Shown here: piece by piece, positions 1-64,000 of the stretch
How the letters are laid out: the number at the start of each line of letters is the position of its first letter
How positions within the stretch are numbered: position 1 is the stretch's first letter
Source: a virus
IMG/VR virus record: IMGVR_UViG_3300046028_006182
Span: 1 to 64,000 of that record
Reading direction: 5' to 3' (one strand)
DNA: 64,000 bases
The notes under the pieces: model-generated
Databases searched by the model: none
What the model was told of the DNA's origin: nothing
Seen by the model: only the letters and a program-made list of their open reading frames with translations
Program-made: the position numbers and the translations under genes

Positions 1-71
1 GTACCAACTGGAGTACCAACTGGAGTACCAACTGGAGTACCAACTGGAGTACCAACTGGGGTACCAACTGG
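1..71. repeat. 12-bp tandem repeat GTACCAACTGG(A/G), about 6 copies, running off the window start
   Basis: Directly visible: GTACCAACTGGA x4, GTACCAACTGGG, GTACCAACTGG. Confidence 0.95.
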
Positions 72-347
72 CTGGCATAGTATAGTAGGTATTGGGCCGA
101 CCTTACCAACCTACCTACCTGGCGTCTAGTGCCTATAGCCTACCGCCGAACTTATTGTCAGAGTGGAAAATAGGGAATATCCCCCCTGCCCACGGCATAA
201 AGGGTATTTCTCTAGCATTTGCACTCTTTGCACTCAACTATTCTTATGTCTTGTTAGTAATTTTACTAGAGATATACAACACCCAATGGCCTTAACCTGG
301 TTGGGGGGTAAGGTTAGTATATAGCTATATATAGCCACAAGCCAGTG

Positions 348-451
348 GGCCCGTCAGGCCTCCCATGGCCGAAGGATGGCCGAAACTGGCCAGCGGCGCC
401 CGGTCCGGCAAGGCCCACAACAAGGATGGGCAAAAAGCCCACAACAAGGCC
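348..451. repeat. GC-rich block with GGCC at about 10-bp phasing and a duplicated GCCCACAACAAGG
   Basis: GGCC starts at 348, 357, 367, 378, 388, 412 and 448. Confidence 0.8.
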
Positions 452-452
452 C

Positions 453-504
453 ATTGTCGGGAATTTTGGTCAGGTCATTGGTTCGGGTAATTTAGTCGGG
501 TAAA
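453..504. repeat. Degenerate 13-bp tandem repeat x4 (consensus about TTnGTCGGGTAAT), iteron-like
   Basis: TC(G/A)GG cores at 457, 470, 483 and 496, exactly 13 bp apart, followed by an AT-rich tract. Confidence 0.75.
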
Positions 505-607
505 AATATAAGGTTTTAAGGATTAAGGATATTTAATATATGCAAAAAAGCAAGAAATATCGTAATTAAAAAAATGTAACAAATTGCAAAAATAAATTTT
601 CAAATTG

Positions 608-638
608 TTTGAAATTGTCAAAAAGGATATTATCTTTG
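608..638 (+). promoter_or_regulatory. Bacteroidota housekeeping-sigma promoter (-33 TTTG / -7 TAnnTTTG)
   Basis: TTTG 608-611, 19-nt spacer, TATCTTTG 631-638, with an AT-rich upstream region. Confidence 0.85.
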
Positions 639-662
639 TTTTGTTGCTGATGCAAAACGGAC

Positions 663-674
663 GTTCTTTGACAT
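663..674 (+). promoter_or_regulatory. boxA-like antitermination element GTTCTTTGACAT
   Basis: Resembles rrn boxA (GyTCTTTrAmA) and lies about 20 nt downstream of the predicted TSS. Confidence 0.6.
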
Positions 675-760
675 ATCGAATAAAATAGTAATAATGCGAT
701 TAATCGCATCAGCAACAATTTTCTATCTTTTCACTTTTCACAATTTTCAATCTTAGCACA

Positions 761-1243
761 ATGGAAACGAACGAACAAAAATTGAATGTAGCAGCTACTA
801 AAGTAACTAAAGCAGCTACTAAAACGATTGTAAAAGACTTACAGTCTAAATCATTAACAGATTTGATTGCACTAATGAAAAAGGATAGTAGCTTAGTAGC
901 AGCTACTAAAGCAGCATCAAAAGGAACAAAAGAACAAAAGTATCAATACAAATTTGAACTTTTGCCGAATAAACCAATCGATAAAGCAGCATCGAAGTTA
1001 CGTGCGAAAATTCGCACAAAATTGTTTTCTTTTGTTAATTCAGCTAATTACGCATTACTTTGTGATGATGTTGCACAATTCAAACAAATTGCAAAAGAAT
1101 TTGAAACGTTCCGCAAAGAAACGTACATTTCGCAAAAAAACGAAGTTGCTGCCGTTTATAGCAACGTTACCGATGATGCTAAAGCAGCATCTAACAGAAA
1201 AGCATTAAAAACGTTTTTTGATGCATTAGCATTGCTGAAATAA
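761..1243 (+). CDS. Hypothetical Lys/Ala-rich early protein
   Basis: 160-aa ORF with its own promoter and terminator; AT-rich codon usage unlike the rest of the window. Confidence 0.8.
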   Translation: METNEQKLNVAATKVTKAATKTIVKDLQSKSLTDLIALMKKDSSLVAATKAASKGTKEQKYQYKFELLPNKPIDKAASKLRAKIRTKLFSFVNSANYALLCDDVAQFKQIAKEFETFRKETYISQKNEVAAVYSNVTDDAKAASNRKALKTFFDALALLK

Positions 1244-1251
1244 GCAAATTT

Positions 1252-1301
1252 TGAATATCGGAAAGGATTAATTTTGTCCCCTTTCCGATATTCATTTTTT
1301 T
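1252..1301 (+). terminator. Rho-independent terminator
   Basis: 15-bp stem TGAATATCGGAAAGG / CCTTTCCGATATTCA followed by T7. Confidence 0.9.
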
Positions 1302-1359
1302 GTGCAAATTGCTGCACCGTGTACCGCATCCACCATCCCGAGTTGCAGGTACGATTAGG

Positions 1360-1449
1360 CTCTAATCTCTAATCTCTAATCTCTAACCCTATTAAGGCCC
1401 CATCCCCCCCCTTCCCCTTAATCCTTAATCTCCCCATCCCCCACACCCC
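1360..1449. repeat. CTCTAAT x4 repeat followed by six C-runs (G-runs on the minus strand)
   Basis: CTCTAAT at 1360, 1367 and 1374, CTCTAAC at 1381; C-runs of 4 or more at 1398, 1404, 1414, 1432, 1438 and 1446. Confidence 0.8.
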
Positions 1450-1571
1450 AATAAAAATACGAATTTCCCAACCCCTACACACAAGAAAGGTCCCAATCCC
1501 TATCTAGAGCCTAACCGCCAGGCAAGAATACTCTATCAAAGAATTGGGACCCCCAACCCGCTATAACTTCT

Positions 1572-1808
1572 CTAGAAAGGCCTACATATACAACCTAACT
1601 TAGTATAATCATATACCTCTTCCGAGTTTACATCATTCAAGGTCCCTATTGTTATCCTGACCTTTACTTCTGAAACCCCCGGTGTAGGTTTCCTAGTGGC
1701 AATCACTACCCCTACTTCCTCAAATGGGCAGGCAACTACCATCCCTACCTGAACATCAGATAAGCTATCAAACCTACCTACCGTAATCTTCATCTTCTTC
1801 GCTACCAT
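1572..1808 (-). CDS. Hypothetical protein (small beta-rich, possibly SH3/KOW-like)
   Basis: Last ORF of a tightly packed minus-strand operon; overlaps the upstream stop. Confidence 0.65.
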   Translation of the reverse strand: MVAKKMKITVGRFDSLSDVQVGMVVACPFEEVGVVIATRKPTPGVSEVKVRITIGTLNDVNSEEVYDYTKLGCICRPF

Positions 1809-2077
1809 TACACCCGATTTTTACTAGTGTACCAAGCAAGAAATCCTGCTATCCCCGTTATCCCTACCAGAATACCCCAATACAGAAATCCTGATGTTAT
1901 CGGTTTATCAGGTAATGGTTCATCTATTATACCCATGATAAATATCCCGATGCCACAACCTGTGAAGAAGAACACTGCAAAACAAATTAGTGCTGCTAAA
2001 GATATAAAGTATCTCCAGGATAATATAATGACTGCTAGTATTATAATACCAAGCAGTAATGTAAATACTTCTTCCAT
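1808..2077 (-). CDS. Small membrane protein
   Basis: Three hydrophobic segments; operon packing. Confidence 0.7.
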   Translation of the reverse strand: MEEVFTLLLGIIILAVIILSWRYFISLAALICFAVFFFTGCGIGIFIMGIIDEPLPDKPITSGFLYWGILVGITGIAGFLAWYTSKNRV

Positions 2078-2082
2078 CTTGT

Positions 2083-2250
2083 TTATCCGTTTACTTGCTT
2101 TCTAATATAACCATAGTGCGATAGTTTTCCCCAGGCGTACATATCTTTGAAGGATAAGTATAGCCGTACAAGTATCCTTAGCCTAAGGTTATTCTTCTCA
2201 ATATCCACCTCGCTCAACCTAATTAAGTCATCCATTGCTTTAGAGTCCAT
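2083..2250 (-). CDS. Hypothetical 55-aa protein (MDSKAMDDLIRL...RKQVNG), absent from the ORF track
   Basis: Manual translation from ATG at 2250 to TAA at 2083; fills the gap between neighbours. Confidence 0.6.
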   Translation of the reverse strand: MDSKAMDDLIRLSEVDIEKNNLRLRILVRLYLSFKDMYAWGKLSHYGYIRKQVNG

Positions 2251-2258
2251 ACCTGTTA

Positions 2259-2444
2259 TTAATCTAAAATTGCTATAGCTACACTAAAGCAGATAGCAAG
2301 AATAAGTAATCCCGCTAGTATTAGGTAAACATAATCTCCTAGCAAATTAAATAGGAGTAAGGTTAGAAAAAGTAGCCCTCCCCCAATAACTAATACCACT
2401 ATGAATATGAATATCGTAAGCCCAAGTATTTTTAAGTATTTCAT
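2259..2444 (-). CDS. Small two-TM membrane protein
   Basis: Almost entirely hydrophobic 61 aa. Confidence 0.65.
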   Translation of the reverse strand: MKYLKILGLTIFIFIVVLVIGGGLLFLTLLLFNLLGDYVYLILAGLLILAICFSVAIAILD

Positions 2445-2460
2445 GCCTATGAGTTTTTAT

Positions 2461-2760
2461 TTACCTTTGAATTTTTAATCCCATACCCTGCTCAATATAC
2501 TCATCCAGTAATTCCCTAGTAGGGAATTTTACTGTTGTACCCGGTAGCAAAGAGAACCCATTTAAGAATATCCTCTTTACATAGTACCAATGATGTACTG
2601 AATACTCATGGGTACTTACCCACTCTTCCCGAGTGAATATCGTCCTATCGAAGAACACGTAGCTGTGTTCTTGGGATATCTTAATAGCGAAGTGTACTAG
2701 GGTACTGCTACCCCGGGTCTTTGTGGAGGTATCTACAATCTCTAGGGTGTATGTGGTCAT
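2461..2760 (-). CDS. Hypothetical protein
   Basis: Operon packing. Confidence 0.65.
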   Translation of the reverse strand: MTTYTLEIVDTSTKTRGSSTLVHFAIKISQEHSYVFFDRTIFTREEWVSTHEYSVHHWYYVKRIFLNGFSLLPGTTVKFPTRELLDEYIEQGMGLKIQR

Positions 2761-2765
2761 AGGTC

Positions 2766-3047
2766 TTATTTCTCCATTACTACAATGACTGGGGTAGTAT
2801 AGCTGTGACTAGCCGAGCCGCCCTGGGTATAGGCGTTGCCACTCACCCAACCTTGAGATACCATGGATACTACTCGATAGCCTTTAGCGTAGTAAGTATT
2901 CATTTCACTAGTCAAGGCATTAGCATCAGATTTCACTATCACTACCTGGCTCGTAGAGCGGGTAGTCAATGTACTGATACCCACCGTAGCGGAAATTGAG
3001 AGTAGGGCTACTAGTACTAGAGCCCATGTTGTGTTTAAAGTTTTCAT
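2766..3047 (-). CDS. Small exported or membrane-anchored protein
   Basis: N-terminal hydrophobic segment followed by a small alpha/beta domain (NTYYAKGYRVVSM...VMEK). Confidence 0.7.
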   Translation of the reverse strand: MKTLNTTWALVLVALLSISATVGISTLTTRSTSQVVIVKSDANALTSEMNTYYAKGYRVVSMVSQGWVSGNAYTQGGSASHSYTTPVIVVMEK

Positions 3048-3057
3048 ATTGCGGTTT

Positions 3058-3360
3058 TTAGTGTTTATTACCTAATAATTCATTAGCGGCAAGTATTGCT
3101 AAATCCATTGCCCTGCCTATATCCCAGTGTACAATCGTTCGAGTATGTAGAGCTCTTCTCGGGAATACTGTGATTACTACTACTGTATCTTTCTCGACTA
3201 CCCATTTCTCCACATCTGCCTCGGGCTGCTTATCCCCAAAATTAAGGTTATAGCCCACCTCTGCCAAGTAAGCGGCAATAGGTTGACCCTTTAAAGTGTG
3301 GGCATTCACCTGCATACTAAAGTTACCATCGGTAGTCCGAGTTAATAGCTCATAACTCAT
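3058..3360 (-). CDS. Hypothetical protein
   Basis: ATGA overlap with the upstream gene. Confidence 0.65.
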   Translation of the reverse strand: MSYELLTRTTDGNFSMQVNAHTLKGQPIAAYLAEVGYNLNFGDKQPEADVEKWVVEKDTVVVITVFPRRALHTRTIVHWDIGRAMDLAILAANELLGNKH

Positions 3361-3848
3361 TGTAGCTTCCTTGATAGTTTAGCAATGTTCCCAGCCAACT
3401 TGTCTAAAGTCCACCCCTCATCTACCAGTTTTCCTAGCAGGGTAGTATTGAAGCACGCCCCATCTACCAGCAAATCAACCTCTTTAAATTCCTTATCGGT
3501 AGCAGGTAGTCTATCTATACCATTAAGGATATCTATAAGTTCCTGTATTTGCCCGGCATTGTCAAGATTACTGCTCCTTCTTAGGTTATCTAGTACCTCC
3601 TTAATCTTCTGGGTTTGGGCCGGTGTAAATACATATATCTCCCCCGTGACTTCAAATAGTATGTCAGGTCGGTTAGACGTATGAATACCCCAAGTGATAA
3701 AAGGTTTTGTAGCGTTTAGCAACTCAACCTCCATCTCTTCTTTAGTTAACTCGGTAACTATTTCGGGTGCGCTCATTCTAAATGACATAGCTTCACCCGA
3801 TACTAAAACTCTGTGAGATATCCTCATATAGTTGATTTTATAATCCAA
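3357..3848 (-). CDS. Hypothetical protein
   Basis: 163-aa ORF in operon. Confidence 0.7.
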   Translation of the reverse strand: MDYKINYMRISHRVLVSGEAMSFRMSAPEIVTELTKEEMEVELLNATKPFITWGIHTSNRPDILFEVTGEIYVFTPAQTQKIKEVLDNLRRSSNLDNAGQIQELIDILNGIDRLPATDKEFKEVDLLVDGACFNTTLLGKLVDEGWTLDKLAGNIAKLSRKLQ

Positions 3849-4195
3849 GCGATAAGGGTCAGCAATGCTATAATAGCTAAGCCTATAGCTATTGAGTTAG
3901 GGTTTACTAGTAGACTAACTAATGCCTCCTCCGCTACATCTAAGGCTTCTTCTTTCTCAACAGTGGCTAATTTACTTATCCCTGTGGGGAATATAACATA
4001 ATGAGTTATACCCTGGTAAAATTCCCCCTGGTGGCTTTCCCAAGTACTTTCCTTAGGTTTTATACTGGATGGGTGAATGGATTTTCCAAATATCAACTGG
4101 CCTTGGTAGATAAAAGCTAACTTTCCATTGTACTTAGTTAAGTCGGGTAGCCCATCTATTGCGACTGAGCATACTTGTATTCTCCTTATAATCAT
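3824..4195 (-). CDS. Hypothetical protein with C-terminal TM anchor
   Basis: C-terminal SIAIGLAIIALLTLIAWII. Confidence 0.65.
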   Translation of the reverse strand: MIIRRIQVCSVAIDGLPDLTKYNGKLAFIYQGQLIFGKSIHPSSIKPKESTWESHQGEFYQGITHYVIFPTGISKLATVEKEEALDVAEEALVSLLVNPNSIAIGLAIIALLTLIAWIIKSTI

Positions 4196-4307
4196 CTTAT
4201 CGTGATTTATGAAATATAAGAGTCTCTAGTAAATAATTTTATAGAAACTAGTACTTTATTATTATCAAGCAGATATAAAGCTAGGCATATAGCCTGAGCG
4301 CAGAAAG

Positions 4308-4625
4308 CTAGCCCTTTAGCTTGCGAGTAGCAGTCTTTTGTTTAATGTACTTCACTTTATTCTTAACCAGCTTGTCTATCTTCTCAGGCCCGAACATTAG
4401 ACGCAAAGAGTTAACCCTAACGATTGCATCCGCCAACTCATCCTGCACGTTCCTATATCTCTGCTTTACGTTAGACTTGGTTTCCAACTTTACTAGGGCT
4501 TGCTCTAGTTCTAAAAGCTCTTCTAAAACCTTAGCTCTCACAAACCTCTTACCAAATGCTGCTATCTCTTCGGCTAATACTTCATTCATAGCCTTCTGTT
4601 TATCCTCAATGGCTTTTTTTATCAT
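4308..4625 (-). CDS. MazG-like NTP pyrophosphohydrolase
   Basis: EExxEL ... DELAD helical motif. Confidence 0.7.
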   Translation of the reverse strand: MIKKAIEDKQKAMNEVLAEEIAAFGKRFVRAKVLEELLELEQALVKLETKSNVKQRYRNVQDELADAIVRVNSLRLMFGPEKIDKLVKNKVKYIKQKTATRKLKG

Positions 4626-4990
4626 TTTACAGCTAGGTGTGGGTGGGTAGTTAATTTTTCCTCAATCCATTTCTGGTATTCCTCAATCTTTTTGAACGCT
4701 TCCTCTGGTGTTTTAGACTCTTTGATTATTTTCTTTACCCTGCGTAGATGGTTTACTAAATGGGGCCTATCGTATTTAAAACTATATCCATCTTTTAAAT
4801 TTGGGTCTAGCTTTGTTTGATTGTCGGATGTGTGGGTAATATTCATCTTATTGATAATATCTGATACTTGGGGTCCCCGGACTATACCAGATACTTTAAT
4901 GGTCAAGCCATCACCATTTTCAAGTGCCATCAAAGGGAAATGCTTAACTAAGTCGGCTACTTCTGCCATTTCTTTTTTGCTTAAATTCAT
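4622..4990 (-). CDS. Hypothetical protein
   Basis: First gene of the minus-strand operon, divergent from the MTase. Confidence 0.7.
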   Translation of the reverse strand: MNLSKKEMAEVADLVKHFPLMALENGDGLTIKVSGIVRGPQVSDIINKMNITHTSDNQTKLDPNLKDGYSFKYDRPHLVNHLRRVKKIIKESKTPEEAFKKIEEYQKWIEEKLTTHPHLAVK

Positions 4991-5078
4991 TGCTAGGTTG
5001 TTTCATCTAAAGAGAAATCCCCTTTATAGTATTTTAGAGAGGGCAATACCACGATACTTAAATATAAACAGGTGTATA

Positions 5079-6065
5079 ATGAGAGTACTAGGAGTATGTG
5101 GCGGCAATGGGGTAATGTTACACCCCCTAAAAGATAGACTAATCGCTAACGTAGAAATCAGGTCGGCGTTTAGTACACAGGGTAATACCCAGTGGAGAGA
5201 TAACTTCAGTGATATACCCCTGCTAAAAGCTCTGCCCGAAGTCAAGGGGGTTGATATAATCGTAGGACATCCCGATTGTGGGCATTCCTCTGTACTAGCT
5301 TACAGCAGAAGCAAGAGCTTTGGTAAGCCTAAGGATAACCCAAGCTTAACTCTATACATAAAAGCCGTAAAAAAATATAAACCCAAGGCTTTCTTCATGG
5401 AAAACTTGCCGGCTTTGATTAAAAACTACGGCAAGAGTGACCTAAAAGCGGCTTTCCCGGGGTATAAGCTAGTTTTTATACAGGGTTCAGTTAATATTTG
5501 GGGCAATTCCCAAGTCTCTAGGGAGAGATTAGTTATAGTAGGGATAAATAAAACGTATAGTAAGCCCAATAGGCTAAAAAACTTGCTAAATCGAGAGTTA
5601 TTTGTTGATTTTGTACCCGTAAATACCAATAAACTGCTCCAGGGCCTTGTAATGGGGGAAAATGGCCACCAAAGGGAGCCTGACAATACTATATTAACAA
5701 TATATGCCGGGAAAAAACTATCTGCTTTGCAATGCAAAGAGTATTGGGATGAGAATAAAACCCTCACTCGGTGGAAAGTTACTGACCGGAAGTTTACTAC
5801 TGCCCCTGGCGTTTATCGGAACCAGTCTAAGAGACCTCCCTTCACTGTTAGGAAAGGGAATAGGGAATTTTCACCCGAGGGTTATATGATGAGTCCTAGG
5901 GAAAGAGCTAGGATACAAGGTATACCCGATAGCTTCATCATACACTTTGATAAGTCAAAAACACCGGGCTACTGGATTAATAAGGGGAGGGTAACCGTTA
6001 CTAAAACTGCACCTTACGAGATTGGATTATGGATAGAAAGAGTATTACACAAGATAGCGGTTTAA
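5079..6065 (+). CDS. Divergent DNA (cytosine-5)-methyltransferase family protein (likely start MRVLGVCGG at 5079)
   Basis: Motif order I (GVCGGNG), IV (GHPDC), VI (ENL), VIII (QVSRER), IX (RERARIQGIPD). Confidence 0.8.
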   Translation: MRVLGVCGGNGVMLHPLKDRLIANVEIRSAFSTQGNTQWRDNFSDIPLLKALPEVKGVDIIVGHPDCGHSSVLAYSRSKSFGKPKDNPSLTLYIKAVKKYKPKAFFMENLPALIKNYGKSDLKAAFPGYKLVFIQGSVNIWGNSQVSRERLVIVGINKTYSKPNRLKNLLNRELFVDFVPVNTNKLLQGLVMGENGHQREPDNTILTIYAGKKLSALQCKEYWDENKTLTRWKVTDRKFTTAPGVYRNQSKRPPFTVRKGNREFSPEGYMMSPRERARIQGIPDSFIIHFDKSKTPGYWINKGRVTVTKTAPYEIGLWIERVLHKIAV

Positions 6066-6733
6066 AAGTTGATAGGACTAAATTCCGCGTTGTTAACGGC
6101 CAATACCTAGAGTCTAGGCATCAAAAGAAAGCTATATTCCTTCACCACACCGCGGGAACAAGTGTAGCGGGTGCTGTTAGATGGTGGGACCAAACACCCG
6201 ACCGGGTGGGCACCGCTTTTATAGTAGACCGAGATGGGACTATCTATGAGGTATTTGACCCGCTAGCATGGGCTTATCATTTGGGATTAAAAGGAGATAC
6301 CAATGAGCTGGAGAAATCCTCAATAGGTATTGAGATTGTTTCGGCAGGCAAAATCTACAAAAGGCCTGATGGGCATTACTACTTTTACCCCCTATACCCG
6401 AAGGTAGAACCCAAAACTCGAATAGAGGAAAGCGAGGTAGGTATAATGGACCGAGATTGGAGATCACTAAAAAAGGGTGACTTCTACCACAAGTACACGG
6501 ATGCTCAAATTAAATCAGTCGTAGGGCTAATTGAGCTACTATCTAAGACCTGTTGCATACCCGTTCAGAAGTACTTTAAGGATTTCTTCGAGTATGATAG
6601 CTCAGTAATCGCACAGGCTAAAGCAGGTATCTGGTCACACTCTACCGTTAGGAAAGACAAGCTAGATATTATCCCTCAAGTAGAGCTTATCAATGAACTA
6701 TACAGCCTTTTCGAGAAGTTGGCTGAGGAATAA
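6029..6733 (+). CDS. Endolysin, N-acetylmuramoyl-L-alanine amidase (Amidase_2 type)
   Basis: IFLHHTAG, AFIVDRDGTIYE, AYHLG, SIGIEI, HSTVRKDKLD Zn-amidase motifs. Confidence 0.9.
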   Translation: MDRKSITQDSGLKVDRTKFRVVNGQYLESRHQKKAIFLHHTAGTSVAGAVRWWDQTPDRVGTAFIVDRDGTIYEVFDPLAWAYHLGLKGDTNELEKSSIGIEIVSAGKIYKRPDGHYYFYPLYPKVEPKTRIEESEVGIMDRDWRSLKKGDFYHKYTDAQIKSVVGLIELLSKTCCIPVQKYFKDFFEYDSSVIAQAKAGIWSHSTVRKDKLDIIPQVELINELYSLFEKLAEE

Positions 6734-6840
6734 AGAAAGTAATTAAAAATAGTTATCAAGGGTATTAGATAAAAATAATAATTCTACGAATTATTTTTAT
6801 CATAATCCCAATATACCTATTTAAAGGTAAAAAATAAGGT

Positions 6841-7569
6841 ATGAAAATAGACTGGAAATGGTATGGAATGGGGACATTAGCCCTATCAACTCTAATATTA
6901 GCTTTGATACTCTCAAGAACGGGTTGCGGAGATAGTGTAAATCCTGCTGCCGATGTATTACTTGAGAAAGGTAGGGTAACCGATACCTTATATTTGAATA
7001 GGCCTTACATCCCCCTACACAAGGCAGGAATTGCGGTAACACCCTTGAATATCATTATCTCCGAAGCAGTTGAGGATAGCCGATACCATATCCTAAAGGG
7101 TTACAGTGATTCCCTAATATGGGTTATTGACTCCCTAACGAATGAGCTCTCCTGGGTAAGTGAGTCATTTATAACCACTCAACCCAGCTCATCCAAGTTG
7201 CTAGCTGGCTACTTTAGCAAAGATACCTTAAAACTTGACTTACTGACTACTAGCGGCAGAGTTAACTCACTATTCTACCCAGTAAATTATCAGAAGTATA
7301 GTTACCAGTATATAGATGACTCTTTACGAGTGGTACCATTGCCAAAACCAGATAAGTTTAAAGCCCCCCTCGACAAAAGCCAACTATTTAAGATAATCCT
7401 TTATGGGCAATACTATATACCAGACTATGAGCCTGGCTTAGGCATTGACTACCGGTTTTCTATTAAGAGATTTGAGGCAAGTGCTCTAATGGGTACTAAC
7501 TTCTCAGTTACAACCGGCTATCCCCATCCGTTTCTTATTGGCAGAGTAGGGGTTAGACTGACGAAGTAA
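6841..7569 (+). CDS. Membrane-anchored spanin-like lysis protein
   Basis: Follows the endolysin; N-terminal TM ending near SRTGC; C-terminal amphipathic beta-strands. Confidence 0.5.
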   Translation: MKIDWKWYGMGTLALSTLILALILSRTGCGDSVNPAADVLLEKGRVTDTLYLNRPYIPLHKAGIAVTPLNIIISEAVEDSRYHILKGYSDSLIWVIDSLTNELSWVSESFITTQPSSSKLLAGYFSKDTLKLDLLTTSGRVNSLFYPVNYQKYSYQYIDDSLRVVPLPKPDKFKAPLDKSQLFKIILYGQYYIPDYEPGLGIDYRFSIKRFEASALMGTNFSVTTGYPHPFLIGRVGVRLTK

Positions 7570-7577
7570 TTACCTAG

Positions 7578-9077
7578 ATGAGTAAGAGTCATGTGCCAGT
7601 ATTGGAAGGCCTAACGTCAGAGCAGTTTGCTAAGCTGACAAAGGTGAGTAAAGACCCGTTCTTCTTCTCTACCTTTGTAAATATCATCCACCCCATGAGG
7701 GGCAAAGTGCAATTCAAACTATACCCATTTCAAATCTCCGTATTGTGGTGGTTTTTAAAGGAGAGGTTTAATATTGTACTAAAGTTCCGGCAAGCGGGTA
7801 TCACTGAGCTAATAGCGATGTATTGCTTATGGTTAGCAATGTACCATCCCAATAAGAACGTACAGATTATCTCGATAAAAGACCGGGTAGCTAAGAAGGT
7901 ATTGAGGCGTATTAAGTACATGTATAAGCACTTACCCCTATATTTACAAGTCCCCATCGTAAATGGCAGAAAAACTGAATACGGTACAGCTACGGAGATT
8001 GAGTTTGCAAATGGCTCAACAATTACATCTATTCCTACTACGGAAGACGCTGGTAGGTCGGAAGCTGCATCCCTACTGGTTATTGATGAGGGGGCTATTA
8101 TACGTTGGGCTGGTAAAATATGGGCGGCAGCATTCCCAACCCTATCAACGGGTGGTTCAAGTATAGTTAACTCAACCCCATACGGAACAGGCAACTGGTT
8201 CCATAAAACATGGGTTGATGCCTGTTCCGGGGGTAATAATTTTAACCCCATCAGGCTTAGGTGGGATATGCACCCCGAAAGAGATTTAGCTTGGTATACT
8301 GAAATGAGAAACCAGATGGGCGAAAGAAGAACCGCACAAGAGATTGACGGCGACTTTCTAACCTCTGGTTTTAGTGTATTTAATCTAATGGATATACGGG
8401 GCATAGAGGAAGATATTGAGGACTCAATGGTGGAGCTACAGTATGAGGGTAGACTTAGAATATACAATCGACCTATTAAAGGTGCGAAGTATTACATGGG
8501 AGCTGATATAGCTACCGGCCGAGCAAAAGATTACTCGGCTTTTTCTGTAATGAGCCGAGATGGATTAGAAATGGCGTCATTCAAGGGTAAGATTGATACC
8601 TTCGAGTTTGCAGAGCTCATGATGAGGGTAGGTAAAGAGTATAACTTTGCTGAATTAGCCCCAGAGTCAAACGACATAGGCTTAGCCGTTACAAGGAAGA
8701 TACAGGAGGAGCGATACCCCAATCTTTATATGACTAAGAGGCTCCTAAAAAAGAAAGGTAAACATAAACCAGAGGAAAGTGATATACCCGGTTGGTATAC
8801 TACCAGAGCCAATAGGCCTATCATAATAGATAAGCTTGAGGAAGATATAAGGTTGGAGAATGTTACAATACTTGACCCAGAGTTTACCCGAGAAGCCTAC
8901 ACATTCATATATGACAGCCAGAATAGGCCGGTAGCATCAGGCAAAAACAAGAGTGATGACGAGGATGATATGGACGATGATAGCCCTGCTTACTCAGATG
9001 ATGCCATAATGGCTAAAGCAATCACCAATTTTATAAGGCAAGGAAAAGTTAAAGGTATAATAGTAAACCCAGTATAG
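7578..9077 (+). CDS. terL: Terminase large subunit
   Basis: LYPFQ Q-motif, KFRQAGIT Walker A variant, LLVIDE Walker B, STP motif III, nuclease GADIATG...D and SDDAIMA. Confidence 0.95.
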   Translation: MSKSHVPVLEGLTSEQFAKLTKVSKDPFFFSTFVNIIHPMRGKVQFKLYPFQISVLWWFLKERFNIVLKFRQAGITELIAMYCLWLAMYHPNKNVQIISIKDRVAKKVLRRIKYMYKHLPLYLQVPIVNGRKTEYGTATEIEFANGSTITSIPTTEDAGRSEAASLLVIDEGAIIRWAGKIWAAAFPTLSTGGSSIVNSTPYGTGNWFHKTWVDACSGGNNFNPIRLRWDMHPERDLAWYTEMRNQMGERRTAQEIDGDFLTSGFSVFNLMDIRGIEEDIEDSMVELQYEGRLRIYNRPIKGAKYYMGADIATGRAKDYSAFSVMSRDGLEMASFKGKIDTFEFAELMMRVGKEYNFAELAPESNDIGLAVTRKIQEERYPNLYMTKRLLKKKGKHKPEESDIPGWYTTRANRPIIIDKLEEDIRLENVTILDPEFTREAYTFIYDSQNRPVASGKNKSDDEDDMDDDSPAYSDDAIMAKAITNFIRQGKVKGIIVNPV

Positions 9078-9079
9078 TT

Positions 9080-10549
9080 ATGGCATGGTGGAATAACATA
9101 AGAAACCCTTTCGGGAAAGCTGCCGACGGGAATGACGGGAGCCTAGCCCCAGCTACAATAGATGATAAGCGTAAGATAATCTCTAACCTACCAAATGGCA
9201 GAGTATCTGTACCAAATGTAGATTACTCCCAGCATATCGGGGCTTTAAAAGATAATATGCGGTTTATACAGCCGGGCTTTATTCGAGAACTTATACCCCT
9301 TATAAGGGGGCTATCTAGGGGTAATAATGATGTAAGCCAAGCTATACACAATATCGTTAACCTCTGCAACACAGAGCACTCAATTAGTTTTGATGCCAGC
9401 GTATCACCCGAGGAAGCTGACCGGATGATAGAGCACTTGGAGAGGGTTAGGGAAAATTGGGTAGCCGGAGCCGATGGTATTGAGGCTATAACTAACAAGA
9501 TGATTAGCCAAATGATGATTGGTGGAGCTCTTTCAAATGAGTGGGTACCTAAAGAAGACCTTAGCGGAATACATCGGATTGTGTTTGTAAACCCGGAAGA
9601 GATTGAATGGGCTTTAGATAATCGGAGTGAGTGGCACCCGTATCAAATAATAAAGGGTTTGCTATTTAATGAGGGTAGGCCGGTGGAGCAAAGGGTAAAG
9701 CTAAACCCCAATACTTACAAATACTTCGCTATTAACGGGGATGAGGATATTCCCTATGGCTACCCCCCTTACTTATCTGTACTAGACCTACTTGCCCGTA
9801 AGAAGCACATGAATATGAACATTGACTCCGTGATGGAGCTAATGGGTTTACTTGGCTTTTTAGAGGTAACTGTAGAGAAACCTGACCAGAAGAATGGGGA
9901 GGCGGATGAAGCGTATAAGTCCCGTATAGAAAACCAACTCCTTGAAGTAAAATCCGCAGTACAGCAAACATTTAAAGAGGGGGTAGTTACTGGGCATGAG
10001 GGGGACCACAAGTTTGAGTTTCACTCATCCGCTCGTCAAGCATCTGGTATAGAGGCGATAGTACAAAATACCGACTATAATATCGGTAGTGCTTTAAAAC
10101 AGGACTTATCATTACTAGGCCGCTCATACGGTAGTACCGAGACGATGATAACTGTTCTATTCAGTAAGGTATTAGCTGAGCTATCTAACCTCCAGAGGAC
10201 TATTGCAAAGAATTACCAATTTGGGTATGACCTAGAACTAAGGCTAGCAGGCTTTACTAAATTCAAGAAGGTACGGGTTCAGTTCAAAAGGTCTACCCCA
10301 TCTGACGAATTAAAGCACCACCAAGCCGAGGAGATAAAAATAAGAAATCTAAGGGCTTTATATGTACAAGGTATTCTTTCCCAGGATGGCATTGCCCACC
10401 GCATGGGCGTAGATAAGCCAGACCGGAAAGAGCCAAGGGAAATAGAAGACCCCGCTATAGGAGCCGAGAAGAAACAAAAGCGCGAGAAAGACAAGGACAA
10501 GTCTGACCGCAAGGGCACAGAGAAAAAGCAAGAACGCCCTAAAAGCTAA
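9080..10549 (+). CDS. Portal protein
   Basis: 489 aa directly after TerL; YGYPP motif; charged C-terminal tail. Confidence 0.85.
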   Translation: MAWWNNIRNPFGKAADGNDGSLAPATIDDKRKIISNLPNGRVSVPNVDYSQHIGALKDNMRFIQPGFIRELIPLIRGLSRGNNDVSQAIHNIVNLCNTEHSISFDASVSPEEADRMIEHLERVRENWVAGADGIEAITNKMISQMMIGGALSNEWVPKEDLSGIHRIVFVNPEEIEWALDNRSEWHPYQIIKGLLFNEGRPVEQRVKLNPNTYKYFAINGDEDIPYGYPPYLSVLDLLARKKHMNMNIDSVMELMGLLGFLEVTVEKPDQKNGEADEAYKSRIENQLLEVKSAVQQTFKEGVVTGHEGDHKFEFHSSARQASGIEAIVQNTDYNIGSALKQDLSLLGRSYGSTETMITVLFSKVLAELSNLQRTIAKNYQFGYDLELRLAGFTKFKKVRVQFKRSTPSDELKHHQAEEIKIRNLRALYVQGILSQDGIAHRMGVDKPDRKEPREIEDPAIGAEKKQKREKDKDKSDRKGTEKKQERPKS

Positions 10550-10584
10550 CCTCTATTAACAATACCAAACCAATATTCAATAAC

Positions 10585-12087
10585 ATGAGCAAGAGAAACA
10601 TAGACCGCATTACCTTGACCCTAGAGAGGGCAAATATGCTAGGTAACTTACCTGAAGTCATAAGCCTAGAGCAATTTGCTAGGTATGTAGAAAATAAGAA
10701 GGTAGAAGGCTCTAACCTGGGCTTATTTGAGGTAGGTAGCCCTAACTTTGCAACTTATTACCCGGATGTTACTCCCGAAGACCTTACCCCGAAGGATGAC
10801 GACTATGTATACCCTCTATTCCGAGCCCTCTCGGAAGTAGTGGTTAGAAGGTCCTCTAGCCCGATTGATTTCTCTAAAAAAGGGGTTCTAAGAAAATCTT
10901 TATCTTTACTGGATGGGCAAACAGTTTACCCAAACCATGAGGTATTTGTGGGAAATGAGCTGGGGGTAGTATTAAGTAGCGAGTGGCAAAACAGCTATGA
11001 AACTGAGCATGGTACAGTACCAGCAGGGATAATAGTTAAATTAAAGATTGACGGCAAGGCCAGTCCAAAGATAGTACGTAGCATTCAATCCAACCCCCCC
11101 AGCATTCACTCAGTATCGGTGGGGGTAGTATTTGCCTGGGAGCAATCCCATAAAGAGATGAGTACTAATGAGTTCTACACGCATCTTGGTAGCTTTGATA
11201 GTAAAGGTGAACTAATTAGGCGGGTAGTAACAGAGGTCCTTAAGTATGAGGAGATATCTCTTGTTCCACACGGTGCTGACCCCTATGCGCAAAAGGTAGA
11301 TGCCGCAAAAAAGATAGTAAACCCCGAGTATGCTAAGAAGTCGGCTAGCCTATCTGACGAGAAAGGTAAGCCGGTTAATTTTATATATAGCTATAGCTCA
11401 GCCGGGGATTTATACCAGGATTACCTAAAGCTATCAGATAAAGACGATACCATTATTTCAAACAATGAAGATATACTCAAGTCAAATTCCAAACGTATGA
11501 AATTAACACTTACCGAAAAGCTGCAGGCTTTAGTTCAGAACAAAACTATCACCCTGCCCGAGGGTGTTGCAGAGCTTAACGATGATAGCCTAGTAGAGGT
11601 AGCCAACCTTGCCTTAGAAGCTCTAGGGAGCCAACTTACCGGCATGGGCACTTCTTTAGCAGAAGCTACTACCCTATCTGAGAACAGGGCAGCTGAGATT
11701 ACGGAATTAAGGAAAAAGGTTGAGGCTGCAGGTACTGCTGAGCTAACCGATTTACAAAAAGCCAGCATCGCTACTGCCGAGGCCGTATTAGCTTCTACTC
11801 GAGAAGAGGCTGTAAAGAACTACCGACTCGCAAAGGGAGAGGCCGCAATGGACTCACTGATTGAACAAATCAATACTGGCTCTTACCAATTCGTAAAAGA
11901 GATGGCTGCTGCTTTTAAAGCCGACGCTGAAGCTCTTTTCCCGACCAAGTGCCTTGATTGTAACTCCACCAATGTTTCTAAGCTATCATCCCGTAAGGAT
12001 GACTCACCAATCATCCCGGTAAAGTTATCTCACGATGAGGTAATGGCGGCTTTGGAGGCTAGGAAGATAGCTAACAGTAATCTATAA
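10585..12087 (+). CDS. Prohead protease / scaffold fusion
   Basis: His, SVSVG, EEISLVPHGADP protease-like motifs followed by a coiled-coil tail and CxxC. Confidence 0.75.
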   Translation: MSKRNIDRITLTLERANMLGNLPEVISLEQFARYVENKKVEGSNLGLFEVGSPNFATYYPDVTPEDLTPKDDDYVYPLFRALSEVVVRRSSSPIDFSKKGVLRKSLSLLDGQTVYPNHEVFVGNELGVVLSSEWQNSYETEHGTVPAGIIVKLKIDGKASPKIVRSIQSNPPSIHSVSVGVVFAWEQSHKEMSTNEFYTHLGSFDSKGELIRRVVTEVLKYEEISLVPHGADPYAQKVDAAKKIVNPEYAKKSASLSDEKGKPVNFIYSYSSAGDLYQDYLKLSDKDDTIISNNEDILKSNSKRMKLTLTEKLQALVQNKTITLPEGVAELNDDSLVEVANLALEALGSQLTGMGTSLAEATTLSENRAAEITELRKKVEAAGTAELTDLQKASIATAEAVLASTREEAVKNYRLAKGEAAMDSLIEQINTGSYQFVKEMAAAFKADAEALFPTKCLDCNSTNVSKLSSRKDDSPIIPVKLSHDEVMAALEARKIANSNL

Positions 12088-12163
12088 TAACCTATAGCTT
12101 TACTTCTGTATAGACTAGGCCATTAAATATCTATAACTTTAATCCCCATCAAAAAATAACGAC

Positions 12164-12595
12164 ATGCCGAATACAACCGGAACCAAGACAGTGACCCTTT
12201 TCCACAAGGGCCCTCTCCACCAGCCAATTCACCATGAGTTCCAAGTAACAACTGGTGTTAGCGTAAAAGCTGGCCAACCCCTTAAGCTAACCACCGCGGG
12301 TACTGTAACACCCCTGGGCGCTAGTGATGGTAACCACTTACTGATTGGCTATGCTACCAGTGATGCAGCCGCTAGTGAGTATGTAACCGTTGTTACTCGC
12401 TTCCGCTTAATCCTCAATGCTGAGATTAATGCCGACTCTACTGATGCCGGCCCATCCTCATATAAGGGTTTAAGCGTAACCCAAGTTGACCCTACTTTTA
12501 TGAAGTACGGCAATGAGGCTACTGCTGCTAACGTAAATGCCTGGATATTAGCCCCTGGCGATGAGTTTGATGAAACCTTAGTTGGAGTATTGTAA
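12164..12595 (+). CDS. Head decoration / cement protein
   Basis: Small beta-rich protein (VKAGQPLKL, LIGYA) between scaffold and MCP. Confidence 0.7.
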   Translation: MPNTTGTKTVTLFHKGPLHQPIHHEFQVTTGVSVKAGQPLKLTTAGTVTPLGASDGNHLLIGYATSDAAASEYVTVVTRFRLILNAEINADSTDAGPSSYKGLSVTQVDPTFMKYGNEATAANVNAWILAPGDEFDETLVGVL

Positions 12596-12659
12596 TATAC
12601 TTCACCAGGGGTTAAGTTATTGTATATTTAAACCTAAATCCAGAGTAAACTTCTATACC

Positions 12660-13757
12660 ATGCAAAGACAACAAAATAAAGAATTGCTCGGCTCTATCCG
12701 AGAAATGAAAAACGGCTTAGCAAAGCTAAGGGGGGATAAAAATAACCCCAAGGATATTTCAATGAGCGAATATATCCAAACCCGCTTTTCGATGACCCAA
12801 GAGGTATTCTATCATGAAATCGGCATCAACCCATCAGTTGATACCATTAGCCTCCTAGAGAATACTGGCGGCTTTGAGGAATACCGCTTCCTTATACCAG
12901 AGGTACTACGTGATGCAGTAAGCCTTGGCTTACGTAAATCCCCTATCTACCCAAAGGTAATAGCATCGGAGCAAACCATCCCTCAACATGAGATTACACT
13001 ACCCCATATCAACATGAGCGATGCCGCTCCATATAGTGTTGGTGAGGGTGAGACTATCCCATTGGGCTCTGTATCTTTCGGCCAAAAGACCTTGAAGATT
13101 GGGAAGATTGGACGAGGCCTTACTATGACCTATGAGGTTAAGCAGTTTGTTGCCCTAAACATCTTGGCTATCTTCTTGCAAGACTTCGGAGTAAAACTCG
13201 GCCATGCGATTGATACTTTGATGATTGACGTTTTAATTAACGGCGAGCAAGCAAACGGTAGTGAGTCAGCCCCAGTAGTGGGAGTTGCTGCTGCAAATAC
13301 TCTAACCTACAAAGACCTTTTGAAAGTATGGATCCGCATGGGCCGCTTAGGGAAAAGGCCTTCAACTATCATAGCAGGGGAAGATGCTGCTATTGAGACT
13401 TGGGATTTGGACGAGTTTAAACTTCGTAAATCCGGTAACACTGATGCTACATTGCGCATGGAGCAGCCAGTACCAAATAACATCAACTACTTCATCCATG
13501 GGGCAGTGCCTGATGACCAGAGCATCATCATTGACCCATCGGGAACTGTGATAAAGTACAATGCACAGCCTCTGCTTATTGAGATGGACAAAAAGATCTC
13601 CAACCAAACTCATGAGGCTTACGCTTCGTTAACAACAGGGTTCGGCATTGTATACCGCGACTCTCGGGTTATCGTTGATAGCTCATTGGCCTTCTCATCT
13701 AACGGCTTCCCGACCTACATGGACGTAGATGCTCTGGAGGTTGTAAACATCCTGTAA
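12660..13757 (+). CDS. Major capsid protein (HK97 fold); likely start MQRQQ at 12660
   Basis: VGEGETIP, KIGRGLTMTYE, ING motifs; optimised codons; downstream hairpin. Confidence 0.9.
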   Translation: MQRQQNKELLGSIREMKNGLAKLRGDKNNPKDISMSEYIQTRFSMTQEVFYHEIGINPSVDTISLLENTGGFEEYRFLIPEVLRDAVSLGLRKSPIYPKVIASEQTIPQHEITLPHINMSDAAPYSVGEGETIPLGSVSFGQKTLKIGKIGRGLTMTYEVKQFVALNILAIFLQDFGVKLGHAIDTLMIDVLINGEQANGSESAPVVGVAAANTLTYKDLLKVWIRMGRLGKRPSTIIAGEDAAIETWDLDEFKLRKSGNTDATLRMEQPVPNNINYFIHGAVPDDQSIIIDPSGTVIKYNAQPLLIEMDKKISNQTHEAYASLTTGFGIVYRDSRVIVDSSLAFSSNGFPTYMDVDALEVVNIL

Positions 13758-13781
13758 TACCTTAGACACTAACGCTGCTTA

Positions 13782-13816
13782 AAGAGCCTCTATTCCCCCT
13801 TAGGATAGGGGCTCTT
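13782..13816 (+). terminator. Hairpin / probable terminator after MCP
   Basis: AAGAGCCTCTATTC / GGATAGGGGCTCTT stem with a weak U tract. Confidence 0.6.
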
Positions 13817-13887
13817 CTAGCTTTATAGCACTTAAAGCTGATAGTTACACCTTCCTACTTAGTTCATTTACTAGACAATCTACTGCT

Positions 13888-14538
13888 ATGCCCTACTACA
13901 AACTGGTTAACCCCGCTAATACATTCTATGACTCTATCTCTGGTATATACCTCAAGGGCCTTTACCCCGCCTACGTAGCCTCATCTCGGGTTTCAGAAAA
14001 AATCCGTATAGCCCTGGAGTCTGGGCTATTAGTAGCTATACTGGAGGCAGAGTATAACTCATTAACTGACTCCTTACACGACGCTGTTAACCAGTCTAAT
14101 GTATCGTTAGGGGTAATGCCCCCAAACCAGTTTTACTCTGCCGAGTCACAGGTAACAAACTTCCCATCCAATGCCCAGTCAGGCTCTGCTTACTTGGTAA
14201 GTGGTACGCCAGACTCTGAGCTAGAGGGCGTGGAGAATTATTTGCTACTATACAATAACAGCCGAGCTCAATTCTTACTACCCTCAAGTGGCTCGGCTAT
14301 CTGGCTAAAGTCTACAGGAGTAATAATGACCTATAATGGGTCTACTTGGGAAGCAGTTACTGGTACTGAAGCCTCCCCCGATACTATCCTCTCCGGTACT
14401 GGCTACAGATACGTATATAAGCCCGGCAACACCACCAAGGATGAGGAGGGTAATCTACGCTTCTCTTGGGGAGAGGATGCTGAAGTAGTGGAGAAATACA
14501 TTACTGGTGCTTGGGTGGCTCTAAATGAGCCTATCTAA
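13888..14538 (+). CDS. Putative head fibre/spike: N-terminal domain shared with 17584..18087 plus a DUF2793-like domain
   Basis: PSNAQSGSAYLV...FLLPSSGSAIW...TYNGSTW pattern resembles DUF2793. Confidence 0.55.
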   Translation: MPYYKLVNPANTFYDSISGIYLKGLYPAYVASSRVSEKIRIALESGLLVAILEAEYNSLTDSLHDAVNQSNVSLGVMPPNQFYSAESQVTNFPSNAQSGSAYLVSGTPDSELEGVENYLLLYNNSRAQFLLPSSGSAIWLKSTGVIMTYNGSTWEAVTGTEASPDTILSGTGYRYVYKPGNTTKDEEGNLRFSWGEDAEVVEKYITGAWVALNEPI

Positions 14539-14592
14539 TAGCTAGAAACAATCTATACTCTTTTAAGTTAACAGATAAACAAGTATACAAAA

Positions 14593-15789
14593 ATGAGAAA
14601 TTCTAAGGTATTCTTAACAATGCTGCTAATAGTAATTACTAGCATAGAAGCATTTAGCCAAAATGGCATATTTCAAGAGACTACCCAGGTGGGAACCCTT
14701 AAAACCTCCTCCAAGGCAGCGGGTACCGATACTACCCTAGTAGAGGCTTGGAAGAACACAAAGGGGGGCGGAATGGGCTTATCTCTAAAAACTACCGCAG
14801 ACTCCTGCGTATGGGAACTTAATGGTACTTACAACTCCTTTAAGAGCTCTAAACCTATGCTATTCCAGGACCACACCTATATCTCTAGTACTGACTTTAT
14901 ATCTACATCATCATTTAACGACACCTCCCAAGCAGAGGTACGGATTTCATCAGATTACTTTGGGATGGGCTTTCCAGCAGTCAGCTTTAATACGGGTAAT
15001 TTAGAGGGTGATACAACTGGGGTAGATGAGGTTATGGGAATAACAGTATTTGATGGTAGGGTTAATAGTTCATACCTGGGAATGAATATAGGGTATATAA
15101 ACAATGTAACTGGGTATATTAACAGGTTTTCCTTTGCTAATAATGCCTTTAATTGGGATATGAACCCCAAAGATGGAGTAGATAGTATGAGGATAACGGG
15201 AACTAAGCTAGGTATGTTATTTACATCGGACGGCTCAATCACAGTACCAACATCTACCGTTGATATAAGAGGAAGTCTAAGGGTTACGGATGGAACGCAG
15301 GGCGCAGGTAAGGTATTTACCGATGTTACAGGCAGCGGTACTGGCACATGGCAAGACCACACCGCATACGGTGAAATGGGTTTTGGAGATAGCCTTAGAA
15401 CATTAGCACTTACTCAAAACGTATGGAGTGTAGTAACCAACATCGCTAAAAATTTACTAAGCGAGGGTGCAATTAGCTTGCACAACGTAACCTATCAAGC
15501 AGACAGCTTAACAATAGATAGTAGCGGTACTTATCAATTATTCGGCAATCTTTCAGTTGCAGGTACAAATCCGTCAATAATGAAATTTGGTATATTTAAA
15601 AACGGGGTGTTAATGTGTACTTGTACCCAACTAATGGGGTTAGAAAATAATGAAGTTATAGGATTATCATATAATGACATAGCACCATTAGTTAGTGGTG
15701 ATGTGCTTCAATTGGTTTTAATGAATACCGCTAATAATGACGATGCGGATTTGATTAGTGGTAAAATAACGATTAGCAAGATAAGATAA
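14593..15789 (+). CDS. Signal-peptide-bearing trimeric fibre-like protein with a C1q/TNF-like C-terminal domain
   Basis: Signal peptide ending AFS|Q; DIRGSLRVTDGTQGAGKVFT...GTWQ shaft motif; GTYQL...FKNG...LVSGDVLQL head. Confidence 0.6.
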   Translation: MRNSKVFLTMLLIVITSIEAFSQNGIFQETTQVGTLKTSSKAAGTDTTLVEAWKNTKGGGMGLSLKTTADSCVWELNGTYNSFKSSKPMLFQDHTYISSTDFISTSSFNDTSQAEVRISSDYFGMGFPAVSFNTGNLEGDTTGVDEVMGITVFDGRVNSSYLGMNIGYINNVTGYINRFSFANNAFNWDMNPKDGVDSMRITGTKLGMLFTSDGSITVPTSTVDIRGSLRVTDGTQGAGKVFTDVTGSGTGTWQDHTAYGEMGFGDSLRTLALTQNVWSVVTNIAKNLLSEGAISLHNVTYQADSLTIDSSGTYQLFGNLSVAGTNPSIMKFGIFKNGVLMCTCTQLMGLENNEVIGLSYNDIAPLVSGDVLQLVLMNTANNDDADLISGKITISKIR

Positions 15790-15902
15790 TGGGTAGACAG
15801 ATAACATCACAAAAGGGAACGCAATATACTTTAACAGCTCCACGGGGGTTCTAACCAAAAACTCTACATACACCCCCTAATAAAACCTAAAAACCCATTA
15901 CT

Positions 15903-17186
15903 ATGAAAAGATTACTCTCTTTGATGCTGGCTATATCCCTAGCGATTACCCTGCAAGCTTTTACTATAACTAACCACAGCAGCCTAACCAGCAGCATGGC
16001 AAGTGGGACTCTTATACCTGGTGAGTTTTACCAAATCTCAGATAGGAACTCGGTTACATTGCAAGCTATCTCTACTAAGGATGTAAGTAACACTGGCCCG
16101 GCCCAGTTCTTTGTAGCGGATTACCAAGGAGTAGGTAACTACTACCCCGGCCTAGGAACACAGCTTGGCCAGTGGGAGCCTACTATCAGTGCTAGCTTGG
16201 GTAGTATATGTATTTATAATGGGCTACATTGGCGAAATAGCTCAGGTACATCTAGTAATACTCCACCCCCAAGTGACCCTACTAATTGGTACTCGCTTCC
16301 AAAACAAACTAGCAATGGGTATAAGCTAGAGATAAACACTATAACTCTTGACTACCCCGGCTTAGATAGCATCCTAGTTAGGCAGGATAACAGGGGTAAC
16401 TACGTGGAGAAACCCTACTATGAGTACGAATTTATACTTGATAACCCCATAGACCAATTCCAGTGGGGTAATGACTCAGTTTATAATAACACAGTAAAGC
16501 AAGGAGCTATATACTGTTTGAATAACCAGAGGAATGTATTTAACAACAAAGCTCTATCGGGGGGTTTAATTAATGCGGAACTTAACCAAGGCTATATCTC
16601 TAACAATACAACCTCTGATGAGGGCATCCTTGACTTTTTTAATAACACGTACTTTGTGTATGCTAATACCTCTGAGCAGGGTGGTAATATCATTGCTAGA
16701 GATAACTCTGGTTTTATTAGTCTTAACGTAGTTAGGAGCTTTAACTCCGAGATGGAAATCTCGGGAAACTCAGGTAAGATTGACGCTAACCTACTTTTCC
16801 AAGGGCACATGGCGGCAGAGAATAACGGAGATACTGCTAGGATAGCGGGTATTACCATGTTCCATGGCTCATCCGTGAATATCAACAACAACAAAGGAGT
16901 TTGTGGTGCATGGGTACTGACAATTGGTGCGACTGTACTAGCGGATAACAATGAGGGTACTCTTCGATGGCTAACTCTTAGTAACACCTCTACCCTTGAT
17001 GTACAGGGTAATAAGGGCACAGTAGAGAGGCTAAAGCTAGATGGTTTTGGTACTCTACATATCTACAAAGAAAAGCCATTCACTGCCCACTACCTAGAGG
17101 TAGTACTAAAAGATGGCCAAGACTTTACAGTACTGCCAATAACTTCCCAGTACTATGAGTTCTACAAACCCTTTAACCTTAAGTAA
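15903..17186 (+). CDS. Signal-peptide-bearing Asn-rich beta-helix protein (fibre/adhesin-like)
   Basis: MKRLLSLMLAISLAITLQA signal; LIPGEFYQISD motif; repeated xxNNxGxIxxN units. Confidence 0.6.
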   Translation: MKRLLSLMLAISLAITLQAFTITNHSSLTSSMASGTLIPGEFYQISDRNSVTLQAISTKDVSNTGPAQFFVADYQGVGNYYPGLGTQLGQWEPTISASLGSICIYNGLHWRNSSGTSSNTPPPSDPTNWYSLPKQTSNGYKLEINTITLDYPGLDSILVRQDNRGNYVEKPYYEYEFILDNPIDQFQWGNDSVYNNTVKQGAIYCLNNQRNVFNNKALSGGLINAELNQGYISNNTTSDEGILDFFNNTYFVYANTSEQGGNIIARDNSGFISLNVVRSFNSEMEISGNSGKIDANLLFQGHMAAENNGDTARIAGITMFHGSSVNINNNKGVCGAWVLTIGATVLADNNEGTLRWLTLSNTSTLDVQGNKGTVERLKLDGFGTLHIYKEKPFTAHYLEVVLKDGQDFTVLPITSQYYEFYKPFNLK

Positions 17187-17217
17187 TTTATTAATAATAC
17201 TTTAAAACCCCATCACA

Positions 17218-17571
17218 ATGGAAAACACACCCTTGGGTATTGAAACCCTTAAAAAAGCTCTAGGCTTTATGCTAGGGCTAGGTACTGAGCTGGCCTCTGC
17301 TTTAGAGGATGGTAAAGTATCAATGGCAGAAGGCTTAGGCTTTATCGATAACCTATTTGCAATACCAGGTCTAGTTAAGGACCGTAAGCAGCTAGTAGAT
17401 GAGCTTAAAAATCTTTCGGATGACGAGAGGCAAGAGCTATTCACCTATGCTGCCCAAGAGTTTGACCTAGCTAATGACGAAGTTGAGTCAGTAGTTGAAC
17501 AAGCTCTAGCAACTGCCCAGTCAATCCTGGAGTTAGCTATTTCTATCAAGGACTTGAAAAACAAGTCGTAA
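17218..17571 (+). CDS. Hypothetical helical protein (structural region)
   Basis: Strong leader AAAACCCCATCACAATG; amphipathic helices. Confidence 0.75.
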   Translation: MENTPLGIETLKKALGFMLGLGTELASALEDGKVSMAEGLGFIDNLFAIPGLVKDRKQLVDELKNLSDDERQELFTYAAQEFDLANDEVESVVEQALATAQSILELAISIKDLKNKS

Positions 17572-17583
17572 AACCCAGTACCC

Positions 17584-18087
17584 ATGAAAATTAAACCAAC
17601 ATACCTAGCTTTGGGTGAAAAAGCAACCATTTTTACGGATAGCAGCATGAAGCTAAAAGTAGTGAAAGGCCAGCCGGGTGTTATCTACGGCAAAGCCTCT
17701 AAGAAAGTAGCCAATGCTTTACGAGCAGGCCACTTAGTAGAGGTGAACGAGGAGGAATACCAAGCCCAAACCGAAGCCATGCAGCTAGCAGTAGCTGAGT
17801 CGATAGCCCTAGCCGGTAAGCAAGGCTCTAAACTAAGTAACAAGAGCATGGCTACTTTGAGGCAGGCTGAGGAAGAAGCCGAAGACGAAGACGAGGAGGA
17901 AGAGGAAGACGACGACGCATCAGGTGCCGGCGATGAGGGTTACTCAGAGGCTCAGCTAAATGCCATGACCAAAGATGAGATAGTTAAGCTCTTGGTTGAT
18001 GAGTATGATGTGGAAAAGGATGATATCAAAGGCCTTAACAAGAAAGAGCTTGTAGACCGAGTTCTTGAAGAACAAAGCGAGGCATAA
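17584..18087 (+). CDS. Protein with acidic linker and C-terminal Rho-N/HeH-like motif
   Basis: LNAMTKDEIVKL...GLNKKELVDRVL; N-terminus paralogous to 13888..14538. Confidence 0.7.
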   Translation: MKIKPTYLALGEKATIFTDSSMKLKVVKGQPGVIYGKASKKVANALRAGHLVEVNEEEYQAQTEAMQLAVAESIALAGKQGSKLSNKSMATLRQAEEEAEDEDEEEEEDDDASGAGDEGYSEAQLNAMTKDEIVKLLVDEYDVEKDDIKGLNKKELVDRVLEEQSEA

Positions 18088-18090
18088 GAC

Positions 18091-18858
18091 ATGGCAACTC
18101 CTATAGCTAGGTTTAGCTTTAGCAATAACTATCTGGTAGTGGCATTCAGTGATACCTCACTGAATAGCCCTACCAGTTGGCTATGGGACCTTGGGGACGG
18201 TTCAGCTTCAGTTATCACCCAAAATCTATCCCACACCTATACTACCCCGGGTATATATCGAGTAGTACTACAGGCTACGAACTCAGACGGTAGCGACTCC
18301 TACACATTTGACGTAGTAGTAAGTGATGTTAATATAGTACCCTTTACAATAGCTCAGCTAGTGGCAATGGGTATACCATCGGGTATAACAATACCCCCGG
18401 ACTACTTAAAAGCACAAGTAGCTAAATGGCAAACCCTACTAGGAGCCCCAAATTCAATAAATGTTCCTGCCCCCGATACTTACGATGAGACCAAGTGGCC
18501 TGCTCTTGCTAATGTATTAATAGCTAACCTAGTTATCTATGACTATATAATTAGCTTGACTAACAACTCAATCATATCAGGAAATACTAGCAGCGGCTCA
18601 ACGAGCGCTATTTCAGAAGTAAAACAAATTAAGACTGGTCCAACAGAAGTTGAGTATTTCTCGAGTAACCAGGCCCTATCTGACTTCCTTAAAGCATCTG
18701 ACTTTTTTACCATGTCTAAGGGTAATATCTGTGGTATAGCAGATGCGCTAGGGATATACTTGAATATGTGCCCAGCTAGGAAGAACTCTGTACCTTTCAT
18801 AGTAATTAAAAAGGAAACGGCTATAGCCCAGTGGGTATGGCCATATAATTGCAGCTAA
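18091..18858 (+). CDS. PKD-domain head-tail adaptor
   Basis: FSDTS..PTSWLWDLGDG...HTYTTPGIYRVVL PKD signature; IKTGPTEVEY adaptor-like motif. Confidence 0.8.
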   Translation: MATPIARFSFSNNYLVVAFSDTSLNSPTSWLWDLGDGSASVITQNLSHTYTTPGIYRVVLQATNSDGSDSYTFDVVVSDVNIVPFTIAQLVAMGIPSGITIPPDYLKAQVAKWQTLLGAPNSINVPAPDTYDETKWPALANVLIANLVIYDYIISLTNNSIISGNTSSGSTSAISEVKQIKTGPTEVEYFSSNQALSDFLKASDFFTMSKGNICGIADALGIYLNMCPARKNSVPFIVIKKETAIAQWVWPYNCS

Positions 18859-18859
18859 T

Positions 18860-19321
18860 ATGCAACAAAGCGACTGGACTAGGTATGAGAATGTAGTAAA
18901 TAACTTTGCTATCTTACACCATAAGCAAGGCATTATCTGGGATAGGTATCTCGGAGGAGTTAGTCTATACGGGGAGGAAGATGATGAAGCGTCCGCTAAC
19001 CGAGAAACGATTACCCTTGAGGGGGGCCTAGTAGATTACAATGTATTTAGAACTTGGCCTACATCCGTTCAAAAGGAAACCGGTAGCATAGATAACCAGA
19101 GCCAGGTTCTAATTTTGAATAAGGTATGGCTAAGCTCCCAGGGCTACTTGAATGCTAACTCTAACTTTGACTTTACCCCCGAGAGAGATTACTTCACGGT
19201 AGACGGTATAGAGTATACCTGTGAGGGCTTCACTTCCAGCTCCCAAACAAATACCAAATCCCTATTTATAAACTTGATACTCTCTAGGAAAGAGGTATCT
19301 ACACCTGGACCAACTCTATAG
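18860..19321 (+). CDS. Head closure / head-tail joining protein
   Basis: Position and DYFTVDGIEY motif. Confidence 0.6.
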   Translation: MQQSDWTRYENVVNNFAILHHKQGIIWDRYLGGVSLYGEEDDEASANRETITLEGGLVDYNVFRTWPTSVQKETGSIDNQSQVLILNKVWLSSQGYLNANSNFDFTPERDYFTVDGIEYTCEGFTSSSQTNTKSLFINLILSRKEVSTPGPTL

Positions 19322-19323
19322 TA

Positions 19324-19839
19324 ATGAAAAGTAACGTAGTACCCTACATAAGGTTCAAATTTTTTGGGGATTGGGTAGGGTATACTAATAAGATAAGAAA
19401 TCTAAGTCCAGACCTATATGCCTCAATGCTCTATGGCCAGAGAAAAGCAGCAACTCGGCTAGCAGCAGTAGTAGTAGGGCATCTAAAAAATCAAGACATA
19501 CCCGGGTGGGAGCCTAAGATGAACCCCTCTGCCTCCGGTGATACTAGGACCCTGATTGACACGGGTACCTACCTAAACAACATACGAGCTTGGCGTGATA
19601 ACTTTAGTTACTACGTAGGAGTTAAGAGGGGGATAAAAAGCTCATCGGGTGTAGAAGTAGCAAGGTATGCGATGATACACGAAGCAAAGTCTTATACAAC
19701 TGGCGGCCCATACCGTCCTTTATGGGGCCCCTCTGTTGAGGAGATGGGTGGAGCAGAGGGTATGAGAGATATAGTTAAAGCCGTTATTATCAAGAAACTA
19801 GCTTTAAGAGGTTGGCGAGTTAAAAACTTTAATATATGA
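19324..19839 (+). CDS. Neck / tail completion protein (HK97 gp10-like)
   Basis: LIDTG, YAMIHE, RPLWGP motifs. Confidence 0.7.
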   Translation: MKSNVVPYIRFKFFGDWVGYTNKIRNLSPDLYASMLYGQRKAATRLAAVVVGHLKNQDIPGWEPKMNPSASGDTRTLIDTGTYLNNIRAWRDNFSYYVGVKRGIKSSSGVEVARYAMIHEAKSYTTGGPYRPLWGPSVEEMGGAEGMRDIVKAVIIKKLALRGWRVKNFNI

Positions 19840-20795
19840 GTTCAGGTGTACCATTAACTAACATACTCCAAAGAATAGAGAGGAGCCTCTACATTGCCAT
19901 CATTGGCGAGTTAGCAGAGAAAGGCTACTCGATTAACCCGGGCGAGGAACTCACAGTAACTCCTATATCCGCTACTAGCACCACTTACTTACTACCCGGT
20001 GACCTAAGAGAATACTTTAAACAAGGTTATCAGTTTGAGGTAGTGGCGACAGGGCCAAATCGGGGAGTACAAACTGTAACTATTGACTCTACTCTATCCA
20101 GTGGGAATACTGTAGTAACTATTGCCCTAGTACGTAACCCTATCCTAACAAATGAGGTAATCTCATATCTAAAGTACCCAAATACACCTTTTGGAAAAAC
20201 CGAGTACACCAATGACCTTGAGGCTATTAGCACCAATATGAAATTCTCGGTTGAGGTATTTAATAACTCGGATAGTGATACTAAGGGATTAATGAAAGTA
20301 CCAAGGGTAGTAATAGTACCAAGGAGAAGGCTGCCAGGAAACTTGGGAGCCTTCGGCGTATCTAATCTAACCCCAATATATGGAGCCCCTCCATCACCCT
20401 CTGTCCAGCCCCCCATCGTAAATTACCAAAAGTCTACTCCCCCAGCCAGGACGTTTGACTTAGAGTATGACATAGCTATAATAACTAATAAAAGCTATCA
20501 AAACCGTATAATAACTGAAATAATAGGGCTAGCTATACCCGTATTGGGGTATTTAGATGTGTATGATAGTGCAAGTACCCAAGAGAGGATTTGTATTGAG
20601 CAATTCGGTTATATAAATAGTGGCATGAGGGATAAGGGGGTAGTAGAGGAAGTTATCTCAATAAGGATATTAGACATCTTCCTAGTACCAGAGGCAGTAA
20701 GCACAACAATTATAAGCCCTCTACAACAGCTAGCTATAGACATATACTTAGATAACGATATCCCTAACCAGTTTAATCGAGTAATCATCGACTAG
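19836..20795 (+). CDS. Tail terminator-like protein with an inserted beta domain
   Basis: Immediately before the sheath; VPRVVI and FDLEYDIAI strands. Confidence 0.55.
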   Translation: MSSGVPLTNILQRIERSLYIAIIGELAEKGYSINPGEELTVTPISATSTTYLLPGDLREYFKQGYQFEVVATGPNRGVQTVTIDSTLSSGNTVVTIALVRNPILTNEVISYLKYPNTPFGKTEYTNDLEAISTNMKFSVEVFNNSDSDTKGLMKVPRVVIVPRRRLPGNLGAFGVSNLTPIYGAPPSPSVQPPIVNYQKSTPPARTFDLEYDIAIITNKSYQNRIITEIIGLAIPVLGYLDVYDSASTQERICIEQFGYINSGMRDKGVVEEVISIRILDIFLVPEAVSTTIISPLQQLAIDIYLDNDIPNQFNRVIID

Positions 20796-20856
20796 CTATA
20801 TACAATACCACTTAAACATTAATAAAAGAGAATAACCAAGACGAAAAGCCTTTAAT

Positions 20857-22764
20857 ATGCCAACAGCACCTACAGTAAATATCTCCTTAGTAGATAGCTC
20901 GTTCCAAGCTCTGCAACCCCAAAGAGGCCTAAGCTTTGTAATGGGTATAACCAAGAGGGGCCCAGTAAATGACCCCTCTACGATAATTACCTCATGGGCT
21001 CAGTTTACTGAGATATTTGGGGGGTATATAGGTAATAGCGACTTCCCCCTGCTATGCAAAAGAGCTTTAGACCGGGGCGCGTTACTAAGGGTAAACCGGA
21101 TAGTAAACTACACGGATATTACTGACCCGGCTACTATAACAGCCGACACCGCAGTATTGGATGCCGGGACTACTTTATCTTTTAGTGCTGCTCTAGTAAC
21201 AAGCAACACCGTGAATTTAACTATTGACGGTATAGCGATTACACAGGCATTTGCTACTGATAATGACACCACCTTTACTAACCTAATAGCTACTTTGAAT
21301 GGTAACACTACCCTAGCAGCTAGCTATATATTTATCCCTATCCCTGCTACTGGCTTAGGTAGTATAGAGGGGATAGTGATAGTTAATAAAGTACCATTGA
21401 CGGCAGGAGCAAATGTAACTCTACACACTGTAACAGGAGGAGCAAGCCAAGCCACTATAACAGTTGCTAGCTTAACTGACGGCTCAATATTTGCTAATAG
21501 CTTGTATAATACTCCACTCTTTCAAATCACTGTTAAGAACCCCGGGGAAGATGGTAACTACATTATCGTATCTATAAATACCGCGAGCAACGGTAGCTCT
21601 GACTACTTTAACCTAGCAGTTACCCACTTGCTAGAGCCCAATCTTAATGAGCTATACGAAAACTTGATAGTAGACACTGTTAGTGGTACAGGAGCTCCCG
21701 CAAATGCTTCCACTTACCTTTCAGCTCTATCTACCTCTAAGCTAATAGACTATACCTACCTAGATGCTGATACCGTTACTGGGCAACCAAGGCCATTAGA
21801 TTGTGCTCTATATGCCTTTGATGGTGGTGATGGCTCTGCGGTAACGGTAACTGACTATGTTGGGGACTCAGCTGCAAAAACTGGCTTCCATGCTTTTGAT
21901 GCTTACTCGGATGCCTACCAAATATGTGTACCTGAGCTATCAGATGATACCCTACACGTTGGGGGTGCTGCTTATGCTGCGGCAAGAAAAGACCTTCTTT
22001 ACCTAGCCCACTTAGACAACAGCTTCATCACCCGTGCTGACTTAACCACTGAGCGGGATGCCACTAATATTGACACCCGGTATGCGATGTTCTTTGCCGG
22101 GGGCTTGAAAGTAAGTGACCCTCAAACAGGGGTTACCAAGTCAATTAGTGAAATGGGCGATGTAATCGGCTTAATTGCTTATAGTGATACCGTAACAGGG
22201 GGCGGAGAATGGATGTCCTTTGCTGGAAAGAACCGGGGTTTCATCCCTAATGCTTTAGGCGTAGTAAATAACTTTGGAGGTACCGCTCAATACGCCGACA
22301 TTGATTTGCTAGCTAAAAGGCAAATCAATATGGTAGTAAACTCGGGAGGTACTATATATCTTAACAGTAACTTCACAGCACAGCTTGCAAGCTCTCGAGC
22401 CTCTTTTGCTGATACCATGCGATTTGTATTCCGATTAAGTAAGGAGCTAGGCTCTATACTTCAAAGGTATCTGCAAGAGCCTTTAGACCTACAGCTAACT
22501 AACCAGATATACGATGACGCTAAGGTACTCCTAGATGACTACCTATCATCCAACAAAAGAGCATTGCTACGATACCTTTGGGTGGGTGGGCAAAACTCTA
22601 AGAGCTTAGCTGACTTATTTGCTACAACCAGCAATACCCAGCCTAATTGGGAAAACGGGATATACGAGATTACCTTGCAGATTAGTAAAACCCCTGCCTT
22701 GCAAGTTATAAATTGTACTATCAAGTTAACCCCATCTACTGCAACCGTAACCGTAAACTTCTAA
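20857..22764 (+). CDS. Contractile tail sheath protein
   Basis: GITKRGPVNDP..ITSWAQFTEIFGG N-terminus; W.SFAG.NRG and QIN motifs. Confidence 0.95.
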   Translation: MPTAPTVNISLVDSSFQALQPQRGLSFVMGITKRGPVNDPSTIITSWAQFTEIFGGYIGNSDFPLLCKRALDRGALLRVNRIVNYTDITDPATITADTAVLDAGTTLSFSAALVTSNTVNLTIDGIAITQAFATDNDTTFTNLIATLNGNTTLAASYIFIPIPATGLGSIEGIVIVNKVPLTAGANVTLHTVTGGASQATITVASLTDGSIFANSLYNTPLFQITVKNPGEDGNYIIVSINTASNGSSDYFNLAVTHLLEPNLNELYENLIVDTVSGTGAPANASTYLSALSTSKLIDYTYLDADTVTGQPRPLDCALYAFDGGDGSAVTVTDYVGDSAAKTGFHAFDAYSDAYQICVPELSDDTLHVGGAAYAAARKDLLYLAHLDNSFITRADLTTERDATNIDTRYAMFFAGGLKVSDPQTGVTKSISEMGDVIGLIAYSDTVTGGGEWMSFAGKNRGFIPNALGVVNNFGGTAQYADIDLLAKRQINMVVNSGGTIYLNSNFTAQLASSRASFADTMRFVFRLSKELGSILQRYLQEPLDLQLTNQIYDDAKVLLDDYLSSNKRALLRYLWVGGQNSKSLADLFATTSNTQPNWENGIYEITLQISKTPALQVINCTIKLTPSTATVTVNF

Positions 22765-22783
22765 TATTATAACCTGAGCTATT

Positions 22784-23242
22784 ATGGCACAAATTCAGAA
22801 CCCCAGGAAGAAATTTAACTTCCAGATATATATACCAGGCCTTAACCCATTCCTTGCCCAGAATGTAACCTTACCCGATATCGGTACCGAGGTGGATGAG
22901 CATGGTGATGCAAACTATAAAGTTAAGACCCCCGGAATGTCAGTTGTAGGTACCTGTAAAGTAGAGAAAATCTCTATCGCTACCGGCTCAGATAACTGGA
23001 TTTGGGAATGGGTACGACAATGCCAAGATGCTATCACGCAGGGTTTTACTTTACTACCTAGCCAGGTAAAAAGGACTATCCGAGTTGACCAGCTATCAGT
23101 TGATGGGATCACAGTTTTGAATACCTGGGAACTTATTGATGCTTACCCAAGCAATATCAATGGAGTTCAACTTAGCCGGGTTGAGTCAGGTAATACCATG
23201 GAGGATATCGACTTTCAAGTTGACTTAGTTCAAAGGCTATAG
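22784..23242 (+). CDS. Tail tube protein (T4 gp19-like)
   Basis: NPRKKFNF, KTPG, WEW, WELIDAYP motifs. Confidence 0.9.
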   Translation: MAQIQNPRKKFNFQIYIPGLNPFLAQNVTLPDIGTEVDEHGDANYKVKTPGMSVVGTCKVEKISIATGSDNWIWEWVRQCQDAITQGFTLLPSQVKRTIRVDQLSVDGITVLNTWELIDAYPSNINGVQLSRVESGNTMEDIDFQVDLVQRL

Positions 23243-23295
23243 TAAAACTAGGTAATCTATATACTATTACTTATTGACTCCTTACCCGGGGTACT

Positions 23296-23335
23296 AAAAA
23301 GGGGGGTTATCTAGGTAGCTCCCCTTTTTTTATTT
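23296..23335 (+). terminator. Rho-independent terminator
   Basis: AAAAAGGGGGGTTATC / GGTAGCTCCCCTTTTT plus T tract. Confidence 0.85.
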
Positions 23336-23354
23336 AACCTAAACCCCATTTAGC

Positions 23355-24203
23355 ATGGCTGAAAGTACCTTTATTATCCCAATGAACTTGAGTACTGTAA
23401 CCGTAAGGGAACAGACTGGAGAAGACGAAGAGCTCTTAACTCGAAATGAGTATGTAAACAAAGGCGAGTCTGTTTTGAGGTTCTTACAAAGTATCATCAT
23501 TTCCGGTGAGATGTTTGATAACCGTAAACCCACCCTGGACGAGCTTAAGAACACCAGGACCTCTATCCTTAATTATCTACTTTTTAGATCCCGAATATTC
23601 TCACTAGGGGCTGAACTTAAATTTGTCTGGCAATTTAAGGATAACAGGGGTAATATGGTCCCCTATGACATGGTAGAAGACCTCACTCCCTACTACTATG
23701 AGGTGGATGCTGATGCCGTACAAAACCTAAAGTCTTTACTTGCTACTAACCCCTCCGAGTACCAATCAGCCTATAATGAGTGGGCATCTAAACTTAGGGC
23801 CGAGAAAGACATAAGAAAAGTACTTGTTCCTACGCTACTGGACGGTAACGAGTTACCAACAGGAAAGGGTAGAGAATTAACATTGCCAAGTGGACGAAAA
23901 GTAAGATACCAGTATATAACTAGCAATACTTCCAAGTATCTACTAGAGCAGGACGAAAAGAACATATCTCTCAACGACTTATTCTATGCCAGGGTACTAG
24001 AGATGCTATCTGATGATGGCCGTTGGCTTACAGTAAAAACCCTTAGGCCTTTTACTTCTAAGGAACTAGCCACTCTACGGGGCGATATAAATACTTATGA
24101 CTCCACATGGGAACCTAAGATGACAGTACCAAACCCCCACGGAGAAGACCTTATAGTTGACGTGATGGGCTTATCCGATTTTTTCTTCCCGGCTCTGACT
24201 TAG
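23355..24203 (+). CDS. Tail assembly chaperone (G form)
   Basis: Between tube and TMP; VREQTGEDEELL; ends ...DFFFPALT at a slippery site. Confidence 0.8.
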   Translation: MAESTFIIPMNLSTVTVREQTGEDEELLTRNEYVNKGESVLRFLQSIIISGEMFDNRKPTLDELKNTRTSILNYLLFRSRIFSLGAELKFVWQFKDNRGNMVPYDMVEDLTPYYYEVDADAVQNLKSLLATNPSEYQSAYNEWASKLRAEKDIRKVLVPTLLDGNELPTGKGRELTLPSGRKVRYQYITSNTSKYLLEQDEKNISLNDLFYARVLEMLSDDGRWLTVKTLRPFTSKELATLRGDINTYDSTWEPKMTVPNPHGEDLIVDVMGLSDFFFPALT

Positions 24204-24370
24204 AACTGCAGGTAATGTATATGCACAAGTCAGGGCTAAAGCTAAGTGAATTAGAGATAAGGAATATGCCATCAAAGAGAAGGCTAAGATACATTGAGCT
24301 ATGTGAGGTAGCCAATGAGGCCGATGAGAAACGAGCAGCACCCAAAACTAAAAGTATAACCGATGTATAA
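24179..24370 (+). other. Programmed -1 frameshift site T TTT TTC and GT extension
   Basis: The -1 frame reads FLPGSDLELQVMYMHKSGLKLSELEIRNMPSKRRLRYIELCEVANEADEKRAAPKTKSITDV* and ends at 24370, overlapping the TMP start. Confidence 0.85.
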
Positions 24371-26438
24371 TTACTCAAATCTAGGCATAGGAGTAGCCAT
24401 TAGCTTGAGAGACCAGTTCTCAGCTAAAGCTAATCGTGTTACGGCTAGCATGAATGCTATGCACAACAATGCCCAGATGGTTATGCGTAAGAACCTTGGA
24501 GCTCTCCGCTCTATCGGCATGGGCATGAGTATGGCGTCGGTGGGAGGCATCATGGCTATGAGGGGCTGGATAAGAACTGGTGCAGACTTTGGCTACTCAA
24601 TGTCGGCTGTGAAAGCTGTTACTGAGTCAACAACCGCTGAGTTTAATGCGTTAAGGATGGAAGCCTTACGATTGGGTAGAACTACCAAGTTTACTGCTAT
24701 TGAAGTAGCGGGAGGTATGGAGTACATGGCTAAAGCCGGCATGAAGTATCGAGACGTTATGAACTCTATTAGCTCTGCCACCTTACTTGCAGTAGCCACT
24801 GGTACTGAGCTAGGAGGAGCGGGTGGTACTGCCGACATGGCAACTAATATCCTAACGGCTTTTAACTTAAAGTCTAGCCAGTTCGATAATGTAGCCGATA
24901 TGATTACCGCAGCAGTGAACAAGTCAAACGTCGATTTAACAGATTTCCATGAGGCTATCAAGTACTCAGCCAATGACTTTTATAATGCCAATATAGACTT
25001 TGCTCGAGCAGCCGCAGTAATAGGTACCTTGGGTAACGCCGGTATTAAGGGTAGTATGGCTGGTACTGCGGCTGGTAACGTGATCCGTGAATTAACAAAA
25101 GCCGTAACTCAATTCAGAACAAACCGGCAAGGGCAGGGTTTAGCTGCTCTAGGCCTAGCCCCAGAGGATATACTTGACTCAAAGGGCAATCTTCTAGATA
25201 TCCTTGACATTATGGATAAGTTTAGAGGTAAGGTAACTATTGGGGATCCCACCTCTATAGCGGCTCTAGGAGCTGTAACAGGAGTAAGGGGTAACAGAGC
25301 TATGACTGCTTTAGTTAAAGAGCTCCAAATGGGGCCTAGTTTTAGAGAGCTATACCAAGAAATACTGGCATCCAAGGGAATGACTTCTCGGGTAGCAGCT
25401 GAGATGATGGACAACCTCAAGGGTGACATGATTATAATGCAATCAGCCTGGGACGGATTTAAAATAGCCTTCACCGATGCCGTTGAGCCTGCCCTTAGGA
25501 GTACTCTACAACTGTTAACGAAAGTAGTAGATAAGATTACCCTGTTTATAGAGACTCCTGTAGGTAAATACTTAGCCGTTGCAGCTGCCGGCCTTGTGGT
25601 AGTAGCTGGAATTGCCGGGGTTTTCCTAACAGTCCTCGGTAGCGTAGGGCTACTGATACAGGGTGCCGCTGTATCTTTTAACGCTATGAAGATGGCAGGA
25701 CTCTGGGCCTACAATGCTTTGATAGCTAGGGCTGGTAAATACCTACTAGTACTTATGGGTATTAAAGCAGCGGAAGGTATAGGCATTAATAAGTCAGGCC
25801 AGTTTTACTCTAAAACTACTGGCCGATTTACTAAAGCCCCCAAGGGTAATGTATTCAGTAAAGTACTTGGAGGTATTTGGAAGAGTTTAGTTGGCATTGC
25901 TCCTTGGCTAGGTAGATTAGCTGCGGGCTTTGCTGGTATTGCAGGAGTTGGTGCAGGTACTATTGCCGCAGTTATAGCTGGAGTTATTGGAGTAGGAGTA
26001 GCTATCTGGGCTACCTGGGACTCTCTAGTTAGGGGTTTTAAAATGCTCGGTAATGCCATTAAGGGTATCGTAGCAACCATATTTCATTCTATTGCCTATA
26101 TCTGGGACCTACTAACAACCTGGTCTTTCGAAACAGCTAACCAGAATTTTAAAGACCGTCAGGACCTAGTATGGGGAAGAATACGCCAATCAGATAATAG
26201 CATAGCAGCGGAAGGTAAGAACCAGGTTGACTGGTCTAAGGATAGGAGCTCAACCAGTATGATGAACTTTATTGGCAGAGGCTCACCAACAATAGCTAAA
26301 GATAGCCAAAGTCTTTATGACCAAGTACATAAGATAGGTAACCCTACCTTGCAGATTGAGATAAACCAAACTGGCCAGATGTTACAAAAACACGCTATAC
26401 CGATGACGGATGATGAGGTATTAAAAATTAAAATCTAA
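24363..26438 (+). CDS. Tape measure protein (TP901 family)
   Basis: LGRTTKFTAIEVA, LGNAGIKGSMAGT, MMDNLKGD motifs; C-terminal hydrophobic segments. Confidence 0.95.
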   Translation: MYNYSNLGIGVAISLRDQFSAKANRVTASMNAMHNNAQMVMRKNLGALRSIGMGMSMASVGGIMAMRGWIRTGADFGYSMSAVKAVTESTTAEFNALRMEALRLGRTTKFTAIEVAGGMEYMAKAGMKYRDVMNSISSATLLAVATGTELGGAGGTADMATNILTAFNLKSSQFDNVADMITAAVNKSNVDLTDFHEAIKYSANDFYNANIDFARAAAVIGTLGNAGIKGSMAGTAAGNVIRELTKAVTQFRTNRQGQGLAALGLAPEDILDSKGNLLDILDIMDKFRGKVTIGDPTSIAALGAVTGVRGNRAMTALVKELQMGPSFRELYQEILASKGMTSRVAAEMMDNLKGDMIIMQSAWDGFKIAFTDAVEPALRSTLQLLTKVVDKITLFIETPVGKYLAVAAAGLVVVAGIAGVFLTVLGSVGLLIQGAAVSFNAMKMAGLWAYNALIARAGKYLLVLMGIKAAEGIGINKSGQFYSKTTGRFTKAPKGNVFSKVLGGIWKSLVGIAPWLGRLAAGFAGIAGVGAGTIAAVIAGVIGVGVAIWATWDSLVRGFKMLGNAIKGIVATIFHSIAYIWDLLTTWSFETANQNFKDRQDLVWGRIRQSDNSIAAEGKNQVDWSKDRSSTSMMNFIGRGSPTIAKDSQSLYDQVHKIGNPTLQIEINQTGQMLQKHAIPMTDDEVLKIKI

Positions 26439-26914
26439 TGGTAGGCTACACTAGCAATGTATACTTGATTAACCTCGAGACTCTGGACAAGATAGCTATC
26501 CAGTTTACCCCCACCGAGATAAGTGTAGAGAGCACATCTAATGATGTGGCTATAGCATCTATGGGTAGAAACCATCCTCTATACCAATATACTGGGGGAG
26601 ATGAGAGCATAGAGTTTGAGATTGAGTGGGTAGCAAACGATGAGGATTTAATGGACGTACAACGAGGAGTTAGTTGGCTTAAAGCTAACTCTAAGAATGA
26701 CGGCTATGCGAATAAGAAACCTCGAGTGGCATTACTTTGGGGCTCGGAGCTATTTAATGATGCCGTATGGATTATCTCTAGCTGTAGCTACACTTACAGA
26801 TTACCCCAGAAAGGCCGAGACTACTTCTTTATGAAAGCGATACAAAGAGTAGTATTAAAAAAGGTAACAGCTGGGAACTATACACATGATGACCTTAAAA
26901 ACCACCGGCTATGA
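26438..26914 (+). CDS. Tail tube initiator / baseplate protein
   Basis: QFTPTEI, YQYTGG, PRVALLWG pattern of contractile-tail tube initiators. Confidence 0.75.
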   Translation: MVGYTSNVYLINLETLDKIAIQFTPTEISVESTSNDVAIASMGRNHPLYQYTGGDESIEFEIEWVANDEDLMDVQRGVSWLKANSKNDGYANKKPRVALLWGSELFNDAVWIISSCSYTYRLPQKGRDYFFMKAIQRVVLKKVTAGNYTHDDLKNHRL

Positions 26915-27225
26915 GTACTACTAAATTACAAGAGAAACTCTGGCCAGATAATCCTTACTTTAGTGGGTCTTTCATTGTCGAGTTCAGCAGCACCGAGAAA
27001 GCTCTATACCGTAGGAAGATGGCTTACACGGTATCAATTAAGGACTCATACCATACCATAGTTGAGGGTGAGCAGCTATCGGACATAGCCTACAAGTATT
27101 ACCGTAATGACCGTGAGTGGCATATAATAGCTGATGCCAATGAGATATTTAACCCCTTTGATTTAACACCCGGCCAGCAGATAATAATACCATACCTGCC
27201 TAGGGTTAAAGCTATATTCCGATGA
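26911..27225 (+). CDS. LysM-domain baseplate protein (tail X-like)
   Basis: HTIVEGEQLSDIAYKYY..WHIIADAN..L.PGQQIIIP. Confidence 0.9.
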   Translation: MSTTKLQEKLWPDNPYFSGSFIVEFSSTEKALYRRKMAYTVSIKDSYHTIVEGEQLSDIAYKYYRNDREWHIIADANEIFNPFDLTPGQQIIIPYLPRVKAIFR

Positions 27226-28724
27226 GCTCAGCATTGTTCCACGGCTTTGGTTCTCCTTGGGTGAAAGTATTTAACCGCAAGGGGGAAGAGCTTAACCAGA
27301 ATATCAATAGGTTTTCCTATAAGTACTCAGAGGATGAGGATGATGAGTTATCTATCACCTTTGAAACGGATGACGAAACTATCCTAGATAAGCCCGAGAT
27401 GCAGGAGGGAGTTGAGATGATTGTTACTTGGGGGTATCTTAATGGGTTAGACACAGGCAAGAGGAAAGTATATATCCAAAACATAGAACCTTTCTTTGGT
27501 CCTAGTGGAATAGTTATAACTATTGTATGTACAGACAAACTAGCTACTTTAAGAAATACTAGCAAGTCAAAAGTGCATCTAAGTGCTACCCTAACCTCTT
27601 TAGCAACAACGATAGCAGATGATGCGGGAATAACCTTCGGGGGTATTGGAATAGATGAGGATGGGGAATACGTAGATGCCTTCATTCACGACAATGATAA
27701 AAGCCCATCGGTATTCGAGTCAACCGGTAATTTCTCTGCTGCTGTTGATAATACCGCTGCACCCATTGACAAGATGATGAGGATATACCCCGTCCTACCG
27801 CAAGGAAATAAGTCAGATATAAGGTTACTTAATGAGGTATGCAATGATGAGCCAGGTGGCCCCTACATAGTAGAGGGCAGAGATGACAAGTTGATTATTA
27901 AAAAGCGAAACTTCAGCCAAAAGCCTTTAAGGATATACGAGTATAGCTTTGGGGATGGAGAGTTAATATCCTTTAGCCCCGAAACTAAGAACCGGGTAGG
28001 AAAGAATAGCTCAACAAACGTAGAGGTAGGTGGGTGGGACCCACTCGAGAAGAAGTATACCTCTGTAAATGTAAACCAATCTAACTCACAAGACGTGAGG
28101 CTAGGTGACCAATGCGACGGAACACCTAGGTCTTTTGAGGTAACTAGTAACGAGGAGCTAGGTAATGCTTTCCCAGTATTTACAGGTAAGGTACTTGGAG
28201 AGAATGAGCTATACCCATCAATATCTACCGCTAGCGAGGATTTCTTTGCGGACAGCGGGTACTATGTGGCTGCTGTAGATAATACAGCGATAATACTACG
28301 GGATAATCTCCCTATTTTAGATATCTCCGAAACGATACACTCCATAGATAGTGACCCCCTAGATATTGCCGCAAAGGGTAAGAACCGCTATGAAAAAGCC
28401 CAGCTTGACAAAAACCCGGGATCAGCTACAGTTGTTGGGCACCCTTTATTAAAGACAGGGAAGTTAATAACCATGCTAGGTAAGTTGCCAAAGAAGTACA
28501 CCGGTAATTACTACATAGTGGAGTGTGTCCATGAGCTTATCCCAGACTCAGGTTACTTATGCTACCTAAAGCTAACCAGGAATGCAACAAAGAAAGCCGA
28601 AGAGAGCGTGGGTAACGGAGTAGATACTGACGATATGATTAATAACCTTATGGGGGATGATGAGGATATAATTGATGGCAAGGGTAGTATACCAACTTTT
28701 GACCCCAATTACCCCGACGAGTAG
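27222..28724 (+). CDS. Baseplate hub (P2 GpD / late control D-like)
   Basis: VTWGY, GHPLLKTGKLI, YTGNYYI..VHE motifs. Confidence 0.8.
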   Translation: MSSALFHGFGSPWVKVFNRKGEELNQNINRFSYKYSEDEDDELSITFETDDETILDKPEMQEGVEMIVTWGYLNGLDTGKRKVYIQNIEPFFGPSGIVITIVCTDKLATLRNTSKSKVHLSATLTSLATTIADDAGITFGGIGIDEDGEYVDAFIHDNDKSPSVFESTGNFSAAVDNTAAPIDKMMRIYPVLPQGNKSDIRLLNEVCNDEPGGPYIVEGRDDKLIIKKRNFSQKPLRIYEYSFGDGELISFSPETKNRVGKNSSTNVEVGGWDPLEKKYTSVNVNQSNSQDVRLGDQCDGTPRSFEVTSNEELGNAFPVFTGKVLGENELYPSISTASEDFFADSGYYVAAVDNTAIILRDNLPILDISETIHSIDSDPLDIAAKGKNRYEKAQLDKNPGSATVVGHPLLKTGKLITMLGKLPKKYTGNYYIVECVHELIPDSGYLCYLKLTRNATKKAEESVGNGVDTDDMINNLMGDDEDIIDGKGSIPTFDPNYPDE

Positions 28725-28741
28725 CTTATAAATATATACCC

Positions 28742-29437
28742 ATGACGATAGGAGACCTAATAAGAGATATGCTATACCTAGGGCTAGAGCGGTTCGGACT
28801 GTACTACGCAACCTATCGAGCATTCGTAATGGACGTTGAAGACCCCCTACACCTAGGCCGAGTAAAGTTAAAGATACCCGAGATAGCTAAAAATGCCATC
28901 ATCGACTACTGGGCTTTCCCTAAATCATTTTCTGGCCCCGGCTATGGTATTCAGAATATCCCCGAGAAAGGAGATATGGTCTGGGTAACATTTGAACTAG
29001 GTTCTCCCCGTAGGCCTATTTGGGAACATGGGCATTTTGGTAAGAATGAGCCCCCAAGTATAGAAAGACTAAAGAGCTACAACAATAGGTGGCTAAGAAC
29101 TAAAGCTGGCCACACCATCGAGGTAGATGACAAGGAAGAGCTCATAAGGATAACTAACCTCTCCGATTTTAACATCCTGATAAAGAAAGACAAGATATAC
29201 CTACTCTCTGAGCTATCTAACGCTAATGCCCAACCTATCTTACTCGGGGATGAAACTATAAAGCAAGTGCAGCAGCTAAGTGATAACCTTGACACCTTCT
29301 TTAATGCCGTTAATGTGGCAGTACCTACACCCAGCGACGGGGGCGCTGCAATACAAACAACATTAAAGGCCGCAATAACTACACTTACCCCAGTTGATTT
29401 CTCTAATTGTAAATCAACTACCTCAAAAACAGACTAA
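28742..29437 (+). CDS. Baseplate spike (gp5/VgrG OB-fold)
   Basis: DPLHLGRVKLKIP, PEKGDMVWVTFELG..RPIW, GHTIEVDD. Confidence 0.9.
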   Translation: MTIGDLIRDMLYLGLERFGLYYATYRAFVMDVEDPLHLGRVKLKIPEIAKNAIIDYWAFPKSFSGPGYGIQNIPEKGDMVWVTFELGSPRRPIWEHGHFGKNEPPSIERLKSYNNRWLRTKAGHTIEVDDKEELIRITNLSDFNILIKKDKIYLLSELSNANAQPILLGDETIKQVQQLSDNLDTFFNAVNVAVPTPSDGGAAIQTTLKAAITTLTPVDFSNCKSTTSKTD

Positions 29438-29441
29438 GCCC

Positions 29442-29837
29442 ATGGAATTAGCTAATCAATTTATTGGAGGTGCTCTGGTATTCCCTATTGAGTTAAACAG
29501 CTTGGGGGGAGTAACCGCTACAACAGGGGCCGAGGTTATAAAAAACTCTATACGGATAATCCTTGGTTGGCCTTCTTCTCAAAGGTTCTTCTTGGGTGCC
29601 TTCGGCTCTAAGCTGGAAATGCTATTGCAGGAGCCGAATGATAATATAGTAAAGGGCTTATTAAAAACTGTTACGATTGAAGCTCTTAGATTATGGGAGA
29701 AAAGGGTAGAGGTAAAGGACTCTATGGTAGTGAATATTGAGGCTGACCGCATTGACATACTATTAAGCTATCGGATTAAGGCTACCCAAGAAGAAGACTC
29801 TTTCATTTGGCCTTTCTATAAAACCATTAAGCAATGA
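29442..29837 (+). CDS. Baseplate wedge gp25/GpW-like (likely start 29442)
   Basis: SIRIIL...RFFLGAFGS..LQEP, ALRLWEKRV. Confidence 0.9.
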   Translation: MELANQFIGGALVFPIELNSLGGVTATTGAEVIKNSIRIILGWPSSQRFFLGAFGSKLEMLLQEPNDNIVKGLLKTVTIEALRLWEKRVEVKDSMVVNIEADRIDILLSYRIKATQEEDSFIWPFYKTIKQ

Positions 29838-31501
29838 TACAGGATTGGATTAATTACACAGACAGGTCTTACCAGCAGATTAAAGCCTCACTATTAAGTA
29901 GGTTAGTAATCTCTAACCCCGAAGTAACTGACCATAGCGAGAGTAACCTCTTGGTAGTTATTATCGGTATGTTCTCGGGAGTAGCGGAGAAGTTGCACTA
30001 TTATATTGACAATGCCGCACGGGAGTCTTTTATAGGTACTGCCCGTAGGTTTGTATCAATGGTAAAACTGGTTAGGATATTAGACTACCGAATTAAAGCT
30101 CGGTACCCATCCGTTGCGGATATACAGATTAGCTTTTTTGATAGCGGCTCTACTCCTGTAGCTCTATCATCACCCGGATTGATACCAGCTCTATCTACCG
30201 TGGAGACGCTATCAGGTGTTACATACCGGGTGTTATCTAATATAGTAATACCCGCTGGTTCTCTAGTCTATAGCTTTAGTGCCGAGCAAGTTGACTTGAT
30301 AACCGGGCAGAATATAGGTACTACTACCGGCCTAGCTAATCAGCAAGTTACCATCGGTACTACCTATGTTGATGGTACCATGGAAATTGATATTAACGGG
30401 GACCCCTGGGTATTACAAGAAACTTTAGGGTATTCCACCCCTACCGATAAACACTTCATAGTAGAGATAGACGTAGACGGTTTAGCCAAGGTTGTATTTG
30501 GAGACGGGGTAAATGCTGAGATACCCCAGCCGGGTTATACTATCCTAGCCTCATACCGAACCACTCTCGGAGTATTGGGAAAGACTAATGCCAATACTAT
30601 AACTACTGTTGGCTCTTTCACGGGTTCATCTTTCCCAGGGGCTACATCATATACTATAAATAACCCCCTTGCCTCAGTGGGCGGCTCGGATTACCAGGGT
30701 ATTGAGAGCATTCGTAACCTAGCTCCTCGGAGTATTAGGACCTTAAGTAGGGCAGTAACTCGACAGGACTACATCGACATAGCCCTCCTAGCTCCCGGTG
30801 TTGCAAAAGCCGCTCTTGAATATTACTGCGGTAAAAATATCTATATCTACATAGCACCTAACGGAGGGGGTATTGCACAGTCTGCCCTATTGGCTACAAC
30901 TCTTGCCTACTTTGATGATAAGAAAATGGTAACAACCTTCCCTAGGATAAGGCCGGCAGGAGAGTCATACCTAGTAATTGTATTAACTGTTACTAAGAAG
31001 AATAGAGCAGACGCCACTTTGACTGAGCTAGACATAAGGGGGGCAGTAGAAAACTTCTATAGCTTTGATAACTCGGACATTAACAAAGTAATTGCTCTAT
31101 CTGACCTATACTCGGTAGTAGACAATCTAAGCCGGGTAGAGAGGTTGACTATCGACTTTATAGGGCTTAGACCTTATGCTCGGCCGCAAAACCATAACCA
31201 TGAGCTGAACTGGGATAAGGTTACTCTACTATCATCAACCACGGTTAATGTGTGGAAGCTAGTATATACAGGTATTGGAGTATTTAGCCTATACCGTAAC
31301 CAATCATTCCTAGCAAATATACCGATTAACACAGTATATACTGACCCACTTAATACAATTACTATCGAATTGTACACAGGAGCTTACTCTATCTCTAATG
31401 AATGGGTATTTAAAACCTACCCTGCTAATCGGGATATACTTATTGATGACTTCACAGTACCAACACTAATAAACACAGACCTAACCCTAAACATTCAATA
31501 G
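29834..31501 (+). CDS. Baseplate wedge J-like protein
   Basis: YTDRSY, FGDGVN..P, GGSD, RAVTRQDY motifs. Confidence 0.9.
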   Translation: MIQDWINYTDRSYQQIKASLLSRLVISNPEVTDHSESNLLVVIIGMFSGVAEKLHYYIDNAARESFIGTARRFVSMVKLVRILDYRIKARYPSVADIQISFFDSGSTPVALSSPGLIPALSTVETLSGVTYRVLSNIVIPAGSLVYSFSAEQVDLITGQNIGTTTGLANQQVTIGTTYVDGTMEIDINGDPWVLQETLGYSTPTDKHFIVEIDVDGLAKVVFGDGVNAEIPQPGYTILASYRTTLGVLGKTNANTITTVGSFTGSSFPGATSYTINNPLASVGGSDYQGIESIRNLAPRSIRTLSRAVTRQDYIDIALLAPGVAKAALEYYCGKNIYIYIAPNGGGIAQSALLATTLAYFDDKKMVTTFPRIRPAGESYLVIVLTVTKKNRADATLTELDIRGAVENFYSFDNSDINKVIALSDLYSVVDNLSRVERLTIDFIGLRPYARPQNHNHELNWDKVTLLSSTTVNVWKLVYTGIGVFSLYRNQSFLANIPINTVYTDPLNTITIELYTGAYSISNEWVFKTYPANRDILIDDFTVPTLINTDLTLNIQ

Positions 31502-31504
31502 GCT

Positions 31505-32263
31505 ATGACCTTTAAAACCTTCCTATTCGACAGGCTACCCGCTAATATTTTCAAGGCCCTAGACTCCTACAAGGATAACTCAGGTAGGGGTTTACTTGAG
31601 CGGTACCTAGAGATATTTGGAGATGAGCTAGACGAGGATGTAGTTATACTGATTGAGGAACTTACTAGTCAGGTTGACCCCAAGCTAGCTAACCAAGATT
31701 ACCTTAATCTTATCTCATATACCTTAGGAGATGTTCCCGACTTCCTGGGTGTAGTAGCTACATACCGAAACCTATTAGCTACCATTATGTCTATTTACAA
31801 GATTAAGGGTACTAAGCGGAGTTATACTTTACTATTCGCTTTATTGGGGTTCCAGATTACTATTACAGAGACTCCTGTAATTGACCCATTACTGTACGAT
31901 AACCTAGTGCTATTCGACTCGGGCAACCTATTCGACTCGACTTGCCAGAATTGCTCAGGCTACTCAATTAACTTTACTTTTACCAATGGTAGCTGTACTA
32001 ACCCCGCATCTTACACGCTGACAGCTGCTAACTTAGCGGCAATCCGTAAAATTATCGTATTTAACGAGCCCATAAATGCTTACCTTGAAACGCTGACGAA
32101 CTCAATTAGAGTATGTGAGGAATTAGATGGGTGCTTAGCCGAGGAAGCTACACTATCCACCTTAGATTATAATAACTATGATGAGGCCCTGCTATTTGAC
32201 AATGGGGTAACTTTTGATAACCACATACTTACTTCCCAGGTGATAAGTGAGAGTGTATGCTAA
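31505..32263 (+). CDS. Baseplate wedge / P2 tail protein I-like
   Basis: LERYL..FG, YKIKGT motif. Confidence 0.8.
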   Translation: MTFKTFLFDRLPANIFKALDSYKDNSGRGLLERYLEIFGDELDEDVVILIEELTSQVDPKLANQDYLNLISYTLGDVPDFLGVVATYRNLLATIMSIYKIKGTKRSYTLLFALLGFQITITETPVIDPLLYDNLVLFDSGNLFDSTCQNCSGYSINFTFTNGSCTNPASYTLTAANLAAIRKIIVFNEPINAYLETLTNSIRVCEELDGCLAEEATLSTLDYNNYDEALLFDNGVTFDNHILTSQVISESVC

Positions 32264-32273
32264 AACTACAGAG

Positions 32274-32582
32274 ATGTCGGAGGTAACAGAGATTAATCTA
32301 TCCATCGGGAATATAATTGCTATTGCCGGGGTAAGTCTAACCGTAATAGTTACGGGGGGTGGACTAGCTGCTAACTGGATGAAAGTAAAAGTACACAACG
32401 CAGTACTAGAGGAAAGGATTAAAGCAGTACATGAGGACTACTTAAAGCTTTGCGTTGCGATTGACAAGGAGAGGGTACGCAATGACTCCCACTATAACGT
32501 ACTCTACTCTAAGCTAGAGCGAATGAGTGGGGTACTTAATACTATAACTAGGAAACTTGACCGTAAAGTAGATAAAAGGTAG
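32274..32582 (+). CDS. Single-TM plus coiled-coil protein (holin/antiholin-like); likely start 32274
   Basis: One hydrophobic helix followed by a coiled coil. Confidence 0.5.
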   Translation: MSEVTEINLSIGNIIAIAGVSLTVIVTGGGLAANWMKVKVHNAVLEERIKAVHEDYLKLCVAIDKERVRNDSHYNVLYSKLERMSGVLNTITRKLDRKVDKR

Positions 32583-32586
32583 CGAC

Positions 32587-32886
32587 ATGGAGATAAAGAT
32601 ACTAGTGATACACTTGATTATAGCTCTAAGTGGAACTATAGCCCACATCTTCTCTAAGCTAGCCAGCCTAGAAGTGAGAAGAAACTTCTCTCTATCCGAG
32701 TGGCTCGGGCGTAATAAGTATAGGACTACTTTCTCTATCCTAAGTACGGCTATTGTAATGACTGTGATACTACCCCACGATGAAGTGGAGGGTTTAACAG
32801 CTTTTACAATAGGTTACACGATTGACTCTTTTATGAAGAACTTAACTAAAACGCCAAAACTTAAAAACCCCGATGAAGAAGGATAA
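32587..32886 (+). CDS. Putative holin
   Basis: 99 aa, 2-3 hydrophobic helices, charged C-terminus. Confidence 0.55.
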   Translation: MEIKILVIHLIIALSGTIAHIFSKLASLEVRRNFSLSEWLGRNKYRTTFSILSTAIVMTVILPHDEVEGLTAFTIGYTIDSFMKNLTKTPKLKNPDEEG

Positions 32887-33307
32887 CATCAATGCCTCTA
32901 TAAAGGGGGAAGTAGAGATATATGCTCTACTAAAAGACGGGAGTAGAGAGCTACTACTCTCTAAGGACAATGCCCTGCAGGTAGTTGCTAAACGAATGAT
33001 ATTCCAAGGCCTATCCGGTGACCTAGTTAATGGAAAGCTATCTAGCGTTGCACTATACAAAAATAGCCATACTACTCTACTAGCACTAGCTACTGTCTCC
33101 TCCTGGGACCACTCAGTAGCTGACGAGTTGACTATGACTGCAGTATTAGCTCCTGGGTACTTTGATGACACTATTACTTCCCTAGCCTTAATTAACTCAG
33201 CTTTAGTGGAGTTCTCAGTGTTAACTGGTTTCTCAGTTTATAAAGACCTCACTACTGCTATTGAGGTTAAATGGAAATTGACTTTTATAAACCTTAATAA
33301 CCTATAA
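32873..33307 (+). CDS. Tail-fibre attachment / baseplate-associated protein
   Basis: KGEVEI...N and KD....EVKWKLTF pattern; precedes the fibre gene. Confidence 0.6.
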   Translation: MKKDNINASIKGEVEIYALLKDGSRELLLSKDNALQVVAKRMIFQGLSGDLVNGKLSSVALYKNSHTTLLALATVSSWDHSVADELTMTAVLAPGYFDDTITSLALINSALVEFSVLTGFSVYKDLTTAIEVKWKLTFINLNNL

Positions 33308-33312
33308 CCTTT

Positions 33313-34659
33313 ATGGCAATAGAACGCAGATACCACAATTACCGAGACCCCATTAAGAGCTCAACTATACATGAGTCAGCTCAAGGTATACTACCAGCGG
33401 GTAGGTACAGGGGGTTAAATGAGATTGATAATCCCTCGGGGCTAGGCTTTGATTTAGTGACTACAGGCAATAGCCTTAGAACTAGGGGATTTCGATTTGT
33501 AGACAATGAGACCCCGGCTAACAATGCCGATGACCAAGGGGTAGTTGTTACACCGGAAGGCCAAGTAGTTCATTTTGATGGGGCTACTGCTCTAGCTTTT
33601 GTTACAAACTCAGGTAACCTTAATGACCGCATAGACTTGATAATCTACCGTCAGGATTGGGACACCACAGTAGGAGGCGTTGCTGGTACCTTCATAGTAA
33701 TACAGGGGGGGATGGGTGGACCAGTTACCCCGAGTATACCAGACCCAGATACTGATGCTGCTATCGGGTATTTAGAAATACCTGCCGGTGCTACACTAGC
33801 ATCCGCTATAACTTACGTACCCTATGATAGTCCCGATATCTCGGGTAGACCCTCTGCTAAAGTAGGTGAGTATAATAAGTTTACTAATCTAAACGCATTT
33901 AGCTATGCTCAAGCAGGAGTAACCGAGATACTGACCAGTACTTCGGCAGAGGCTATCCAGCTATCGAGCTTCGCTAACTCAGTTAACTACATACCATCGG
34001 CTCACTCTAACATAGTGGGTATTAAATCACCGGTTGGTTATGTAGCTGGTCTTACCTATAAGCTAACTAACTACGGGGCTGGCCCGATAAAGATAAGCAA
34101 TAACTTATCAATGCCTAGTGCAGATGAGCTAGACAATATCTTTGGTATATTAGTAAATAGCCCGGCAGGCTACATAGTACTCCAACCCGGAGACTCAGCC
34201 ATACTGGAGTTAGCTGACTCACAGTATTACATAGCTTGCTGGAGAGTAACACCAAGTGCTGATAACACAGGCGAGGATTGGATTACCCTAGGCACTGGCG
34301 GGGTATTTACCTATGTAAATAACTGGGCAACGGGAGCTCTAAGTAGCAACACAGCGAGATACCGAGTAACTGCTGCTGGTTATGTAGAGTTAGCTGGGCA
34401 CGTACAGAAAACTGCGGGCTCTTTTGCGGTGGAGAATATCGTAACGAATATCCCGGCTGCTTTAATGCCAACGACAGCGGCATTCTATAGTGCTGGGGTA
34501 ATGGTAGGACTGGGTGGCTCTGGCAATGTTAGAAGAAACGCAGTATTAACCTTATCTCCTACTAGCAGTAACCTACTAGCTATGCAGGCATTTGACTCGG
34601 CAATGGCAATAGGGGATGTAGTTCTGTTGGATGGTATAAGATGGAGACCTGGTATCTAA
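33313..34659 (+). CDS. Tail fibre / receptor-binding protein
   Basis: RIDLII anchor motif; C-terminal WITL..YVNNW..RYRV..GYVELAG..IPAALMP fibre-tip domain. Confidence 0.8.
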   Translation: MAIERRYHNYRDPIKSSTIHESAQGILPAGRYRGLNEIDNPSGLGFDLVTTGNSLRTRGFRFVDNETPANNADDQGVVVTPEGQVVHFDGATALAFVTNSGNLNDRIDLIIYRQDWDTTVGGVAGTFIVIQGGMGGPVTPSIPDPDTDAAIGYLEIPAGATLASAITYVPYDSPDISGRPSAKVGEYNKFTNLNAFSYAQAGVTEILTSTSAEAIQLSSFANSVNYIPSAHSNIVGIKSPVGYVAGLTYKLTNYGAGPIKISNNLSMPSADELDNIFGILVNSPAGYIVLQPGDSAILELADSQYYIACWRVTPSADNTGEDWITLGTGGVFTYVNNWATGALSSNTARYRVTAAGYVELAGHVQKTAGSFAVENIVTNIPAALMPTTAAFYSAGVMVGLGGSGNVRRNAVLTLSPTSSNLLAMQAFDSAMAIGDVVLLDGIRWRPGI

Positions 34660-34674
34660 TCATTAGATAGATGG

Positions 34675-34703
34675 AAGCCCTACTCTTAACTGAGTAGGGC
34701 TTT
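34675..34703. terminator. Bidirectional terminator between convergent genes
   Basis: AAGCCCTACTC / GAGTAGGGCTT stem overlapping the stop of the minus-strand gene. Confidence 0.75.
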
Positions 34704-35363
34704 CTTGTCTTCGTTCTTTTGGAAGTAATCTCTTGCCGACTCAATAGCTATTTGTATCTCATGCTTAAGGCTTCTAACATAAGTAGTACCATTGCTCTTA
34801 GTGTCTAGCCCTAAATACTCAACCAATAGGGCAGTGGGTATTTTAGATAGGTTATGCTTATCTGCCTCTGCCATGCGAGTAACAATATATGATGGAGGCT
34901 CTAGCTCGATAGTAAATAAAAAGAAAGCATCCTCCGAGAGGTTATCTTTCAAGTAATTCATTGCATCAGTAAGAACTCTTTGGGTGTCTAGCTCGGTATT
35001 TAAGATTTCATCATACCCTATATCGCAACCCTCAAAGAAGTGATAATCCTCAACTTGCATCGTTTGGGCGATAGCTTTGTTATTTTGATTATAGCTGGTA
35101 TTCAATATCCTAAACTTATACATCTTTAGGGAATTGATTACATACCCGAGTAGGTTATCGGGTGTCTTAGTTTTGTGGTATTTTTGAAAGACATATAGTA
35201 ATTTAATATCCAACCAGGAGAGGATATCCTCATATTCTACTTTAAAGTGGTGGGGGTTAATATCTCTAGCAATCTTTCTACGCAGGTTATAGGTTGATTG
35301 GTAGATGTGATTGAATAGCTTTTCATCGTACTCATCAAGAGTACGGAGTCTGTGTTCTTCCAT
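34686..35363 (-). CDS. Putative phage sigma-factor-like transcription regulator
   Basis: Region-2-like EDILSWLDIKLLYVFQKY...YVINSL..RI and C-terminal HTH-like LLVEYLGL; lone opposite-strand gene with a host promoter. Confidence 0.5.
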   Translation of the reverse strand: MEEHRLRTLDEYDEKLFNHIYQSTYNLRRKIARDINPHHFKVEYEDILSWLDIKLLYVFQKYHKTKTPDNLLGYVINSLKMYKFRILNTSYNQNNKAIAQTMQVEDYHFFEGCDIGYDEILNTELDTQRVLTDAMNYLKDNLSEDAFFLFTIELEPPSYIVTRMAEADKHNLSKIPTALLVEYLGLDTKSNGTTYVRSLKHEIQIAIESARDYFQKNEDKKALLS

Positions 35364-35397
35364 ATTACCCGGGGTTTATTAGTTATTATGTTATTCC

Positions 35398-35429
35398 CAA
35401 ATTTAAGATAAATATTTGAAATTTGCAAA
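35398..35429 (-). promoter_or_regulatory. Bacteroidota sigma promoter for the sigma-like gene
   Basis: Minus strand TTTG (35429-35426), 20-nt spacer, TAAATTTG (35405-35398). Confidence 0.8.
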
Positions 35430-35552
35430 TAACCCCATAAAAATAGTTTTTTAAATTCATCGAGATTACTCTTGTAAATATAACGTAACATAGGGAAATT
35501 AAGAATTTATTATTTTTAGAGGGGATTACTTTTATTAGAAAAGAATGATACT

Positions 35553-36956
35553 ATGGCGGATAAATTTCAGTTTGGGACAGACTTTCAACAGGAGATACTC
35601 AAGGTTACAGCTACTGACAAGAACAACTACAAGATAATACAGTTATACCAACCCGAATACTTTACTCTACTAACACACAAAGCTATAGCCTTTGCCTTTA
35701 AGCGTTATTTTAAGGCTACCGGGAGCTTACCTAATAAGATAGTATTAAGGGAGGAGCTAAGGAAGGTATTCAGGCTAAAGAGCTATAGTGCTGACTACGA
35801 CGAAGCTACTAAAAACCGTACTTTTAAGATAGCCTCCAAGCTATACGCAACTCCCTCTACTAGACCCGAGGATATTATCGAGAGTACCAAGAAGTTTGCT
35901 AGGTTTACCCTGCTCAAGGAGGAAATCTCTAACGTGGACCTGCTCGACTTTGATAACTACGATAAATTCCAGACCAGGGTACAGAATGCTATTACCTTTG
36001 GGCATGAGTCATCCGATAGGGTTGGTACTTTTGTAGTGGGTGGGATAAGAGCTAGGCAAACAGAGCGAAAATTTAGATCCCCAATGGTGGAGTTGCCATA
36101 CCGCCAATGGAACAAGATGATGAATGGCAATGGCTCTGAGAAAGGCAGCTTGATTTGTATATTGGGTAAAGAGAAGGACTTTAAAACGGGTATGCTTATA
36201 AACATCGCTAGAGCCCGACTGCGAAGAGCTAAAAAGATACTCTACATTGACCTTGAGAATAACGAAAGCCCCCTAGCAACTAGGGCTGAGCAATCAATAG
36301 CTCGGTTAACTAAGGAGGATATCCTTTTAGGTAAGAATGACTTAGCTATCCAGAAGATAATGAGGAGGTACCAAAGGATAGGGGCTGAGTTATATATAAA
36401 AAGACTCCCCGCTTACCATGCTACCTGTAACACTATACAAGCCGAGATGGACAAGATGTATAGAGAGTATGGTATTAAGTTTGACGAGATAGTGTTAGAC
36501 TTCATAGGCTTGCTGGGAGCACTCTCTGGCGCTAAGGATGATTTACAACGTATCTCGGATGCCACCGTCGATTTCAAGAACCTGCTGTCCTCTAATCAAA
36601 TAGACCTAGGGTACACAGCTATGCACGTAACTCGGGAGGGGGAAGCTGCTCGGAAGAATACATGCTACATACCTAATGACATTGCCAAGTGTAAAGACAT
36701 TGGGCGACACGTAGATATGCTAGTGGGTATCAACTCAAATGACAATGAGGACCGGGAAGGGGTTATGAGGGTAGAGATGATAGAGCAAAGGGATGGTTTA
36801 CCCTTTGGTAGAGTACTTCTCTGGGTAGATAAGAAAACTCAGCACGTTAAGGAATTCACTATCAAAGAGGAGGAGGCCTATAAACAGCAGATGCAGGAGG
36901 TTATAGACTCTGCCGATGACGTTAAGCGCAAACAGAAAAACTCTAAAGACTTATGA
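35553..36956 (+). CDS. DnaB-like (SF4) replicative helicase
   Basis: LYIDLE, IVLDFIGLL, TAMHVTR, IA.C.DI.RHVD; atypical Walker A GKEKDFKT. Confidence 0.85.
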   Translation: MADKFQFGTDFQQEILKVTATDKNNYKIIQLYQPEYFTLLTHKAIAFAFKRYFKATGSLPNKIVLREELRKVFRLKSYSADYDEATKNRTFKIASKLYATPSTRPEDIIESTKKFARFTLLKEEISNVDLLDFDNYDKFQTRVQNAITFGHESSDRVGTFVVGGIRARQTERKFRSPMVELPYRQWNKMMNGNGSEKGSLICILGKEKDFKTGMLINIARARLRRAKKILYIDLENNESPLATRAEQSIARLTKEDILLGKNDLAIQKIMRRYQRIGAELYIKRLPAYHATCNTIQAEMDKMYREYGIKFDEIVLDFIGLLGALSGAKDDLQRISDATVDFKNLLSSNQIDLGYTAMHVTREGEAARKNTCYIPNDIAKCKDIGRHVDMLVGINSNDNEDREGVMRVEMIEQRDGLPFGRVLLWVDKKTQHVKEFTIKEEEAYKQQMQEVIDSADDVKRKQKNSKDL

Positions 36957-37924
36957 GCTATAACCAGCAACTAAGGGGTAAGATAGTAGAGTATTTTGTA
37001 AAGAGGTATTCTCTAAGGCCTGCTCCCCGGGGCTGGATGCGGGGAGATTGCCCTGTATGCAGGGACAAGAACATATTTGGCATTAACACCCACAGCCTAT
37101 CCACTAATTGTTTTAAGAATAAGTGTACAGAGGGTATTAGTGCTAGTAAGCTCATTATGCAGATTGAGGGAATATCTACTCGGCACGAGCTATATAAGTT
37201 ACTAGAAGCATTCGATGGTACTGCCTACTCGGAAGTAGAAGTAGACTATCAGCCCAGCAGAAAGAAAAAGCCTATAGAATTTCCCGAGTCATACATTCCT
37301 CTAGGTCTATCCGATAACTCCGTAATGGCCCGTAAGGCTAGGAAGGTTTGGAAAAGCCGGGGTTTTTCTATATATAAAGCCACCGTTAATGGCATAGGGT
37401 TTTGCTCATCTGGTGAGTACCGAGGCTACTTTATACTACCCTATTACGTAAAAGGGGAATTGGTATACTTTACAACTCGTAGGTTCTTATCCTCGTTTGG
37501 CCCCAAATTCAAGAACCCCAGTATAGATGACTTCAATGTAGGGAAAAGCCAGTTAATATATAACATCGACGCTTTCCATATCTACCAGAGTATAGACCTA
37601 TTCGAGTCTATTACTAACGCTAATACCTTGGGGAGTAGAGGAGTTGCATTCGGGGGTAAATACCTTTCAGACTGGCAAAAGCAATTTATAATTGAGTCGC
37701 CCTGTGAAAGGTTAACTATATCCCTAGACCGAGACGCATACAAGGAGGCTATTGAATTAGCCTTAGAGTTGGTTTTTTATAAAAAGGTGAGGATAGTACT
37801 TTTCAAGGACAGTCGAGATGCAAATGACCTGGGTAAAAAAGCCTACCTAGAGTTAAGAAAGAAATCAAAGTGGTTGGATTTTAAAACACTTAATAAAATG
37901 CTACAGGATGAGAAGAGTAAATAG
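36953..37924 (+). CDS. dnaG: DNA primase (Zn finger plus TOPRIM)
   Basis: CPVC...NCF...C; KFKNP; FESITNA; LDRDA; DANDL. Confidence 0.9.
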   Translation: MSYNQQLRGKIVEYFVKRYSLRPAPRGWMRGDCPVCRDKNIFGINTHSLSTNCFKNKCTEGISASKLIMQIEGISTRHELYKLLEAFDGTAYSEVEVDYQPSRKKKPIEFPESYIPLGLSDNSVMARKARKVWKSRGFSIYKATVNGIGFCSSGEYRGYFILPYYVKGELVYFTTRRFLSSFGPKFKNPSIDDFNVGKSQLIYNIDAFHIYQSIDLFESITNANTLGSRGVAFGGKYLSDWQKQFIIESPCERLTISLDRDAYKEAIELALELVFYKKVRIVLFKDSRDANDLGKKAYLELRKKSKWLDFKTLNKMLQDEKSK

Positions 37925-38735
37925 CCTCCACATAACCCATCCCGACTTTGTTAAAGTATTAGAGTCAGTTATTGGGAAGAAAAGGATTACCCCCGACGAG
38001 ATTGAACAGGTTTTTAAGAAAGCCTCCAAGTTACAAATCACTAGCCGCTCCATAGATGTCAAAGCCTATAAAAATAACAAGCTATCAAACGTAGCTTTAG
38101 CCAAGAAAACTGATGGTGAGCTATTTAGCCATTTACTAAAGGTAATAAGACAGAGCCACAAGCATCGAGGAGTGAGGATGTATAATGAGGGTGATCCTGA
38201 GTGGGCTACTATTAAGAAACTAAGCAGCGAAGCCAATGCTTTTTGTGAGAACAACAGCCTAGAGCGGGTAGACGGATATAAGAAGTATATCCAAACAGCT
38301 ATGCCACTAATGAAGTCCTTTATTCTACCGAGGATGCTAGGCTTATCCTCTGTGATAGCCGATACTTATGAAGCTTTAGAGGAGATAAGGCTAGATGATA
38401 ACAAAGACCTTACTGCTAGGGTTTACCAAAGATACCTGCAGGTTATAAATGAAAAAACCTCTATCATCCCCAACTACTCCAAAGAGCCCCTACAATATAA
38501 GTACTTCATTGAGTGTGCTCAGATGTGCAAGCAGCTTAGAGTAGAGCCCCTCGACTTTATAAAAGCTCAATTCGAGTATCTACCGTCAGTGCCCTACCCA
38601 TCCCAGCTAGTTGGAGAGAAGGCTAGGAATAGAGTAAGTAGGTACTTATATGATGTAGCCAGTAATAAGATACAAAAACCCCAGGATGACCCCGTATTGG
38701 TAATAGACTTCTCTAAGATTAAAAAGTCAAGATAA
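37908..38735 (+). CDS. Hypothetical replication-module protein
   Basis: 275-aa ORF coupled between primase and helicase. Confidence 0.75.
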   Translation: MRRVNSLHITHPDFVKVLESVIGKKRITPDEIEQVFKKASKLQITSRSIDVKAYKNNKLSNVALAKKTDGELFSHLLKVIRQSHKHRGVRMYNEGDPEWATIKKLSSEANAFCENNSLERVDGYKKYIQTAMPLMKSFILPRMLGLSSVIADTYEALEEIRLDDNKDLTARVYQRYLQVINEKTSIIPNYSKEPLQYKYFIECAQMCKQLRVEPLDFIKAQFEYLPSVPYPSQLVGEKARNRVSRYLYDVASNKIQKPQDDPVLVIDFSKIKKSR

Positions 38736-38736
38736 C

Positions 38737-40182
38737 ATGGCTACTAAACAGGACACCCTGGTATTCCAGGTAAGTAATAACAAGACTAAAATAATTGGGG
38801 ACCCTAAAACTATTGGTTTAATAAGGGAAGACTTTAAAGTAAGAAGCCCAAATGCCTTCTTCTCCCCCGCTTACAGAACTCGGAAATGGGATGGCTTTAT
38901 CCGGTATATCACCGATGTAGGTAATTTTGATACCGGTTTATTGCCCGATGTACTAGGCTATTGCGAGAAGCATAAACTACGAATAGAGATACAGGACCGG
39001 AGAGACTCATATAATCCCCCGGAAGTAGCCAGCAGTATCGGTGAGTTTAATCTTAGACCATACCAAGCCGATGTAGTAGCTGCCTGCATTAGTAATAAGA
39101 TACACACTCTATCTTTCCCAAGGGGTATAGTAGTAGCAGCTACCAACTCAGGTAAAAACTTAATGATAGCCTCAATATTCAAGTCTTTCCCCGAGCATAC
39201 AAGGGGTATAGTCTTACTAAAAGAGAAGGAGTGGTACGAAACATCAGTGATTGAGCTTTCAGAATTGCTAGGAGAAGAAGTTGGCTACCTCAATGCCAAG
39301 TCCTACAAGCCAGGTAGGTTATTGATAGCAATGATGCCCACACTATACTCGAAGCTTACTAAGCCAATTACTAAAGTAGAATACTCTAAACTACTAGCCG
39401 AGATAGACTTGGTTATCGCTGACGAGGGAGATACCACTACCTCTAACCAATTTAAAACAGTCCTACTTAAATGCTCTAATAGTTATGCACGGTATGCCCT
39501 TTCCGGTACCGCATTGATGGGTAAGTACAAAAAGGACTTGCTGAAACACTATGAGCTAAAGAAGTTCTTTGGGGATAAGTTGGTAGAGATAACGAATGAT
39601 TTTATGATTTCAAAGGGCTATTCGACCAAGCCCCTAGTGGTTATAGTAAAGGGTAATAGAGAAGTGGAAATAAGCGGTGATTACCAAGAAGAATATACCC
39701 AAGGCATTGTTCAGAACAAAGCTCGTAACAAAAGGATTTTACGAAGAGCGAAGTACCATGCCGGTAAAGGCAGATACCCTATGCTAATAATCTGCAAAAG
39801 GCATGAGCATATCGAGAAGTTAGCCAAGCTATTTAAAAAGGAATTACCGGGGGTAGTTATTGAAGCAGTCCACCACAAAACAGAAAACCGCAAAGATATA
39901 ATCCAGGCCTTTACTAAGGGTAATATTGAAATACTGATAGCTTCCCACATAGTTAAACGGGCTAAGAACTTCCCTTTAATAAGGTACCTATGCAATGCCA
40001 GTGCGGGTGACTCGGAGGAGGATATAGTTCAGATGGTGGGCCGGGGATTAAGGACACATGAGTCTAAGTCCCGGATATACATTGATGACTTTCATGACAC
40101 AGGTGCATACCTTCTAAGGCATTCAAGACACCGGATAAAGTATTATAAAACCCAAAAGTTTAAGGTAATACAAAAATACTAA
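38737..40182 (+). CDS. Superfamily 2 helicase (UvsW-like)
   Basis: WDG, LRPYQ, ATNSGK, DEGD, LSGT, QMVGRGLR. Confidence 0.92.
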   Translation: MATKQDTLVFQVSNNKTKIIGDPKTIGLIREDFKVRSPNAFFSPAYRTRKWDGFIRYITDVGNFDTGLLPDVLGYCEKHKLRIEIQDRRDSYNPPEVASSIGEFNLRPYQADVVAACISNKIHTLSFPRGIVVAATNSGKNLMIASIFKSFPEHTRGIVLLKEKEWYETSVIELSELLGEEVGYLNAKSYKPGRLLIAMMPTLYSKLTKPITKVEYSKLLAEIDLVIADEGDTTTSNQFKTVLLKCSNSYARYALSGTALMGKYKKDLLKHYELKKFFGDKLVEITNDFMISKGYSTKPLVVIVKGNREVEISGDYQEEYTQGIVQNKARNKRILRRAKYHAGKGRYPMLIICKRHEHIEKLAKLFKKELPGVVIEAVHHKTENRKDIIQAFTKGNIEILIASHIVKRAKNFPLIRYLCNASAGDSEEDIVQMVGRGLRTHESKSRIYIDDFHDTGAYLLRHSRHRIKYYKTQKFKVIQKY

Positions 40183-40214
40183 TAGTATACTCTTATAAAT
40201 AATACTGAACTATT

Positions 40215-40643
40215 ATGCCCAAGGATAAAGACAAAACCAAGAAAAGACGGAAGAGGCCCAGCAGTACACCAGAGAATTTCGATTGGTTTAAACCAGTAGT
40301 AACTGCGGATAAACTAGGGGGAGAAGAAGACCCTTGCTTTGGTAAGCTATACAGCTTGGTACATAAAGCTTGCGGTAGTTGTGGGGATAGCGAACTCTGT
40401 GCTATAGTATACTCCCACCAACTCCATAAAGCCCGTGCCGAGCAAGAAGAAAAGGTAGAGTTTAAGGACTTAGCTGAGGGTGCTTATAAAGCTGAGGGTG
40501 ACAAGAAGATAAGAGCTCTTGCTAAAAAACTCCTGATAGCTGGTAAGTCCTCTAAAGTTATTAAAGCTAGGCTACTAACTAAGTATGGAGTAGTAGAAGC
40601 GGACGCTATAAAGATTATTAATAAACTTAAAGCCAAAATGTAA
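40215..40643 (+). CDS. Cys4 metal-binding protein
   Basis: DPCFG-x8-C-x2-C-x5-C; basic termini. Confidence 0.7.
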   Translation: MPKDKDKTKKRRKRPSSTPENFDWFKPVVTADKLGGEEDPCFGKLYSLVHKACGSCGDSELCAIVYSHQLHKARAEQEEKVEFKDLAEGAYKAEGDKKIRALAKKLLIAGKSSKVIKARLLTKYGVVEADAIKIINKLKAKM

Positions 40644-40647
40644 GGCG

Positions 40648-41523
40648 ATGAAAAAGAGTATAAAAGACGTATCCCAATACCAGGTACCATTTACTTGGGG
40701 AACAGAGCTTCATAGCAAAGAGCTAGCTATAATGTTTAATAAGCAGCGGGAGGTAATCGAGCTATTTTCTAGCATTGAGAGATTACCAGCTTTGCCTCTA
40801 GACATCGGTAAAGCCGATAGCATGAGCTTTCTAAGAGACCTGCTATTTAGGGCTAACATCGAGCTATCAGAGGCTTACACTGAGTACCTAAAGCTATTAA
40901 CCATGCTTTCCTCTAATGTAGATAGAGAAGACATGATACCTACGCTATATGCTTTTAATGAGGAGCTAGCTGACATAGCTCACTTCCTTATTGAGGCCAT
41001 GATATACTCCAATATAGAGGTAGACGATTTAGAGAATTACCTAGATATCTACCTTGAGAGAAATGAGTTCAAGGGTATGTCTAGTAAAGGTAACCCGTTA
41101 GCAACATCACTTAGGGTAGCCCAGTACTTAAACAACACCATTGGTTATCCCCAAATTTTGAAGTTGCCGGCTTTCAATATCCTAGCAGGCTATGAGGAAG
41201 AAAGCATTTGCTTGAAGGGTGGTTCTCGTATTACCCCCGATAGGCTATTCATATTCCAGGACAGTGCTTGGAGGATAACCCATGAGTTAATGAGCTGTGC
41301 TAACCACTTACGGAGCTCTAACTGGTCACTATCCGGTACTCAAACGGATTTTGCTTTATACCACGAGAAATTACTTTCCGTTTGGATAGAGTTTTGCAGA
41401 CTGCTAGTGGCCTTGGATATTGACGTTGTTAACATCTATAGCCTCTACTACCGAAAAAATATTATAAACCAAGAGAGAGCTAAATCTCTGATATTAAAAA
41501 CAACCCATGGGAAGAAAAGTTAA
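40648..41523 (+). CDS. Dimeric (all-alpha) dUTPase/dCTPase-like protein
   Basis: ELSEA, EELADIAHF and the C-terminal YYRKNIINQER motif of the T4 gp56 / dimeric dUTPase family. Confidence 0.75.
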   Translation: MKKSIKDVSQYQVPFTWGTELHSKELAIMFNKQREVIELFSSIERLPALPLDIGKADSMSFLRDLLFRANIELSEAYTEYLKLLTMLSSNVDREDMIPTLYAFNEELADIAHFLIEAMIYSNIEVDDLENYLDIYLERNEFKGMSSKGNPLATSLRVAQYLNNTIGYPQILKLPAFNILAGYEEESICLKGGSRITPDRLFIFQDSAWRITHELMSCANHLRSSNWSLSGTQTDFALYHEKLLSVWIEFCRLLVALDIDVVNIYSLYYRKNIINQERAKSLILKTTHGKKS

Positions 41524-42412
41524 AAAGGTTAAGCCTTTAAAAGTAAAAGAGTTTAACTTCAAGGATGCCCAATTAGCTTGGGCGGGCCTTAATGAGTATT
41601 TGGCTACCCAGGAGAAAGAGGTTTATGCTAGAGGCGGCGGTAGGTATGGACCCGCTCTAAGAAGCTACGACAATATCGTATATATTAGGGATGGGAGGAT
41701 AGACCCCAACTTTGACTTCTCCAGTATGCTTGGATATACCGGCCAGAAGTGGACTTCTCTAGTAAAAAACTATGTTGACCTTAATTATCTTGACTTAGTT
41801 AAGTCCGAAATACTACGGCGGGAGAAAACTAAGTCTAGGAGCTATAACTTTAGCTTCCATTTCAGCAATAAGTACCACTCTGGGAAAGATTGCTTGATAA
41901 GTATATCTTTTATCCGTAGGCTAGATAAAGATAGGCCCATGCTAATCTTTACAACTAGGGCTACAGAGGTAACGAAGAGGCTAATCTTTGACCTGCTACT
42001 TATCCAAAGGATAGGAGAGTATGTATATGGTGAAGGTACTAGGTTTGAGGTTATGTTATTCCTACCGATGATGTATATCTCGGCAGAGCACTTTACTTAC
42101 TACCATGCCTATAAACCAATACCTAGGGTATTGGGTATGCCAAAGAACAAAGGGAAGCTGGGCAAGTTCAGTGCTAGATGTTGGGAAATATACCGCAGGT
42201 TTAAAAAGATTGACGTTACCAAGGTAAAGTTTAAGTCGGACCAGAAGGCAATAGCTCAACTGCAAAGGGTTGTAGCCGGTAAGTCTTTAGGTAAACCCCT
42301 AATTGCTGAGCAGCTTAGGTTAGGTACTATCATTGAGTTCCCAGAGGATTGCATTTCCCCTAAGGAGCGTAAGAGGTTTGTAAGATTAAGAAATCAAAAG
42401 GCTAAGGAATGA
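41507..42412 (+). CDS. Divergent thymidylate-synthase-fold protein (paralogue 1)
   Basis: KDCLISISF (catalytic Cys position); RATEVTKRLIFD aligns with TS RSxDxxxGxxxN. Confidence 0.65.
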   Translation: MGRKVKKVKPLKVKEFNFKDAQLAWAGLNEYLATQEKEVYARGGGRYGPALRSYDNIVYIRDGRIDPNFDFSSMLGYTGQKWTSLVKNYVDLNYLDLVKSEILRREKTKSRSYNFSFHFSNKYHSGKDCLISISFIRRLDKDRPMLIFTTRATEVTKRLIFDLLLIQRIGEYVYGEGTRFEVMLFLPMMYISAEHFTYYHAYKPIPRVLGMPKNKGKLGKFSARCWEIYRRFKKIDVTKVKFKSDQKAIAQLQRVVAGKSLGKPLIAEQLRLGTIIEFPEDCISPKERKRFVRLRNQKAKE

Positions 42413-43200
42413 GCACATACTACAATCTAACTACCGCAATAAACCTAACCAGGGATAAGCTATTCAGCATGGGTACAATTACCCCCACTGAGAAGTGGCA
42501 AGGTAAAGAAGTTAATCGGGATATGCTAGAGCTCCTGGATGTTCACGTGAAGGTATTAGAGGTTCCAAATACTTCCCTAGAGTTAGCTGAGTTAATACAG
42601 CCCAATTTACCCTGGGCAGATATACACTTCGTTGAAAGGGTTGGAGGTAAACCCCTTAATCCGGGTGAGTCATACAAACAATGGCCTTTCTATGGACAGG
42701 ACAGTGCCATGAGAAGCGTATCTCAGAAATTCTCACATACTTACATGGAAAGGTATTGGCCTAAGAAAGCTGGCATATCACCCGGTACACTAGAGTCCTC
42801 CTTTCTTAATAAGGGCATCAGGTATAGCTATGGGGATTTGCTTGATGTAATAGAGCTTCTAAAGAAGGAGCCTTCTACTAGGCAGGCATACCTTCCTATT
42901 TGGTTTCCAGAAGACACGGGGGTAACTTTCGGTGGTAGAGTTCCTTGTACACTGGGTTACCACTTTATAATTAGGGATGGGTTAATCAATGTAACTTACT
43001 ACCTCCGCTCATGCGATGTTTTGAGGCACATGCAAGATGATATTTATTTAACTTGCTTACTCTTAAATTATGTGAAAGATGCACTATCAGAGGTAATGCC
43101 CGAACTAAAGAACGGGTACTACTCTATGCACATAGTATCTCTACACTGCTTTGCTATTGAGAAGAATAAGTTAAAAGCCCGACTAAAAAGCCCTGCATGA
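42409..43200 (+). CDS. Thymidylate-synthase-fold enzyme with dCMP-type Asp (candidate dCMP methylase/hydroxymethylase)
   Basis: TRQA, PCTLGYHF, RSCDVLRHMQDD, SLH. Confidence 0.85.
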   Translation: MSTYYNLTTAINLTRDKLFSMGTITPTEKWQGKEVNRDMLELLDVHVKVLEVPNTSLELAELIQPNLPWADIHFVERVGGKPLNPGESYKQWPFYGQDSAMRSVSQKFSHTYMERYWPKKAGISPGTLESSFLNKGIRYSYGDLLDVIELLKKEPSTRQAYLPIWFPEDTGVTFGGRVPCTLGYHFIIRDGLINVTYYLRSCDVLRHMQDDIYLTCLLLNYVKDALSEVMPELKNGYYSMHIVSLHCFAIEKNKLKARLKSPA

Positions 43201-43613
43201 AAGAAAGAATATCCCGATTAGACTACTTTAAGGAGATGGTACAAGTCGTCTCAAAAAGAGCTACTTGTGGCAGAGCTTGCCAGGGAGCTATAATTGTTAA
43301 AGAAAATAGGGTAATCTCTACCGGTTATAATGGGCCCGTATCAAGGAGTAAACATTGTGAAGAGCTTGGCTGCAATGTAAATGAGTCCTGCAAAGTAAGC
43401 GTACACGCTGAAGCTAACTCAATATACTTTGCTGCCAAGCATGGCATAGCCACGGAAGGAGCCTCATTATACTGTAGTACTGCCCCTTGCCACCTATGCG
43501 CTCAGGCTATTATCCAAGCTGGTATCACAGAGGTATTCTACATCAATGACTATAGGGATAGAGCAGGTATAGAAATACTGGAGTCTAGTAAAGTAGAAGT
43601 ATCTAAATTATAA
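43197..43613 (+). CDS. dCMP deaminase
   Basis: RATC, TGYNG, HAEAN, PCHLC. Confidence 0.95.
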   Translation: MKERISRLDYFKEMVQVVSKRATCGRACQGAIIVKENRVISTGYNGPVSRSKHCEELGCNVNESCKVSVHAEANSIYFAAKHGIATEGASLYCSTAPCHLCAQAIIQAGITEVFYINDYRDRAGIEILESSKVEVSKL

Positions 43614-43634
43614 AGTACAACTCGTACCAACAAT

Positions 43635-45821
43635 ATGGAAGCTAGGTATAAGATTTGCAAGAACCTTGCACAAGTAAAAAAGCTAATAGCCTGCTGCAAA
43701 GAAACGGGATATGCGTGCTTAGATTTCGAGACAACCTCTGGCAAATTCTACGAGATAACCGAGCACCCCACAGTATTAGGCATATCTTATCAGCCCGGCT
43801 CAGCGGTAGTAGTACCCCTTTACCATGATGAGTCCCCGTTCAAACATAACTACAGAAAGGTATTAAAGCTAATAGGTAGGGAGGTAATATCAAATCCCGA
43901 TATTGTTAAGATTGGGCAAAACTTTAAATTTGAGCACTCCTGGTTTCTAAGGTTTAATATAGTACCAAGAGGTAGGATATTAGATACAATGTTAGCTAAG
44001 TACTTACTGGATGAGGAAAGGCCGCATGACTTGAAGAGTATGGTTTCTAGGTTTATACCTGAGTACTCTGACTATGAGAGCGAGATACAAGCCCTTGCTC
44101 GGCAGCATGGCTGGGCAAAGATACCTATGGAGCCACTAGCTAAATACAATGCCCTAGATTGCATACTCACTTTTAAGCTAATGCTATTCTTTGAGCCGAA
44201 GTTAATGGAGCTTAATATGTATTCGCTATTTAGAAACCTCTTGATGCAACTTAGCAGGACTCTTGCTGAGTCTGAGTATAGGGGTATTCTAGTGGATAAG
44301 CAATACTTAGAGGGTATAACTGCTGACACTCGTAAGAAGCTAGATGACCTTTACCAAGAGAAAGTAATTGGGCATAAGGTTATTAAAAGGTATATCCGAA
44401 AATCTACAAAGGTAAAGGTAAAAGCTTTAATTAAAAGCGTAAAGCAGGAGATAAGCGATTTACAAGAGTCGGGCAAAGGGATGAGTGACCGGGTAATAGT
44501 TAGTAGGTTAACTAAAATACAAAACTACTCTAGGGGCATATTCACTACCAAAAAGGAGTTAAAGATGGTTGAGCCTATTAATCTAAACAGCTCACACCAA
44601 CTAATAGACTTTCTTTTTACCTCGAAGCATGGTCTACAGCTACCAGTAGTTAGATTTACAGTTGACAAGAAAACCAAGCAGCAGAAAACTACCCCATCAA
44701 CGGATGAGACCAGCTTGCTAGAGCTACGAGAGCTAGATGAAACGGGTTTTATTGATACCCTATTACTACACCGCTCAGAGCAAAAGCTATACAGTACCTA
44801 TATGGTGGGTATATTAGAGAAGATATCCTCTAAAAATAGAATACACACTAAGTTCAATATCCATGGTACTGTTACTGGCAGGCTATCTTCAACCAACCCA
44901 AATCTACAAAACATTCCCCGAAGTACTACATCATCCCTTATCAAGAAGATGTTTATCCCACCACCGGGCTACCTAATACTTGAGGTCGATTACTCCCAAG
45001 CAGAGCTAAGGATAGTAGCTGAGCTTGCAAAGGAGAAAACCATGATTAAGTGGTTCAATGAGGGTAGAAACATACACGTAGCGGTAGCTTGCAAAGCTAA
45101 TGGTCGTGAAGATGACTATGATGAGATTTATAAGATAAGCAAAGACCCAAGCCACCCCGACTACAATTACTGGACTATCCGTAAGAAAAGGGCTAAGACT
45201 ATTAACTTTGGTATCTTGTATGGGCAGGGTGCTAAGAAGTTAGCAGAAACTCTAAACTCTAAACTAGAGGAGGGTGAAAAGAAAACATCAGAGCAAGCGG
45301 CAGCTAAGTTCAAAAAGGAGTGGCTAGAAACTTTCCCAAGGATTGATAAGTGGATTAAAGGGCAATTCAGATTTGCCTATGATAATGGATATGTCCCCAC
45401 AGTATTTGGTAGGAAAAGGAGATTACCTGATATTTACCTTGAGAACTCTCACAAAGGTAAATTCCTAGAGGCTCAAAGACAATCAGTAAATGCCCCGATA
45501 CAGGGTGCATCATCTGACTTTACCCTATTCAGCTCTATTATCGTGAGGGAATATATACTTAAAGGCTTACTCCCTAGGGATATGTTGCAATGCTATACAG
45601 TACATGACTCAATTGGTTATTACATAAGACCCGAGGATTTACACAGAGTAGTACCGATACTTGACGAGATATGCTCTAATCCCCAGACCGGGAAATACTT
45701 TCACTTCCAAGCTAAGTACGTTAAGATGAAGGTATCATTTGAGGTGGGCAGAAACTGGGGAAGTTTACAAGATTACAACCCAAGCATAAACTATACAGAT
45801 TTTTTAAACCAACAAAACTAG
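43635..45821 (+). CDS. polA: Family A DNA polymerase with 3'-5' exonuclease
   Basis: DFET ExoI; TGRLSS.NPNLQNIP; DYSQAELR; RAKTINFGILYG; HDS. Confidence 0.97.
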   Translation: MEARYKICKNLAQVKKLIACCKETGYACLDFETTSGKFYEITEHPTVLGISYQPGSAVVVPLYHDESPFKHNYRKVLKLIGREVISNPDIVKIGQNFKFEHSWFLRFNIVPRGRILDTMLAKYLLDEERPHDLKSMVSRFIPEYSDYESEIQALARQHGWAKIPMEPLAKYNALDCILTFKLMLFFEPKLMELNMYSLFRNLLMQLSRTLAESEYRGILVDKQYLEGITADTRKKLDDLYQEKVIGHKVIKRYIRKSTKVKVKALIKSVKQEISDLQESGKGMSDRVIVSRLTKIQNYSRGIFTTKKELKMVEPINLNSSHQLIDFLFTSKHGLQLPVVRFTVDKKTKQQKTTPSTDETSLLELRELDETGFIDTLLLHRSEQKLYSTYMVGILEKISSKNRIHTKFNIHGTVTGRLSSTNPNLQNIPRSTTSSLIKKMFIPPPGYLILEVDYSQAELRIVAELAKEKTMIKWFNEGRNIHVAVACKANGREDDYDEIYKISKDPSHPDYNYWTIRKKRAKTINFGILYGQGAKKLAETLNSKLEEGEKKTSEQAAAKFKKEWLETFPRIDKWIKGQFRFAYDNGYVPTVFGRKRRLPDIYLENSHKGKFLEAQRQSVNAPIQGASSDFTLFSSIIVREYILKGLLPRDMLQCYTVHDSIGYYIRPEDLHRVVPILDEICSNPQTGKYFHFQAKYVKMKVSFEVGRNWGSLQDYNPSINYTDFLNQQN

Positions 45822-45825
45822 GCGT

Positions 45826-46512
45826 ATGAGAATTGGATTATCCGGACCAAGTGGCTCTGGCAAGACGACGATAGCTAAGATATTAGCAGAGTCATTAGGT
45901 ATACCCTTTATCCCGACATCGGTAGAGAATGTATTAAGTGAGTGGCAAAAAGAATACCTAAGTCAGAAGTACGGTTATGAAGCTAAGGGCCATAAGAATG
46001 TTATCCAGCTATCGGGAGCTAATCCTGAATTTGCAAAAGAGTTCCAGCTCATGGTTAAATCGGGTAGAGCAGCTCTATTAGCTGAGCATGAAAGCTACAT
46101 AGTAGACCGTACCGCTATTGACAACATGGCTTATTACTTATCAGAGGGTGCTGCCTATGACACCTATGAGCAGTCCGTCCTATTCCTTATGGATGTTAGG
46201 GATAATCTAAAAGCCCTAGATGTTGTATTTGTTATAAAAGCAGTACAGCCTAGTAGAGAGGTAGAAGATAACAACTCTCGTATACCCAACTGGATATATC
46301 AGAAAGGGGTAGAGGGTAACTTCATTACAGCGAAGAATTTAATTTACGACCTTGAGTCTTTAGATGAGTTGCAAGAGCTTCCCTTAGTACAGACTATAGG
46401 CTACTGGGATTTAAGAACTCGCCAGCAGGATATGCTAACTCGTATAGCCAAGAGGGTAGAGATGAAAGCTGACTTCATCAAGAAAGTAAAAATGAGAACC
46501 GATGAGTACTAA
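45826..46512 (+). CDS. P-loop (deoxy)nucleoside monophosphate kinase
   Basis: GPSGSGKTT; DRTAID. Confidence 0.8.
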   Translation: MRIGLSGPSGSGKTTIAKILAESLGIPFIPTSVENVLSEWQKEYLSQKYGYEAKGHKNVIQLSGANPEFAKEFQLMVKSGRAALLAEHESYIVDRTAIDNMAYYLSEGAAYDTYEQSVLFLMDVRDNLKALDVVFVIKAVQPSREVEDNNSRIPNWIYQKGVEGNFITAKNLIYDLESLDELQELPLVQTIGYWDLRTRQQDMLTRIAKRVEMKADFIKKVKMRTDEY

Positions 46513-46978
46513 GAGCTTAAGCCTACTCCTCCAAGCCAAGAAGTTTAACCTATCTAAGGTTAAAATACACGTAGATGGCAAGGATATTGAGATTGACTTG
46601 TATAAAGAGCTAAGGGTAGAACGTAGGCTAGTTAATATGGGGAGCGATGAGTTACGTCAGTTACCCCCGATATACGGCTTCTTAAAAACTATCGAGGCAA
46701 GGCTTACCGAGCAAGTAGAATTAGCAGTAAACAATGAAGAAAGGGTTTACTCTTTATTATTTGTAAGATATAAGAAAGATTTAGTAAAGGGAAGGCCCCC
46801 ATCTGATGATACCGCAAAATACCTAGTAGTAGGTAGCAAGAAGTATCAAAAGGCAAAGGTAGAAACCATAAACCTTAGGGCTAACCTTAACAAGATTAAA
46901 GCAGCTACTCGTTCCTTTGAGATGAAGAAAGAGCTACTGCAAACCTTATCAGCTAACTCTAGGAAAGAGAAAGTATAA
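46502..46978 (+). CDS. UvsY-like recombination mediator
   Basis: Helical, ends KKELLQTLSANSRKE; precedes SSB and RecA. Confidence 0.6.
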   Translation: MSTKSLSLLLQAKKFNLSKVKIHVDGKDIEIDLYKELRVERRLVNMGSDELRQLPPIYGFLKTIEARLTEQVELAVNNEERVYSLLFVRYKKDLVKGRPPSDDTAKYLVVGSKKYQKAKVETINLRANLNKIKAATRSFEMKKELLQTLSANSRKEKV

Positions 46979-47005
46979 CCATATAACTATAAAAACCCCA
47001 TCACA

Positions 47006-47806
47006 ATGGCAAAGAAAGTGAAAGACGACCTAGGGTCCAACAAGAAATCAAAAATGAGCTTACAAGAGAAGCTGGCAAAGAAAAGAGAGGATGTAAAGAA
47101 AGGTGAGGGCGGGAACATTGATATGTTCTATGTAAAGGAGGGTGTAAATCGTTTTAGGCCGGCATTCTGTGGAGAAGATGTTGACTTCTCAATAGAAGTT
47201 ATCTCTTTCTACCTCGGTAAGGAGATTAAAGGTTTTGTATCTCCCCATACCGTAGGTAAACCTTGCGCCGGTATGGAGGTATATAATGCCCTATTGAAGT
47301 CCTCTAATGAGAGCGACAAGGAGCTAGCTAATGAATGCAAACCCAAAAGGAAGCAAGCTATTGCGATGCACAAATACAATGACGACAAGGGCAAAGAGCT
47401 TGACACCCGGTCGGGAGTTAAATTAACTCCTCTAGCCAATGGAGTATATGGGCAAATCCTGGATTTCTTTTTAGATGAGGAACATGGGGACTTTACCCAC
47501 CCTAAAGATGGGTATGACATTAAGATAAAGCGTGAGGGTAGTGGGAAAGAAAATACAAGCTATACTGCTACTCCTTGTAAACCAACCGCTTTACCTAAAG
47601 AGCTTCAGAAAGAGGTATATAGCCCATCTAAGTTACTAGATGAAGTTATCCCCTCTTATGAGGAGACCGTTTCCAAAATGAAAGAATTTCTGGGGTTGGA
47701 TGAGGATGATGACCTTACTCAATTTATCCAAGAGATCTCCGGTAAGAAATCTAGCTCTAAGAAATCTAGCTCTACCAAAGAGGTTAAGAAGAAAAAGAAG
47801 AAGTAG
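47006..47806 (+). CDS. Single-stranded DNA-binding protein (gp32-like)
   Basis: EGVNRFRP, C.G.E, GYDIKIKREGSG..TSY. Confidence 0.75.
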   Translation: MAKKVKDDLGSNKKSKMSLQEKLAKKREDVKKGEGGNIDMFYVKEGVNRFRPAFCGEDVDFSIEVISFYLGKEIKGFVSPHTVGKPCAGMEVYNALLKSSNESDKELANECKPKRKQAIAMHKYNDDKGKELDTRSGVKLTPLANGVYGQILDFFLDEEHGDFTHPKDGYDIKIKREGSGKENTSYTATPCKPTALPKELQKEVYSPSKLLDEVIPSYEETVSKMKEFLGLDEDDDLTQFIQEISGKKSSSKKSSSTKEVKKKKKK

Positions 47807-47828
47807 AGCATCGCAATATGCTTAAACT

Positions 47829-47864
47829 AAAGGGGAGTTACTTTAACGAGTACTCCCCTTTTTT
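47829..47864 (+). terminator. Rho-independent terminator
   Basis: AAAGGGGAGT / ACTCCCCTTT plus T run. Confidence 0.85.
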
Positions 47865-47884
47865 AATCTAAAAACCCCAAGATA

Positions 47885-49033
47885 ATGGCAAAAAAGAAAG
47901 GTGGCTCAGGCATCACGGTTATGACCGAGTCAGAGATAAATAAAAAGTACGCAGGCCTATCCACTAATGCGGCAGATGCCGAGGAAGAGGCTGGTAATAT
48001 GTTAAGAATACCCACTAGGTGTATTTGGTTGAACTATCAAACGGGTGGGGGATTTGTTTATGGTAGGGTACATGAGGTATTCGGCTATGAGTCATCAGGT
48101 AAAACCCTTTTAGCTAAGGAGGTGGGCATAGCTACTCAAAAGTTAGGGGGCGTAGTAATTTGGGGTGATGCCGAGAATGCTTTTGATTTAGCTTGGGCTA
48201 AGAAGGTAGGCCTAGACTTAACCCGTATGTTTATATACAACCGTAATGACATTGAGGGTTTTTCTGACTGGGCTAGAGATATGTGCGTAGCTCAACGAAG
48301 TAAACTAACTAACAATGAACCAATTACTTTAGTTTTAGACTCTATTGCTGCACTAGAGTGCATAGATAACCTCAATGCCGACTCACTTGACTCGAAGGCG
48401 CAGATGGGTAATAGAGCTAAAGCTATCTACCGCTTTTACCGAGAACGTAACAACCTATTCTCTAAGCTAGGTATAACGGTTATAATGATTAACCAAGTAC
48501 GTAGCAAGGTAGGAGCATCTATGTTTGAAGCTGCTACAACCCAGCCCGGGGGGGAGGCTACTAGGTTCTATTCATCTATACGAATAGCTATCGTACCTAG
48601 CAAGATGATTAAAGGACACTGGAATGATGCCTCGGGTGAGTGGGTAGACTCAAGGCTGAAAGAGAATGATGTAAAGGTAGGTAAAGAGGTTATTGTAAAG
48701 ATTGAAAAGAATAAAACAGCTGCCACTGAGTCCGATGTGAGAACCGAGGTATACTTTAAACCCGATAAGTCTGGTTACGTAGGGTTCTCTAAGTATGCAG
48801 GGCTAGATAAGATACTCCTGGACACAGGTATACTTAAAAAGTCGGGCATGAGCTATGTATACCGATACAAGAAAGCAGACCACGTATTGACTAAGAAGCG
48901 GGATGGGATTATACCATGCTTGCAGAGCGATGACAATGCCCGTAGAGTAATCCTACAAAAGCTCGGGGTATTAACGATTTCAAAGGCAGCAGAAAGGCTG
49001 GAGTCTATAAAAACTAACCTATTCCCTGTATGA
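47885..49033 (+). CDS. recA: RecA/UvsX recombinase
   Basis: GYESSGKT, DAE, LDSIAAL, INQVR, PGG.A.RFYSSIR, KNK. Confidence 0.95.
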   Translation: MAKKKGGSGITVMTESEINKKYAGLSTNAADAEEEAGNMLRIPTRCIWLNYQTGGGFVYGRVHEVFGYESSGKTLLAKEVGIATQKLGGVVIWGDAENAFDLAWAKKVGLDLTRMFIYNRNDIEGFSDWARDMCVAQRSKLTNNEPITLVLDSIAALECIDNLNADSLDSKAQMGNRAKAIYRFYRERNNLFSKLGITVIMINQVRSKVGASMFEAATTQPGGEATRFYSSIRIAIVPSKMIKGHWNDASGEWVDSRLKENDVKVGKEVIVKIEKNKTAATESDVRTEVYFKPDKSGYVGFSKYAGLDKILLDTGILKKSGMSYVYRYKKADHVLTKKRDGIIPCLQSDDNARRVILQKLGVLTISKAAERLESIKTNLFPV

Positions 49034-49932
49034 GTACTCAGATAATCCTTATAATAGACGGGCAGAATAACCTATACAGAGCTCACCATTCTTATCATGG
49101 TTTGAAGTCTACCTCTAATGAGCATACTTCTTGCATCTTTGGGTTCCCGTCTATTATAAAGCCCTTGCTTCAAAAGTTTAAGCCCCACAAAACCATAATA
49201 TGCTGGGATGGTAAGCGAAGCAAAGAGCGATTGGAGATACTACCCACTTACAAAGCTAAGAGGTCGGAAAGTATAACCGGCAATGAAGTAAGGGAAGCTA
49301 TCCAAGAGCAGAGGCCCACAGTAATGAAATTGATATATGCCCTGGGTATTTGCCAAGCCTATAGCAAACAGGTTGAGGGGGATGACATGCTATATATGGT
49401 ATGGCGAAGGTACAAGAGGCTAATCAAATCGGGTAAGAGCTATAAATTGATTATAGTATCACGTGATAAGGATTTCCATCAACTTATAGATAAGGACACA
49501 TCAGTATGGGACCCCTTCAAGGGTATGCTGCTAACTAAGAATAACTTGAAAGCCTTATTTAACTATGAGCCACACGAGGTAGTAGACTACCTATGCTTAC
49601 TAGGGGATAGTTCAGATAATATCCCCGGATATCGGGGCTTCGGTGAGAAAAGGGTTAGAGAATTCATAGATAACTACAAACTCGTGAATGGGCAATACCG
49701 GATAAAAAAACCCATGAGAGTAGACCTCATCAAGTTAGCTGATACTCTAGCGGTTAATAGGAAGCTAATAGACCTTGCCATGTTTCACAGGAAGCACCAA
49801 CCTAACAAAACTATCGAGTACTTCAATTCTAAAAGAAACCCGAAGCTAGACGTAGGGGCTGTGAAGAATATAGCTAGGAAGTATAGCATAGGGACTTTCT
49901 TTAAAAGTGATTTCCTAAAAACCTTTGAGTAA
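49030..49932 (+). CDS. 5'-3' exonuclease / flap endonuclease
   Basis: IIDG.N.LYRA, YKAKR, EGDD, SRDKDFHQL, GDSSDNIPG.RGFGEK. Confidence 0.95.
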   Translation: MSTQIILIIDGQNNLYRAHHSYHGLKSTSNEHTSCIFGFPSIIKPLLQKFKPHKTIICWDGKRSKERLEILPTYKAKRSESITGNEVREAIQEQRPTVMKLIYALGICQAYSKQVEGDDMLYMVWRRYKRLIKSGKSYKLIIVSRDKDFHQLIDKDTSVWDPFKGMLLTKNNLKALFNYEPHEVVDYLCLLGDSSDNIPGYRGFGEKRVREFIDNYKLVNGQYRIKKPMRVDLIKLADTLAVNRKLIDLAMFHRKHQPNKTIEYFNSKRNPKLDVGAVKNIARKYSIGTFFKSDFLKTFE

Positions 49933-50924
49933 TGAGAAGAAAACCTATAGCCTTAGCCGTATCTGATATCCACTTCAATGAGTGGGCTCAGTATAATTCA
50001 GATGGAACAAGAACCTACCAAGGTAAAAGAATACTAAGCACTCTAGCGAACCGATGCAAAAAATTAAATGTTCCTTTAATCTTTACCGGAGATTTACTAC
50101 ACGATAACGATAGAGTAACAAATACTATACTCCGAGACGTTAACGACTCCTTTAGAAATTTAAAAAGGAAAGGGGTGCGCTTTATAGCTATAGATGGTAA
50201 CCATGACCAGGTGAGGAAGAATTACATTGATAGCTTCAGCCCTAACTATATTGAGTCTTTGAGTTATGCTTTCTCTAATATTGATTACTGCAGGTTCACT
50301 GCCACCAAGGTATCAGACGGCATACTAGCCATAGGTATACCTTATATAACTAACAACAAGGACTACGGTACAGCTGTAAAGATATGTGTAGACAAGCTAG
50401 AGGAGATAGACCCCCGGCACAAACGTAAGTGGGTATGCTTGATACACACATCACTACCGGGTGCAAAGGAGCCGTCAGGCTTTGAGAGAACGGAGGCTGA
50501 GAATATGAACCGTACCTTTTACAAGATGTTTAAGGATTTTGACTTAGTATTATCCGGCCACATACATAAACCCCAAAGAGTAGCTAAGGGTATCTACATG
50601 CTGGGTGCTCCTGCCCATCAAACGAAGTCAGACATGGGTTGTGAGATGGGCTATTGGGAAGTATATGAAGACCTTACTATGAAGTTTAAGGCCTTAGATG
50701 AACCCCAATACATACCGGAGCATGAGGCTAAAGACTATGACACATACAATTATATAGTACCTACGGTTAGAGAACCGGTATTGCCCGAAGGTACCCAGGA
50801 AGCTCAGAAATTTCTAAACACGGACAGCAGGGTTAAGATTGCCAAGAAGTATTGCAAGGCTAGGGGTATCAAGAGCAAGAAACTAAGGAACACATTAGAC
50901 GAAATACTAAGAGAGGTAGAATGA
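49932..50924 (+). CDS. sbcD: SbcD/Mre11-like metallophosphoesterase nuclease
   Basis: SDIH, GD, GNHD, GHIH. Confidence 0.9.
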   Translation: MRRKPIALAVSDIHFNEWAQYNSDGTRTYQGKRILSTLANRCKKLNVPLIFTGDLLHDNDRVTNTILRDVNDSFRNLKRKGVRFIAIDGNHDQVRKNYIDSFSPNYIESLSYAFSNIDYCRFTATKVSDGILAIGIPYITNNKDYGTAVKICVDKLEEIDPRHKRKWVCLIHTSLPGAKEPSGFERTEAENMNRTFYKMFKDFDLVLSGHIHKPQRVAKGIYMLGAPAHQTKSDMGCEMGYWEVYEDLTMKFKALDEPQYIPEHEAKDYDTYNYIVPTVREPVLPEGTQEAQKFLNTDSRVKIAKKYCKARGIKSKKLRNTLDEILREVE

Positions 50925-52756
50925 CAAACTTTATAAGTATAGACATTGAGGGGTTCGGCTCAGTAGTAGAGCCCATAACCTACAGTCTTAACCAGAACGC
51001 CATCTCGGTAATTACCGGAGATAATGGCGTAGGTAAGACCCGAATAACCAATGCCTTGGTATGGTGCTTGTTCGGAAAGACATTACAGAAGCTAACTAGA
51101 GTAGAACCTTATGAGTGGCTAAAGGGGAAGAACTATAAGGGTACTAGGGTAACTGTTCACTTCCAGATGGGCAATGACCACTACTCTATTGACCGCTTTA
51201 AGAATTACAAAGGGAAAGTAGGCGGGGTAAAAGGTGGAAATAGGGTAGTTGTTTTAAAGAACAAAGTAGAGTCTAGCATTAAGAATGTTAAGACTATCAA
51301 CAATGAGATAGAGGACATACTAGGCATTAAGTATGAGGTCTTTATCAATACCATAGTTTTTGGACAGAAGCTGAGTAAGATAATAACAGAGAAAGGCCCT
51401 AAGCAGAAGGAAATATTTGAGTCAGCTTTTGAGGTTAGCTATCTAACTAAGGCTAAGGACTTAGCAAGTAAGAAAGCTACAGCTATAGGGGATGAGTATA
51501 GGGAGAAGCTCGGTAAAGCAGAAAGCCTCTCCAAATTACTAGCGAATACCCAGAGCCATCTAGAGTCAGTAACTAAGCTGAACAAAGCTATCACTAAATC
51601 CTACAACAGCAATAAGCACAGGCTTAAACAGGAGATAGCTCACCTTAGGGAGCGAGTAAAGAGTGGGCAAGCGATAGTAAGTAAACTAGATAAAGCTATA
51701 TTTAGAAGGGGTGAACTGGAAATACAGATGCACAACCTCCAAAACCATTTGCAAAAGAGGACCCGAGCTATTGAGGATGACCGACATGAGCTAGACAAGG
51801 TAAGCAAGAACTTGATATACTCCCTATCTATAAACCGAAAAGACCTAGACTACTCTAGTAATCCTGACAATAGCACTTGTAAAGTATGCGGGCAATCATT
51901 GCCCGATAAGACTGAGGAATTTAGGTTAGATAGGGTAGCTACCTTAGAGAAAGATAGGAAGGCCCTAGAGAGAAAGCTTAAAGAAAACTCAAAGCAAATC
52001 CAGGCTTTACCAGGAACAGAGGAGATAGAGAGTATCACTTTAGAGCTATCTAAAGTTAGTAGTGAGTATCGGGAGCTAGACAAAACCATTACCATACTTG
52101 AGGTAAAGAACCCCCGTAACTTACAACCCAAGATAACTAAGAAACTCAAGGAGTTAAAGACCCTACATAATGAGGTAGAACCAATCGAGCCTATCATAGA
52201 GAAGATTACTAGACTAAAGGCTAGCAAAAAGAAAGCAGAGCGTAAAGTAGAAAAGCTAGAGAAATCTCTTGAGGTATACAAGTGGTTAGTTAATGACCCC
52301 CTATCTAACAAGGGCATAAAGAATTACATATTCCACACCATGATGGAGCAGGTTAACTCAGAGCTATTGAAGTACGGTAACCATTGGGGCTACGGTATAA
52401 GATTTTCAATAGACCTAGAGAGTGCTAATAAGGTGTTCTACTCGGAGATATCAACTGAGCGGGGGGTAATCAACTATGATGACCTATCCGGGGGTGAGCA
52501 GCAGGTAATAGATGTTTGCGTAGCTTTTGCCATGCACGATGTGTTTATTAAAAAGCTTAATTGCAACATCCTAATACTGGATGAGATATTTGAGCACCTA
52601 GATAAAAAGAACATATCCTTAATCGAAGAGTTAATAATGATTAAAGCAAGGGGTAAGAACATTCACATTATAACCCACAACAAAGACTTCAAGCCGCAAG
52701 GCTCAGTTATTGTAGGCATACATAAGGATAGCCATGGTTATACCAAGTTAACTTGA
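50921..52756 (+). CDS. sbcC: SbcC/Rad50-like ATPase
   Basis: GDNGVGKT, coiled coils with CKVC hook, LSGGEQ, LILDE. Confidence 0.95.
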   Translation: MTNFISIDIEGFGSVVEPITYSLNQNAISVITGDNGVGKTRITNALVWCLFGKTLQKLTRVEPYEWLKGKNYKGTRVTVHFQMGNDHYSIDRFKNYKGKVGGVKGGNRVVVLKNKVESSIKNVKTINNEIEDILGIKYEVFINTIVFGQKLSKIITEKGPKQKEIFESAFEVSYLTKAKDLASKKATAIGDEYREKLGKAESLSKLLANTQSHLESVTKLNKAITKSYNSNKHRLKQEIAHLRERVKSGQAIVSKLDKAIFRRGELEIQMHNLQNHLQKRTRAIEDDRHELDKVSKNLIYSLSINRKDLDYSSNPDNSTCKVCGQSLPDKTEEFRLDRVATLEKDRKALERKLKENSKQIQALPGTEEIESITLELSKVSSEYRELDKTITILEVKNPRNLQPKITKKLKELKTLHNEVEPIEPIIEKITRLKASKKKAERKVEKLEKSLEVYKWLVNDPLSNKGIKNYIFHTMMEQVNSELLKYGNHWGYGIRFSIDLESANKVFYSEISTERGVINYDDLSGGEQQVIDVCVAFAMHDVFIKKLNCNILILDEIFEHLDKKNISLIEELIMIKARGKNIHIITHNKDFKPQGSVIVGIHKDSHGYTKLT

Positions 52757-52794
52757 AGTACTCTTAGTAATGAACAACTAAAACGGTAGTATAC

Positions 52795-53358
52795 ATGGGT
52801 ACTAGGATAAACAGCAGAGCCAAGGGGGCAAAGCACGAGAAAGAAGTTGCTAAGTTACTAGAGGCTTGGACTGGTAAAGAGTTTGCTAGGGTACCCAGCT
52901 CTGGGGGGCTAAGGTGGCACAAGACAAGTAATACCACTGGAGATATAACCTGTACAACAGAGGGCCACTACTTCCCGTTTTCAGTTGAAATAAAAGCCCG
53001 TAACAAAGTAGACTTTAGCAGAATACTAATCCCTTATAATGGTAACTCTAAGGCTGAGAAAGATAAGGACTCAGAGTTTGAAACCTTCTGGCAACAGGCT
53101 ATCTCTGATGCTGACCGGGCAAAGAAAGAGCCCATACTATTTGTGAGGTACAATGGCATGAAGAAAGACCTATACTTTGTAGCTATAACCAAAGACCTGT
53201 TCTATGATTACTTTAAGCAGGCTACCTCCTGTACTAAGTATCTAGTATATGGAGATAAAGAGTTTGTAGTAATACCCTCCACTGAGCTGTTTAAAGCTAA
53301 CTATAAAAAGATAAAAGCCCACATTAAAACCTTGAGAAGCCATGGGAAGAAAAAGTGA
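52795..53358 (+). CDS. Holliday junction resolvase (PD-(D/E)xK)
   Basis: NSRAKG..HE, RVPSSGG, GD, VEIK, WQQA. Confidence 0.85.
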   Translation: MGTRINSRAKGAKHEKEVAKLLEAWTGKEFARVPSSGGLRWHKTSNTTGDITCTTEGHYFPFSVEIKARNKVDFSRILIPYNGNSKAEKDKDSEFETFWQQAISDADRAKKEPILFVRYNGMKKDLYFVAITKDLFYDYFKQATSCTKYLVYGDKEFVVIPSTELFKANYKKIKAHIKTLRSHGKKK

Positions 53359-54079
53359 TAGGCTAGTATGGTGTATAGCTTACATCAATGCCAAGAATTT
53401 AGGGGTAATAGAGAGGGAGCTAAGGAAAGTAAAGAGCCTTGGTACTATCACAGCCTTCATTCCCACCGTTAAAATCCTTAAGAAGAACTTTAAAAATAAA
53501 GAACACTTCCAGGAAGTACCCTTACTATTTAACTATGGCTTCTTCTCGATGCCATTGTCAGTAGCTACCAATGCAGAGTCTTTAAAAATCCTAAAGGAGA
53601 AGGTAACCTGCATACATGCTTGGGTAAAGGACCCAGCAAAGGTATATGAAACTAAACCTAAGCTCCAAGAGGAGGGAGAGGGGGAAGATACGGTTAGGGT
53701 TATCCCAATGAAAGATGAGTATAGTACTCGGGTGGCTATTGCCACAGAGGAAGAGATAGCTGCTATCGTTCAAGCAGAGAGCGATACGTCTATATATTCT
53801 AAGGAAGACCTATCCCGAGTAAAGGAGGGGCAACTAATCGTATTGCATGGTTACCCTTTTGAAGGGTTAAAAGCAAGGGTAGTAAAAATTGATAGCCTTA
53901 AGAAATCCATAACAGTAGACATCGACTCGGAGATTGACTCCGTAATGAGGAGTACCGTGGTATCTTTTGATAATGTTTTTTGGTCGGTCTACCACTCAGA
54001 CACAAACATTGACGATGACGTAGCCAATACGCCGCCTAGTAAAAGAAATAAGCTAATTACTAATTACTACAATGAATAG
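53342..54079 (+). CDS. NusG/UpxY-family transcription antitermination factor
   Basis: WCIAY...AFIPT...PLLFNYGF NGN domain; EGQLIVLHGYPFEGLKARV KOW domain. Confidence 0.85.
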   Translation: MGRKSDRLVWCIAYINAKNLGVIERELRKVKSLGTITAFIPTVKILKKNFKNKEHFQEVPLLFNYGFFSMPLSVATNAESLKILKEKVTCIHAWVKDPAKVYETKPKLQEEGEGEDTVRVIPMKDEYSTRVAIATEEEIAAIVQAESDTSIYSKEDLSRVKEGQLIVLHGYPFEGLKARVVKIDSLKKSITVDIDSEIDSVMRSTVVSFDNVFWSVYHSDTNIDDDVANTPPSKRNKLITNYYNE

Positions 54080-54081
54080 CC

Positions 54082-55011
54082 ATGGGTTTACAAGACAATC
54101 CCGCTTGGAAGTGCCTAAACTTAGATGAGCAAACAGCTATAACGCTAAAGCATATCAGTGGCAAGTCAAGCTGGGAAATAGGAGAGATAATGGGTAAAGC
54201 CCACTACAAGATGCTGGAGATACTTCAAAGGGGTGAGGTACTTATGAAGCTATTTACGAACTACTATAAGTACGAGGAGAATTTCCCCCCAACGGACCTG
54301 GCTATTGATAAACCCCTCTATGAATACTTGCAGGGCTGCATAGTTGGTCGTAATATGCCGGGCTCGGTAATCAAGGGCATAGATAACCCGGTATTCCAAA
54401 AGCCATTGAGCAGAGATAAGATGATTAATAAGGCTATAGAAGTTTGGGTAAAGTCATCTAACCAAAGGCTGGTACTTCTATCCCACACTATATTAGAGTT
54501 TGACAGGTGGAATAACTACCGCATACTGCCTGAGAGTATACAGGAGCCCTCCGGATTTAAGAGGCGAAATAAGAATGCCGAAAAGAAAAGGATAGCTAGT
54601 TGGGTAGAGATTGATAAGACTATACTTTACCACCTTGAGGAGGAGTTATCTATACAAGAGGACCATGCTTACAAAGGCATGGGCTTTTGTGTATTATTCC
54701 AGGGCTCTTTCAGCCTGGGTAAGATTAAGAGATTTACTATCAATGACCATACCATTAAAGTACTATCCTCTTACAAGATATACCTATTCCCCGAGAATAA
54801 ACCTACGGAGCTATTCAAGGAGCTAGTAGAGGAGTATTTCTCGAACGGCTCTAACACTCCCCGAATAGGCCAAGATTTCTGGAAGAAGTATCGGGACCTA
54901 GTAGAGCTAGCTATAAACTATAAAGAGGTACAAGGGATAAAACCAGAGCGGGAACAGATAACTCCTAGCTTGAACCATTCAACCCAATCTAGAGGTTACT
55001 CGAATAAATAA
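54082..55011 (+). CDS. Protein with an N-terminal sigma-region-4-like HTH
   Basis: LNLDEQTAITLKHISGKSSWEIGEIMG. Confidence 0.6.
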   Translation: MGLQDNPAWKCLNLDEQTAITLKHISGKSSWEIGEIMGKAHYKMLEILQRGEVLMKLFTNYYKYEENFPPTDLAIDKPLYEYLQGCIVGRNMPGSVIKGIDNPVFQKPLSRDKMINKAIEVWVKSSNQRLVLLSHTILEFDRWNNYRILPESIQEPSGFKRRNKNAEKKRIASWVEIDKTILYHLEEELSIQEDHAYKGMGFCVLFQGSFSLGKIKRFTINDHTIKVLSSYKIYLFPENKPTELFKELVEEYFSNGSNTPRIGQDFWKKYRDLVELAINYKEVQGIKPEREQITPSLNHSTQSRGYSNK

Positions 55012-55047
55012 ATTGTATCGAGTGTATTTTTTTATTAAATGATTTTG

Positions 55048-55055
55048 TATCTTTG
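55048..55055 (+). promoter_or_regulatory. Bacteroidota -7 element TATCTTTG
   Basis: Intergenic, same TTTGTATCTTTGT core as 61859 and 63107; -33 element weak. Confidence 0.6.
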
Positions 55056-55078
55056 TACTAACTAAAAATAATAATAGA

Positions 55079-55654
55079 GTGGCAAATCCGAAAACTAAAA
55101 AACCTAGACTCACATCAGTTGGTAATATATCACCAGCGGAGAAGGAGATGACCAAGTTTAAGTATAAAGACCTTAAGATTGCCTGCATATTAAGGGGCAT
55201 GAGGTTCCGGGATGCTGTTGAAGCAGACTATCCGCGGCTAAGGTCTTTCTTTATGAACAACTATTGGGAAGACATCGACCGGGAAGCTATTAATAGGTAT
55301 GATGATTGGGTAGATGGTAAATTGAAAGACCCGATACTAAAACACCCAACCCTTAGACTGGGCTACGTAGCAAGGGAAGACGAGGAGGGTAAGTCAGTAA
55401 GAAGAAACAAGCGCCTTAAATCTATGCCTGCTGTAAAGAAGAAGAAGGCCAAGAAGAATGAAACCTTTGGTATTAGGGCTGGTACTAAAAAAGAATATAC
55501 ATACAAACTGGAGGCTGCGGGAAAGGATGTAGAAGAAACTATCAAGCTGGTAATGACCCAATTTCCCGACGCATCCAACAAGTCCATCAAGATATGGTAT
55601 AAGAAGGCTAAAGATGCTAGACTAAAACCTAAAACCAATGAGGATAAGGGATAA
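55079..55654 (+). CDS. Basic hypothetical protein with possible C-terminal HTH
   Basis: GTG start after promoter; FPDASNKSIKIWYKKA. Confidence 0.75.
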   Translation: MANPKTKKPRLTSVGNISPAEKEMTKFKYKDLKIACILRGMRFRDAVEADYPRLRSFFMNNYWEDIDREAINRYDDWVDGKLKDPILKHPTLRLGYVAREDEEGKSVRRNKRLKSMPAVKKKKAKKNETFGIRAGTKKEYTYKLEAAGKDVEETIKLVMTQFPDASNKSIKIWYKKAKDARLKPKTNEDKG

Positions 55655-55955
55655 CAGGTATTACATAGTTAACTATGGGGACCTATCAGATATATGTTTA
55701 GTACGGCGCTCTTTCAAGAGCAAGAAGGCTGCTAAAGCTTATCGAGAAGACTCCCCAATAAGTAAGTACCTAGAGGTTATCTCTGGTACTAAAGCTGCTA
55801 AGAAAAAACTACCCTTTAGTAGTAAAAAGGACAGTATCAAGTATACCTATCCTGAGAACATAATAACTATGCAATCCATGAAGTCCTTTAGGACTGCTAA
55901 AAGGCGAGAACGAAGAGGCTTAAAGAATACATTTGATAACATTACAAACCAATAA
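55638..55955 (+). CDS. Basic hypothetical protein
   Basis: Coupled ORF carrying the YxYP...FR motif. Confidence 0.7.
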   Translation: MRIRDNRYYIVNYGDLSDICLVRRSFKSKKAAKAYREDSPISKYLEVISGTKAAKKKLPFSSKKDSIKYTYPENIITMQSMKSFRTAKRRERRGLKNTFDNITNQ

Positions 55956-56220
55956 CCCAATGAAGGTAATTACCATGAAGTACCCAGCTACACTAAGTGA
56001 TGTAGAGGGAGAAGAAGGCTCCATAAAGATGGACCTAACCAAAGGCGTTGAGCAGAAATCAGAGCCTGACCCCCGGTCCGAGCTAGTTATCCTAGCAGAG
56101 GTAAATAACTACAACTCAAACCAGCTAGAGCTAGCCCGGGTAATCCTGGAGTCATCTGAGCCGGGTACCGAGGTATTTATTACAAGACGTATAATATCCG
56201 GGGATGTCGAGCAGGAATAA
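55933..56220 (+). CDS. Hypothetical protein (start uncertain, possibly 55960)
   Basis: Operon packing. Confidence 0.6.
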   Translation: MITLQTNNPMKVITMKYPATLSDVEGEEGSIKMDLTKGVEQKSEPDPRSELVILAEVNNYNSNQLELARVILESSEPGTEVFITRRIISGDVEQE

Positions 56221-56527
56221 AGTTCTATTGAGAGCTATCAGTATATTACCCTTTGCAGGGTTATTGGTTCTGCTCTCAAGTATAGGGTATGTATTCTTTT
56301 TAGTATCAAGATACCTAACAGAGTGGGTAATCAGGCTAGACATATACCCTCTGAGCCCAAAAGCTGACCATAAGCCCAAATTAGTAAAGTGGCTCTATAA
56401 ATGGGCTTTCCCCATTTTAAAAATCCCCTTGCTCCTATGCGCGATTATGGCCAATGCTATATCCCTCATTATCAGGTTTATCGCTAACCCCTTAAGGAAA
56501 TTAGTACTCTGGGTAAAGCCCAAATAG
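56204..56527 (+). CDS. Two-TM membrane protein
   Basis: Two hydrophobic segments. Confidence 0.65.
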   Translation: MSSRNKVLLRAISILPFAGLLVLLSSIGYVFFLVSRYLTEWVIRLDIYPLSPKADHKPKLVKWLYKWAFPILKIPLLLCAIMANAISLIIRFIANPLRKLVLWVKPK

Positions 56528-56609
56528 TACCCTATTTAAGATAACTAGAAACACCCAATACTCTTATTTTTTACATTTCATTAATTATAAACCAAAAATT
56601 TCTAAAGCC

Positions 56610-57095
56610 ATGGCTAAGAAGAAAGAAGTTAAGGCACCTGCCGTAACAGTAGTTTCCATTGAGGTTGACGCTACTCGTCAACTAGTAATCCTAACAATGA
56701 GCGATGACTCTGTGTTAGAGTTCCCATTATCTACCGCAGGAGTTACTACCTCTGCCCCTGCTAAATCTGCTAAGGCTACCCCTGCTGCCGAAGAGGAAGA
56801 GGAAGAGGAAGAGGAAGACGATGACGACGATGACGACGATGATGACGATGACGACGACGATGACGACGATGATGACGATGACGACGACGATGACGACGAC
56901 GATGATGACGATGATGACGACGATGATGAGGAAGATGACGACGATGATGAGGAAGACCTTAGCTCAATGTCCGTTGCCGAGTTGGAGAAGAAAGCGAAAG
57001 CTGAGGGTATCCGCTACGACAAGAAAATTAAGGGCTACAAAGACCTTAAGGACAAGAAGAAGAAAGAGGCTCTTATCGAGCTAATTGAGGCATAA
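56610..57095 (+). CDS. Poly-acidic protein (56 consecutive D/E) with a C-terminal HeH/Rho-N-like motif
   Basis: E9-D37-E2-D5-E2-D, then LSSMSVAELEKKAK...KKEALIELI. Confidence 0.85.
   Translation: MAKKKEVKAPAVTVVSIEVDATRQLVILTMSDDSVLEFPLSTAGVTTSAPAKSAKATPAAEEEEEEEEEDDDDDDDDDDDDDDDDDDDDDDDDDDDDDDDDDDDDDEEDDDDDEEDLSSMSVAELEKKAKAEGIRYDKKIKGYKDLKDKKKKEALIELIEA
56790..56957 (+). repeat. GAN trinucleotide repeat encoding the acidic tract
   Basis: 56 consecutive GAA/GAG/GAC/GAT codons. Confidence 0.95.
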
Positions 57096-57118
57096 TCTCG
57101 GGCGAGATTGAGGATGGG

Positions 57119-57152
57119 AAAGGGATGCACTATTATCTAGTGCATCCCTTTT
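57119..57152 (+). terminator. Rho-independent terminator
   Basis: AAAGGGATGCACTA / TAGTGCATCCCTTT. Confidence 0.9.
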
Positions 57153-57173
57153 TAATTAATAAAAGCCTGCACG

Positions 57174-57554
57174 ATGGTAAGAAAGCTATTTGAGAATGTC
57201 AAAGAGGGGGATGAGGTATACTTCCTAGACCCTAATACCTTTGAAATTAAGTCCATAAAGATTAAGACTACTACCCAAGCTATTATAGGCCAAGGCTTTG
57301 TTGATTTAGAGTATTGGCTATTGGAGCCCCCGAAGCTAGAAGTAGACTCCAGTAAGTACCCCGAAATAAAAGGCCAACGAATAAAGGATAACTTCTTATT
57401 TGAAGGTACCAACCTAGATGACCTGGGGTTAAGCAAGGTACTAAGGTTTCAGAAGAAAGCAGAGGCTGTCGTAGTATCAACAAACCCCCCAACAGTTTAT
57501 GCAACAAGTAAAGAGTTTATAGAGCTATGGATGCAGGGCAAAGTATCAATCTAG
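57174..57554 (+). CDS. Hypothetical protein
   Basis: FENVKEGDEVYF start typical of small phage beta proteins. Confidence 0.7.
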   Translation: MVRKLFENVKEGDEVYFLDPNTFEIKSIKIKTTTQAIIGQGFVDLEYWLLEPPKLEVDSSKYPEIKGQRIKDNFLFEGTNLDDLGLSKVLRFQKKAEAVVVSTNPPTVYATSKEFIELWMQGKVSI

Positions 57555-57787
57555 AGATTACCACGGAGGAAGCCTCGGCTCTTTACCTAGCACTAGGGGA
57601 CCAGATAAACCAGTGTAATTTCTATATCTCCCATCTGAAAGACCTAGAGGACTCTACGGAAGCTATGGATGAGGTACTAACCTTGCATGAGTTAGCAACC
57701 TCTGCCCTTTCTAAAGTTAGTCAGGCCTTAAGCAAACCCCTTACTATTCCCAAACCCGACTTCAATAAGATAAGAGATGGCAGATAG
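57527..57787 (+). CDS. Hypothetical protein
   Basis: Operon packing. Confidence 0.65.
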   Translation: MDAGQSINLEITTEEASALYLALGDQINQCNFYISHLKDLEDSTEAMDEVLTLHELATSALSKVSQALSKPLTIPKPDFNKIRDGR

Positions 57788-58358
57788 TAACCTATATAGG
57801 GCTAGAGTATCTTTAATTAATAGCCTTGGTCGACTAGGAGCACCCAGCCCCAACTACCAGGTAACTGTTAAAACTCTATACCTGTCCGCTAGCTTCATAA
57901 AGACTTCTCGGCACCTGCTTAAACTCTTCTCTGAGCTCTACGGGGTGAAGATGCTTTTAAGGGAGGTTCGCTCATTTGATTACCAAACCCCAAATGGACA
58001 CAAAATCAAAGGCATTACCCTTATCGGGAGCTCCGAGGATATAGAACTCCTAACTGTGTCAATTTATGATTTGCTTGATAGAATTGATTACCTGCTTAAT
58101 TCTCTAGTAACTGAACAAACAAAACAGGAATTACTATCAGAAGTTAACTCCAAATTACTAGAGTTAGTAGAAATTAGACGCCTTAACCCTAAATCAAGGG
58201 TACTATCCCTAGATAAGCAAATAGCTATCAAAACCTTCCTAGCCTACAGTAATATCCCTATGAGCCCTAGTAGGGGAGTAAAGTATACAACTATAGAGCG
58301 TATGAGGTATTCAGACTTTACTAGTACTAAAATCCTAAAACCTAATAAATTCATATAA
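57777..58358 (+). CDS. Hypothetical protein
   Basis: Operon packing. Confidence 0.7.
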   Translation: MADSNLYRARVSLINSLGRLGAPSPNYQVTVKTLYLSASFIKTSRHLLKLFSELYGVKMLLREVRSFDYQTPNGHKIKGITLIGSSEDIELLTVSIYDLLDRIDYLLNSLVTEQTKQELLSEVNSKLLELVEIRRLNPKSRVLSLDKQIAIKTFLAYSNIPMSPSRGVKYTTIERMRYSDFTSTKILKPNKFI

Positions 58359-58738
58359 TGGACTACATACTCCAAACCTTAGTAGAGCTCAGAGAAATAC
58401 ACACTAAGAAACTAGAGCTAAATCGCTCAATGGCTAATGGTAGTAACTCATCTAGGGAAAAGTATTACAGTAGGTTCATGGGAGTACTGAATAGTCGGGA
58501 ACAGCTGCTAGAGAAAAGGCTTCTCGATTTTGGAGCTACGGGTAGAGTATGTATTGTTTCCTACAAGCTGGGGGATTTAGCTCAGTCGATGCTACTATAT
58601 GAGGTACCCGATGCAGAAGTGGAGAACCTGCTAAGGATAAAGCTAAGGGCGGCTATGCAGAGTAGAATAGACCTAAAGGATATTAGTTTTATACAAATAC
58701 CCCTGGGTAAAGCATTGAGTACCAATCCCTTTTTATGA
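58358..58738 (+). CDS. Hypothetical protein
   Basis: TAATG coupling. Confidence 0.7.
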   Translation: MDYILQTLVELREIHTKKLELNRSMANGSNSSREKYYSRFMGVLNSREQLLEKRLLDFGATGRVCIVSYKLGDLAQSMLLYEVPDAEVENLLRIKLRAAMQSRIDLKDISFIQIPLGKALSTNPFL

Positions 58739-58808
58739 AAATCTCAATTCTAGAGAATTAAAATCTCTTTATTTTTTTAATCATTTAAACATTTCAAACA
58801 CCATCACC

Positions 58809-59429
58809 ATGTCAAAAAAAGACAAGAGTAGTGCCAAGAGCTCAAATGAGCTTACACTTAAAACAGCTAAAAACTACGATGAGGCTGTAAAAATCGCTGA
58901 CGACGTAAAAACAGCAAAAACCACGGCTATCGAGGCCTGGAAGAATTTCCTGAAAGCTAACAAGCTAAAGAATGGCCAGCAGCCGGAAGACAAGAAGCTA
59001 CAAGCAGAGTTGGAAGGTATCAATGGTAATAAAGCTGCCTTGAAAGCGCTTTACGAAAAAGCCCTTGAGCAAGTAAAGTCTTTGAAACCAGCGGCAGAAC
59101 GTACTGTAAAGCACGTATATCCAAAGGGAGTTACCTCATCTAAGGATAAGAAAAACTACCGTACCACTATCCGTACTAAATGCGCGAAGCTTGGTATCGA
59201 GATCGAGGAATACTACACGGACCAGGCCAAGTATGACGCTCTAGCTGAGAAAGCAGCTCCGGCTAAGAAGGCTGAAAAGACCGAAAAGGCTGAGAAAACC
59301 GAGAAGAAGGCTGAGAAAACCGAGAAGAAGGCGGACAAAGCCGAGAAAACTGGTAAAGGCGATAAGAAATCGGACAAGAAATCGGACAAGAAAGCCGACA
59401 AGAAAAGCAAGGCCTCTAAAGAGGACTAA
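58809..59429 (+). CDS. Histone-H1-like Lys-rich protein
   Basis: C-terminal (K)KAEKTE / DKKS repeats; optimised codons; own terminator. Confidence 0.8.
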   Translation: MSKKDKSSAKSSNELTLKTAKNYDEAVKIADDVKTAKTTAIEAWKNFLKANKLKNGQQPEDKKLQAELEGINGNKAALKALYEKALEQVKSLKPAAERTVKHVYPKGVTSSKDKKNYRTTIRTKCAKLGIEIEEYYTDQAKYDALAEKAAPAKKAEKTEKAEKTEKKAEKTEKKADKAEKTGKGDKKSDKKSDKKADKKSKASKED

Positions 59430-59469
59430 GCTAATAACTCCTTTATCTGATTACATGAAATGCCTTTAT

Positions 59470-59508
59470 AAGGGCGGCTGGCTATAGAACTGGCCGCCCT
59501 TTTTATTT
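59470..59508 (+). terminator. Rho-independent terminator
   Basis: AAGGGCGGCTGG / CTGGCCGCCCTT plus T tract. Confidence 0.85.
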
Positions 59509-59522
59509 CTAAAACCAAACCC

Positions 59523-60074
59523 ATGGCCAGGAGTAGAATGACCAATTATAAGAACCCCGGGGAAGATGCCCACGTAGACCTTATAGAGACCCACTTAAAA
59601 GCAAAAAACCAGGAGATGTTGGTAGCTAAACTACGTACCAATGACTTCAGGTTTTTTACAATGAATAACCATCAAAACTCAATACCCAAGGGCGTAGCTT
59701 TAAAATTGAAAAGGCATTCAGTTATGCTCAGAAAACTGAACAATGCCGCTGAGTTAGTGGATGAGCAATACGACACCGAGCTAGCATTCGTTATCAAACT
59801 AACCCCCCCTCACAAGCCTTTTGTATATGTATACCTAAGAGGTAAGCTATACCTTAAGATACGCATGGACCATGAGCAGAAGAAGGAGATTAACTTTAAG
59901 AAGGTTAGGGCTGGCTACAAATTCCCTAAAGAAATGAGCCATGCTGAACGAAAAGACTGGCGAGATATAAATAACCGGATTGATAACCCCCGGGCTAGGC
60001 TTAAGCCTACCCAAGAGCAAAAGGATTTCTATTTCCATTGGAAGCCCAAAATAATAATTACTATTAAAAAATAA
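59523..60074 (+). CDS. Basic hypothetical protein
   Basis: 183-aa ORF with AAAACCAAACCC leader. Confidence 0.75.
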   Translation: MARSRMTNYKNPGEDAHVDLIETHLKAKNQEMLVAKLRTNDFRFFTMNNHQNSIPKGVALKLKRHSVMLRKLNNAAELVDEQYDTELAFVIKLTPPHKPFVYVYLRGKLYLKIRMDHEQKKEINFKKVRAGYKFPKEMSHAERKDWRDINNRIDNPRARLKPTQEQKDFYFHWKPKIIITIKK

Positions 60075-60136
60075 GGTACCCCGGTGTAAATATTTTCAAA
60101 TTTTTTGATTAATTTTGTTCTGTTAAATATCCGATA

Positions 60137-60481
60137 ATGAAAAGGAGAGAAATGGAGATACTCACTACCGCTTGCGAATTGAAAATCCAATCACTGGAGG
60201 AAATTGCTAACGACGACCTATTGATATACCAGATGCTGGGGGAGTTAGAGGGCGACGGCTATGATTGTGAAAAGATGGAGGTATCAAATAAAATACTACA
60301 GGAGATATCAGTATATGCTGCATTCATGGACACCTTTGATTTAACCCGATTAAGTGTTACACACACCAAGTCCTTGATTTTTGTAATTAAGAACCATGTA
60401 CCCGTTAAAAAGAAAAAGAAAGCCGCTGTGCTGCTTAAATTGCAGCAGTGGAGTAAATTACCCTCACTAGTATTAAATTAA
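60137..60481 (+). CDS. Hypothetical protein
   Basis: ORF after an AT-rich spacer. Confidence 0.7.
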   Translation: MKRREMEILTTACELKIQSLEEIANDDLLIYQMLGELEGDGYDCEKMEVSNKILQEISVYAAFMDTFDLTRLSVTHTKSLIFVIKNHVPVKKKKKAAVLLKLQQWSKLPSLVLN

Positions 60482-60485
60482 CCCC

Positions 60486-60725
60486 ATGGCCAATAAGATT
60501 AAGAAGCCCCCAATGAACAAGGTTGAGTCCTCTAATATTTCAGAAGTAGGGCATGACGATGATAATAACCGATTGTTTATATCCTTTAAGTCAGGTAAGA
60601 CCTACTACTACGAGGAGATTGCCCGATGGGTTTACAATGATATGATGTCATCTCCATCAATCGGTAAATACTTTCACCACGAAATAAGAAGCCTATATGG
60701 GGATGGAACCATTTACACTAATTGA
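60486..60725 (+). CDS. KTSC domain protein
   Basis: VESSNISEVG.D...LFISFKSG.TYYY...SPSIGKYF...IR. Confidence 0.92.
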   Translation: MANKIKKPPMNKVESSNISEVGHDDDNNRLFISFKSGKTYYYEEIARWVYNDMMSSPSIGKYFHHEIRSLYGDGTIYTN

Positions 60726-60885
60726 GGCAATAGGAGCAATACTTCTAGTAAATCTATTTGCTATAGTGATTGTTTTCCCTGTAATTAGCAATATATCTGC
60801 TTGGTGGCAGTCTAAATATGCCCCCAGGCAATGGGAGAAGAAAGGAAAGCATTGGAATATTAAAAACAAGTACCTAAAACAATAA
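60697..60885 (+). CDS. Small single-TM protein
   Basis: Hydrophobic helix followed by a basic tail. Confidence 0.55.
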   Translation: MGMEPFTLIEAIGAILLVNLFAIVIVFPVISNISAWWQSKYAPRQWEKKGKHWNIKNKYLKQ

Positions 60886-60890
60886 TCACT

Positions 60891-61370
60891 ATGAGAATGT
60901 CAGCAACAACCACAAAACCCCTAGACCAATACCTAGGCTACAGGGTAAGACAAATTATCACGGGCCCTAACAAAGGGCTCTATCAACTTTATGCGGGTAA
61001 AAACCCCAAAGGCTCTACTTTCTTTACAATTGCCGGAGCCCGAGAGTATGCGAAAAGCTTAACTCCATCCGGCAAGAAGAAGCAGTTCTCTGGTTTTAGG
61101 GATGGCGATATCGTTAATAGGATAGAGCGAGCAGCAAGGATGAAACATTATAATGAGCTATCTCTTGCCCAAAAGCAAGCAGAGGAAGCTAGGGATATCT
61201 CAATGAGACCCCGTACACGACCAAGCATAGCTGATACAATGCAGGCTGTTGAGAAAGCCGGGAAAGTAAAAGCTCCTTTTGACGGGATGAAAAACAACGC
61301 CCGTAAGCAATTCATTGAACGTACCGCCTCAAAAAGGAAGGGTATTTCTGATAACAAGAGAACTAAGTAA
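60891..61370 (+). CDS. Basic hypothetical protein
   Basis: Operon packing. Confidence 0.7.
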   Translation: MRMSATTTKPLDQYLGYRVRQIITGPNKGLYQLYAGKNPKGSTFFTIAGAREYAKSLTPSGKKKQFSGFRDGDIVNRIERAARMKHYNELSLAQKQAEEARDISMRPRTRPSIADTMQAVEKAGKVKAPFDGMKNNARKQFIERTASKRKGISDNKRTK

Positions 61371-61388
61371 ACTCGAGGGACAAAAGCT

Positions 61389-61820
61389 ATGAGGGAGTTG
61401 AAAGTAAAGAACCGGGAAACTGGAGAGGTAAAGAGCTTTAGTCCTAGAGCATTTAGCTTATTTTCGGACACTAAGACCAAAGATGGGGTAGACTTATACG
61501 AGGGAGATATAGTCAGAATATCGACTATAGACTCCCTTGTTGAGTCTTTTAATAGGGACATAAGGACTATTGAAAAGATTACTGAGCCTACCCTTGCTCA
61601 GCAAAAAAGGCTAGAGAGGCTAAATAGGATTTTGAAGGCTATAGAATATGTGAGTGGTAGTACTAACTCGGCATCACTAGTTTGTCAGATAGGCTATAAC
61701 ACGTATAGCTGCAGGTTCTCACTCTACATATTAGAGCCTGACCGATGGGGAGTATCACCCTTTGTATGTGACCTTACCCAAAGCAATGTAGAGCTATTTA
61801 ATATTATAGCCTATAAATAG
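61389..61820 (+). CDS. YopX-family protein
   Basis: MRELK start; K.KDG.DLYEGDIV; NVELFNI end. Confidence 0.7.
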   Translation: MRELKVKNRETGEVKSFSPRAFSLFSDTKTKDGVDLYEGDIVRISTIDSLVESFNRDIRTIEKITEPTLAQQKRLERLNRILKAIEYVSGSTNSASLVCQIGYNTYSCRFSLYILEPDRWGVSPFVCDLTQSNVELFNIIAYK

Positions 61821-61835
61821 CCTTGCAATTTAGAG

Positions 61836-61866
61836 TTGACAATGGGTAAATTAGTTTGTATCTTTG
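61836..61866 (+). promoter_or_regulatory. Bacteroidota promoter (cassette copy 1)
   Basis: TTG 61836-38, 20-nt spacer, TATCTTTG 61859-66. Confidence 0.8.
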
Positions 61867-61899
61867 TTTTATTAGTTAATTAGTCAAAACGAACGAAAG

Positions 61900-62493
61900 A
61901 TGGCTTACAACAAGATGGACCCCAAATACTTCCACTTCTATGCTCTAATGATGGACCTAGCTGACGAGGCTATTGTATTCATCGCAATCTCCGATGCCCC
62001 AGCTAAGTTACAGGAGAAGTTGAATGAGCGTATAGAATTTCTAATCCAGACCGCTAGGAAATTACATGATGACCTACAAAACTTCGGGGTAGATGTAATG
62101 AAGCCCCAAAGAAAAACCAAGCTTCTTTTTGAGAGGATGCTCAGCATATATATCCTAAGCCAAAATCTTAGTGGCAGCCGAAAGTGGGTTACCAAAAAGA
62201 AAAGCCGTTTAAGAAACTCCTACTCCGCTTTTGATAAAGCTCAGGTACTTACTGTGGACTCATTGGTAGAATTAGACCTAGAGGCTCGTATCACCTGCTT
62301 ACTTGACTTCCTATATGCAGTACTAGATAAGCCCAAACTATTTACTGAAGCAGGAGAGCCAATCATGGCAAATACCCACACTGCAAGGGGCTGTTGGGAA
62401 ATGCTAGAGTTTATCGATATCCCCATGCCATCCTTTGAGAGCTATACTGAACTATCCCAGCAAAATACATTGAACCTAGTAAACTTGAACTAA
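61900..62493 (+). CDS. Hypothetical protein
   Basis: 197-aa ORF downstream of the promoter. Confidence 0.75.
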   Translation: MAYNKMDPKYFHFYALMMDLADEAIVFIAISDAPAKLQEKLNERIEFLIQTARKLHDDLQNFGVDVMKPQRKTKLLFERMLSIYILSQNLSGSRKWVTKKKSRLRNSYSAFDKAQVLTVDSLVELDLEARITCLLDFLYAVLDKPKLFTEAGEPIMANTHTARGCWEMLEFIDIPMPSFESYTELSQQNTLNLVNLN

Positions 62494-63068
62494 TGAACAT
62501 ATTCTACTTGTCAAAAGACCCAAGGAAATGCGCTAGGTATCATGTGGATAAGCACGTAGTGAAGATGATAGTTGAAACAGCCCAGTTGCTGAGTACGGCA
62601 TTAGTTAAGAACGGTTACCGCTCTATTCAATCACCCGACACACCTATCTATAAGCCTACCCATCCAAATCACCCCAGTAATATATGGGCTAGGGCCAGCC
62701 AAGCTAATTTTGAATGGCTACATGACCTAGGTATAGAGCTATGTAAAGAGTATGAGTTTCGATATAAAAGGGAGCATAAAACCAAAGCTACATTAGGTAA
62801 CATCCTATTTGTGTACACTGTACTTGAGGCTAAGAAATCCTTTAGTACAGATAGTTTTACTCCCCCACCTGCGGTAATGCCCAATGAATTTATAATTGAG
62901 GGTAGGTCTATCGCCAGCTATCGGAACTACTACTCAAATGACAAATTCCGATTACTTAGGTACTCGGGTAGAAACTTTAAATTTCCGGGGGGTATGCTAG
63001 GCAACTATCCCCCCTTTGTTGACAAGTACCATAGACCTGAACCAGGCGCATGGCTACCTAATAAATAG
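62493..63068 (+). CDS. Pyrimidine-dimer DNA glycosylase (DenV/endonuclease V-like)
   Basis: MNIFYL..P..CA..H.DKHVVKM..ETAQLLST; YKPTH.NHP..IWAR. Confidence 0.85.
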   Translation: MNIFYLSKDPRKCARYHVDKHVVKMIVETAQLLSTALVKNGYRSIQSPDTPIYKPTHPNHPSNIWARASQANFEWLHDLGIELCKEYEFRYKREHKTKATLGNILFVYTVLEAKKSFSTDSFTPPPAVMPNEFIIEGRSIASYRNYYSNDKFRLLRYSGRNFKFPGGMLGNYPPFVDKYHRPEPGAWLPNK

Positions 63069-63083
63069 CCTTTGATTTTAGGG

Positions 63084-63114
63084 TTGTTTGTTTCAATTTC
63101 AATTTGTATCTTTG
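63084..63114 (+). promoter_or_regulatory. Bacteroidota promoter (cassette copy 2)
   Basis: TTG 63084-86, 20-nt spacer, TATCTTTG 63107-14. Confidence 0.8.
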
Positions 63115-63149
63115 TCTTATTAGTTAATCATTATAAACCGATTAAAAAC

Positions 63150-63545
63150 ATGAGAGCATCAACAACACCCGCTACCCAAACCAAAAGGTTGAACCCCCAT
63201 ACTAAGGGCTCAATGGAATTTACCGAAGCTGAGGGTTACTTCACCCCTCGACAAATTGCCTTTATACAGGAGGCTAAAAAGACCCTTCGAGATTTAGCTC
63301 ACCCGATGAGGTCAGCGATGATTGAAACCATCAATAAATCCGGCAAGGAAGGCATCACAGTGGGTGAGCTTCAGCACACCCTAAAGATTGAGCAATCTGT
63401 TACCTCGGCCCATCTGAAAGAGTTACGTTCCTCGGGTATTGCTCGAGTAAAAAGGGAGGGTAAATTCCGAGTATACACGATTGACCATGACGTGCTAAAC
63501 CAAATCATGGACAACGCGGAAATCATTGCAAGGGTAGCTCAATAA
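63150..63545 (+). CDS. ArsR-family winged-helix regulator (likely start 63150)
   Basis: LAHPMR..I...TVGEL...IEQSVTSAHLKELRSSG...REGKFRVY. Confidence 0.9.
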   Translation: MRASTTPATQTKRLNPHTKGSMEFTEAEGYFTPRQIAFIQEAKKTLRDLAHPMRSAMIETINKSGKEGITVGELQHTLKIEQSVTSAHLKELRSSGIARVKREGKFRVYTIDHDVLNQIMDNAEIIARVAQ

Positions 63546-63551
63546 CGGGTT

Positions 63552-63881
63552 ATGCCGAGGAAGAGATACCTACTTACAGCTGGTTTCCTCTTGGGTACTT
63601 ACTGGCTGGGTACATTGGAAGTTGAGCCCATAAAGCCCATACCTACCGATGATACTCGGCCAGTAATGGACACCTCTAGAAGACTAGTAGACTATGACTG
63701 GGAGAAAGACCGGTATATTTATGAGGGTGACTATGACTCATTAAGAAAGCACCCCTTTAGAAGTACCTTTATTTCTATACAGGAGTACGATGCTATACCT
63801 AATAGAATAAACCCTAGCCTAGAGCCCGGTTTTAAAGAGCCCGGTTATTATATTGACCTCGATAATATCGAAAACCCATGA
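63552..63881 (+). CDS. Membrane-anchored hypothetical protein
   Basis: N-terminal basic plus hydrophobic segment. Confidence 0.6.
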   Translation: MPRKRYLLTAGFLLGTYWLGTLEVEPIKPIPTDDTRPVMDTSRRLVDYDWEKDRYIYEGDYDSLRKHPFRSTFISIQEYDAIPNRINPSLEPGFKEPGYYIDLDNIENP

Positions 63882-64000
63882 CCACAGATAATAAACATTA
63901 CGAAGCTCGCAAATACTTCTTGGCTGACCTGTGTAGAATGCTCGGAATAAACACCGCCCATGACTATGATGGTATCGAGTCCGAGGAGGATATAGTAATC
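63878..64000 (+). CDS. Hypothetical protein, truncated by the window end (MTTDNKHYEARKYF...)
   Basis: ATGA overlap; open to the window end. Confidence 0.6.
   Translation, partial: MTTDNKHYEARKYFLADLCRMLGINTAHDYDGIESEEDIVI

Follow-up and report, generated by a model that had tools for sequence, protein, structure and literature searches.

What does a phage make with two adjoining genes of the thymidylate synthase (TS) fold that both carry the Asp associated with cytosine substrates? The question is raised by a gene cassette of a lake-water phage, in which such a pair adjoins the DNA polymerase gene. The window analysed here is the first 64,000 nucleotides of virus record IMGVR_UViG_3300046028_006182, and the complete genome comprises 76,141 bp (~76 kb). 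The stretch was present in two lake-water DNA sequencing runs, one of them possibly its source, with no RNA run listed. A Megablast search of phage records with the cassette returned no match. The genes that matter here are the following:

40648..41523, + strand, 291 aa: all-alpha nucleotide pyrophosphohydrolase (dimeric dUTPase_2 / MazG-like)
41507..42412, + strand, 301 aa: p3, a very divergent TS-fold protein of an unnamed virus-only family
42409..43200, + strand, 263 aa: p4, a TS-family enzyme of an uncharacterised Asp177 clade
43197..43613, + strand, 138 aa: dCMP deaminase (ComEB/T4 cd type), accessory in the cassette
43635..45821, + strand, 728 aa: family A DNA polymerase (PolA) with a 3'-5' exonuclease domain
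45826..46512, + strand, 228 aa: P-loop nucleotide kinase, thymidylate-kinase-like, accessory
5079..6065, + strand: C5-cytosine DNA methyltransferase-like gene outside the cassette (ORF from 4821; the probable start is an internal Met)

The coordinates, motifs and ATGA overlap of the two TS-fold genes given in a first-pass annotation of this DNA were all exact on re-checking, and a second ATGA overlap joins p4 to the deaminase gene. The same annotation had reported no Asn-type ThyA, ThyX or DHFR in the window; profile searches extend this to the complete genome, in which we found one PF00303 match and no ThyX, DHFR or second TS.

Residue signatures of the two TS-fold proteins

The motif RSCDVLRHMQDD of p4 begins at residue 200, and its twelfth position had been assigned at first pass to the Asn177 site of E. 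coli ThyA. HMMER places it there as well, aligning Asp211 (codon 43039, GAT) with position 229 of L. casei TS, which corresponds to E. coli Asn177; the Cys is C180. The best PDB sequence match of p4 is the dCMP-specific N229D mutant 1njc. The rest of the signature consists of Thr181 at H147, Arg177 at L143 and Asp203 at D169, with R158-Q159 replacing R126-R127 and Phe248 at Y209. The TS C-terminal tail is missing: 17 residues follow His246, whereas RB69 td runs on for ~70. In the p4 family, which is virtually confined to viruses, the Asp at 177 is invariant and position 147 is Thr or Ser, while the Arg at L143 is invariant both in the family and in 8/8 cultured homologues.

By published rules, the change Asn177Asp makes the enzyme specific for cytosine, and the residues at 177 and 147 set cytosine-modified contigs apart (PMC8670742; PMC13326640). 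At L143, the published rules associate a hydrophobic residue with methyl products and an acidic one with hydroxymethyl or hydroxyl products. p4 has the TS fold and passes the PF00303 gathering score (28.1 bits), but it differs from ThyA (EC 2.1.1.45) in having Asp211 for Asn177 and Thr181 for His147, in ending without the C-terminal segment that follows the His207/Tyr209 block in TS, and in scoring 33.8 bits with the best NCBIfam TS equivalog model (cut-off 174.55). The residues C180, D211, D203 and T181 are those of a T4-type dCMP hydroxymethylase (EC 2.1.2.8), and p4 shares with T4 gp42 the Cys, the Thr at H147, Asp169, Asp177 and a short C-terminus; it has Arg177, however, where gp42 has an Asp at L143, and R-Q where gp42 has R-R. 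The flavin-dependent 5-hydroxy-dCMP synthases HY126 AfhB (PDB 9iqu/9iqc), RB69 gp48 and DLP3 gp80 (PMC13326640) are distinguished by an Asn at the Asp169 position, where p4 has Asp203 and p3 Glu154; AfhB and the RB69 enzyme show RSQN. At L143 these synthases have Glu, whereas p4 has Arg and p3 has Gly. The nearest relative of the p4 family profile was MilA (E 2.2e-8; PDB 5b6d, 5jnh), the CMP 5-hydroxymethylase of mildiomycin synthesis, which belongs to bacterial secondary metabolism, acts on a ribonucleotide, has Asp at L143, and works outside any replication module and with no second TS-fold partner. Judged by its residues, the p4 clade, with its Arg at L143, its Thr at H147 and its retained Asp169, has no match among characterised enzymes, and p4 is presumed to be a dCMP C5 one-carbon transferase. 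In one small p4 sub-lineage a GT34 glycosyltransferase gene lies directly downstream of p4, which would fit a hydroxyl-bearing product; a general link between p4 and glycosyltransferases was considered and rejected, being seen in only 2/80 group II p4 loci.

For p3, no Pfam (including PF00303), NCBIfam or PDB sequence match was found at the thresholds used, and searches of PDB sequences with the single protein and with a profile gave nothing. Its first-pass assignment as a TS-fold paralogue was nevertheless upheld by structure. The AF2 model (pLDDT 93.6) matched AfhB, MilA, T4 dCH and TS with Foldseek and VIA. It shows the TS alpha/beta fold, in which the strand that bears the Cys and the Arg-x10-Asn/Asp helix stand in register, and hhalign of p3 against a TS reference alignment gave Prob 95.1% and E 3.4e-8 with a broad profile only, the narrow-profile run (A1 vs A2) being non-significant (E 0.19). 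The motif RATEVTKRLIFD begins at residue 151, and p3 keeps Cys129 (C146 position), Arg151 (R166), Glu154 (D169) and Asp162 (N177; codon 41990, GAC). The Cys at the catalytic position and the Asp at 41990 had thus been read correctly at first pass, but the statement that p3 lacks the SxD residues missed the conserved Glu154 at the Asp169 position.

Among the 41 sequences of the p3 superfamily, which range down to 13% identity with p3, Y89, C129, R151 and D162 are invariant and E154 is kept in at least 90%, which is how a working active site is conserved. Equivalents of the phosphate-binding R21 and R126/R127, which TS shares across its dimer, are not conserved across the broad p3 alignment, and Arg105 is conserved in the narrow family only. 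The protein ends in a ~100-aa helical extension with a basic tail. This tail resembles a short peptide of four small early proteins. The family numbers 193 cluster representatives in 1.84 billion proteins; its longer members had no second Pfam domain, and a p3-p4 fusion was not seen among the longer proteins searched, a negative that is weak by the method's own caveat. Sub-alignments of distant p3 groups contained no stretch sufficiently conserved to serve as a locus query, and distant p3 proteins, when used as single-sequence locus queries, recovered only one locus.

The pair and its neighbours across phages

Of the 80 related viral loci, 77-78 carry both p3 and p4, and the 4-nt ATGA overlap is seen in 33/78. 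All eight cultured phages checked also carry the pair (Muddy, Yersinia P744, and phages of Serratia, Gordonia, Streptomyces, Brevundimonas, Clostridium and Desulfofustis), always with the p3-like gene upstream of the p4-like gene (HMM E 4.6e-61 to 4.8e-9); in Muddy these are gp47 and gp46. The p3 homologues of the Muddy, Gordonia, Serratia, Streptomyces and Clostridium phages are annotated as hypothetical. PolA (PF00476 E 3.5e-80; PF01612 E 6.4e-19) is kept in 79/80 loci and lies downstream of the pair in all eight cultured phages, and the pair adjoins PolA in phages of at least three bacterial phyla. The first-pass claim of a tandem TS-fold pair in which both members are of the Asp type is borne out by the residues, the ATGA overlap and the conservation of the locus, and these results support the view that tandem, translationally coupled TS-fold genes with a cytosine-type Asp form a conserved unit beside the pyrophosphatase and PolA. 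A jumbo-phage group that is sister to p4 (group II) has the same signature and p3 in 0/80 loci, so p4-type enzymes do not need p3 in general and an obligate p3-p4 heterodimer is unlikely; the complex prediction for p4 and p3 scored 0.00 and carries no weight either way.

The pyrophosphatase, kept in 70-71/80 related loci, scored 27.7 bits with PF08761, above the gathering cut-off of 22.9, in a match limited to residues 239-279. It also matched phrog_12184 and phrog_173, the latter across residues 20-280, as well as the gp48 region of Muddy (E 4e-8). It is presumed to perform the dCTP/dUTP-to-monophosphate step. At first pass the cassette had been likened to T4, with its dimeric dCTPase; the pyrophosphatase here is of the dimeric dUTPase_2 family and showed no detectable resemblance to T4 gp56.

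The other two neighbours are less constant. The deaminase (PF00383 E 1.6e-18; phrog_174 E 1.9e-42; TIGR02571 E 1e-35) is encoded in 27/80 loci and missing from 53/80, where p4 mostly abuts PolA directly, and from the complete relative G002. In 6/8 cultured carriers it closely follows the pair on the downstream side; five of these genes are annotated as such, and the sixth, Muddy gp45, was assigned from its N-terminus. The kinase (phrog_2107 E 8.3e-11, with weak P-loop kinase Pfam matches) is present in 21/80 loci, and in the cultured phages its position is upstream of the pyrophosphatase. Both are accessory members, and the original interpretation is only partly supported.

A proposed deoxycytidylate-modification module and its alternatives

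On balance the cassette is probably a module that modifies deoxycytidylate before replication, with two active TS-fold enzymes at its core, a reading that we hold with modest confidence. Its starting points are the folds, residue signatures, pair conservation and gene order observed directly, from which we infer the substrates, the products and how far the modified base enters DNA (fully, partly or not at all). The all-alpha pyrophosphatase would supply a monophosphate pool, presumably dCMP, and p4, as a folate-type TS homologue retargeted to cytosine, would place a one-carbon group on C5 of dCMP, more likely hydroxymethyl than methyl. p3, which for all its divergence keeps the Cys nucleophile, the Arg166-type phosphate clamp, the acid at 169 and the cytosine-type Asp, would catalyse a further Cys-dependent step with a cytosine nucleotide as substrate, either on the product of p4 or in parallel. 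A thymidylate-kinase-like kinase, from the phage or the host, and the phage PolA would carry the product into DNA, and the dCMP deaminase, where encoded, would balance or divert the pool. Several observations speak against this scheme. The Arg of p4 at L143 fits neither the published methyl rule nor the hydroxymethyl/hydroxyl rule; p3 is without conserved R21 and R126/R127, the glycosyltransferase link is confined to 2/80 group II loci, and no post-replicative modifier was found in the genome. The C5 methyltransferase-like gene and the GATC avoidance described below weigh on the same side.

The same logic is seen in the T4 5hmC pathway (gp56 dCTPase/dUTPase, gp42 dCMP hydroxymethylase, gp1 dNMP kinase, cd dCMP deaminase and gp43 polymerase). 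Unlike T4, this phage has a second TS-fold enzyme, a pyrophosphatase with no detectable gp56 similarity, no glycosyltransferase and a conserved C5 DNA methyltransferase. A similar neighbourhood, with an Asp177 non-His147 TS homologue, a MazG/PRA-PH-type pyrophosphohydrolase and a dCMP deaminase, was described by MetaGPA in cytosine-modified metavirome contigs whose DNA resisted cytosine deamination (PMC8670742). That analysis worked at the level of Pfam domains, to which p3 is invisible, and described no paired TS-fold unit.

The first-pass annotation had offered as one model a genome that carries C5-modified cytosine, taken here as the replacement of all cytosine. The C5 methyltransferase-like gene (PF00145 E 8.5e-17; TIGR00675 E 2.2e-9, below cut-off) shows the motifs GVCGGNG, HPDCGHSS, ENLP and RERLVIVG, and a homologue was found in 5/5 related genomes and was missing from five cultured carriers of the pair. 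Enzymes of this kind require an unsubstituted C5 in DNA. GATC is also avoided to an extreme degree, with 15 sites observed against 221 expected. Together these two features suggest that many cytosines in the DNA carry no substituent and that it lacks broad protection from restriction. They speak against the replacement of every cytosine in this lineage and conflict with that model. Pfam and PHROG searches of ~40 other ORFs revealed no glycosyltransferase, DNA kinase, amino-acid or polyamine transferase or TET-like gene, and the literature searched contained no statement on DNA modification or restriction resistance in the cultured carriers.

Canonical DNA cytosines would also be expected if the pair modified dCMP at C5 and the product were then deaminated to dTMP, a thymidine analogue or 5-hydroxymethyl-dUMP, by the zinc deaminase where present, a host enzyme, or p3 through a covalent Cys adduct. 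This route, which we regard as rather unlikely, agrees with the conserved methyltransferase and GATC avoidance, the thymidylate-kinase-like kinase, the translational coupling of the deaminase to p4 and its place downstream of the pair in most cultured carriers, and the absence of another encoded TS. It has a precedent in Xp12-infected cells, for which Kuo, Chow and Lin (1982; Virology 118:293; cited in PMC8543423) announced a new thymidylate biosynthesis in their title. The Xp12/Pamexvirus 5mC module (dCMP methyltransferase, dCMP deaminase, DHFR and pyrophosphohydrolase; PMC9206674, PMC8543423) likewise has, near PolA, an Asp177 TS homologue with pyrophosphohydrolase and dCMP deaminase genes beside it, and is the known example of thymidylate made via 5-methyl-dCMP. 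However, Xp12-type phages encode a DHFR (PMC9206674), which was found neither in this genome nor in five cultured carriers of the pair, and their module combines one Asp177 TS homologue with a DHFR and a deaminase in cis and has no p3. PaMx28 ThyA (Asn at L143, Pro at H147) has only 27% identity to p4 over half its length, and the PaMx28 locus examined has DHFR in cis and no p3-like gene. The methylation and deamination of dCMP proposed as a second model at first pass is thus not new, and it fits poorly with a deaminase missing from most loci and from G002, with the lack of DHFR and with a p4 that is without the TS C-terminal segment.

It is improbable that p4 alone is catalytic and that p3 is a pseudoenzyme within a TS-like heterodimer, regulating or stabilising p4 or tethering it to the replisome. 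TS-fold enzymes are dimers whose active sites are shared between subunits; the constant adjacency and ATGA overlap suggest that the two are made in equal amounts, p3 retains neither the R21 and R126/R127 equivalents nor any detectable Pfam similarity, and its C-terminal tail could be a docking motif. Yet a scaffold would not need the Cys, Arg166 and Asp177-type positions that never vary, or the Glu at 169, and against such a partnership stand the group II p4 enzymes that do without p3; nor was a p3-p4 fusion found among the longer proteins searched. That p4 is simply a divergent dUMP-methylating TS and p3 functionally unrelated is highly improbable: the PF00303 score, the name thymidylate synthase given to cultured-phage p4 homologues in GenBank, and a dCMP deaminase, the textbook supplier of dUMP for TS, are outweighed by the Asp and Thr/Ser at positions 177 and 147 throughout the family, the low equivalog score, the missing tail and the best match to a dCMP-specific mutant.

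Implications for phage pyrimidine chemistry

We tentatively raise the possibility that p3 is a new catalytic branch of the TS fold acting after p4 on C5-substituted dCMP. This would be an undescribed splitting of TS chemistry between two enzymes, by which phages of many bacterial phyla, Muddy included, would make a pyrimidine or thymidylate. p3 might reduce or trap an exocyclic-methylene intermediate regenerated from 5-hydroxymethyl-dCMP, or might instead deaminate it via a covalent Cys-C6 adduct.

Most of the DNA hypermodifications known in phages start from pyrimidines that TS homologues alter before replication, and every branch added so far (hydroxymethyl, methyl and, from 2025, hydroxyl) has brought new chemistry and new anti-restriction biology. 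To these we add a clade of uncharacterised Asp177 enzymes, marked by an Arg at the position that determines the product, and a second TS-fold family that is invisible to current annotation. Since cultured carriers exist, one of them (Muddy) therapeutic, the product could be identified directly by LC-MS, and its identity would sharpen the reading of hundreds of phage 'thymidylate synthase' annotations.

Genomic setting and conservation of the p3-p4 pair

The window covers the first 64 kb of a viral genome that is complete at 76,141 bp, has direct terminal repeats and occurs in lake-water metagenomes. The genes p3 (a divergent protein with a thymidylate synthase (TS) fold) and p4 (a TS-family enzyme) lie in its replication module, in which a DnaB-like helicase and primase, a 275-aa protein, a UvsW-like helicase and a 142-aa Cys-rich protein precede the cassette, and a gp32-like SSB, RecA, FEN and Mre11/Rad50-like proteins come after it.

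Features of the genome
4821-6065 (probable start 5079), +, C5-cytosine DNA methyltransferase-like gene (PF00145, E 8.5e-17)
35553-52756, +, replication module, including the cassette
40215-40643, +, Lys-rich protein of 142 aa whose Cys cluster includes a CxxC, without a real match to any family, directly 5' of the pyrophosphatase gene and kept in 73/80 related loci
40648-41523, +, pyrophosphatase
41507-42412, +, p3
42409-43200, +, p4
43197-43613, +, dCMP deaminase
43635-45821, +, PolA
45826-46512, +, kinase
52795-53358, +, phage PDDEXK endonuclease (PF24608, E 3.8e-30)
62493-63068, +, pyrimidine-dimer DNA glycosylase domain (PF03013, E 3.6e-5)

The glycosylase-domain and PDDEXK genes sit in the early and replication regions. 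On re-checking, the coordinates and motifs that the first-pass annotation had reported for the cassette all proved exact: the p4 motif RSCDVLRHMQDD begins at residue 200 and codon 43039 encodes its Asp211, the p3 motif RATEVTKRLIFD begins at residue 151 and codon 41990 encodes its Asp162, and ATGA overlaps are present at both the p3/p4 and p4/deaminase junctions. The Asp had been assigned to the position of E. coli ThyA Asn177, and p4 Asp211 indeed aligns (HMMER) with L. casei TS residue 229, the equivalent of Asn177; the best single PDB sequence match of p4 is 1njc, the N229D mutant. The reported lack of Asn-type ThyA, ThyX and DHFR in the window extends to the whole genome, where PF00303 is matched once and neither ThyX nor DHFR is encoded.

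Neighbours were counted in the 80 IMG/VR loci fetched with p3. p3 was accompanied by p4 in 77-78/80, by the pyrophosphatase in 70-71/80 and by PolA in 79/80, the deaminase and the kinase being found in only 27 and 21 loci, respectively. The 4-nt ATGA overlap of p3 and p4 recurred in 33 of 78 loci. Where the deaminase was missing, p4 mostly lay directly next to PolA, with a gap between -22 and +138 nt in 47 of 50 loci (maximum 292 nt), and one complete relative carried no dCMP-deaminase domain in any part of its genome.

Cultured phages that infect Actinomycetota, Pseudomonadota and Bacillota carry the same module, usually in the order kinase, dUTPase/MazG, a 249-353-aa hypothetical protein, "thymidylate synthase", usually dCMP deaminase, and PolA. 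Serratia phage Serbin and Pseudomonas phage PMBT14 carry the pair too, and a Gordonia Emalynvirus is among the carriers. A p3 HMM built with these phages left out matched the upstream hypothetical protein in all eight cultured phages.

Matches of the p3 HMM in cultured phages (E-values), with existing labels where noted
Clostridium CP3, 4.6e-61, hypothetical protein
Serratia Opt-155 gp50, 2.5e-19, hypothetical protein
Brevundimonas Polewnik 77, 3.5e-19, hypothetical protein
Desulfofustis phage 51, 1.1e-18
Yersinia phage vB_YenM_P744 ORF027 (locus L083, 4208-5041), 3e-18, 'pyrimidine hmase synthase'
Gordonia Burnsey gp48, 1.9e-14, hypothetical protein
Streptomyces Zuko gp75, 1.4e-9, hypothetical protein
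Muddy gp47 (locus L084, 3093-3986), 4.8e-9, hypothetical protein

Neither Muddy nor P744 had a further PF00303 match, and no DHFR was found in five cultured carriers. The hypothetical protein gp45 of Muddy has an N-terminal start like that of dCMP deaminase. Since matches to the p4 family among 185,579 cellular species genomes were limited to 11 MAG contigs shorter than 50 kb, the family is essentially viral.

Residue signature of p4 and its occurrence without p3

In E. coli ThyA numbering, the p4 family keeps Tyr94, Arg126, Cys146, Arg166, Ser167, Asp169 and His207 of TS, and carries the changes Arg127 to Gln, Leu143 to Arg, His147 to Thr or Ser, Gly173 to His, Asn177 to Asp and Tyr209 to Phe (the Clostridium CP3 homologue retains Tyr); the TS C-terminal tail is absent from p4. 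According to published work, Asp177 indicates a cytosine substrate, D169N marks flavin hydroxylases, and at position 143 methylases have a hydrophobic residue, hydroxymethylases and hydroxylases an acidic one (PMC13326640; PMC8670742). p4 lacks D169N, and because Arg at 143 fits neither published class its product is not readable from sequence. The evidence leans towards a non-reductive, hydroxymethyl-type transfer: p4 has a short C-terminus, Thr147 and Asp169, it is close to MilA, and DHFR is absent.

Adjacency of p3 and p4 is usual but not absolute. On one 22.9-kb fragment (IMGVR_UViG_3300020814_000749) the two homologues lie about 5 kb apart, an Mre11-like gene coming after p3 with p4 beyond it. 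A sister group of p4 with an NPPPS motif (group II; for example L104 2220-3176, L105 4793-6334 and loci L114-L193) shares about 49% identity and the active-site signature, makes up 16 of the 40 rows of the p4 family alignment, and occurs for the most part on large phage contigs, the longest being 434 kb. None of its 80 loci had p3, pyrophosphatase, deaminase or PolA nearby, and a Saprospirales MAG carrying a group II-type gene gave no p3 match. p4-type enzymes thus work without p3, which makes the obligate form of the proposed p3:p4 heterodimer unlikely for the family; no p3-p4 fusions were found among longer proteins. In a few group II loci (2/80 in the locus survey) a GT34 glycosyltransferase lies directly 3' of p4, an arrangement compatible with a hydroxyl-bearing product and too rare to generalise. 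One GT34 is fused to an FkbM methyltransferase domain.

Cytosine in the genome and the role of the pair

The leading reading, which we hold slightly more likely than not, is that the pair modifies dCMP at C5 before replication, in two enzymatic steps. The first-pass annotation had offered a genome carrying C5-modified cytosine, with dCTP removed by the pyrophosphatase, and two findings speak against full replacement of cytosine in the present lineage. C5 DNA methyltransferases require unsubstituted C5, and a C5 methyltransferase-like gene in which motifs I, IV, VI and VIII can be recognised has homologues in five of five related viral genomes. Its motif IV is unusual (HPDCG, not PPCQ), and the gene is absent from the five cultured p3-p4 carriers. 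GATC is avoided, with 15 sites against 221 expected across the whole genome (O/E 0.07, Markov model); other C-containing 4-mer palindromes have O/E of 0.66-1.1, and CGATCG and TGATCA are missing altogether. The genomic DNA is therefore still exposed to selection by a GATC-directed nuclease. A scan of about 40 other ORFs of the genome yielded no glycosyltransferase and no other post-replicative modifier, and together these observations make partial modification, or a role in the nucleotide pool, more likely.

The other proposal was methylation of dCMP followed by deamination to dTMP. A precedent exists in Xp12, whose thymidylate route, the subject of a 1982 paper by Kuo, Chow and Lin (cited in PMC8543423), is reportedly deamination of 5-methyl-dCMP. 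The Xp12-type module of AXL1 and PaMx28, however, contains a single Asp177 TS homologue with a deaminase, DHFR and a pyrophosphohydrolase (PMC9206674) and no p3, whereas the cassette described here has a pair of TS-fold genes and lacks DHFR, and its deaminase is optional. An Xp12-like thymidylate route is rather unlikely, though it deserves real weight.

Fold and active site of p3

The p3 sequence had no match in Pfam, NCBIfam or the PDB and matched a single PHROG, of unassigned function; its family is small, with 193 cluster representatives in 1.84 billion proteins (exhaustive profile search). A narrow p3 profile did not align significantly with p4 (E 0.19), and a broad one matched a mixed TS reference alignment over 201 columns (Prob 95.1%, E 3.4e-8). 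The nearest entries in viral structure libraries and the ESM Atlas were uncharacterised viral proteins, followed by TS and dCMP hydroxymethylase proteins. Together with the AlphaFold2 model (pLDDT 93.6, 46-sequence alignment), these matches establish a TS fold for p3, in which C129, R151, E154 and D162 correspond to C146, R166, D169 and N177.

Across 41 aligned sequences, reaching down to 13% identity to p3, only four residues (Y89, C129, R151 and D162) never vary, and N29, Y77, K81, W82, L85, F119 and E154 reach at least 90% conservation. Three of the four, with E154, fall on TS sites: the nucleophile, the phosphate clamp Arg166, the acidic residue at 169 and the position that sets pyrimidine specificity. 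Given this conservation pattern, p3 is better read as an apparently catalytic enzyme with an altered phosphate site than as a scaffold; a non-catalytic p3, which the lack of conservation at the R21 and R126/R127 equivalents would favour, is improbable, since invariant Cys129, R151 and D162 suit an enzyme better.

The basic C-terminal tail of p3 (42329-42412, FPEDCISPKERKRFVRLR) resembles a [YF]P-x7-10-[KR]-x2-[FYWH]-[RK] peptide of four small early proteins (55079-55654, 58809-59429, 59523-60074 and genome 64346-64756, or 346-756 of L082, the rest of the same genome), with four matches against 0.6 expected in shuffles, and could be a shared docking peptide.

The p3-p4 observation is real, and more general than a single sequence had shown. 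Beside PolA stands a widespread and currently unannotated pair, formed by an uncharacterised cytosine-type TS clade and a second TS-fold family that is highly diverged and apparently catalytic.
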